DNA of 47,063 nt. It comes from Halocafeteria seosinensis (lineage: Eukaryota). The DNA is taken from NCBI GenBank assembly GCA_001687465.1, contig LVLI01000287.1:1-47063 (forward strand), in the 5' to 3' direction. A model generated the notes under the pieces. That model ran no database searches, was not told where the DNA came from, and saw only the letters and a list, made by a program, of their open reading frames with translations. Below, in pieces: positions 1 to 47,063 of the stretch (positions are counted from its first letter, which is position 1; every line of letters starts with the position of its first letter). The position numbers and the translations under genes are program-made.

Positions 1-570
1 GGATTCGTCGAAGGCACGCGTCGCCACTGGTCTGTTTTTGTTGGGTACTGTTCGGAGCAGGTAGTTAATCGCGGGGATACAAGTCAACCGCAGGAGCAAG
101 TATCTATATTGAAGCGGGATTGTTTCTTCCGTCTGTACGGTGATTAGGTTCTGCAATTCCGTGATTTTCTTGAGACAAATATCATCCTCATAGGAGGGCT
201 TCCCTATGGGAGCACCCAGGACGACGATGCCCTCCGCCGTATAGTTCCATTCCAAGTCTTGCGTGTGGTGTGGGTCCGTTCCTGTGGGGATGCACATAAC
301 GGATTTTGCCTTGTTCAGGGTTAGGCCCGAGTTTAGAATTTCCGTCTGCAATCCGAGTGCAGCTTGGTTTACTGCTCCAATTTCCCCGGTTATGTAGATG
401 TCGTCCAGGTAGGCGTATGCCGTGATGTCTGGGTGCTGTTGGTGAAGCTGTTGTAGGGTCCAGTGCAGGCCTATGGCGAAGAATGCTGAGCTTAGTGGGT
501 CTCCTTGCCTGGTACCCTCTTTCGAATGGACTATGGTCTCTCCCAAGAACAGACACGGTGCTTTACCACC
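1..570 (-). mobile_element. 5'-truncated CRE-like non-LTR retrotransposon RT fragment, running off the left edge
   Basis: Not in the ORF track. My translation of the minus frame 570->1 is open: ...SKEGTRQGDPLSSAFFAIG...AYAYLDDIYITG...GLTLNKAKS...GIVVLGAPIG...YRYLLLRLTCIPAINYLLRTVP. It has the QGDPL and YLDD RT motifs and is collinear with the RT at 44.5-46.9 kb but is a diverged subfamily. Confidence 0.9.
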
Positions 571-1068
571 TTGCCTCTCAGAGAGTGTGTATTCAACTTC
601 AACTATAGCCTGATCAGGCTGAGCCTAATACTAGTATAAAGCCTCCTTGAAGGACCCACAGAAACCACTGAAATCAGTTACAACACGCATGGGGGACGGT
701 AGACCCGGACTACAGGTATCTTCCGGAGATGATCCCCCCTCAAGGTTCTTGAGCAAAGTTCATTGCATTTGCGTCAATCGACAGAACATACGGACATAAG
801 AGAACGCCGGCGTCGTGTCTTAATGCAAGCAATTTTCGGTCTGGTATTCCGTATAATCGGCTGCCCACAAACCTGAGCAGCAGAAACGAAGTGATGCCAG
901 GAATCTAACTAGCAAAACAGCATTCAAACAAACGGGGACAATAAGAATACATCGTCTCTTTTGTTAAACATGGAAATCAGCTTTCTTCTTCAGCTCCCTC
1001 AATACTGGCCCTTCCCACACGACTTACAGCGGTTACATCGGGAATAGCAACGATAGCTTCTTGGCCGA

Positions 1069-4000
1069 TCATGCTCGATCTCTCCTCTTAAAGGCAGGCA
1101 GCCCAAGGTCGGCAGACTGAACATTCCTTTGTAGCACTGGGTCGTTTTCCTCTATTTCTGTCAATCGGCCCTGAACCTCCTCAGAATAGAAACTGAAATG
1201 TTGTTCCGTATTATCACTTTGTATACTAATATTCTGGATAGGAAACCCTGACTGCGCTTGTCCATCGTTCTCAGTATTGGCTCTACAGTGTTCCATTTCT
1301 TCGAAAAAGTGTGGAAATGGACTGTCCGATTTTATCCAATGTTTCAATCGAGCCAACATAACTTCATCAGACTCTAGGGGAGAGCTAATCAACGCAAGAT
1401 CCTCCCTTGCGTGCTCAAACACAAACGTACTCGTATCCAACGACTCGACTATATCTTTTTCCTCCGACCTTGATTCCTCGTTGGCACGTTCCACCGTGTG
1501 TTGGTCACTCTCGTAGTGTTTAGTGCCCTTATACGAAGGAGTTGCATTAAAAAGTAGCTCCAGTGTATTTGCATGTTGCCCTGGATCATATGTGCGCCTG
1601 AAGTCACTGTATGGCTTATTGCGGGCTTTCCGATTCAGATAACCGGCGTCGGGCTTGCCGCTGTCTGATTTTTGTTGTATGTCCTTCGCCTCTGTCCTCT
1701 CACTGGTAGCCGGACCCATTGTCCATCCCATGAAGGGGTTATCCAAATCATCATCGCTGTCATTCTTGTCGCCTCCAGCGGAGGGTGTGCTTGAAGAATA
1801 ATGCCGAGAAGATACGTTTCCCGTTACTCTTGAGTTGTCCCCACTTCGAGGTACACCCATAGAATACATAGCTTCTTTTAAATTGTAGCCAGTGGCGGAA
1901 AGCTTAAGGGATACCCTGGTATTCGACGGCTGAGTCTCTAAAGAAGAAGACGCAACCTCAGAACTTCTGCTGCCGTATCCTGTGTTCTTGATTTCACCTT
2001 CAGATGAGATGGCTACAAGTTCGTGCTGGGAACCACTGCGATGATTGACTCCCTCTGTTTTCGAATTGAACCGGACTACGATTTCATTCGACGCGGTCTT
2101 GCGTATGTTCGTTTGTACCAAGGGCCACAGCGAACTGAAGACAGTTTCATCCCATATTCCGCACGCCGCCATGCTGTAAAGGAGAGTGAGAGCTTGTACA
2201 GGACCAAACAAGTGTGCTCCAGATTCGTTGCTCTTATTGGAGACACCCGGACGAATGTTTTCCAAACTCACATTACTTGAGTTCTCCACGTCACTTTTCA
2301 ACAGGGGGTTTTCTAAATCAGATTCATTGGCAAACACTTCAGAGTCGCTGGAAGATACGGCGACATCTTCTTTATCGGATGCAGGAATATCTTCTTCGTG
2401 GGGCCAAGCTGCAGCTATTGAAGAGGGTAGGTCCGCAGCGTATAGATCTTGGATACCGTTTGTGCGGTCATTGGACATGCTGCTTGCTGCAGTGTTATCT
2501 GCGTTGAACTTTTGAGTGACAAAATCCCGTATATGCCACGCAAGCTCGACAATAATATCTCGCTCCTTAGCCGAGATCCATAAGGGAGTTCCCTCCCGAT
2601 ACACATTTTTTTCAGTGTGCTCCCTGCGCATACCGAAGGGGAGATCGTGTTTGTCTCCTCTAGCTAAAGCGTCCCTAAACAATGCTCCCTCTGCCAAACC
2701 ATAAGCCAACCGGGTAACATGTATGCTCGGATGCATCACCGAAGCACGCTCTCGAAACTGGAGAGAATCCGGTAATCTGCAGTATGTCGATCTAACGAGG
2801 GCATCGAAGTATGGCATTCTGATCCTGGATGGATGTAATAAATAGTCATTCAATGGCTGGCTAGAAATCGCCTTGTCAATCCCATTGGACCACTTCTGAA
2901 TATCTGATAACGGTGCAAACAAGCGCAGACGAGCAGATGAGTAAAACAGAGCTGCGAGCTCGTGAGCTCTAGAAAAGAACGCTACGCCTCGTCCCTGGAC
3001 GAAATGTTTGCTCCGGCAATTGCGTAGGAACTTCTCAACTGACGTCTGGTCTTCAGAAGTTGGTTGATAAAATAAATCATGCGCTCCGGTTACTTCTCCA
3101 ACCCCACCTATTGGAGTTGCTGTTGTACCAATCAAGCGTTTGTCATTTACACCAGAAGGTTCTGATATCTTTCTTTGTTGAAGTTCCTCATGATGAGCCT
3201 GAAGCACGGTTCGTCTAATTGTTTGGGTGCGTTCTGCAAGTAGATCCATCCCCGCGGTTTCACTATCTTCCCCAGAAACCCGATTCTCGGCACTCTCTGC
3301 ACTGCCTTTCCAGCGATCGACCAAAGTTGTGCGGTTTTTCTGGGACCCTACATCAGTAAGTTGATAAAGCAATATGGAGCATAGCTCAAGGTCTGGAGTG
3401 TCCGTAAGAGAAGCTGCCGTGAGAATACTGGCGAAATCTAACGGTTTAGTCTGGTTTTTCAGTAGAGCTGCTTGGCTCAACAGAAGCTGTATTGCAGTAT
3501 CAGAGTCCACACCAGTATGCCGGACTGAAGCAAACGCCAAAGCGAGAGTTGACAACTCTCGCGCTCTCATGTGCTTTACTAGCGTTGCTGTCCTCTGAGC
3601 TATCGCTTGGAAAAAGCTCCCATAATGGATGCCCAGTCGGGCTGAGCTCCAAGTGAGATTCGCCAACGATATTGCTTGGAACTCACCGAGTCTCGACATG
3701 GCTTCATTAGCAATTTGCCACGCGAATAAAGCATCTGGTCGCTGCCTTGTCCGAGCGAACGACCACAATAATAGCGCTAATCCTTGAGCCGAGCAGTCCT
3801 GGAGTAGCGACGCCGCATGGCGCGTGACAGCATCAAAAAAATCCGCATGAGCATAGCGAGCCCTTCCGTAAGCATAAAGAGCTAAGACGAGTCCTTGAGG
3901 GGTAAGTTGATGCAATCTTGGCATCAGGAAATCAGCACACGACTCGAAAAGGGGGTGGTATGCCCAATACCATTGTCCGAAAGCATACAGTGCATTCACT

Positions 4001-4740
4001 ACAGCCCGAGGATCGACCTTACCGGGATTGTGTGTAATAGAAGAGACGATCAAGTCGGCACCTTTTAGCATCAGCCCGCTCACCCGATCGGCTGGTTTCG
4101 GAACTATTCGCCCAACTGCATGGAGTATCAAACTACTTGCTCGCGGAGGGAACTCATTCGGGACGCTGGACATTAAATCTTGGGCATAATCTGTAAGCTC
4201 AAAGAATCGTGGATCCTGCGCAACCACAACGTGAAGCCAAGAGTCATAAAAAGTTTCTTCGATAATGATGTGAACCGATTGGGCACAACGTACCTCTGCA
4301 GCAGCTTGCCGATTCTGGCCTTTGACCATATAGTTAAATGAAGCCGCTACTACAATAGGGTTGAACAGTTCCGTGTCCTTGTACTGTTTGAATCGGGCGA
4401 GGACTACTTTGTGGGCTGGCTCGGGCGACTTGTGCACTTCGGTCTTGAGCAAAGCCACCAACTGCCGTGGGTCTGAAAGCTCCCTCCTGGGTAATGGTTG
4501 ATATCGTCCATCATCGCGGAAGTGACCTGTGGCGGCCGATAAGTTTCGCTTCTGTATTTCTGTCCTCTCCTCAATCCAGCTATCCACTGTCCACCGCAGA
4601 CTTGACGAGGGTCTCCCTCCTCCTGATGGCGACGAAAATCGCCGTATAGAGAACGTATAAGGGTGGAAAATGGAGGAAAATGAATAGCGACCCCGTCGTC
4701 GCAGGAGGAGTCCCGGACGGGAGCCTCCTACTAGTGCCAT
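1069..4740 (-). CDS. Organelle (probably mitochondrial) helical-repeat RNA-binding protein, HPR/OPR/FASTK-like
   Basis: Likely start MALVGGSRPGLLLRRRGRYSFSS (Arg/Ser-rich presequence). Repeats of ~37 aa: PRAVVNALYAFGQ, TPQGLVLALYAYGRA, SAQGLALLLWSFAR, QAISLANLTWSSARLG, RARELSTLALAFAS. Probable in-frame 78-nt intron 4216-4293 (GTACGT...GCGCAG). The ORF track start at 4902 is a non-ATG extension. Confidence 0.7.
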   Translation of the reverse strand: MALVGGSRPGLLLRRRGRYSFSSIFHPYTFSIRRFSSPSGGGRPSSSLRWTVDSWIEERTEIQKRNLSAATGHFRDDGRYQPLPRRELSDPRQLVALLKTEVHKSPEPAHKVVLARFKQYKDTELFNPIVVAASFNYMVKGQNRQAAAEVRCAQSVHIIIEETFYDSWLHVVVAQDPRFFELTDYAQDLMSSVPNEFPPRASSLILHAVGRIVPKPADRVSGLMLKGADLIVSSITHNPGKVDPRAVVNALYAFGQWYWAYHPLFESCADFLMPRLHQLTPQGLVLALYAYGRARYAHADFFDAVTRHAASLLQDCSAQGLALLLWSFARTRQRPDALFAWQIANEAMSRLGEFQAISLANLTWSSARLGIHYGSFFQAIAQRTATLVKHMRARELSTLALAFASVRHTGVDSDTAIQLLLSQAALLKNQTKPLDFASILTAASLTDTPDLELCSILLYQLTDVGSQKNRTTLVDRWKGSAESAENRVSGEDSETAGMDLLAERTQTIRRTVLQAHHEELQQRKISEPSGVNDKRLIGTTATPIGGVGEVTGAHDLFYQPTSEDQTSVEKFLRNCRSKHFVQGRGVAFFSRAHELAALFYSSARLRLFAPLSDIQKWSNGIDKAISSQPLNDYLLHPSRIRMPYFDALVRSTYCRLPDSLQFRERASVMHPSIHVTRLAYGLAEGALFRDALARGDKHDLPFGMRREHTEKNVYREGTPLWISAKERDIIVELAWHIRDFVTQKFNADNTAASSMSNDRTNGIQDLYAADLPSSIAAAWPHEEDIPASDKEDVAVSSSDSEVFANESDLENPLLKSDVENSSNVSLENIRPGVSNKSNESGAHLFGPVQALTLLYSMAACGIWDETVFSSLWPLVQTNIRKTASNEIVVRFNSKTEGVNHRSGSQHELVAISSEGEIKNTGYGSRSSEVASSSLETQPSNTRVSLKLSATGYNLKEAMYSMGVPRSGDNSRVTGNVSSRHYSSSTPSAGGDKNDSDDDLDNPFMGWTMGPATSERTEAKDIQQKSDSGKPDAGYLNRKARNKPYSDFRRTYDPGQHANTLELLFNATPSYKGTKHYESDQHTVERANEESRSEEKDIVESLDTSTFVFEHAREDLALISSPLESDEVMLARLKHWIKSDSPFPHFFEEMEHCRANTENDGQAQSGFPIQNISIQSDNTEQHFSFYSEEVQGRLTEIEENDPVLQRNVQSADLGLPAFKRRDRA

Positions 4741-5017
4741 TATCTCCCTCCAGACACTCTGTTTTCCAGAGACAACTTCACTAAAGAGGCAACAACGTTT
4801 CAGGGTCAATAAAACAAACACTGTAATATACAGGGAAGCTAAGCCACAAAGGCGGTTGGTGTCAGCGCCAACTTCAACTTGAGCCCCATTTCGTCCATTC
4901 ACTCCAGTTTCGTGTTTGTATAGTCTAACATGAGATAGTATATGTTGTTTGGATTGATCGTTGGTGTAGATGCTTAGAGTAATTGGGATAATAAAGGGGA
5001 AAACAGCAAACGTGAAG

Positions 5018-5750
5018 ATGGCAGGACTAGCACGGGGCTATGCACAGTGGTTAATACCTCGATTGTTTGCTCCACAGCTCGTTTTCAGGGTACCCACGGC
5101 TTCATTTAGGACGCTAGCAACTACTCGCAGCCTAGTTCGTGTGGGACAGAGATACTTCTCCAATACAGAGAATCAACCAGAGGAGAGTACCAGTCACCAG
5201 CCTGGACACCAGGAAGATGCTACTGGAGCTACAGCTGAAGAAGCGGCAGCATCAACAACAGACGCGAACAGTGACGGACGCCCGGATGAGAACGAACTAG
5301 CATCCATGTATGGATATCATGAGGTATGTCGATTGTCCCCGGTCTCTCCGCATGGTCCACGAACCCTTTCATCTTTGTTGCTGGCAGGCGCTTGTGTATC
5401 ACTGGAGGCAAGAAGGTGCTTTGAGATGGGAATGGATAAATCGAATTACAGGGCAGGATCAGCTGGTTTCTTTAGTTAACCGCTTCGCAGTTATGTCTAC
5501 GCCTTGCCCCGAACTGTATGAAGGTCTCCAAGATAAATTCAAACCCATGCTTGGTGAAATGGAAGGTCCATATTTATCAACAGTTGCATACGCTTTCGGT
5601 GCTCAGAAGTCGGGTGACGATAAGTTCTGGACGACTCTTATAGAACGAGCCAATGCTCTAAAAGGGCATTTAGCAGAGCATGAACAGAATAACATAGTTA
5701 AGGCTCTGGAACACATAGGGAAGACCCAAGAAGCTTCTCAGTTAAAATAA
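5018..5750 (+). CDS. Small putative mitochondrial protein with a FAST/HPR-like helical repeat (2 exons, ~222 aa)
   Basis: Presequence-like N-terminus MAGLARGYAQWLIPRLF...RYFS. Intron 5324-5387 (GTATGT...TGGCAG, phase 0) joins ORFs 4970 and 5310 in frame. Repeat-like segment MEGPYLSTVAYAFGAQKSGDDKFW. Confidence 0.65.
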
Positions 5751-6040
5751 CAATCCAAATTTCTCTCTGGTTACGACAATACCTACGAACACAAAAATGA
5801 GCTGAGCTTACAACTCTATTGACTATAGTAGAGCAAATAGACGCGAAGGGACAGTATCTTGTATCTTTCCGGTTGGGGGTGGCCGAAAAACTTCTTGAAC
5901 TGTTGTGTCAGATCACTTCTCCCTAGCATTCTCCATGATTTCCACGTGTTGGTAAGGTTGGTCTGGGTTCACGTGCACGTATACAAGTGCGTGTTTGTGT
6001 TTGCATCATTGTGTATCTACCTGGCGCTACATAGACCAAA

Positions 6041-9000
6041 ATGGAGAGTGGAATGGGTAGCTCGGGGCCTCATCGGGAACATTTCCGAGGCCATGGACGC
6101 TTATTTCGTTGGGATCCCCAGCGTAATCACTGGAGTATATTAGGCTCAGGCGCTGTTCTCGTAACCGAGAACCCCTCCAATGGGCACTGTAAACTCCTCA
6201 TTCGGAAGACGAAAAAGGGCAAAGAGATCCTCATGTATCATCCGATTGATCCTCAATGCCGTCTGGTATGTTCTATCCTTCTAATGCGCTTTTCCCCGTG
6301 GATAAGGCTTACAAATGCATCCCTGTGACTTTAAAATGTTGATATGCAGGGCTCAACGCAAGAACCCCGTGAATGGACCTTCCAAGCCCCTCTGTACAAC
6401 CCAGAAGATGGGACAATATCCCAGGACCTACACATGTTTGGTCTTCGTCTGTCAAGTGCTGATGAAGCGCAAGACTTCCAACGACGGTATGATGAGGCTC
6501 GACAGCGTATGGAAGACATTGGAGGTAGCCAAGGGCAGTTCAAGCAGGCTGCTTCACCCACCCAAATGCCTCAAATCCCGGAAGAAGGGGATGAGGAAGA
6601 AGACCAGCACAGTCGGGAGTTCCAAAAATTCCTTGACTCTAACCAGTACACACTGGAAGGTGTTTTGAAATACGAAAAAGTGTTTGGTCACGGCTACGTT
6701 TCCACCGGGGGATACGAAACGACCAAGGCATTCCTCCCATTGATGAAGTTGCAGCGGGGAGAGCATGTGTTTGACTTGGGATGCGGCGTTGGCGGTGGAG
6801 ACTTTGAGATGGCTCGGAAATACAAAGGTTAGTCGTGATAGAAGCCGTGCTGCTTCACTAGAGCACTGGTGTACTAATGCTTGTTAATTTCAATCCACAG
6901 TGTCCGTTCTTGCGATTGACCTCTCTGCCAACATGTTAAGAGTTGCGGCCGACCGAGCACGAGAAGCCATGGCTGACGGGGAAGACATTGACGTAGAATT
7001 CAAAGAAATGGATGCAACAACAGCCCAATTTGGTGATGAGAGTTTTGACGTCATTTACTCTAGGGATACTATCTTGCACATTGAGGATAAGCACGATTTG
7101 TTCCGCAAGTGCTACCGCTGGTTGCGTCCTGGTGGACGAATCCTCATCAGTGACTACTGTCGAGGCGAAAACAGTGATGAAGAATTTCGCGAATATGTTA
7201 AGCAACGAGGATATCATCTTCTCACAGTGCCGCAATATGGAAAGGTATTGGCAGAATCTGGATTCCAGTACGTGGATGCGAGAAACGTCACCGATCTATT
7301 CACTGAGAGTTTGCGTAGGGAACTCAACAAAACCGAAAAACTGGAGGACCAGTACATAAGGTAAGATCACCGATTTCGATGTGCATAATGCTTCTTACTG
7401 ATGGGATAGTCTTTTATTTTTTTCCTCCGGTGACTTCGGTGAGGAAAGCTTCAAGAGCATCACTGACGGGTGGAAACGAAACCTCCAACGCTATGAAAAC
7501 ACACACACACATATGTGACAGACTGCGAAAAACGTTTCCAACAGTGGGGACTCTTCTTCGGATACAAGCTTCCTTCACCGAAAAAAACACATTGGGACAT
7601 CCCAAATTCCAAACTGCCAGGTAAACGGGAAACTGTCGGCCATCCAAACACTGGAAGATGGGTAAAATCTTATTTCTGCTGCAATGAGGAGATTCGGCGC
7701 CAGGCCATAGTACGAGGAGCAATCGCAGGCCTAGGAGTGCTCACACTAACTGTAAGCCTAATGAAGGACGAATCGGGTCAGAGTCTCAGAGGCGTGGAAT
7801 CTGTGGAGGGTTCAAACACTTAGGCCGCTCAATTACCAAATTCCCGGCCGGTGGGCTATCTGTCACATTTGTGTGTGTGTACCAAAGGTAAGAGTTTATT
7901 CACGGGCTCATCTGCTTCTTCTGGACCAAGCAGTGGTAGTCCACGTATGCCTCCTCGTGGCGGTGCCCGCCAGTACCGTTAGACGCGTTTTGGCAAGTCA
8001 AGTTGGTTTGTTTCATGTCTAACTTGTACTTTAATACACAATAAGCACCAAAACACTAGATTTGACCAGCAGACATGTACAGTTGGATCTTCAAGCCTGA
8101 TTCACAAGGGGTGTGTGTGTGAAAATTAATTTTTTCTTTCATGGACCATGGTATTGTTCATTTCAACAAAAGGATTGACTACTTTAATATACAATAAGCA
8201 CCAAAACACTAGATTTGACCAGCAGACATGTAGTTGGATCTTCAAGCCTGATTCACAAGGGATGTGTGTGTATGGGGTCTTTCTTCCATGGACCATGGTA
8301 TTGTTCATTTCAACAAAAGTATTGTCGTCGCGTACATGAAGAGCAGAGTGAACAATGAGTAGCGCTGTTAGTACCACCCAGCTGGGGGAGGAGTGGCTCA
8401 CTTTCTTGGCATGGTGGAGTGAGTTTTGTGAAGACGATGTTGCACAGATGTTGCAATCTGGTTTAGGAGCCGTATGCAAGGCTGCTCGGAATGAAACTGG
8501 TCTTCGATTCGCTTGACGCATCCCAAGTCAGCTGCCAAGTGCGCCACCAGCACCGGCTGCGTCTGCATGGAAGTCGACTCACAAATGATAGTGGGTCACA
8601 TACGTGACAGATAGCCCACAGGCCGGGGAGTTGACCGCATCCTCTTAACGAGGAGCGGTATGCGCCCGCAACACTGGGTTTGCTCAAGAGGCATCGCGGT
8701 GCCGCCATGCCTGCGACAACTATGTCAGGATACCTACAACGCTCAGCCTGGGAAGAGACGGCCCTGTGTCCGCCACAGCGACGCTAGGACCGGTTGCAGC
8801 AGCGCAGTTAGGATTAAACGTTGGTCCAGACGAGCAGTTGTCGGCCATTGACATGCCGCCACCTGACGTGGGAAGGTGCCGCCCCAGGAGTTCCGTCCAC
8901 CTCTGTTTCGTCAACATGGCCCATGTTGTAGTACATCTCCTGCTCGAGGTCAAAGAAGATGCAGCTACCCAGGTCCTTTTGAAGCCACGAAACCGGTTCC

Positions 9001-12000
9001 CACGTCCGTGCTGACTTTGGGTAGCCCTTTGAGTGGACGACAATCCGCTTGTGGATCCTGAAGTCGATAAACCTCTCGACATAATCTACCGTGTGTGTAG
9101 CTCTAGGCGGCCAGTCTAGGCAAGAAAAACCATTTCCCATTCGGTTGTTTGACGCGGTCTTCGCCAAGTGGTCGGCAGTCGTGTTTGAAGCCTGCGTCAT
9201 GGTTGCGTATTAACCTATTCTCAGCGCTCCTCACCATTGGGAGGTTCGAAAAGTGGTCCGAGCCCTGTGGGATGAGCTTGTCCTTGAGACACTGGGCTTC
9301 GCCACTCATGTGTCTGTGTACATTAGAACGGTGTAACAAGAAGATTTGCCTCCAATATCACATCAAACAAACCGAAAATTCTAAAACAAGAAAGGACAAA
9401 ACCAGGGGAGTCAATCCTTGGTAGGGTCCAAATTTTGTAGCGCATGGGCAAAATGGACGCAAAATTACCTGTGCATGACCTCCCTATTTGTGTGCATCCT
9501 CGAGTTTCTGTAGCATTGATATGAGTCGATGTTTATGACTTAGGATCATCATATGTACAGTATTGGCTGTTGAACTGGGAAGTCACGTCACATTTGTCTC
9601 AATTCATTTACTTGCTCCGCCCACAATACAAACAGAGGGAACGGACTGTATCAACCAATTGTTGCAAAGTGCTTATAAGGAAATGTCCCGTCAGCGAAGC
9701 GAGAAAATGTACGATTTGGCATTGAGAGTCAGGAAACGTGGCCATAGTTTTACCGAGAACGTGTTACGATACACAACCATGAAACCCTATTTTTGCTGGC
9801 CATGGCTAGGACTATGACCATGGGACACATACGAAACAAATTCACGAGAATTTCTTTGCCGACAACGACAACGGCGCGGGTAAACATGGTAACAACGAAG
9901 TCAGATTATGATTCTAATGATTCACGAATTGTGTTGGAATTTCGATTTATACGTACGTTTGCTCCGAAAGATTACCGATGGATCTTGGAATTTGCTCGTT
10001 GTCCATTGTTGGCACAATGCTTGCGCCCCTCGGGGACTGGGGACCGCTTGGAATAGGCCGAACAGAAAGAGTCCCATCTATTCGACGAGTAGTAAATGGG
10101 CAATCATTCTTGGAGTTGGTGAACCCCATCATGGAATGCTAAATGACATAGTTCAGCAAATGTTGCCGAAATACACCATTTCAAGCAAACCCAAACCATA
10201 AGCTAAGCCAAAGTGACAGTTCAGGAACGAGTTCAATGGTCTCAGTCGTTCGTTGAACGAAGCCACTCTCGTACAACAGGTTCGGCAAGAAACCCGTCGT
10301 TTCTAGCGCCCAAGTATCTCCACTGTGAAACTACAGTTTTCTTCAATTCTTGCAGACCATTGGGGCGGAGACAAGGGCAAATGTCGTCCAACCACTGCGC
10401 AGTGAATGTATCAGACGACGTCGAACGTCTACTATTCCGTGGTAGAACCTGTCCATTGACGTTATGTTTCTCAAAGTAAGAATCAACTAGTATCTCCTCC
10501 TCACTCTCAAACCAGGAACGCAGAACCTCGGCTTGCTGCTTTCGAAGTTCCAGCTGGTTGTGAACTACCTGGGTATATGCTGGGCCTAAGAACGGTAACG
10601 TATTTATGTCTTGGCACAGCGTGTTGATGAGTTTTTTCGCTACCTCCACGACCAAATTATCTGTTGCTGCCACATAGCACATACAAAGTCCTACGTAACA
10701 GAAATGGAAGAAAGTTTTCTCGTCTTGTTCTCCACCGGCATCGTGCGCGGGGCGATACGCATGATATAACAAACAGAGTTTATCGATAGACGCACTGAAT
10801 TCTTCCGACGCAAGAAGAATAAGTTTGCTAAGTTGCACACACAAGACTCCCGTCGGTTGCTGGAGAGTTTGATTCGTGCGGATCGCGAGATCAAGTAGCT
10901 CGTAAGCTCCATTCATATCTCGATGGAACAGAATCTCAATCAAATGAGACAATTTATCGTCATAACGAGCCTTATACCGTATCAGCAATCTATCCGTAAT
11001 TATCGGAAACTGGATGAGGAAACGAGTAACAGCCTGTGTCAACCTCTTCCAACATACATGTCTCAAGATACCCATTGTTCCGACGGGATGAAGAAACGGA
11101 TGAATGCGTCTTGCCCAATCATTCCGAACAAGAAGTCCCATGCCCAGGCGTCCGTAACTTCCAAGATCCGACCTTAACTCCTTTATCAAAGTTTGTGTAG
11201 ATGAAAAACCGTGACTTGAATGGTCAAATCCCCCCATGAACAACTCAATGATCGATAATCGTTCGACAAAGAGAACAAATTTATCTTCGCCGTCGCATAG
11301 ATGTTGGATGACCGGCTGTAAAAGGCAACAACGACCACGCAAAGCGGTGAGCACCGCTGAATAGTTCGTACGCAGCCATGGGTCAGACCGATTCGAGTCT
11401 ATCTCGCGCTGCAAGACGGACAATGCGTCCGTGGAGGATGGAAACCATGCACGAAGGACTGATAGCATATTTGACATTTCATCAATGGATAAGACAGGAG
11501 TAAATACAGCATCATCGTCCCTGAAAGGAGCATCATTGAGGGATACCAGTAGCACACGTGCTTCTGAAGGAAGCCTTGCTGTCAATTTCGCTCGTGCCTC
11601 ATGAAATAGCATCTTCTGACACAGAAAAACGTACGCATGCGCTTCCTTATATTGTATCGCCAGGATATCATTTATCTCAGTTCGTTTGTTAACGTGTCGA
11701 ACAGTAACCTGAAGAAAATAGTCCGACAAAGTTCCTCGAATAGTCGTGTCTAGCGCTCGCATGACAGCTGTACGCAGTCCACAACGCATAACAATTCTTG
11801 ACAAGTGCATTTCACCGTATTTACACTGACGTTGTTGCATGCTCACAAGTCGATTCGAAAAGAGCTCGCATAACGTGCTCGTAACTGTCCTATCAACGTC
11901 AACACGATCTTGTCGGCCCAAGAGTTGCGCGGTCAGCGGCGTTTCGCCGCTGAGAAATCGGAAGATATCACCGATCATGTGATCCTCTACGACTGGCTTG

Positions 12001-15000
12001 TCCAAGTATTCAAACGTAGGAACGTTGGAAACCTGTACTTCGTCGCTCTGCATGCACTCTGCATTTCCCCCCTTTTTTACTCCTTGTGGAGTAAACGTCA
12101 CTTTATCCTCGTCAAAAACAATGGCAGTCGAGAGGGTATGAGAGTTGTTCAAGCTTGATAGAGGAAATATAAACAAAAGCATATTGGTAAAACCCAACAA
12201 GGCTTCGTACTGACTCTTAGCAAACACTGGATCATCTGTAAACACCATAACTGTTGTCTGAGGACTTCTATCAAGTTCGAGTGTCTCATACAACTCCTGA
12301 ATTCGCCGACATAGCGGAGCTCTTGTCGCACGATGTCTGCTCGAATGTGTCACTACCAGGCAGCATGGTAGTAGTCTTGCTGGAGACACCCCATCATCAA
12401 AAAAAAGACCAACATGAGTTTGATCAATCATATTCCACGTCTCATTCCATTGCATTTTATCAAGTAACGGCATAGAGACAGACGAACCAACTGCGAGAAT
12501 TCTATACCGCTCGGGTCCGCAAAAATGTCGGAGAGTTGCAAACATATGCCTCTCACCATAGAGGAGCAGTAAATCCCAAAACTCCCGATACTCCCAAGGG
12601 CGAAGGCTGGAGCGAATTGTTTTGGCTCGGATAAGTTTTTGTTCCACAAACAGACCCGAACAATGCGGTAACGTGATAGAAACACAACAATGTTCAAAAT
12701 TGATACCAAATTCACTCTCATCTACTTCCGCCTCCCCATTGTTCACACATTCCTCAATTAGGTTCCAAGACTCTCGATTCCGACGTACATCCATCGGTAT
12801 ACCAAATTTTAACCCCTCAATTCTCGGTATTACACTCATTTGTTGTATACTTTGCTCAGCTCGCAATGCTAAGAGCGATCTATTTTTCTCCTTTAGCTTT
12901 CTTAAAATGCGTTTGGCAACGTTTGAGTCAAAGACAGTCAACTCCTGTACCCATCTTGTACTCGGTCCACAAGAAATATCCTCCTCCTCAATTTTGACGG
13001 TGTTAACCACTGCCCTTAGCTCCGATACGTCACGCTGTTTCAACTGCGGGAACATGTTCGAAAGCGCTTCCTGTACCCACTCTTTCACCAACTCCTTCAA
13101 TTCCTCTGGATTTGCAGGGAACGGAAGCAACGATAGGTTATCCGCAACGCCTATACAAATTTCCGTCTTTTGCCCAGTTGACAACAGCTGTGGTATGTAC
13201 TCTCTAAAAATGTTCTTAATAAAATTCCCATCGGTGTTATCTGGCTCATACCACGGGAAGAACTTGAATTCCTGTGCACTTGATTCGGGAGTGTACTCTT
13301 CACCCAGTCTCAGAGAGTCGTACACAATTTGTGCATTGATGCTACGGGACCAGCCATGCAACGGTTCAGTCTCCAAACAGGTCACAAGTTTGTCTGGTTG
13401 ATATTCCACGGAGAAAGCTCCTGAGCGTACAGACACACGCTCCAACGGTGGTCGTCTCGTCCCCTCTACGCCAATCGCCGCGAAGAACTGCATTGTACCA
13501 TCAACACTTGTTTTGAGGATTTTCATAATGTAGTCTTCCTGGGGGTCGTCTCCAATTGTCTCCCTTTCAAACATACGTAGCTTGGTCATTATATCCCGAA
13601 TTTTGGCTTGAAGACTTTGTTCGCTCTCATAGCCATTATTTGTGTCGGCATTTTTCCACAGAGGCTGAAGCTTGAGTTGATTTGCACGTTCCAAATATTT
13701 TACGCCGATCACAATGACACCGCCACCAGAATAAATGATGGCTTCTACCAGTTTGCTTAAGTCCTCTTTGGCTGGACCGGCGTTAAGCGTTGTAGCCCCA
13801 GAATCACGTGGCCACCAAAACCATTTCTCTTGCTCTGTCGCCAATGTCGTTGCATTGGAAGAGAAAACACCGTTCTCAGCTTTAGTGTTCTCAATATATT
13901 GCAGACAGGTTTGGACTGCATTCGGAACATCCATCGTGCTCTCGACTAGAGTACAAGTAGCACTGTTTTGGCTTGAAGTAATAAAGACTCTGTGTGACGA
14001 GAAATACCTCTGTATTTCGTAATATTCACGTTAGTTCAATACCTTGTACAGTATTGTAGTGTATGTTAAAATGACATAAGTATTCAATATATTACGCTTC
14101 AAGCACGGCCATCAATGCAACGATAGCCCTACAACACTGTATCCACCTTCCCCCCAAAGCCTTTTTGTTTGCTGTCCCTTACCGTCGGAAGTTACCGATG
14201 CCACAACATGAAGATGCTGGACCGGTTCCGGGTAGGGTTCACCCCTCACACAGCGTACACGTCTTCCGGTAAGAGCAATACCAATACACACATACATATG
14301 GTTGCCAACGACGACGCGGTTATCACTACGATGGATTCCATCGGATGGAAGCACGAATTATAATTCGAGTACGTTATATCCGAGGGACAAATATGTAGCA
14401 ACTCTTGTTTCTTTTTTTCTTTTTTTTGGCGCAAGAATATCGACTGTAGAAACCGCGAAATGTCAGGGAGACTATCGTACATTCGTGGCGGACTGATGCT
14501 GATCGTTGTGCCCACTGTAGACAACCTAATATGTAACATAGTAGCACACACACACATATGTGACAGATAGCCCACTGGCATACACCAGCTGCGAAGCGGA
14601 CGACGCTAGATAAGTAAGCGCTGAGCAGCCTGGCAGCCCTTGGCCATGGACATATGTGTGTATTCAACTAGTAGACAACTACCTGCGGTCTATCAACCTG
14701 GAAACTCATTGTTGTAACGACGCACATTGGGACGCACATCCGGATCGTGCCGGTTTTGACTGGGACCTATTGATGAAGCAACCGTTCTACGACACCCGCG
14801 TGAGCCACAGCTGAACTACAGTACTGCGTGGTTTATTGTTTTGGTTTGGGAGACATCTTGACTTCCTCATCCTTGCGAAACACTTTGGCCACACACACAA
14901 ATGTGACAGATAGCCCACCGGCCGGGAAGTTGACCACTTTGGCCTGCGTTGGCTACGGAGCGCACCTCTGCCGCCTCATGCTTAGTAGTATTTATGGCCT

Positions 15001-16497
15001 ACCGGCTAAGTGGAAATGTAGTCATGCTTTGCTGTTAGCGAACCGTAGCTTAAATATGAGTAGCACGGACTTATACGTCCTTGCACTAGCGATGATGAAA
15101 TCAACTGCGTTGGCCTGCGGTCTACATTTGCGTCCAGCTAGTGCAACAAGCAACAGGCGTGGCTGCGTCATACTGTGGAAGCCTTGTCCAAAACACGCAT
15201 AGCAACCCGATTCATACTTTCTCGAATTGTTCTAGCTCAAAACGTGACCGATGAGGTTTTGGCAAGAACTGGAAGGTGTTTTGAAATACGAAAAACTGTT
15301 TGGCTATGTTTCCACCGGGGATACGAAACGACCAAGGCATTCCTCCCATTGATGAAGTTGCAACGAGGGGCATGTGTTTGACTTGGGATGCGGCGTTGGC
15401 GGTGGAGACTTTGAAATGGCTCGGAAATACAAAGTTTAGTCGTAATAGAAAGTTGTGCTATTTCACTGGAGCACTGATGTACTACAATGTTTGTTGATTT
15501 CAATCCACAGTGTCCGTTCTTGCGATTGACCTCTCTGCCAACACGTTAAAGGTTGCGGCCAGCCGAGCACGAGAAGCCATGGCTGACGGGGAAGACATTG
15601 ACGTAGAATTCAAAGAAATGGATGCAACAACAACCCAATTTGGTGATGAGAGTTTTGACGTCATTTACTCTAGGGATACTATCTTGCACATTGAGGATAA
15701 GCACGATTTGTTCCGCAAGTGCTACCGCTGGTTGCGTCCTGGTGGACGAATCCTCATCAGTGACTACTGTCGAGGCGAAAACAGTGATGAAGAATTTCGC
15801 GAATATGTTAAGCAACGAGGATATCATCTTCTCACAGTGCCGCAATATGGAAAGGTATTGGCAGAATCTGGATTCCAGTACGTGGATGCGAGAAACGTCA
15901 CCGATCTATTCACTGAGAGTTTGCGTCGGGAACTCAACAAAACCGAACAACTGAAGGACCAGTACATAAGGTAAGATCACCGATTTCGATGTGCATAATG
16001 CTTCTTACTAATGGGATAATCGTTTATTTTTTTCCTCCAGTGACTTCGGTGAGGAAGGCTTCAAGAGCATCACTGACGGGTGGAAACGAAAGCTCCAACG
16101 CTGTGAAAAACATTTCCAACAGTGGGGACTCTTCATCGGATACAAACCTCCTTTACCGAAAGAAACACATTGGGACATCCCAGATTCCAAACTGCCAGGT
16201 AAACGGGAAACTGTCGACCATCCAAACGCTGGAAGACCAGTAAAATCTTATTTCTGCTGCAACGAGGAGATTCGACGCCAGGCCATAGTAGGAGGAGCAA
16301 TCGCAGGCCTTGGAGTGCTCACACTAACTGTAAGCCTAATGAAGGACGAATCGGGTCAGAGGCGTGGAATCTGTGGAGGGTTCAAACACTTAGGCCGCTC
16401 AATTAAGAGCTTATTCACGGGCTCATCTGCCCCTTCTGGACCAAGCAATGGTAGTCCACGTATGCCTCCTCGTGGCGGTACCCGTCAGTACCGTTAG
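6041..16497 (+). CDS. PMT: Split RanBP1-like domain / phosphoethanolamine N-methyltransferase (PMT-2/plant MT2-type) fusion gene; reconstructed 539 aa
   Basis: Exon 1 6041-6265, exon 2 6350-6827, exon 3 6901-7360 (duplicated at 15511-15970); exon 4 is intact only at 16041-16497. Motifs [82 protein letters not shown] and [15 protein letters not shown] match the second MT domain of plant PEAMT and nematode PMT-2. Confidence 0.85.
7500..7522 (-). mobile_element. 23-bp 3'-end retro-insertion, (TG)n-tailed family
   Basis: CACACACACACATATGTGACAGA is absent from paralogous copy B. Flanked by a 9-bp TSD, CTATGAAAA/CTGCGAAAA; the empty site in copy B reads CTGTGAAAA. Confidence 0.85.
7841..7879 (+). 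mobile_element. 39-bp 3'-end retro-insertion, (TG)n-tailed family
   Basis: TTCCCGGCCGGTGGGCTATCTGTCACATTTGTGTGTGTG with 7-bp TSD TACCAAA (7834-7840 / 7880-7886); absent from copy B. Confidence 0.9.
8027..8324 (+). repeat. ~150-bp tandem duplication of the PMT-LRR intergenic sequence
   Basis: Units 8027-8177 and 8178-8324 (TACTTTAATAYACAATAAGCACCAAAACACTAGATTTGACCAGC...CAACAAAAGKATTG); copy B has a single unit at ~16538-16688. Confidence 0.9.
8355..8480 (+). pseudogene. Truncated 5' fragment (42 codons) of the LRR gene
   Basis: Near-identical to 16719-16844 (one substitution), then homology stops abruptly at the duplication breakpoint. Confidence 0.9.
8597..9360 (-). mobile_element. Degenerate longer member of the (TG)n-tailed retroelement family, with chromodomain and possible GIY-YIG remnant
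   Basis: The 3' end (8597-8725) matches the 179-bp copy at 32244-32422 apart from an internal deletion. Upstream frames give [34 protein letters not shown] (chromodomain pattern) preceded, via a 1-nt frameshift, by [13 protein letters not shown]...[17 protein letters not shown] (weak GIY-YIG C-terminal pattern). The 5' boundary is approximate. Confidence 0.65.
10242..13934 (-). CDS. Intronless SAMD9-like protein: two Schlafen/AlbA_2 domains + degenerate STAND-like NTPase + helical C-terminus (1230 aa)
   Basis: Domain 1: [20 protein letters not shown]. Domain 2: [11 protein letters not shown]...EICIGVAD...RWVQELTV. Then RYRILAVGS...KMQW, and [10 protein letters not shown]...VDRTVTSTL...[20 protein letters not shown], resembling the SAMD9 FYRGG...VKRD...IHLYHHPGCGGTT segment. 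Similarity is judged by eye from recalled family motifs. Confidence 0.65.
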   Translation of the reverse strand: MDVPNAVQTCLQYIENTKAENGVFSSNATTLATEQEKWFWWPRDSGATTLNAGPAKEDLSKLVEAIIYSGGGVIVIGVKYLERANQLKLQPLWKNADTNNGYESEQSLQAKIRDIMTKLRMFERETIGDDPQEDYIMKILKTSVDGTMQFFAAIGVEGTRRPPLERVSVRSGAFSVEYQPDKLVTCLETEPLHGWSRSINAQIVYDSLRLGEEYTPESSAQEFKFFPWYEPDNTDGNFIKNIFREYIPQLLSTGQKTEICIGVADNLSLLPFPANPEELKELVKEWVQEALSNMFPQLKQRDVSELRAVVNTVKIEEEDISCGPSTRWVQELTVFDSNVAKRILRKLKEKNRSLLALRAEQSIQQMSVIPRIEGLKFGIPMDVRRNRESWNLIEECVNNGEAEVDESEFGINFEHCCVSITLPHCSGLFVEQKLIRAKTIRSSLRPWEYREFWDLLLLYGERHMFATLRHFCGPERYRILAVGSSVSMPLLDKMQWNETWNMIDQTHVGLFFDDGVSPARLLPCCLVVTHSSRHRATRAPLCRRIQELYETLELDRSPQTTVMVFTDDPVFAKSQYEALLGFTNMLLFIFPLSSLNNSHTLSTAIVFDEDKVTFTPQGVKKGGNAECMQSDEVQVSNVPTFEYLDKPVVEDHMIGDIFRFLSGETPLTAQLLGRQDRVDVDRTVTSTLCELFSNRLVSMQQRQCKYGEMHLSRIVMRCGLRTAVMRALDTTIRGTLSDYFLQVTVRHVNKRTEINDILAIQYKEAHAYVFLCQKMLFHEARAKLTARLPSEARVLLVSLNDAPFRDDDAVFTPVLSIDEMSNMLSVLRAWFPSSTDALSVLQREIDSNRSDPWLRTNYSAVLTALRGRCCLLQPVIQHLCDGEDKFVLFVERLSIIELFMGGFDHSSHGFSSTQTLIKELRSDLGSYGRLGMGLLVRNDWARRIHPFLHPVGTMGILRHVCWKRLTQAVTRFLIQFPIITDRLLIRYKARYDDKLSHLIEILFHRDMNGAYELLDLAIRTNQTLQQPTGVLCVQLSKLILLASEEFSASIDKLCLLYHAYRPAHDAGGEQDEKTFFHFCYVGLCMCYVAATDNLVVEVAKKLINTLCQDINTLPFLGPAYTQVVHNQLELRKQQAEVLRSWFESEEEILVDSYFEKHNVNGQVLPRNSRRSTSSDTFTAQWLDDICPCLRPNGLQELKKTVVSQWRYLGARNDGFLAEPVVREWLRSTND
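14545..14579 (-). mobile_element. 35-bp 3'-end retro-insertion, (TG)n-tailed family
   Basis: CACACACACACATATGTGACAGATAGCCCACTGGC; no clear TSD. Confidence 0.8.
14891..14934 (-). mobile_element. 44-bp 3'-end retro-insertion, (TG)n-tailed family
   Basis: ACACACACAAATGTGACAGATAGCCCACCGGCCGGGAAGTTGAC with perfect 10-bp TSD CACTTTGGCC (14881-14890 / 14935-14944); 3-nt microhomology (CAC) at the 5' junction. Confidence 0.93.
15268..15434 (+). pseudogene. Decayed remnant of PMT exon 2
   Basis: No upstream exon or start. Deletions of 6, 1 and 2 bp relative to 6652-6827. Splice donor GT->TT at 15435; the intron branch-site-like TACTAAT has become TACTACAAT. Confidence 0.9.
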
Positions 16498-16844
16498 ACG
16501 CGTTTTGGCAAGTCAAGTTGGTTTGTTTCATGTCTAAACTACTTTAATACACAATAAGCACCAAAACACTAGATTTGACCAGCAGACATGTAGTTGGATC
16601 TTCAAGCCTGATTCACAAGGGGTGTGTGTGTGAAAATTAATTTTTTCTTTCATGGACCATGGTATTGTTCATTTCAACAAAAGGATTGTCGTCGAGTACA
16701 TGAAGAGCAGAGTGAACAATGAGTAACGCTGTTAGTACCACCCAGCTGGGGGAGGAGTGGCTCACTTTCTTGGCATGGTGGAGTGAGTTTTGTGAAGACG
16801 ATGTTGCACAGATGTTGCAATCTGGTTTAGGAGCCGTATGCAAG
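15268..16844 (+). repeat. Direct segmental duplication, copy B
   Basis: Paralogous to 6652-8480. 15634-15926 is identical to 7024-7316 (293 bp, offset 8,610). Confidence 0.97.
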
Positions 16845-18293
16845 CCGATCCGGCAGGCGATCCTCGGTTTATACTGGCCCAAGACGCGATTCCGTGTGTT
16901 TCACAAGTCGACGAAGCAGATCAAATGGCACCGCCTTAAAATTTTACGAGACCTCATGCCACACTTCCAGGGGACAGTTGTTATTAATGGAATAATACCG
17001 AGTGCGGACGCGGCGCAGTGCCTCGAGTATGCACGGAAAGTATGTTTCGATCACAGCCTGAAGTTTCACAGGCCGATGATACATCTTGAAGGATGCCAGT
17101 ACTTATCCAACGTGGAAGTCCTTTCGGCCGAACGGGTATCTCTCCCGCAGGGAGGATTTGCCTACCTGGAGAACCTCAAAGAGGCTAACCTTCGTTCATG
17201 CAAAACTGGTTTGGACGATAATGCGTTTCCTTCATTCAAAGGAGTGGCCAAACTCAACATATCCGATTGCAATCAGGAGAATATAACCAGTGACGGATTC
17301 TGCCATTTGTCGTCCCTAACTTCCCTCTCCATGATGTCCTGCGATCAAACAACCATTGATGACTCGGCGTTTGCACACCTTCCACAACTAGTGGAACTGC
17401 GAATGAATGGCTGCAAGCAAGAAACAATTACCGATGCTTTGTTTGAGCACCTTCGGAGCCTAACCTATCTATCGATTAGAGGGTGCACACAAGTGACACT
17501 AACTGACGGTGCGTTCGAGCACTTTGGACAGCTACTTGTTTTAGAGATGGACCTGTGCAGACAACCGCAAATCACCCAGGAGGCATTCATTTACTTGTCG
17601 AATTTAACTAAGCTAAGCATGAGTGGATGTAATCAAGAGGGTATCACGGATGTTGCATTCAAACACCTGAGATCTTTGAAAGACTTAAACATTAGCTCAT
17701 GCCCACAGTTGTCTGAAAACGCTTTTCAGTGGCTGAGTAATCTCACTCGGTTGGAAATGCGAAACCTTCGCCAAAATGGTATATCCGATAGATGCTTCGA
17801 ACACCTCAAGAATGTGCGATCTTTGGACCTAGGCTTTTGCTCCCAGGATGCCATCACGGATCAGGCGTTTGAGCACTTGACGACACTGGATACTTTGTCG
17901 ATTCGTGGTTGCAAGCAGAATACCATAACGGACAATGGATTCCGGCATCTATCAAAGTTGCAGGCATTAAACATGAGTGGATGTAACCAACGCACTATCG
18001 GCAACGAAGCATTTCATTATTTGAGTCAGCTGAAAGAGCTGGATATGTCTGAATGCAACCAGGGAGGCATTACAGACACTGCGTTTACCCACTTACATAA
18101 CTTAACAAAACTCGAAATGAAGAGTTGCACCCAAAGCACTATTACAGACGCTGGACTTGAGGAGCTCGCAAGAAATGCCATCTCTCTCCGACACCTCGAT
18201 GCAAGCGGGTGTCTCCAGAGCAGTGTTACTCGAGAGGGCTTTTCGCGCTTCCGTAACCTCATAACATTTCGAGTCCCAGTAACTAAGAAGTAA
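16719..18293 (+). CDS. Cysteine-containing leucine-rich repeat protein (AMN1/FBXL-type LRRs)
   Basis: More than 12 repeats of ~26 aa, LxxLxxLxMSGCxQxxITDxAFxH; single open exon of 524 aa. Confidence 0.9.
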   Translation: MSNAVSTTQLGEEWLTFLAWWSEFCEDDVAQMLQSGLGAVCKPIRQAILGLYWPKTRFRVFHKSTKQIKWHRLKILRDLMPHFQGTVVINGIIPSADAAQCLEYARKVCFDHSLKFHRPMIHLEGCQYLSNVEVLSAERVSLPQGGFAYLENLKEANLRSCKTGLDDNAFPSFKGVAKLNISDCNQENITSDGFCHLSSLTSLSMMSCDQTTIDDSAFAHLPQLVELRMNGCKQETITDALFEHLRSLTYLSIRGCTQVTLTDGAFEHFGQLLVLEMDLCRQPQITQEAFIYLSNLTKLSMSGCNQEGITDVAFKHLRSLKDLNISSCPQLSENAFQWLSNLTRLEMRNLRQNGISDRCFEHLKNVRSLDLGFCSQDAITDQAFEHLTTLDTLSIRGCKQNTITDNGFRHLSKLQALNMSGCNQRTIGNEAFHYLSQLKELDMSECNQGGITDTAFTHLHNLTKLEMKSCTQSTITDAGLEELARNAISLRHLDASGCLQSSVTREGFSRFRNLITFRVPVTKK

Positions 18294-18959
18294 GAATCTA
18301 CGAGTTGACAGTCTCGGTAATGGAATCAAAGCATCATGTATCTTCTTTAGAATAATGTCCGCCAAAGATCCTCGACGAAGTCTGTTGGAATACTGAGTGT
18401 GACGGCAGTGACATTCCTAGCAGTACTCCATCAACTGGTAATAAACTACTACCTAGTAATCATGCCACAATCGCAGACCCCTTTCCGACGATAGTTTCCG
18501 TCTTCCCCAGTCAAACCATCAGTTAGCGGTGTTTTTGTAGGAACATCGGAAATTTAGCCACCACGCATCACTTTTTGACAGTTAGTTGTCCATAAGTGGG
18601 ACCCTTACTTAGTGGGTCCGGTTGCCAACTTGCCATTTGCAGCAAATGGTTTGCTGATTCCTGAACTTCACGGCATCCTGCTTCACAAAGTGCAAATGTC
18701 TTCGCTTGGGCACGTTAACGACAATTCCCCCACGATTGCCAACATGGCATACTTGTATCCCTCAATCTATCCAAGAGGAAGCGATTGTGTCTTACCACTT
18801 CACTAGTGTGATAGGAAAGTAGTTTGATCCCTTACTGGGAGGCTGGTGTTAACGGCCTTCCATTTGCGACCGCCCACGCTACATGGTTAACCGCCAGTTC
18901 CAAAGCAACCCTTTAAGATAATCTCGCAGGTTGCTTACGTCGCCACCAACTAGTTGAAC

Positions 18960-20715
18960 ATGTCAATGAGCTCGCGATCGTCTACGGGCGACAGTCGCCG
19001 TGGTAGCCGGACAAGAAGGACATCAACACACTCCTCTCCTGCTAGGAAGTCCAATCTGAAGACTAGCAGCCAAAGGGCAACACAATCGGGACCGTCGTCG
19101 TCTTCCATACACGGTGGCCTTCCCGAAGAACTATGGACCTCACCGACCATTGGCAACAGGAGTCGTTCGGCGTCCCAGAAAGTCCCCAGAGCTGAGAAAC
19201 ACCGAGGTAATTCAAACAGTTTTTCGACTACGTTTTCTGCAAGAAGTGGGGACATCACGTATACTGGATCTACGTCAGCAGAAGGCGCTGTATTCACCTA
19301 CACCAAAACCGCCGCTGCTGACAGGTATTCCTCTTCTGCAGCTCGTCCTCCTAGAGAACCTCACCGATCGGTAAGCGCCGTTCGGCCAGGAACTTCCCAA
19401 GCGGCCAGCTATTATACGTCCGATCAGCAGCCTTCCAAAGAATCAGAATTCACTCAAGAGCGTCTGAAATCAATGAGTGATAACGATATAGACAACATTG
19501 TCTCCAAAGTTACAGAAATGTTTTCTGGGGCAGGACCGGCGAGGACCTCTCTGCAATCCGGCGAGAGCTCCCGGCAGTATAACGAAGAAAGCAAGGGCTA
19601 TGAGCATACGAGAGATAGTGATAGACATGCAACCTCGGCAAAACACAAAGTAGAATTTGCTCCGGGTAGCTTTAAGGAGCATCACTCGTCTACGGCCAAC
19701 GTCGGAAGAAGCCGCAGAACAGAGCCCTCCGGAATGGAAGCGTCCCCTCCTTACACGTACAAAGATATTTCACCAGAATCGTCCGTTACGGACAGTCAAT
19801 CTGAACTAAGTGCAGAACCGAATGACCACGGAAGTAGCGACGAGCGTGAGAATTTTTCTCACGGTCTTCCCGCTCGCTCACAGAGGACCCGTCCTGACAC
19901 TCGACAAGTACGCTCCGGTGGTAGCACGTCTAAACGTCCCTTCAATACGAAACGAAAGAGCGGAAAGAAAAAGCCGAAACAGGATGTAACCCCTGTTACT
20001 GATGCTTATGCTCCTAGTGGAGTCGATACCGACCGTGACCCGAACGAACAAATGTACCGTTTAATGAAGCTGCACAGCACAGAGGTAAAGAATTTGAAGT
20101 CGAAACACAAGTCTGAAGTGAATCGAATCAAAAGTTAGTATATTGTTAGCGAAACCTAGAACCGATATTACTAAGCGTGTTTCCTTGTTCTTCGCAGAAT
20201 ACTACAAGGAAAAACTTAGGTCTCTCCAGGAGCGGCAGAAAGAAGTTGATGAAATGAACGCGTCGTACTTTGCACGGATGCAGACAAAATACGAGCAGCA
20301 AATCCAACGGTTGAAAAAGCTGCTGGAAAATGAGACGGAAAGATTGAATCAAGCAAGAGCTGCACTTGTCCAGACAGCTCAGATTCAAACTGGAGAAGAC
20401 CATGATACCGGCGAAGCAGAAGAATGGACAACTGCCAAGAGCCGCGCAACGCCTAGTGTCAGTGCGGAGCATTTGATTCAGGAACTTACAAAGAAAGTAA
20501 CTAGTCTACAGCGAGCTGTAAAACGAAAAGACAGTGAGCTGTCACAGATGCAACGGAAACTTGCTGACAATCACAAGAGAGTCAAGTCGCTCTCCGAAGA
20601 AAACCAGCAGTTAAAGCAACCGTCACTAAGAGAACGTCAGTATCAACACGAGCTTTCAGAGATGAAAGAGCAATTGGCGAATTTGCGAAGAATTGTTTAT
20701 GGTAAATCCTTCTAA
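18960..20715 (+). CDS. Ser-rich disordered protein with C-terminal coiled coil, function unknown
   Basis: ORFs 18954-20138 and 20143-20715 are joinable by an intron ~20133-20198 (GTTAGT...TTCGCAG); heptad-rich C-terminal half. A further short 3' exon is possible. Confidence 0.65.
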
Positions 20716-21159
20716 GCCCCAATTTCGCGGAAGTGAAGCCCCATGCTGACGGAAGGCACCGCCGTCTAAATGACGGCGGAATCGTAGGTGTAACAGGTTC
20801 ATAGAACTTACGGATAGGAATTAAAGCTGGTAAGTTAAGAGTCGTGCTACAACTGGCTGTAGAAGAATCTGAGTAGATAAATTGCCACAATGGATATTTT
20901 GAAATTCCGTGTTTGATACGTACTTATAAAATCAGAACATGAGAAAACCACTACTAGGTGACCACAAATTCTTTCCAACTTGAACTTTTTTTTTCGAACT
21001 AGTTGTGAAGCAGTCTCTGTCTTGACGTACAGAACCCCACGAGCCTCAGGATCGGCGGCTGCTCGGAACTCAATAGATACACAGACATCTAGCAGACCCG
21101 CTTCAGGCACACAGAGGTGATTCTGTCAAGCAAGGAGAAGCAGTAGAAAGTCGTGCATA

Positions 21160-21714
21160 ATGGTGTATGTGACGGCGAGTGGGGACGGTACGTGCTTGTT
21201 TCATGGCTTACAAAGGTACAGACTTCATAATGTTGTTACCATGGGAGTATGCAGTGATCCCAGATAATGACCCTCGTGCCAAACAAAGGCGGCAACCAGG
21301 GGGCTCGTCGCCCCAGCAGAGCTCACGAGGCTTCATGAGCTCGTCCAACATGTTCCACGGAGGAGCTTCGGGAAGCGGCGGTACAGGGACTAATACACAA
21401 GCACCCGCTCCACGGGGACAAGGAGGCGCAGGCGGAGCGGGAGGGGAAGGCTTTGTAGATAAAATAGCCCGCATGATTGGAGTGCATGGCATGGCGATAA
21501 CGTCTCCAGCAAGTACGTACGGGGTTCTGACTGGTACCCAACGACCTACGTGTATTTTATTGTATTGTTTGGTGCAGTGTTTGGACTGCCCCAAACGGAG
21601 ATTCCTTTGATATACTTCATTTTTATTGGTATTGGACTCTTATTTTTCGGCTGGAAAGCACTCCTCATTGGAGTGCTATTTTTGTTCTTCTTCATTTCCA
21701 ACCAAGCTCATTGA
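21160..21714 (+). CDS. Small membrane protein, FAM241 (DUF4605)-like, 3 exons
   Basis: Spliced reading: MVYVTASGD/VIPDNDPRAKQRR..., a Gly-rich linker, then FVDKIARMIG.../MFGLPQTEIPLIYFIFIGIGLLFFGWKALLIGVLFLFFFISNQAH*. The N-terminal GxIxxDxDPR motif and C-terminal hydrophobic hairpin are typical of FAM241. Confidence 0.65.
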
Positions 21715-21828
21715 CGGTACAGAAAACGCTATATTAGCGGGCTACGATAATGTTGTGGTGTGAAGGTACCAGAGATACATTACACTTGCGTTTTCGGGAG
21801 AGATATTTTGTTATGCGTGAACGGACGT

Positions 21829-23349
21829 TTATTGATCAACTTCATGGTGCCTAAACGCTCCCCAGTAACTCGAGCACACTAACGAAGGGGGGTGCCATTG
21901 TAGCCAAGCCAACATCGTATTAAATTCGAACATCCGATTATCCTCCCATACTTTTTCACTATTCAATGCGATATCTCGGACATAATCTTGAAACCATTTT
22001 CGCGGAAACAACACTGGATTATTCGTCCAGTTGGTGTCCTGTGATGTATAACAGTAACTCTTTGGGTCCTCGGTACCTGCATCGTGGTAACAGGCGAATG
22101 TGAATGGTGTCATCAAAGGAGCATCGATATCAAAGCAAATGCTTTACATTGGACCACTCTGCCTTTGGCATGTTTAATAATATCTGGATCGCAGTAAATA
22201 AAGAGCCAGTTCATGTGGTCGCCAAACCCACCGCTTGACCTCCAATTCGAATTGTAAGGGCATGTTCTCTCGGGATTTTGGCAACAATCAGGCATACCCT
22301 CCGTTGGATGATCGCGTTTTCCCCGTAGTCTGTATTTCGCCAGCAGGTATATTCAAGATGATACCATGCCTTTTTCGGTCGTAATGCTGTGTACTCCACC
22401 TACCTGTATACATCTACCCCATGCACAAGGTGTTCGAACGCTGTCCATAATTCATCAAGCAGTACGCTTTGGGAGGTCATTACTTCGAAATCTTTCTCCA
22501 AGAATAGAATGTAATCGGAAGTGCTGCCAGACGAGCAAAATATAATGGCGTCAGTGACCATCATCGAACACACACCACACGTACCTGTTGCCCACTAAAT
22601 ATGCCAGACTCGGCCCTGCCATGATGTTGCCACCCCGCTCTGAAGTAGTGAAGATAGTGAATCCGTAAGTATTTGCCAAGTTGACATCCTCCTGAAATAG
22701 ACAAGCAATTAGCAAAAATAACTGTGTACGTTGCCACGGTAAGGTAACTCCCCTCATTGCTTCTCGCTCTTACCTGAGACGGGCTGTTGATGAAGATGAA
22801 CTTTTCTTCCGCCACTTCGAGCAACCCTGTTTTGTGCCATGTTTTCAATGAATGCGCTAAAGATTTGGGCGCTTTATACGTCACCACCGCCAAGGCCAAG
22901 GATTTGGAAGCCACTTCATCCAAGGTCACATTGGCTGTATGCCCACACAAGTAGTGGTCCGTAAACGAGTGCAGTTTAAGGTTACTCTCCCCCATCGCCC
23001 GCGCTAATTTGGACCTCTTGGCACGAGGGAGAGACATATCTTTGGACGTCCCCAGCGCCGTCCTGGCTGAGCGTAGAACCTGACTTTCAGCGTTCTCAAT
23101 GGCACTTTGTATAGCTGCTTCATCCTTTTGCGCGATATAGAACACCAGTCCCAAAAACGCCATTACTATGACCAACAGCTTGCCACACGATAAAGCGGCG
23201 TCGCAGTGCCAAGAGACACGTAAACGCCTCTTTGGGGGATCGATGGAGCCATCGGCTTTGGGCGCCGAAGGGGTCTTCGCGATCCAAATACCATTGCGCA
23301 GCTCTCCACCACCACTACTAGGGCTATTGGTAAACGATGGACGGCTCAT
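21829..23349 (-). CDS. Type II membrane glycosyltransferase-like protein (multi-exon)
   Basis: N-terminal TM (LLVIVMAFLGLVFYIA), then LAVVTYKAPKSLAHSLKTW, GNIMAGPSLAYLV, YILFLEKDF and a Cys/Trp-rich luminal domain with WTNNPVLF; GT-AG introns link the ORF pieces. Confidence 0.55.
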
Positions 23350-23576
23350 ATTATACTACAACTACTTAAATATTGATGTTTTTTTCCTTTATCATTAACA
23401 ATAACAATTGACACGGACTGGGGAACTGCCAAGCCTGGCTGTATGGACCCATCTAGTCTATCTAGATTTCACAGTATATCCTCTGAAATTTTCCACAAAA
23501 AATGGTAGCAACAGCTACCACGAGATGCCCTCTTATAAATCGCAACTATTCAGTATAGACAGTGAGATGGTAAAAG

Positions 23577-25718
23577 TCAAGCAAATTCTGAATTGGCTTC
23601 TTGTTGGTCCTTACTCTGTAACTCTTTCAGCTGCTCTTCGACAGCCTTGAAACTATTACCATCTGCCAGAATGCGTTCGGCAACGCGCAATGCTTCATTG
23701 GCATTCCTTTTGATAGCATAGAGTCCAAGATCTTGAATTTCACCCTCATGCTTGATCACTGTGCGATAAAAGGAAGCCCTCCCTGCACCCCCGGATATAC
23801 TATGAACCCCCGATTTCTTCGGCAATGGCAACGTCGATGAGTTCTTCCCACTTTTGGGTGATGAAGCTTTCGCTCCCTTCTTCTGTTGGGAAGACCCGCC
23901 CACAACAGCATGATTATTAGCCTTTGTACCGGCAGAACGTCCCTGTTTGCGGGGACGAGTACTCTCTTTCGGTTCAACAGTTGAAGGGGCACCGTGTCTC
24001 CTCACTCGCCGACCGAATAGCCCTCCACAGACCGGTAATCTGGACCCCACCATGGCAGCAGCGCGACTATTACCCGATAAGACTCTCCGCGACTTATATA
24101 AAACAGAGGTACAATCTTCCACTTCTATTCTTTTACCCAGTAAAGCAGATATAATTGTTGCCAATCCAGTTTCAAAAATCAGTCGTGCTTCATCATAGCT
24201 CCGATAAGCACCCAAATGGAACATCCATCCTCTGTACTCCAGAGAGACTTCCCATCTCAGTAAAAATTTAGAGTCTGTGTGTAAAATGGCAAATGGGGAG
24301 ATAACGCCTTCATTTTGAGCCTTCTGCACCGCTGTTTCTTCTGTATCGTTGAACTCAGCCGAACCCCCTTCAGTGCCAAACCCGTTGTAAAGTGCGACGC
24401 ACTCTTCTTCTCGATCGTTCATTGACGCCGACGTTTTTTGCTGAGCGGAACCCCCTTTGCTATCCTTGTTAGTCGGAGCATACTGACTGTAGAGCGGAGG
24501 CCATGCAGTGCTAGCCCCTGTAGCACGTGAATATCGATCGTGGTTTTCCGGTGCTTTTTGAGGCCCAACTTTAACACTCCTAGAAGAATGATAGGCGGAA
24601 AGAGATTCTAAGATACGTTGCTGGAGCGAGTCTTGCAAAGAATGGACGTCCTTCAAGGTTGCATCCAATAAGAAAGCCGGCGGGTTTGTCAAATTGTAAG
24701 GACGGAAATAAAACCTTCTCGAAGTGTGAAAGTTGCTTCTCTGGCTGCCATCGTGATTATCACTACCCATGGTAGCACTACCATGGGTATTCTGCGGGGA
24801 GCTGCTGCTTGTTTGTATAGACGACTGAATAGGGGATGAATCCGCAGGATAGGAAGCAGAATAAGCCGTGGCATATACGGATACCACTTTGTCTTGGTGA
24901 TCTGCACTAGGTATGTCTCCAGCATTCATAGCTTGTCCCTCCTTTTCCAGTTCTACATTTCTGACAACTTTCAATTGAGGATCGTCCTTGTAGTCGTTCA
25001 AAGACAGAACATGCGAAGAAACTGCCACCTGTGGTGCTTGAGACGCCCAGCTAGGTTGCATTGAGGGTGGCATTGGAGGATGCCAGCCAGGGGCAATTTT
25101 CCGATGAGATTGCTGAGCTAACCCTTGCGCTTGTCGATAATCATTTTTCAATTGAGCCCCTTGTGGCTGTGCATAGGCAGCTTTTCCCGCTGCGTTGGAG
25201 GCAGTCTGCACTAACGCTGGCGGAGAGGTATTTGTAGCATGAGCCTTTTGCGCTGCAGCTTGAGCCGATGGTTGCCATGCATTACCTCCAGGCTGGCGCT
25301 GTTGCTGAATTTGTACATGTTGATCGTCTTCTTCCGTATCTGATTCTGTTTCAGACCCTGAAGAGCTGTCCCCAGAGCCTGATTGAGTTGAGGACCCACT
25401 GCTGGAGTCCTCTCGAGGCCTTTTCCCGTTGTTTACCGGTCTATTTAGCGCAGCACTGTTGGTTGTAGTTGGCCGATGCACAGACTGAGTTGTTTGGGAC
25501 TTATCAACTGAATGTTGTTGCTGAGAGGAATTTGCCGTTCTTGAGGCATTCTGCGGCGTCTGTTGCTCCTCATTGTCCGATGAATACGCTGTCGACGAAC
25601 CATCAGATGATGTCCGCGATGATGACGAGCCGACACTCTCTCTGTCATCCTCTTTTGACTTCGTATGGGCGTCATTATCATTAGGACCTGCTGGTGTCCC
25701 AGAAGCTGAAGAGGACAT
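23577..25718 (-). CDS. Low-complexity protein with two AP2/ERF-like DNA-binding domains (putative transcription factor)
   Basis: WEVSLEYRGWMFHLGAYRSYDEAR and GVHSISG...YRTVIKHEGEIQDLGLYAIKRNANEA fit the AP2 W-x-a-x-I...LGxFxxxxEA pattern; 713-aa open frame. Confidence 0.6.
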   Translation of the reverse strand: MSSSASGTPAGPNDNDAHTKSKEDDRESVGSSSSRTSSDGSSTAYSSDNEEQQTPQNASRTANSSQQQHSVDKSQTTQSVHRPTTTNSAALNRPVNNGKRPREDSSSGSSTQSGSGDSSSGSETESDTEEDDQHVQIQQQRQPGGNAWQPSAQAAAQKAHATNTSPPALVQTASNAAGKAAYAQPQGAQLKNDYRQAQGLAQQSHRKIAPGWHPPMPPSMQPSWASQAPQVAVSSHVLSLNDYKDDPQLKVVRNVELEKEGQAMNAGDIPSADHQDKVVSVYATAYSASYPADSSPIQSSIQTSSSSPQNTHGSATMGSDNHDGSQRSNFHTSRRFYFRPYNLTNPPAFLLDATLKDVHSLQDSLQQRILESLSAYHSSRSVKVGPQKAPENHDRYSRATGASTAWPPLYSQYAPTNKDSKGGSAQQKTSASMNDREEECVALYNGFGTEGGSAEFNDTEETAVQKAQNEGVISPFAILHTDSKFLLRWEVSLEYRGWMFHLGAYRSYDEARLIFETGLATIISALLGKRIEVEDCTSVLYKSRRVLSGNSRAAAMVGSRLPVCGGLFGRRVRRHGAPSTVEPKESTRPRKQGRSAGTKANNHAVVGGSSQQKKGAKASSPKSGKNSSTLPLPKKSGVHSISGGAGRASFYRTVIKHEGEIQDLGLYAIKRNANEALRVAERILADGNSFKAVEEQLKELQSKDQQEANSEFA

Positions 25719-26931
25719 GATTCACGCTCTACTGATGGCTTCCGGTTTATGTATGGGCCCATACGACCCAACAAATGCAATGGATCATAATGGACGCGAA
25801 ATTGTGGACAACACTGCATTATACGCACTGTAAACCCTTTGTAATGTAATAGAACGGCAGGTGAGCGAAATGATTGACACCTTTGAAGAAACATCATGAA
25901 CTTCAGTTCAGACGGTCCTGTCAGAAACACATCTGGGACCTCCCACTCCCATCCTGAAGGGGTTATGCCTATTGGGGAGTCACTAGGAGCCTTTGATGGC
26001 AATGCAACATATCCGAATGGGAACAAGAATGTGAAATGTGTATAAACCAACTTGGCTTGATTTGTGCTACCAACAAGTTGCCGACAATATCTAACTTCTA
26101 CCTACACAGAAGCAAAGTATCGAGAGAACACAGTGGCCATAGTATGCAATGTCTGTTGTTGTAAGTGTCATTCTATCATTCCGTGTTCTTCTGAGTGAAG
26201 TGCTGTATTTCTACGAGACGTAGAGACTTCAGGAGGCAGGGCCACTCCCATCTCGTACGAGGGAAATCCCAGATACATGCGCTGCCATAACAATACATGA
26301 TGCGACCACCAATACCGGTTTCGGTGGTATGATTGATATCTCATGGAAATGTATATGGAAATATCGATTGTATAGACCAATGCATATACTTCTTTTTCAT
26401 ACCATATACATGGTAGCTTCCCCTCCTGTGGCGACATTGGAAAGCGGCGCAATGGCTTCAAAAATGAGAGTCCATTTCCCTTGTCGAGTCTCCGTTTCCT
26501 GGAAATTCGAAGAGACCATCGCACATACCAACACTGAATAGTCTCGTTGATATGCAAATTTTTGACTTACCTGGGATACCGGAACCCAAATGGACATACT
26601 GAGACACTTATAACACTTAGTGGCTAGAAATGATCTTATTTATCGAGAGATTGTTTGGTATCGGCTTGCATTGGGCGTCGACAGTTAGAGTATTACAGCT
26701 TCACTGTCTTGCTTCGGCCGCTGACTCGGGCCACCACGTCGCCAGAACTTGCGTGGTTCGGCCGCTTCCCCGCTCCGTCGTATTCACGGGACAAACGTGG
26801 CCACTGAATTGATCCTATGAATATTACGACAAGCATTGTAATGAGGCTATGGGAGAGCGCGGAACCACAAATGCTATTTGCTAACCATTCAACAAGACAC
26901 GTCTTCCTGTAGGAGCAGTACCAATACTCAT

Positions 26932-28378
26932 TCAACAAGTGTCCACTGACCTGTCATCTGGGTAACCGACAAGCAAACGTTCTGGAAACCGACTGTATAG
27001 CAGCCGCGAGAACCCACTGACGTTTGTTTGATCTGTTGGCGCTGCCATGCCTATATGGAAGTCTTTATTGAGAATCCATGCATTAAAAAAGGATATCGAT
27101 ATCGTACTTCCAAGGACAGCGCCCAACGATACATCGACAACACGGTGTCGGTTATCCCAAACTCGAGTCGCCGCGACCCACGTTGCCAACAACAGTGGTA
27201 ACACAGACAAACAGGCTCTAATGAGAACTCTAGAAAACCAGCTAAAGGGGGAAAACTGATAGTCTGTTCTGTCAGTATTGCTTGCCACCATGCTCCCATC
27301 TTGGTTCCTGGAACTTAGAGACAACGCAAAAGACAGGAAATGGTACAGCCAAAGAGCAAGAAAGGACATCCCTGCAAAACTAGAAGATGAATGTCCAGAG
27401 ACGAACGATTTCATTCCATTGTGAACATCCTCGGTGGACCCTCGGCATTTGTCTATACTACCCAGACTGAGCGGGTCCGTCTCGCTGATATATTCGCTGA
27501 AATCTCCTTCCTGCTAACAAGCATCATCTAGCGAGCTGCATATCTTAACAAATAAAACATGTACTGTTCAATACGAAAGCTTACGTTGAATGCCTTCCGA
27601 AATCCTTCATAGTCGCATCTGGAAGGCAAACGCAATACTCATATGACTTCAGTGACGGTTTCTGCTTCACGGCCTTATACCCATACAAATAGAAAAAGCA
27701 CGGACGCTTTGACCCTATCATATCCTTTAGGATTGCTGTTGCAATGTTGTTAACCAAGTCTGTAAGCGCATTGTAACAACTGACTGAAGCACCGTTATTA
27801 GCCGAAACTCGGTTGGTGCTTACAAGCAGTGACCAACGTGCTCAGAATGGGGAGAACCGGCCTTAACCGCAGTGCATAGCAGATCCCCTTGCCATTGACG
27901 CAGTACGAATGAGCAAATAAGATGCTCGAAAAGATTACGAGCGCTGGAACTACCAGTGAGAGGAAAACCATGAGGCCTGACGAAATAGTTTCGCGTGCTT
28001 CAAAGCTCAATCCAGGGTCCCTCTCATAAAAGTCGTTTTCTACGGGAGATATTTGCCCATGATGAAGGCCCTGTCAGACACGGCATTTAGGAGTAAAAAT
28101 AAGCAGAAATTCACCTTTGGCTAATTATGGCAGCACAGGAAGATATAAAGCACTCCCGTTAGCTGCGCACCTACCTGCTGAAGCGGCAGTAAGAGCAGTG
28201 GAGCCACCACGTAGGTCCATCTAGTGTACAATGTCCTCGACTGACTCGATTCTGAATATCTTGTATGGGAAGATTCAGCTGGAGTGGACTCTACATCATG
28301 TGCATGCCCGATAAGGTTCTCATGGTCCTCACATGAAGTGGTGGTTACACCGGTGTGAGACATTGTTTGCGATTTCAT
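26932..28378 (-). CDS. PAP2-family lipid phosphate phosphatase (multi-exon)
   Basis: Three catalytic motifs: KDMIGSKRP (~27704-27730), KSFVSGHSS and TRVWDNRHRVVDV, with intervening TM helices. The start is approximate. Confidence 0.85.
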
Positions 28379-28561
28379 GGCTACTACAGGGAATGAATAC
28401 CGCTCTTTCAGTGTAACCAAAGGTACCGATACCCAAGATATCTATTCAAACCTATCTGATCCCTCTTTTTCTACGAGCTCCAGCGACTAGAACTTCAACC
28501 TACGTCCTCAGCGATGTGAATGAGCAAAAGCGAGGATCAAACGCTAATGCAGAGCCATATT

Positions 28562-30443
28562 TTACTGTTTTGCACGGGGAGAAAACTTGCGAGCTTCCGT
28601 AAGAACATGCTCACTAGCAGCAACCAGGGATTGTACACGATCGCGATCAGACGAGTAACTGGATGTCGTACTCGTGGTCTGTGGTTTGGAAGCATGAGAA
28701 TCCATGCCATGAGTGTGTGGGGATGGTATGCGATCAAAATCGAAACGGTCGTGGGCTGGAACAGGTGCACCATTCCTGACATCTCGGATGCTCGTCTCTT
28801 CACCCGAAGCATTACTGTTTGACGCCCGTAGCTTGCGTTGAAATGTCCGCAGCGACTGCGGCGAAACCACAGGCGCAGATGACTCTCCGGGGTGCTCGTC
28901 TCCTTGGATTGGCCCGTGCTTATCATCTTCCCAAGAAACATTTTGAGATGATAGAACATGGCTAGATGTAGAGTGTGTGGTTTGGGTCGGTGTCGAATCT
29001 GTGGTCATTGCAGTATAGCGCGAGGCCGATAGTCCAGTCGATGTTGTAGATCCATTGCCACTACTGTGAGATTCGCCATATGCGCCACCATACGGGTGAG
29101 AAGCACTTTCAGTGACGCTACTGAGAGCTGTGGCAAGATCTTCTAACGCATGGTTACTCGAGAATTGAACCACGCCTCCTGCGTTCTCGTACTCTTTGGA
29201 TAGTTGGACAAGTTCTTGAGTGGCTTTCACTAGCTTTGCTAGCTTCTGCCGTGCTTCTAGCAACTCGAGATCTCGCTGTGTAACCCGTTCATTCGCGACA
29301 TTCAGGTTGTGCGATAGCTCGAGGATACGGTTATATAAATTATGCAACTCATCTCGCTTTGCTTGTATTGATTCCCTTTCTGCATTTGGTACACAACGCT
29401 CTTCTCAATGTCATCCGGACAGAAGTTGGAGGAGCTAAGCAAAACTCACTTTGCCTGAGCACATTATCTAAGTGCTCTGCCATCTGTTTGGCGGTAGCTT
29501 CCGTATGCTTCCGTTGCTGCAGTCACCGGGTACCGACACAATGAGCCAAGAAAGCACTAGCTTCTCAAATAACAGCACTCACCTGCACTTCCCGAGAGGC
29601 TTGATAAAGCACCCAGTGAGAGTGGGCAAGAGGGTCCATCTCTTTCCGTTCTGGGGAAACAGAATGCGCAACGGGACGTGTTATGTTTGGAGATCCCGCA
29701 TCATTTCCAAGTTTCTCCAGGGAATCCAGAGAATGCTGGAACTCAGCACGAGATGGTAGTTCCAGAGGCGCAACTTCCGCGTCGAGAGATTGTCGTGCAG
29801 AGCCTGGAGTAGACTGGAGTTCTCTGTTAGGAACAAAACCACGCAAGCGACATGTTTTCAAAAGAGTTAATAAATATATCCTGAGTAAATTCCATCACCT
29901 ACGATGCTCTAGATCTATCCAAAGCTTGATAGCGGAGGAATTCACCTGTGCCAAACAAACCGGGTCTTAGTGTGCGGGTCCACGATATGATGGGAAAACT
30001 GCACGCAACGTACGCTCTCTCTCGGTGCGTAACCTGGAGACGGAATGGAGTTGTTCTTGAAGCATCTGTCGGCGTTGGACTAATTGCTGTCGTAATTCCT
30101 TCATCAGCTTCCTCTCGCGTGGAGTTAACCGTTGGCCCTGTTGGAGCTTGTTTCTCAAGTGTTCGGCGTAGTTGTCAGGAGCGATGCTTGAGCTAACTGG
30201 CACCGAATTCCGTTGTTGTCCTCCTGCATCTTCGGTTAAGTCTTCCCTGGGAGGTGTATGTGGTCTGTCAGATGGCGGGGGAGGAGGAGGAGGCTTCAGA
30301 ACGCCATCTTGGTGGACGTGCGTTCCGAAATCTAAGTACTCTGGACGCTTTCCCGAGTGCTGAGAGCCCTCTGTTTGCTCATTCAGGTCATTCTCATCAT
30401 AATAACCTTTCAGCAGACGGTCGAGTTGCTGCTGTAGGGACAT
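28562..30443 (-). CDS. Coiled-coil protein of unknown function (multi-exon)
   Basis: Consecutive minus-strand ORFs (29967-30446, 29565-29861, 28562-29347) with a poly-Pro tract and heptads, separated by short GT-AG candidates. Confidence 0.55.
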
Positions 30444-31770
30444 CACGGCGTATGTAATGGCTTGAACAACACCCCGGCTAGGACGTTGACCAGTCGCATG
30501 CAGTCGTCCACTGTGATAATCTATTCACACCGCTGAATTACGCATTGATACCTTCCAACGAATGTTGATGAATTCCATTCTTTGCATCATATTAACACAC
30601 CTAACCATTCATGTACTAAAGGTATTGGTATATCATCAGTCTGGAATGCACAAACTCCACTTCAAGCCCAACTTGGCTAACTTTGCCATTGGCAATTGCC
30701 TTCCGACTGGAAGTTCCAAGGTTGAATACAGCTGTGATCATTCTTCGCGAAGACCGTCGACGCCCACTTGCCCTTCGTTCTTTTCTTTAGCTTGTGCTGG
30801 ATGTGACAAGACTTAGCCGCTAGCCAACGACGTCACAGTGTGCATGGTTCAACAGGTAGGATACTGTAGATGAGACGAGTAATTGGAACGGGAAACAATT
30901 CACAAAATTTGTAACACAAATACAATTTGGAAACGAGTCCCGCTCTATTTCAGTCCAGTTTGGCATACATAGGACAAACTAACGGAATACGGACCATACC
31001 AGTCGATGCATATTTATATGGTCTCAATAGTATCATTGGAGTGTTGTGGAAATGTACATTCATGCTGATCTCCGCGAGAAAGTAGCCTCGACGTAACTGT
31101 ACAATACAAATGTAAATTGCACCAGAATGGACCACTGTTATCCTTCAGTACAATCGGCATTGACAGTGCATTCACCATGTCAACACTCACTCAGCGTATC
31201 GCTCATCGTTCGAAGTTTGATGTCGCCTCAGCGAAGCAACGTTTCCCGAAGCGAACATAATGGAATCTTGACTAGACGTCTTCCGGGAAGCATTTCCACA
31301 AGCTCCCTGCAGTAGGACCCTCCTCCTGGATTGCCACTCATCATGAACAGCAAACTTCCTCGCGCCTCAACTTGCCCTCAAGACAGGAAGTTGTGGATGC
31401 AAGGAGAGTGGGAGGTAAGTACATCACATACTGCATAGGACTTTTTTTTTAAATAAGGAGTAAAGCTGCGTATTTAGACCCGCAGGAGCTCGGGAAACTT
31501 TCTTCTTGTATAGAGTGGAAGAGCGCAAACATGGCTGGAGGACTGAAACCGCAGACAAAGCAAAACGCGGAAGACTAAGCGGAAAGCTATTTCAAAGTGG
31601 TGGAAATGCGCAACCTAGATGGAACGCATTAAGCATGATGCAAGTACACAAGCCTGATGCGAGTAGGAAGGCAAATACAGCCCTTTGGAATTGTGGCGAA
31701 GCATTGTTTCATACTCAAGGTGATGGACACAATACACTAAAAGACGAATCGACGGCATTTCATATAGAAA

Positions 31771-32520
31771 ATGAAAAAGCTACTTAAAAATTGTTTTGCG
31801 GAACCAAGGGTGTTGATAAACCCTTAGAGGAAGCAGGCTGGGTTGTTACATCTCTCGATAATGATCCAAAAACTAATCCAACAATTATGGAAGACATTCT
31901 CAAACTTGACTACAGAAGTCGCTGGCAACCAAGAGAATTTGAGGTAGTTTGGGCATCTCCGCCTTGTACAGAATACAGTCAGATGAGAAACATTTCTATC
32001 GCTCATGGCGTCCGATCGGAATCTAGAGTTTGCCAACAGTATCGTCGCAAGAACGTTAGACTTGGGACACTACCTTCGGCCCAAGTTCTGGTTCTTAGAA
32101 AACCCTGACACTGATTACTTAAATTTCAAGAGCTGGTGAAGGATATTCCTTTTGTTGGAGCGTTGTAAATATGGCTATCCTTATCGGAAAAGAACTAGGT
32201 TCTGGAAGGGTTAGACCTGAAGATGTGCGAATACGACTGACTAGGCGCAGGCATGGCTCCTCCTCCGATGCCTCCTGAACAAAACCAGTGTTGTGTTCCC
32301 TCACGGCGCATGTCAGCAAGACTGCAGGAACAGCGGGCTCGTCGCTGCNTAACATACCGCTCCTCATTAAGAGGATGTGGTCAACTCCTCGGCCGGTGGG
32401 CTATCTGTCACATATGTGTGTGCGACTGACTATACCTCGGGAAAAACCTTCCGAAGAAGACACCTAGCAGTAGTTACTGGAACTCGAAACGATGATTCGA
32501 TGGGGTATCCATGGGTATCG
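31771..32520 (+). pseudogene. Frameshifted small C5 cytosine DNA methyltransferase (viral/mobile-element type)
   Basis: Motif I MKKLLK/LFCGTKG, motif IV VWASPPCTEYS, motif VI RPKFWFLENP and motif VIII CKYGYPYRKRTRFW lie in shifting frames. No introns; interrupted by the 179-bp insertion. Confidence 0.85.
32244..32422 (+). mobile_element. 179-bp 3' fragment of the (TG)n-tailed retroelement, inserted in the DNMT pseudogene
   Basis: Ends ...GGCCGGTGGGCTATCTGTCACATATGTGTGTG; perfect 10-bp TSD CGACTGACTA (32234-32243 / 32423-32432). Confidence 0.93.
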
Positions 32521-32582
32521 CCCTTTCACAACCACTTTGAATCAACGGCATTCAACCTCTCCCGAGCTACCTATGTTAAGAG

Positions 32583-32631
32583 TACACACACACAGCACGC
32601 GCGCGCGCGCGTGTGTGTGTGTGTGTGTGTA
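32583..32631. repeat. Quasi-palindromic (CA)n(CG)n(TG)n alternating purine-pyrimidine tract
   Basis: A (CA)n run, then a (CG)n run, then a (TG)n run, read directly from 32583-32631. Confidence 0.9.
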
Positions 32632-33014
32632 CGTATGTATGTAGCCTTGACACCACAGTCACTGAACTTCTCGCTGAAGTACTTCCAGTGGCCACGTACT
32701 TCCACTCAGCCAACTTCACAAACGTATCCCCTTTGTATTTGTCCTCTAGCATTACGCGTGTCTAGGTACAAGCGTATGAGCCTTCTTATTGCTATTCTCT
32801 TTTACTAGATGAACTAGATATTGTGGTAGGTGTAGTGTATAGCGTTTGTGGTGGGCTCTGTCGCCACACTGGATTTGAAGTACAACTTCACGATCATTCA
32901 GTGTTGTTATGCGCATTGCTAGACGATGCTATAATGTCAATACGTGAATAATTTGTAATTTTTTGTTCCTATTGACTTCTTCTTGGCGTCAAAGGGTCAA
33001 ATTACTGATATACG

Positions 33015-35324
33015 ATGTATAAAATCCACAAAAACTTCAAGGCGCAGCCTTGCATTGGCTTCATCCAAGGTGCTATAAGAGCCCCAGGAGCCATAACGAC
33101 CATTCCCAGAGTGTTCGGTAAGGGTGCCTTGGCCACGCCCCACAAAGTGTTTTACCGTAGGTCGGCACCCGTGGAAGCAGCCTCATCAGCGTTTGGCCGC
33201 CGCAAACCGCGAACTTCCTCCTCCTCGGATAGTGGTACGTCGGCCTTCTTATGTACAGAGTGTGGCTTTACATCCCCAAAAGTGAGTCCTTTGTACACTG
33301 AACACCGCTTCAAGTGAGGCGCGCATTCTTAAACTGTTATTCCGCAGTGGTACGGACAATGCCCTTCTTGTAAAGAATGGGACTCGTTCAAGTTGCATAC
33401 GATTCCAAAAGAGAAGAAGAATAAGGGAAGCAGTGTGCGAAGACCTGACCAAGAAACCGCAGCTCGATTGAGTGGAACTGGAAAATCATTGGTGCAAGAG
33501 AACACAGGATTGCAGTCTATTCAATCGGTGTCGAAAAGGACGAGGGCACAGCGTCGCCAGTTATTCGCACCAGAAATTGTAAGAAGTTAAACACCAGGTC
33601 GTGAGATTGTTGCTGACTAAAAGTCTTCATGCAACACAGGATCGGGTCCTTGGAGGGGGATTAATGCCGGGAAGGTATGTTTATCCCACCGTGTATCTTC
33701 ATTTTCTCGTAACCTAATGCTAGCGTATGCATCCTTGCAGCGTTAATCTTGTCGCTGGAGCTCCCGGGATCGGCAAATCTACTTTGCTTATGCAATTAGC
33801 GGTAGCTTTATCTGGAGGCACTACATCCACCGGCCCGGAAAGCTTGGATGATCAGGACGATATTGTTGCTGCTGCTGCTCGAAACCGTCCATCCGACTAT
33901 GAAACGCGACCAGTTGTGTACATTTCTGGAGAGGAAAGCGTCGAGCAACTGAAAGACAGAGCAGATAGGCTAAACAATGTCGCACCGAATTTGTTTGTTC
34001 TTAACCAAACCAATGTTGATGATACACTAGCTGACATAACCGAAATGACTGGAGAAAGCGGTGGTCTTGGTGCTCTAATTGTGGATTCAATCCAGGCAAT
34101 GTATATGAATGATGTGCCTTCAGCTGCCGGTACCGTCAGTCAAGTAAGTAAATTGTTACCAAGTGGAGTGCTGAACCCTGCTTAGCACTACCAAAATTTT
34201 GCTACGCTGAAATGGATACAGGTCAGAGAGTGTGCATTACAATTCTTGCACTATTCCAAATCTACGGGCGTCCCCGTTTTCCTAGTTGGCCATGTGACCA
34301 AGTCTGGTGATATTGCTGGTCCCAAGATTCTAGAGCACATGGTTGACACAGTACTGTCTCTGGAAGGGGACTCGCATTACAACCATCGGATATTGAGAAG
34401 TGTAAAGAACAGGTCAGTGCTGCTTGTGTGACATCATCCATCGGTGAGTTTTCCACATGCACCCGGTCAAAGCAAGCATCCACTATTTCCAGGTTTGGAT
34501 CTACTTCCGAAATGGCGTTCTTGGACATGGCTGACAACGGCTTACGGGAAATTTCGAATCCCGGGGAACTCTTTCTTTCGTTTGATCCATCCAACTTGGA
34601 TTCCTTATGGGAAACACCTTCGGGAGCGGCTGTTACCTGCTCGTTGGAGGGAAGTAGACCACTCTGCGTTGAAATCCAGGTAGGCACAGTTGTTAGTGTA
34701 CATAAAGCAATAATGGCATAGCATAACGTTTCATAACTCCAGGCGCTGGCTACGCCTACCGTGTTTGAGTTCCCAAAGCATCGATCCTCTGGAATTGGAC
34801 TGGACCGTTTGCACATGCTTCTGGCTGTGCTTAGCAAGCATGCTCGCGTAAGACCTGGTAAATCCGATGTCTTCCTAAATGCGGTTGGGGGACTTCGCCT
34901 GGCTGATCCATCTAGTAAGGCTCCTTGTGAAGCTGCTACCTTGAACTACATCACACATCGTAATTCTGTCGGTTTGCAGTCGACCTGGCCGCTGCCATGG
35001 CAGTTGCCAGCAGTATTTCGCAGAGGCCGTTACCAATGGATACCGTCTTCATAGGTAGGTGGCAGTAGGCATGCCCATATGCGTTTGGAATAAATGTTGA
35101 CACATTGGTTGGCTCGGTTTTAACTACCAGGCGAAGTAGGGCTTGGCGGAGAACTACGCCCTGTGCCACAAATGGAGGCTCGGCTAAAGACTGTGCAGCA
35201 ACTTGGATTCCGCAAAGCAATCGTCGCTGAATCGAGAGCAAAACTACGATTACCTGACGTCAAGAGTCCCGAAATAATTCCAATGAAGAGTATTGCACAA
35301 ACTTTGAAATTTATGGGATACTAA
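33015..35324 (+). CDS. radA: DNA repair protein RadA/Sms, organelle-targeted, multi-exon
   Basis: C4 zinc finger FLCTECGFTSPK/WYGQCPSCKEW (intron 33282-33347), DRVLGGGLMPGS, Walker A GAPGIGKSTL, YISGEES, IVDSIQ, GHVTKSGDIAGPKILEHMVD, KNR/FG, LEGSRPLCVEIQ and Lon-like GEVGLGGELRPV. The basic N-terminal extension looks like a transit peptide. Confidence 0.95.
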
Positions 35325-35335
35325 TCAGCGGGACG

Positions 35336-38300
35336 TTAACATAGACGGGATCTTTGCAAATAGTTGCTGCTCAGTTGGGAGCAGAACTGATGGGATATGC
35401 CCTTCTCGACGCAACATTGTGCCCGCTTCAAAGCATCCAATTCTTCATTGAATTCGTTGGAAATCTCTTCTACAAATTCTTCATGTTTCCCTAGAAGTAT
35501 CATGACGGTCTCGCGACACTCCAAGTACGGAAATCCTGTGGTCAATGCAAGTGTAGGACGGTCCTTCCATCGAGCCGCGTAGTATTGAAGCCAGAATTCC
35601 AACAAGTTGCAAAAGCTCTGAAGCGTTTCTCTTTTATCCTCAACTTCTTCCGAAGGGGTGCCATGTTCTGAGTCTGTCCGATCCAAAGAGTTATACCATG
35701 CTTTCGTGAAAGGGACCGGAGGATATGCCGACGAGGCGTATGTCTGAAGCTGTTGCACAAACATAGGCAATTTGCCCTGCTTGTGAGCAATTATAAAATG
35801 CAGGATTGCAGTATTCAAGCAGCATATGTTTTCTTGGTTGATGCTCTCCACGTCGTGTATAACATCCATTACGTTCATCAACATAGGTACGGCCCAAAAA
35901 TGCAGAAACGAACATATTTCCGATTGGAACAATCGTTGCCCATTTGCTGGGGGTAAGCGAGACACGGCAGGTTCAAGTTGTTCCACATCAACAATGAACT
36001 CCCCACGTGCGTTGTAAGTCTGCGGTAATTCATGGGAAGTGCCAGCAATCGGAACAGTGAACGTCGTCCACTGAGGAAAGTCTTCAGCCTTCGCCGTGGG
36101 CTGAGCATTATATACTTCATGAGCCCATCTGCCATTGTTAGAAAACGTGTTCACCATGTCGCGAACCAACGGTATCCCTGTGCTCACCGAAAACAATTGA
36201 GGGGTTTCCGTGGATGTCGAGTCTTGCAATCTACACCAGTGCATTGTAAGCAGAATACTCCGCAGGAATACAGTCGAATCAACTGGACGTTGACACAGCG
36301 TCCTAAGAAACCGGTTGACTTCAACCTTCGACAGTTTATTCAAACCGATGTCGACGTCTTCCAGCGCACATGGGTTCATCTTTACAGTTTCTGCAAGCAA
36401 ATCGAACGCGCTTTGGAATGTTCTTAGTTCCAAATTTTTGTCGGGACTGCAAGAAGAGTGACCATGAGGACTCGAGTTATTCACGTCCCCACCTTGCTCT
36501 GTGTCAGGATCCAACGACCTTGAGTCGAGGAACTCGTCGAAGACGCTGAAACCAGATGAAACATATGCGCTGGCATCGCCATTTTCCAGATTCTCATTTT
36601 CGGACTTTCCGCGATGCCGGGAACGACGCCGCATATCCAAGTACTCTATTGATCGCATCAGATACTTAAGCAGTCCGTACCTTGCTGCCCACTTACGGAC
36701 GCTCACTGGGCTGTTACGGAGCAATGATTCGATACAAGAACTAAGCCAAAATCTGTAGGGACTCTTGAAAGAGCACCCAACAAGTAAACTAAGGGCTTGC
36801 GAAGCAACGCTTGCTTCAGCATCCAACCCACTTTGCCGGTATGAATCACAATCATAATGCAACAGTGCTTGAGCTATATTGTCACCGTTCGGGATATCCC
36901 TTTCTGATTTGCACAGATTCGCAAATTGACTCAACACTGTAATCGATTCAGACAGCTTGTCATCCGTTACATCATGACAGCTTAGATCTAAACCACAATC
37001 AGCACTCGTTACTAGGGGGCAGTATACAGAACGGAGAGGTTGGTTGACTGCTGGTTGGGGCATACTTCCCGGTGATTGACGAGGAAGGCCTTTGTCATAG
37101 GCCATATTCGCGACATCCAAGGAGTCTTTGTCTAAGGAAAGCGCTCCCGGACCTAAATTACTCTCTAATAACTCATCCAGGCTTTCTTCCCATAGTCCGG
37201 GCCGATTTGCAAAAAATGTTACTAGTGGGTTACTGCTGAGAGGAAGAACTCCGTGAGCTCCATATCCAACAGGCACCGACAAAGCTCTAGTCGTTCTTGG
37301 GGGAGCAGGGCCACCAGTATCAGTCAAGTCGCGAGTACTAAAACTGGCTTCTCCGTCGTATGCTTCCCGAGTGTCATGAGAGAGCTCCCATGGCCGCAGC
37401 AGAATTTCCAGGAACACTGCCAAAGCACTATCTACAGCCATCCTTTTCCCTCGCTCTGTTCTGATTGAGAGGGCCAAACTCTGGTCAAAACAGGGGCGGT
37501 TAAGATGCTGCGACATTGATTCGAGGAGCCTACTGGTCACGTTAGTCGAAAGCGAGCGAAACATCTGAGATGCACAATCCAGCAGTTTCGTATGCCATTC
37601 GGACACCTGGTGCTCTTCCATCTCAAAGAATGCTAATTCTTCAACACTGAAAGCGCGCCTTCGAGTTATCCACCTCTGCACAAACAATAAAAGAAAGGAC
37701 AATAAGTACATGTAGTCCACCTGTAAGGCCATCGTATAATGGGAGTATCCACGAGGTGCAGATGGTGAACACCATCTTGCAGATTAGAACTTTGCTATGG
37801 CACACTTCATGAACCTGTCCCTAGTGACAGTTCTAGAAGCAGGCCTTCGAGTGTGCCGCTACCGGTCGCAGCCAAAGCAGAACTTACCTCCAATGCAGTT
37901 CTTGATTCCCCTCGGTCCACAATGCTATGGAGTAACCGGAGAACTTGAATCTTATTGGAACTTTCCGGATCACATGTACAGCTGCAAACAAAGCCAGAAC
38001 GCAATGTAAGGATCCTAGTTACCCATAGCATGACTAACAACAAGCAAACAGCTTTGAAAATCCTCGTTCTATACGGCACATGGTAGACCGGAACAACGCA
38101 CAAAACAGCATTTCCCAGTACAAGAAAGTGCCGAGCCGATATATCTAGACCAAGAAACTTACCTCTCCCCGTGAAGTCGCGGAGGTTCCCAGTCAGCAGG
38201 CTTCTCTGTCCAGCTAAATGAGGTATGTTTTAGCAGCGTAGTTGTGGCTTGCATGATTCCATAGTCGGCCAAACAATCTTGGAGTGTTTTCCGATTGCGA

Positions 38301-41300
38301 GAGTTTAAAAGCCCACACAAGGTTACTATAACCTCTACCTGGTGAGCCGCTATAGCACTTTCGAGAACTTCATTCAAAATCCGGATAGCCTCTTTCACCC
38401 CGTACGGACCGTCGGGGCATAATCGTCGAAAAATATAAGACAGTGAAAAAGTGTGACTCCTATTTCTATCCTGAGACAAGGGGTCACCGCGAAGCTGCAC
38501 ACCTCGAAGACCCACCCTTCGCCTACCATCAGTCTCTTCATCCGATTCGTAGTCGGAGTCGAACGCACTCTCTTCCGCTGGAATTCGAGAAAACCGGTTT
38601 CTTCCAGAAGGGCTCTGTAAACCTTCATCCAATTTGACGAACGTGTCACCCTCTGTGTTGGCCTCTCTCATTTGCGAGCGGAAATGTAATCTTCTCAACC
38701 TTCTATCTATTTGATGTTCAAACCTATGTCGCGCATCTTCAGACTCATCGATAGCTCTACGCTCCGATCCTCTGGTAGAAGCAGAGATCGTGGTATTGCG
38801 TAGCATCGGCGCACAGTCTGAGACGGAGAAAATTGCCTTCTCGTCACAGGAAATCTCAGAGCCTTCGAAAGAGTCTAAAGAGTCTTCTTCACGTTTATCA
38901 GCTTGCTCGTATTGTTCTCGGTTGAAGAGCTGTTCCATCAGCAGCCAAGGTTGACATGAACCCAACAGCTCCCTAGAATTTCGGCGATGACTAAACGCGA
39001 AGGTGCTCAAGCTCTTTGCACTATGCAGAGAATGCGATGTCATCCCAAATGCACTACACAGACGGAAATTCCTTTCATTAACAAGTTCTGTGTAGTCTAT
39101 TGTGCCCGCTCCTACGGTAGCAAGTAAATGTCGCAATCGATATGCTTGATGCCATCCCTCGGACTCCGTTGCCGGGAGTTGTACTGTCTCCTTCAGGTCC
39201 ACTACTGGTCGTTGTTGCTCTCTTGAAGTATGCTTGGCATTGTCCTGTTCGGAGCAATCAATCAAGTTTACCCGTGTACGATGCAATCGTGAAGGAACGA
39301 AATAACCACATAAGTCCTTTACCGGAGCTAAACCGACAGCCTCCGCAACATCCGCAGTATTTTGAACGTTGTATTCAGTACCTACCAACGCTAGCAGCCT
39401 TCTTAGCGCTTTGTACTGGCCCGTTCTTCTCCAGTTTGTGTATCCCATAGGCCCTCGTCCTCGACTACCCGAAAGAAGCCCAGTTACCAGTAAGGACAAA
39501 CTCGTTCCCTTTGAGTCATTACAGCATACAACACGCAATATCTTGCGAATAACAGCGTCTCTATCAGAAGAATCTAATGCACAAAGTATGGATATACATA
39601 TGTTTAGCTCATGGATCCTGGCAGTGCGAACCAGGTCAGAAGAAGGACGAAAAAGCAGCTCTTCCTGGTCCTCAATGGGTCGTCCATAAGAAAGCGATTC
39701 GTAAAAGCACGAGGGTAACCCGCACATTTCACCAGGTGGTCTGGGGTGTTGCTTTGTGTGCTCCGATATGTTCCTGCGATTATTATAAGATAGAGGAGGG
39801 AATTCTTCGAAGATTCCGGGGACTAAAACATTTGCTTCTATTACTTTCCGATGGTCACGATCCGCCAGGGGCGCAGCACTAGCATGCGCTCCGGTTGGTC
39901 CAGGACGAATGAATGCCGGATGTCTGAATAGTCCAGCCAGATTAAGTGCACCCTCTTTTGAGCTACATTGAATAGGCTTGTGATACTCGGAGGCGACTTC
40001 CCATGAAGAAGAAACGTCGCTTGCCGCAATCTCTGCTGAACACCCGCTTATTTCTGCAACGATATTGAGTGCTTCGCGCTGAGAATCCGCGACGTCCCGA
40101 CCATCATCCGCCAGTTGTGTTACCATTGTATTGATCAATGCATGGAGATCATCGCCATACGAAGGAGTGAATTGGTCCAAGAACTGATCGATCATTGATG
40201 GCTCAGCGCTCTCTCCTTCCTCGCAGCCCGAGAACCTTGGCCGTAAGCGAAGCATTGATACTAGTCTGCTCAGCAGGTTTTCCTGCATCAGTAGCCCTCG
40301 CTGATTCTCTTGTATGATTCGTCGTATATATAATTCATCGTTTCCTCCTTTTTTCTTTCGATCTTCTTGATACCTGTCGCGTGTATTTGCTACGGGTGTT
40401 TTTTGGGTATTCTTACTGTCCTTAGACGACTTCCTTTTGCCACTAAGTCCAACGTAGCGTTCATTGTTTAATGCTTTCCAGGCGCATGGAGGTATGGCCC
40501 CTTTCTGCTCTTCGAGTTGCTCTCGTCTCCAACGATTAAGAACATCCAGTGCAGGTAGTGGATCTGTGAAATTCAACATGTTGATACAATGCTTGCAAAC
40601 CAATACCTGATACACGTGCCGAACAGAGGCCACCTACCGTCGATATCATGGACCTCAGGTTCAAATATCAACAGTGCCAGGACTCTACAAATCTTCGCCA
40701 AGCGCCTTGGCTCCAATGACTCGATAATTTGCCGAAACTCATCCAACTCCAAGAAACGAGGAACACCATGAGGTCCGCATGCAGCAACTGCTTCTTCCAA
40801 ACAAATAACAGCTGAGTCGAAGACGTCTGGGTACCTCAGGAAACTAACTATCAAAGACAGTATCTTATGATGGTACATCCATCGGTGATTAATTATTTTC
40901 CTCAAGAATGAGAGCTCCCTGAGCAAAGTAAGCAAATCTGTGACATAAAAAACATTGATTCAATCGGACCCCGCTATCCATCTACCGCACATATAAATCA
41001 CTACGCACCACTGGCCGTGCCACACAGCAATATCACCTTGTCCGGCTCAAGCTGTGTAACATTCTGTAGAATCCAATCGATCTTGTTCAACGATTCCAAT
41101 ATGAAGGCGGGACCTCTCAAGGAAGAAAAATGGGTGGTGAGGTTGTTGACGTCTTCGTCCGTCATTTTCTGGGCAAAAACTTTTTGAAGTGCCTGACCGA
41201 ATTAAGGGAAAACTCTTCATACTGTTATAAAGTAAACAGAATATGCGAATAGTGACTTACTAAAGCCGCTTTCCGTATTCCTTTCTGGATATTAAGGTCG

Positions 41301-41887
41301 GGAGACTTCACGAACTCCTCCAATACCCTCAGTGATGAAAAGCAGATGTTCACAACTTGTTCGATGCGTTCCAAAGATAACTTTTGTGGGAGAGGTGAAT
41401 CTTCTAGATCATCCATATCTTCCTCATCATCACCACCAGCATCCTCTTCTGTCGTAGCCGTATCTCCTGTCCGCTGCTCGGTCTCTTGTGTTGTATCGCC
41501 ACCTTGAGCACGTGCGGTGCGACGTTGACGGGTCTGTCTGCCACCGTTGTGTCTCCTTCGTTGACCCACACGCCGTCTTCTGCCAGTGTTCCCCGGTCGT
41601 TCTCTGGCTTCTTCCATCACTGTATCATATTGACGCTGTTGGGTACTATCAATGGCTTGTACAAGATGCTTGCGATGCCTTTCTCTGAACATCGGGCAAT
41701 TGGGGTCAGCGAATGACGCGTGCGGTGGCAATGCTGCAGGTGTCCGCGGAGGACACCCTCCACAGCACCTTTGATACCAGACTAAATTGACGACATTTAC
41801 CACTGGGGATATATTACGCGTAGTATCGCGCTGTGCCGTCGTAACTGGTGGTCTTGGGTGGCTGGAATTGCTTTCTCGAGAAGCCAT
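35336..41887 (-). CDS. TRPC4AP: TRPC4-associated protein (TRUSS, DUF3689) homologue with long insertions, multi-exon
   Basis: CSCTCDPESSNKIQVLRLLHS, YRFWLSSCIESLLR, FQSAFDLLAETVKMN, VDSTVFLRSILLT, INQENICCLNT and NLLEFWLQYY..RWKDRPTL match the conserved TRPC4AP blocks in order. Confidence 0.85.
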
Positions 41888-42633
41888 TTTTTTCCCTCTC
41901 TTATCGCCCCTGTAGCGTCCGATTCAGGGTCCTCAATTTCGTGGATGTCTCTTATAGAGAAATCTGTGGAAATTAAACAACCGTAAGTGTCGGTATAAAC
42001 GTGCATACAGCATTTGTTTCAAAAAAGCCATCCGGTGTTCCCACCCATCCACCCACACACACACACACAGAAACACGTTATTTGAGCAAATCCACAACAA
42101 TACGTACATAAATGGTACCACAATCTCCCATACAGAAATCGAGCCGTACCATCCCAATGGAGATATGAGCTTGCAAGGATGCATGCAGCTCGATAAACGA
42201 CCGAATTTGTCCCGGTTTGTACCTAGAAGAAATGTTTGACAGCTTACAAGTCCTTCAGGACGACTCCTTAGTCACTCCTAGCTGTAGGAAGTCTTCGTGA
42301 CACAAGTTGGTGTATCAGAATCTGATACTGTTGAGTTTGTGAAATTGTTTGTGGTTGAGTAATGTATTAGCCCACGGTAACTGAGTAGTTACTTACTGGC
42401 CACGCAGGCGTAAATTTGCTATCATCCCTGACACATGTGATACGGGCAAAATGCTCGATACACTCACTGGGAGTTATGGAAGGACTGGAGGGTTATCGTT
42501 AAACTGGTATTGTGGACGCGCTTTTCCCAAGTACTCAACAATCCAATTTGCTCCAATAGACGAGCAATTTTCACAACAGAAGAAAACTCCTAACATTTTC
42601 GCTGAGCATTGTGAACAACTCTTAGAAGCCAGC

Positions 42634-43917
42634 TTAAAAGCTCCCCAAGCTTAAGAAGCCGCCATGTCCTGGACACCACGTATAGCAGTTCGGCACTTGC
42701 TTATATTTCTCTATCCACATTGTATACGCAACACTGTCCAGCATAGTCATCATTTGGAAAGTCAAACGATCATGAGAAGAGTAAGCTTCAGGGTTCCACG
42801 ACCCATAGAATGGAGAATCCCCTTGAGCACATGACGGTACAATTTTGCGCACCTCCTCCTTTGTGAAACTCTTGTCCTTGGAAATAACTGTAAGAACGGT
42901 GGTAGCCTTTTTCATGGACGGATTCAATTGCACCCGCGTCTGCCAATCTGTAAAAACATTGCATCCTCTTATTGGAATAAAGCTGACGTGGTAACCTTCC
43001 CGAATCGCGGGTAGTATAAACTCGTACGTCACGCTGCTTGAGCTGGATGGGGCGTCACCAATGAAAATGACATGGCGAGGAAGTTTCTTTCGAAAGAGAC
43101 TTTCAAACTGGTCGCTACTACGAGGTGGCACCCAGCTAATAAAGATGGTGTCAGGAGTTCCGTCATAATCCTCGAAGAGACGGTTTTTCATGTCGTCGAT
43201 GCTATAAGGAACATCGGCTCCCATATTCCAGTTTACTCGAGTATCATCAACGCCTCTCCCATCTTGAGAGTGTTGGCTAGCGGAGTAAGGCGGATTGCTT
43301 GCGGTAAATCTCAGTTTCTTATACTTTTCACTGCCATAACGCGCACTGTATCGCCGTAAAGCTAAGGTGAAGAGACCCTGCCCGGCCCCCATTTCTTCGA
43401 CATCAGTTGCTCCAAGCGACAGGAGCACACGACACAATACTTGCATAACCTCTTGAGTAGGTAGTTCGTATACACCACACCCGATCTCACTCATTGCTAT
43501 CCTCCAGTAGACACGCTGGTATTTTGACATGAGCTCAGGCAGTGAAGTAGAACAAAGGTCATCCACAACTGCTTCCCAATTTTGTTCCCGAGCATTTGCC
43601 AACAAGGGATACTTCGCTTGCGTAACCTCTCGATCATTTAAATGCACGATAGGCACATCAATCTTCCCACTTTGGTACAAAGAATCGTATTCTTGTATGG
43701 ACCCCTTCAGACGGCTTAAAAAGTTACGGATCTTTCCAAGTGTCTCATGGCAACGCAGTTGGTAGAGCTCCAAAGGAATCCGTACACGGACGCTATCCAC
43801 GGCGGTCTCCTGATAGAGTGTCCCCTTGGGATTAATTCGAGCTGCAGTAGCAGCTTCTGCCTCGGTCAATCCGGCTTCACTAGCCACTGTGCTGGTGCTG
43901 TATTCAATTGTAGACAT
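42634..43917 (-). CDS. Uncharacterised class I SAM-dependent methyltransferase-fold protein
   Basis: YELPTQE...VEEMGAGQGLFT (motif I), DTIFISWVPP, HVIFIGD; single exon of 427 aa. Confidence 0.65.
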   Translation of the reverse strand: MSTIEYSTSTVASEAGLTEAEAATAARINPKGTLYQETAVDSVRVRIPLELYQLRCHETLGKIRNFLSRLKGSIQEYDSLYQSGKIDVPIVHLNDREVTQAKYPLLANAREQNWEAVVDDLCSTSLPELMSKYQRVYWRIAMSEIGCGVYELPTQEVMQVLCRVLLSLGATDVEEMGAGQGLFTLALRRYSARYGSEKYKKLRFTASNPPYSASQHSQDGRGVDDTRVNWNMGADVPYSIDDMKNRLFEDYDGTPDTIFISWVPPRSSDQFESLFRKKLPRHVIFIGDAPSSSSSVTYEFILPAIREGYHVSFIPIRGCNVFTDWQTRVQLNPSMKKATTVLTVISKDKSFTKEEVRKIVPSCAQGDSPFYGSWNPEAYSSHDRLTFQMMTMLDSVAYTMWIEKYKQVPNCYTWCPGHGGFLSLGSF

Positions 43918-44423
43918 TGCGAGTTCAACTCACGCGCCACACTACTGCACAGCACCCTTGCACACTGTTCCTCTATCTCCACTTCTACAAGCCGTGCCCA
44001 TCTGTGTAGAAAGTAGAATCCGCTCTCGCGTACTAGGACAAATCCGCTTTGGGCTCCCTGCTTAAAGCCACAATCGTTCTTTGCCGCAACTTGAAGTTGG
44101 AAGCTCTCTCTGGTTGGCTTCGATATAGTCACCAAACCCTGTGTGTAGTATAACCTTAATAGATGACAAAAAATAATTCTATCAATCGTTTGGGATGAAC
44201 CAACCCACTTGCATCTTATTTCTCTTGTAATTTCACTACCAGTGCCATCACAGTATCGGGGTTTCCGCACTGAAGTGTACTGTAGGTTGTACAATTGTAC
44301 CAAGCAATTATATAAGTGTTTCTTCCCCGCGGCGGTACAGAACAGGGTCAAGCACTGGAGCAATCACACATCCACCAGCTTCCTCGAGGTAAGGAAGAGC
44401 ACCAATAGCGCCGCTAATCGGGA

Positions 44424-46893
44424 TTTTTTTTTTTTTTTTTCGCTGCATCATGTACCATGGTAGTGTGTATTGTTGATGATCTTGGAATATTACTGATCAA
44501 AGGTAGAAGCATAAACAGCTACACCACCTCTCTCTCTCTGGGTAAGACTAACTGAAGCCATCTGCAGAGTAAGTTGACATTGGACCGCATAAGCCGACAA
44601 GACAACCCTTCACGAAGACATTCCACATGCATGTACCATTTCTTAGGGTGAGATACATGAAGAGAAGCGGGCCGATGTTTAAGCTGAGATAGGAAATCTA
44701 CCGCATCCTCTCCTATACCACCATATGATTGAAACGCAAAGGGGGTTAACTTCTTTCCAAGTTCTTGACAGACTGCCCCATATTTATGAACTTTCATCCG
44801 TTCCACCACTCGAGTAGCTGCGGCAGTACGAAGGTTTTGTTGGATACTCACCGCAGAAGGTTGAGTGACAGATACGTCCACTATAACAGGACAATCTGAC
44901 TGGATTACTTCAAGATCTCCCCTATGTCGACTCCCGGTTTGAATCAGCGGTTCCTTCTCCACAGGAAAACCCCATGAAACCAAACCCCCAATAAGGGTAT
45001 CCCGGAGCTGATTATGCCGTTCGACTCGCGCCCTTTGGATGTCAGCATAAGCACACTTAAAAGCATGAGAACCAACACCGTCAATCAAATGATCACAGAG
45101 AGGGCACAAAACCGGAATTGGCTGTCTCGTAAGCGGCAATCCAAGTCTCAATCTCACCCCAATTCTCCATTGCAAGTCCGAAAATTTCTTAGCAGAAGAA
45201 GTAGGCGAAGCCCGAAGCCAATCATGCGCCCCAACCTGTTGTACTGCCTTCACTCTCGCTTTTACATACTCCGGTTGCTCTCGAAGAAACCGATTCAATG
45301 ATCCTCGAACAGTTTGGTCCACCATAGATTTCTGCTGTTTACGGGTAGGAGCTTTTTCCCTCGGATCATCTTTTGAAATATCCACATCCTGTCTCCGAAG
45401 ATCCTGAACAAGCGAACTTCGCTCTTCCCCCTCAAAACCAACCCCTGATTCCCATACCGATGCCACATAGGCAGGGGGAGATGTCATAGACACCTTCGTG
45501 AGTCCTAATCCACCGTAACGAAGTGGTAACCGCCACTGAAGGCAGCTGCCAAACACCTGATCATCCTGGAAATAATCCGTCCCAAGCAGCGAGCGAGCAA
45601 CTTCCAACACCGAATTATCAAATTCCACAGTTGCAGCTTTCCTATGCCATGGCGGAACTGTACGTAGCAGATGATTCAGCGCCGGAATTATCGATTCCCT
45701 GAGGAGGATATACCGGCACTGTACAGGAACTGCAGTTTCAGTCCTCGCCATGATCAACTTTCGCAACTCTTGAACCTTAGACAGACACCACCTTTCTTCA
45801 AAATCAGGGACACCAATCGGAGTACCTAAGACCACAATACCATCCCTCTTCCTGAGGAACTGACTCCCCCACCGGAAGCAAGAGCTCCGATTTGGAAGTG
45901 TTTACTCTTAGTCCACTAAATTCAGCCAAGTCGCTGAATCTACGGGCAAAAGCCACCAAATCTTCTGCGGGGCCTGCCGCCGACACATCATCCAAGTAAG
46001 CATTGACTTGCACAGCTGGAAACTCCTGCCCAAGCTGTTCCAACACACCCTGAATACCAGCGGCGAATAACGCTGGCCCAAGGGGATCTCCCTGTCGGAC
46101 TCCTTCTTTCGAGAAGGCCAAAAAATCTTCGTGGAAATACAAAGGAGAAGCATACCAATAAGCCCATTCAAAGTAAGGCAACATTCCGGGCAGCCTCTCC
46201 TTAATCACTTGCCTGACCTTCTCCCTGCTGATAGAGTTAAATGCATTTTGGATATCCAGAGTGAGGACCGCGTGTCCCTTGTGGAATTGCTTGCGGATAG
46301 CATGCGCAATTTTTTCCGTCGCTCCGGGCTCCTTTACACCTAATTGTAAGGGTTTAAGGAAATCGGGTAGCTCTCTCTTCTGGTGTTGTAGAAGGACTTT
46401 TGCCGCCAAACGGGAAATCGTTTCCCCTATAGCAATCGGTCTCACTTTCCACCGAGTCTTAACCAACGGAACAAGGCGGGCGGCTGTAAGTCTCTTCCAA
46501 TTTGGCTCCTTGCCATTCAGGATCCTATTGACAATGGTGGAGAGGGCCTGTATACCTTCCTCAGTAGCAGACAATTTTTTCAAATCTTGGACTGTAATTC
46601 CCGAGCACACACACAAATGTGACAGATAGCCCACCGGCCGGGAAGTTGACCACATCCTCCCGAGGGGCCGGGAGCAGTGTCATGATGCATCTCAAAGAGC
46701 TCTTTTTTGATCCGAGAGAGGGGAACATCCCACTCATCCATAGTCACATCCTCTGATTCCCCAAAAGGTTCCATGGGTTCGGGATTCATATCTCGTAGCT
46801 GTTTCCTGACAGACGGCTTATCCGGTGCCATTCCCCACGAGGTAAGCTCATTCGACGCCTTACGAATAGAGCCACCCTCAAGTTCAGCCTGAG
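44424..46893 (-). mobile_element. 5'-truncated, inactivated CRE-like non-LTR retrotransposon (RT + CCHC + RLE endonuclease) with poly(A) tail
   Basis: TAPGPSG/ITVQDL, KVRPIAIGE, LDIQNAFNSI, GVRQGDPLGP, AYLDD, GGLGL, CPLC..HAFKC, RHNQLRD, RGDL..VDVSV and KVHKY. T17 at 44424-44440 is the minus-strand poly(A). Frameshift near 45840 and insertion at 46606-46657. Confidence 0.93.
46606..46657 (-). mobile_element. 52-bp 3'-end retro-insertion nested in the CRE RT
   Basis: CACACACACAAATGTGACAGATAGCCCACCGGCCGGGAAGTTGACCACATCC with 7-bp TSD TCCCGAG (46599-46605 / 46658-46664). Removing it restores TAPGPSGITVQDLKKL. Confidence 0.95.
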
Positions 46894-47063
46894 CAGATTG
46901 TCCTGTTATAGTGGACATATCTGTCACTCAACCTTCTGCGGTGAGTACCCAACAAAACCTTCGTACTGCCGCAGCTACTCGAGTGGTGGAACGGATGAAA
47001 GTTCATAAATATGGGGCAGTCTGTCAAGAACTTGGAAAGAAGTTAATCCCCTTTGCGTTTCAA
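46894..47063 (+). mobile_element. Inverted 3' fragment (RLE region) of the same CRE family, running off the right edge
   Basis: Reverse complement of 44729-44898 with 3 mismatches in 170 bp. Confidence 0.93.

Follow-up and report, generated by a model that had tools for sequence, protein, structure and literature searches.

In Halocafeteria seosinensis, positions 10242-13934 of the minus strand of contig LVLI01000287.1 hold a real single-exon gene for a protein of 1230 aa, found in the window analysed here, which is the whole stretch of 47,063 nt. With moderate confidence we read it as an intact host gene in which a Schlafen-type two-lobed head is joined to a degenerate SAMD9/Avs9-type body, the predicted product being an autoinhibited tRNA/rRNA nuclease of cell-autonomous defence. 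What is new is the combination, a bilobed Schlafen head carried by a SAMD9-type chassis, and this in a group from which published surveys report no SAMD9.

The ORF runs from its ATG to its end with zero internal stops, and the chance of a stop-free run this long at the base composition of the window is ~1e-28. An earlier note on this DNA had described an uninterrupted, intronless 3.7-kb ORF with five motifs, GVKY (aa 77), PES (aa 216), QEFK (aa 221), GVAD (aa 262) and CGLRT (aa 718), and all of this was confirmed, each motif lying at the position given. A 4862-nt unspliced contig of run X1 (9283-14132, assigned to the minus strand from the ORF), inferred to be a transcript with UTRs, crosses the ORF without a joint, and the same run splices a neighbouring gene. 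The transcript was detected in all three spliced runs (X1, X3 and X4), whose RNA nature is inferred from GT..AG joints only, none being recorded as RNA; in X3 and X4 the 5′ half of the ORF has no cover, an absence that is evidence in neither direction. A transcriptome record is 99% identical to the ORF product. Two alleles of the gene are present at depths of 51.6 and 51.3; the ORF is free of indels and stops, whereas two indels lie in the 5′ flank. Variant sites in the ORF comprise 13 nonsynonymous and 10 synonymous ones (pN/pS 0.38-0.53), a weak signal of purifying selection (P = 0.02-0.10).

Four related proteins were found in a search of a representative set of 1.84 billion. One relative, P0005, is 39% identical, and several relatives are diverged or truncated, P0004 being a fragment. 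Two other homologue searches returned P0001 alone and a third returned none. Short exact patterns, which miss distant relatives, located no related locus in metagenome, viral or prokaryote-genome contigs, and a plasmid collection held no relative. The Pfam scan of the ORF gave zero families at E ≤ 0.1 and nothing significant for its pieces, and PADLOC, PHROGs and NCBIfam gave no significant match to the ORF; the same was true of PDB sequence searches with single proteins, of the ESM Atlas for aa 440-1230 (no match) and of Rfam on 7400-16500. Since no library names the protein at significance, the domain calls are based on profile-to-profile scores judged against shuffled sequences.

The head (lobes within aa ~36-316) shows the bilobed, pseudo-dimeric layout of the Schlafen core at the sequence level, by colinearity with SLFN11 and by the AlbA_2 profile. 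With an N-terminal profile, SLFN11 came top of 177,635 PDB sequences (E = 0.022), the alignment being colinear over both lobes; a longer query profile gave E = 0.35, and SLFN11 was the one Schlafen chain matched. Lobe 1 (13410-13829, minus strand; aa ~36-175, boundaries approximate) resembles AlbA_2 and the Schlafen N-lobe, scoring 37.7 in hhalign against 61 bacterial AlbA_2 domains (P = 4.6e-5), and has a weak colinear piece on SLFN11 residues 45-67; Pfam SLFN_AlbA_2 also matches the relative P0005 (E = 0.015). Lobe 2 (12987-13322, minus strand; aa ~205-316), which resembles the Schlafen C-lobe, scored 25.7 against the bacterial AlbA_2 profile (P = 0.004) and aligned with SLFN11 (PDB 7fex) residues 177-259 (domain E = 0.14). 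In the controls for these lobe comparisons, 53 shuffles reached at most 21.5 and the reversed sequence 15.4. Compared with one another, the two lobes are not significantly similar (E = 0.12), and the Avs9-type AlbA profile matches neither (E = 0.26). Among the feature matches listed in the ESM Atlas, every one carries SLFN_AlbA_2 (0.77-0.79), which counts as a lead only.

As in Schlafens, E-x4-E-x-K and the downstream Asp are restricted to the second lobe. The predicted triad is formed by E217 (13284-13286), E222 (13269-13271) and D265 (13140-13142, all minus strand), accompanied by K224; all four residues are kept in P0005 and none is present in lobe 1. We take the second Asp of GVDD to be the catalytic one, from its spacing in the Schlafen core and from general knowledge of the family. 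That spacing is the one given in PMC5862951. Retention of the acidic residues in the second AlbA_2 domain, as first proposed, is thus upheld, and nuclease activity of lobe 2 is predicted from this triad. For the first domain, the reported loss of the Asp stands but understates the change: the whole E-x4-E-x-K is missing as well, replaced by WFWWP in this protein and in both relatives and followed by IGVKY. GVK itself does not mark inactivity, since Avs9-type bacterial AlbA domains carry GVK too. The pairing of an active with an inactive nuclease likewise holds in that there are two lobes with the triad in the second only, and fails as a novelty, being the ordinary N-lobe/C-lobe pseudo-dimeric core already known in Schlafens (PMC5862951). 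Following lobe 2, aa 317-460 (12555-12986, minus strand) begin with ~95 aa that have no family match, and aa 300-450 are 32% identical to P0005. The later segment of this region may close the Schlafen core, judging from a resemblance seen by eye. AlphaFold2 confidence was low (pLDDT 31.6 and 30.2, for aa 1-460 alone and with a 2-sequence alignment), and Foldseek found nothing at E ≤ 0.001 when given the second model, a result that is meaningless at pLDDT ~30.

The body bears out the SAMD9-like NTPase proposed earlier, as a SIR2-like domain followed by a STAND module of the SAMD9/nSTAND5 lineage (delta, NBD, HD1 and WHD). Using a query profile of 2-5 sequences, aa 470-1018 aligned colinearly with bacterial SAMD9/Avs9-type proteins (hhalign score 58.7, probability 86, P = 4.8e-6; 511 Viterbi columns against 49 bacterial SAMD9-like cores), compared with a maximum of 31.7 for 25 shuffles and 18.6 for the reversed sequence. 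The aligned identity is ~17%, and a 34-member alignment of the bacterial family reaches human SAMD9 at E = 5e-55. A NACHT or NB-ARC identity was rejected: cyanobacterial NACHT (21 rows) and NB-ARC (19 rows) scored 17.6 and 22.3, whereas 20-row SAMD9-like subsamples scored 36.8-44.3. Helicases gave no match in Pfam or the PDB, the body aligning with the SAMD9 type instead; a helicase-profile control yielded 1 partial match in 41 genomes, too few sequences. Three separate body segments each exceeded all of their 57-60 shuffles, narrowly. One of them, the SIR2-like domain (12135-12527, minus strand; aa ~470-600), lies after the nuclease as in SAMD9/Avs9 and is weak alone (23.2, P = 0.0036, 0/60 shuffles higher, the highest at 22.9, a margin of 0.3), yet is colinear in the whole-body alignment.

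The delta/NBD/HD1/WHD region (11040-12134, minus strand; aa ~601-965) is a predicted pseudo-NTPase, with landmarks transferred through the 34-member family alignment and PMC13600222. The earlier reading of CGLRT as a degenerate Walker A equivalent was correct, and the degeneration extends to Walker B and sensor-1. The 11 residues of the P-loop at aa 712-722, outside the hhalign-aligned columns and with a register set by eye, depart from H-x-P-G-x-G-G-T, the Walker B strand (YVFLCQK) lacks the Asp, the sensor-1 Arg is absent, and the WHD His is kept (H949); the sites together read as 26 residues that lack the canonical Walker A, acidic Walker B and sensor-1 Arg. P0005 has the same degenerate loop, with one Asp left in its Walker B strand. 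Because all three elements are degenerate, the nucleotide switch is probably a pseudo-ATPase. The colinear alignment ends at aa 1018, ahead of most of the C-terminal 265 aa (10245-11039, minus strand), a largely unassigned stretch in which neither a TPR array nor an OB fold could be demonstrated. Here YLG-x4-G-x-L-A (aa 1207-1217) lines up with the bacterial family's terminal OB-fold motif and is not significant: the best local match of the last 141 aa on this motif scored 13.9, within the shuffles (maximum 18.5), and in a post hoc PSSM of the motif the stretch ranked second within the protein.

Schlafen biochemistry suggests that the two lobes would clamp base-paired RNA and that lobe 2 would cut it through a metal-binding triad, and the alignment suggests that a NOD without its Mg-ATP residues may act as a scaffold or clamp and not as an ATP switch. 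SAMD9 and bacterial Schlafens, each with one lobe, are believed to depend on oligomerisation for pairing their nuclease domains, so a built-in second lobe could, speculatively, have eased the selection acting on the nucleotide site. In that case the trigger, equally speculatively, might be a ligand that opens the body. We consider it improbable that the same architecture and an active nuclease serve RNA processing or the control of selfish elements in place of antiviral defence. Several relatives are diverged or truncated, as is common for immune genes, which speaks against such a role. In animals and bacteria, moreover, a SIR2-like plus STAND body is a chassis used for defence (PMC12680541, PMC13600222). 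In favour of that role, the locus is embedded in high-copy repeats, reverse-transcriptase relics are present in the window, the transcript occurs in all three spliced runs with no known challenge applied, and PMC13056530 mentions a link between Schlafen domains and transposon suppression in roundworms.

Still less probable is a paralogue that is catalytically silent or regulatory, serving as a decoy or as a pseudo-enzyme that binds RNA, with neither its nucleotide site nor its nuclease in use any longer. The degenerate NOD motifs, a protein drifted below all library thresholds, a net acidic lobe 2 (11 K+R versus 19 D+E) and a pN/pS of 0.49-0.69 in the body would all fit it; the four predicted active-site residues, however, are all kept at 39% overall identity in P0005, to which lobe 2 is 49% identical, one of the two best-conserved regions. 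To much the same small degree we credit the alternative that the head is Schlafen-like and the body only an alpha/beta look-alike of SAMD9/Avs9. SAMD9 was not matched directly, its chains being absent from the PDB matches at E ≤ 10, and Pfam nSTAND_NTPase5 does not detect the body. Scored with a plain HMM built from the bacterial SAMD9-like cores, the protein is at noise level (-1.9 bits; reversed sequence 2.4, shuffle maximum 3.0; P0005 1.9 versus a shuffle maximum of 1.2, and the fragment P0004 8.0). Two-sequence hhalign was weaker (probability 29, E = 6e-4), and the small query profile, the narrow segment margins and the unaligned P-loop point the same way. Against this, the match is colinear over ~550 residues in the correct order, lies far above its controls and is specific relative to NACHT and NB-ARC; the motif by which the bacterial set was collected is absent from the query, so selection of the set cannot have produced the match.

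On either side of the gene is a copy of a fragment of a methyltransferase gene, the two copies being 96.6% identical and both on the plus strand, so that, as noted earlier, the gene is antisense to them. Copy 1 (6652-8480) comprises the 3′ part of a RanBP1-like/methyltransferase gene and the first 40 codons of an LRR gene; copy 2 (15268-16844) is 5′-truncated, has frame-breaking indels in its 5′ part and continues into an intact LRR ORF. Between them (8481-15267) the gene is the sole long ORF, in agreement with the original description, except for a 279-codon shadow frame on the opposite strand (12562-13401). The flanks are mostly high-copy repeats, with bin depths in run X2 of up to 29,500 and 43,700 versus 105 on the ORF. 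The gene appears to be resident, and the assembly has probably mis-phased the copies of the segmental duplication next to it; a location within a genuine 8.7-kb methyltransferase-gene intron was judged less likely, a doubtful though not negligible prospect. The earlier view of it as cargo or as recent is not supported, and we reject as very improbable that it is mobile-element cargo or a recent insertion which gave rise to the flanking duplication: although the gene is intronless, lies between direct copies amid repeats and has a slightly high CpG observed/expected ratio (1.07 versus 0.75-1.10 in eight other ORFs), its codon-position GC is like that of its neighbours, its two alleles stand at flank-level depth, no element boundary was identified around it, 8481-15267 holds no transposase or reverse-transcriptase ORF and a single mobile-element-like trace (a weak chromodomain match, E = 0.12), other ORFs of the window are long single frames too (1322, 824 and 815 aa), and no relative came from a plasmid collection or from the short-pattern scans of viral, metagenome and prokaryote-genome collections.

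We tentatively propose, at somewhat below even confidence, that the gene represents a third branch of the SAMD9/Avs9 chassis, a protist one with a full Schlafen head and a dead nucleotide switch, a hybrid of two animal tRNase families. SAMD9-type proteins are listed in animals and bacteria (PMC5445408) and were reported absent from plants, fungi, algae and protozoa (PMC12680541). In the latter study EukProt was screened with the Pfam AlbA_2 HMM, coverage of 90 residues or more being required, and this protein would fail it because Pfam AlbA_2 is not significant on the ORF; a highly diverged protist member would mean that such proteins have been missed below detection thresholds. Searches of the literature, largely outside subscription journals, turned up no description of a SAMD9-like or bilobed-Schlafen-STAND protein from a protist. 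If the proposal is true, SAMD9-type immunity extends beyond animals and prokaryotes, and both lobes in one chain can make ATP-dependent nuclease pairing dispensable. A Schlafen head on a SAMD9 body would offer a direct test of why SAMD9, unlike Schlafens, needs ATP and oligomerisation, and the protein is a candidate, on its sequence, for the poorly known cell-autonomous antiviral defence of single-celled eukaryotes.

Compared with the Schlafen core (SLFN11, SLFN13; PDB 7fex; PMC5862951), the protein shares two tandem AlbA-type lobes with E-x4-E-x-K and Asp in the second only, and PES..EFK and IGVxD align directly with SLFN11; it differs in that a SIR2-like/STAND-type body follows in place of linker and helicase, ~95 extra residues stand after lobe 2, and the match is weak. 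With SAMD9/SAMD9L (PMC5445408, PMC13600222; PDB 9zjr) it has in common the order of AlbA-type nuclease, SIR2-like domain, delta, NOD and helical C-terminus, a non-canonical P-loop and the WHD His (H949 maps to H985), but it has no SAM domain, two lobes against one C-lobe-like domain there (PMC12215978), and a region after the WHD His that is ~320 aa shorter. SAMD9 positions H737, T744, D799/D800 and R837 hold R, R, Q/K and L/N here; of these residues, SAMD9 requires T744, D799, D800 and R837 for its antiviral activity (PMC5445408, PMC13600222). Bacterial Avs9/Avs6 (PMC12680541; Pfam nSTAND_NTPase5; loci L009, L039 and others) gives the best profile match of the body and carries an N-terminal AlbA_2 in 12/34 aligned members, one domain against the two lobes here, together with an intact H-x-P-G-x-G-G-T-T loop, for which the set was picked. 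SLFN-pAgo (bioRxiv 10.64898/2026.05.29.728809) has a single lobe, and its sensor, made of Argonaute and a GHKL ATPase, is unrelated; there, single-lobe bacterial Schlafens regain the bilobed geometry by ATP-driven oligomerisation, a step that a built-in second lobe would bypass. Known SAMD9-type members have one AlbA domain each, and it is the fusion to a Schlafen-type pair that is unusual here.

The gene at 10242-13934 (minus strand) is an uninterrupted reading frame of 1230 aa, for which the chance of an equally long stop-free frame is about 1e-28. The motifs quoted in the earlier note were located in it (GVKY at aa 77, PES at aa 216, QEFK at aa 221, GVAD at aa 262 and CGLRT at aa 718). A search of 5.8 billion clusters returned only one full-length match, P0001, a EukProt record labelled as a complete ORF that differs at 12 of 1230 residues. 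The stretch was present in four runs of one study (X1-X4), none recorded as RNA; since GT..AG introns of a neighbouring gene are skipped in X1, X3 and X4 but kept in X2, we take the first three as RNA and X2 as DNA. A single X1 contig covered 9283-14132 with zero joints. X2 depth was 105.5 over the ORF, compared with 116 and 106 over flanking unique sequence; an X2 bubble at 13683-13812 was split 51.6/51.3, a near-equal division that indicates two alleles. The ORF has 23 variant sites (three supported solely by contigs with depth <7), 13 nonsynonymous and 10 synonymous, with a pN/pS of 0.38-0.53 depending on the assumed transition bias (P = 0.02-0.10 versus neutrality); this ratio excludes five more amino-acid differences exclusive to P0001, whose synonymous partners are unavailable, and would rise on their inclusion. 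In no allele did the ORF carry an indel or stop, whereas two indels lie in the 5' flank; codon-position GC was about the same as in eight other ORFs. The window is eukaryotic, as GT..AG introns in neighbouring genes show, and the label "protist" given by the earlier reader fits the compact genome and the EukProt record. The gene is real and looks resident, and the claim of a genuine long ORF was borne out by the full-length EukProt match, the unspliced contig and the two alleles.

In the upstream neighbour (6041-7360 and 16042-16200), one SAM-methyltransferase domain is fused to a RanBP1-like exon (Pfam E = 0.0014), as spliced contigs confirm; this is the gene labelled PMT in the earlier note, and its domain resembles the C-terminal half of phosphoethanolamine methyltransferases. 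Two copies of a fragment of this gene (6652-8480 and 15268-16844, both plus strand; 96.6% identity) flank the ORF. In the three spliced runs, methyltransferase contigs joined 7358 to 16039 with GT..AG ends, which at face value reads as an 8.7-kb intron containing the ORF. A 293-bp stretch (7024-7316) is identical between the copies, with six differing sites ahead of it and three behind it; in that methyltransferase exon the RNA contigs and copy 1 differ at three sites, and at 7317, the one given of the three, the contigs show the copy-2 base. Some contigs show the copy-2 base at 8331, and these appear to extend, at equal depth, over 118 identical bp (8363-8480) and beyond the duplicate as far as 8499. 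An exchange of the two copies' middle parts during assembly, between these identical stretches, is probable and likelier than a true intron; the true order would then be intact methyltransferase gene, ORF, decayed copy and LRR gene. Under neither reading was there any sign that the ORF, described earlier as cargo of the intervening segment, belongs to the cargo of a mobile element.

One short repeat, present in high copy number, combines a (CA)n/(TG)n end with a GC-rich near-palindrome and lies at 7500-7522, 7837-7887, 8591-8662, 14545-14579, 14890-14937, 32353-32422 and 46604-46659, breaking up a methyltransferase copy and a reverse-transcriptase frame; its run depths, from thousands up to tens of thousands, point to hundreds of copies. 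Rfam gave no match in 7400-16500. Within repeat-rich sequence, 8814-9209 (minus) weakly matches a chromodomain (Pfam E = 0.12) and is possibly a retrotransposon relic. Reverse-transcriptase relics occupy 1-624 (minus; RVT_1 E = 8.5e-11) and 44519-46679 (minus; RVT_1 E = 1.9e-18). Part of the latter (170 nt) recurs in inverted orientation where the window ends, and the ORF that comes next after this relic has a cysteine/histidine knuckle and a nuclease-like motif; by eye this is a non-LTR element. A multi-exon DUF3689 gene (35336-40633, minus; E = 3.7e-29) and a 1322-codon frame (1069-5037, minus) were also present; the frame gave a weak match of FAST-kinase-like type (E = 0.08) and by eye encodes a helical-repeat protein.

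An exhaustive search for relatives yielded three fragments in addition to P0001, one of which led to P0005 (990 aa; 39% identity over 942 columns), a protein that stops just short of the WHD histidine. P0003 shows 44% identity and shares its accession prefix with P0001, and the organism therefore probably has paralogues. Scans of viral, metagenome and prokaryote-genome contigs with short exact patterns turned up no relative, and neither did a search of plasmids.

No library match (Pfam, PADLOC, PHROGs, NCBIfam) named the protein. With a two-sequence profile of aa 30-450, SLFN11 (7fex) was the top PDB match (E = 0.022), aligned in two colinear pieces, weak on the N-lobe and spanning PES..EFK..IGVxD on the C-lobe. 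Against 61 bacterial AlbA_2 domains (from 69 loci, after dropping 8 duplicate, Avs9-type, partial, edge or stop-containing matches), lobe 1 scored 37.7 (P = 4.6e-5) and lobe 2 25.7 (P = 0.004), both above 53 block shuffles (maximum 21.5) and the reversed alignment (15.4). Pfam SLFN_AlbA_2 reached E = 0.015, below threshold, on lobe 1 of P0005, and ESM Atlas matches agreed with a Schlafen-type head at the level of leads. E217, E222, K224 and D265 are all conserved in P0005, and lobe 1 reads WFWWP and IGVKY in both proteins. These profile comparisons indicate that the two N-terminal lobes are very probably AlbA/Schlafen domains, as proposed earlier; the suggested active/inactive pair is real but is not a new arrangement, since Schlafens are ordinarily built this way. 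In SAMD9, the effector is similar to the C-lobe alone (PMC12215978).

For the body, bacterial SAMD9-like proteins were gathered from at least 120 loci by a Walker-A pattern absent from the query itself, and we kept 49 long sequences homologous to the L009 protein of Labedella endophytica; Avs6 was described from this species (PMC12680541). A 34-member bacterial alignment matched human SAMD9 at E = 5e-55, and 32 of its 34 members matched nSTAND_NTPase5. The N-termini of these STAND proteins varied (Pfam: AlbA_2 in 12, TCAD9 in 11, APH in 2, and PNP, RRM and CSD in 1 each), loci with varied N-termini including L004, L005, L016, L031, L035, L054, L056 and L077. The query family aligned colinearly with the bacterial core over aa 470-1018 (probability 86, P = 4.8e-6, score 58.7), versus a maximum of 31.7 for 25 shuffles and 18.6 for the reversed alignment, and the SIR2-like, delta+NBD and HD1-WHD-HD2 segments each exceeded all 57-60 shuffles by narrow margins. 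Cyanobacterial NACHT and NB-ARC sets scored 17.6 and 22.3 against the query, versus 36.8-44.3 for equally small SAMD9-like subsamples. The query score was within noise for a plain HMM of the core, a two-sequence comparison was weaker than the family alignment, and a profile search of PDB sequences did not match SAMD9 directly. The colinear match upholds the proposed STAND-like NTPase part and argues with good confidence for a SAMD9/Avs9-type body.

In SAMD9, the landmarks are H737, GGT 742-744, D799/D800, sensor-1 R837 and WHD H985, and T744A, D799A, D800A and R837A reduced or abolished antiviral activity (PMC13600222). Transferred through profile alignments, the Walker B strand falls on YVFLCQK in the query, without the Asp (P0005 retains one), sensor-1 on SLND, without the Arg, and H985 on H949. 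The query P-loop was left unaligned by hhalign; a by-eye register on GCGGTTLAMHIL has Leu in the place of G743 and Arg in that of T744. In P0005 the loop is almost identical, and it is thus constrained in its altered form. Degeneracy, noted earlier for Walker A, includes the Walker B Asp and sensor-1 Arg as well, and we infer a putative pseudo-NTPase. Within the last 210 residues, to which no domain was assigned, YLG-x4-G-x-L-A near the C-terminus lands, without significance, on the family's terminal OB motif.

The protein is likely an active nuclease, and given such activity a defence role is quite likely. The two lobes of the head would grip tRNA or rRNA, with the lobe-2 triad cutting, and the SIR2-like/NOD/helical body may hold the head closed until opened by a ligand. 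Oligomerisation has been proposed to bring the tRNase domains of SAMD9 together (PMC13600222), and in a bacterial Schlafen-Argonaute the bilobe is rebuilt through ATP-driven assembly (bioRxiv 10.64898/2026.05.29.728809); speculatively, a ready-made bilobed head could account for loss of the nucleotide site. No SAMD9 homologues in protists are reported by PMC12680541 and PMC5445408, and the literature searched offered no published description of a Schlafen-type head combined with a SAMD9-type body. The protein is predicted to work like the Schlafen/SAMD9 tRNases. It falls outside SAMD9/Avs9 in the narrow sense, because its nucleotide motifs are degenerate and it has two AlbA-type lobes in place of a single AlbA domain, and it is probably not a long Schlafen, as Pfam and PDB searches gave no helicase match. 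The assignments of head and body come from remote-homology statistics.
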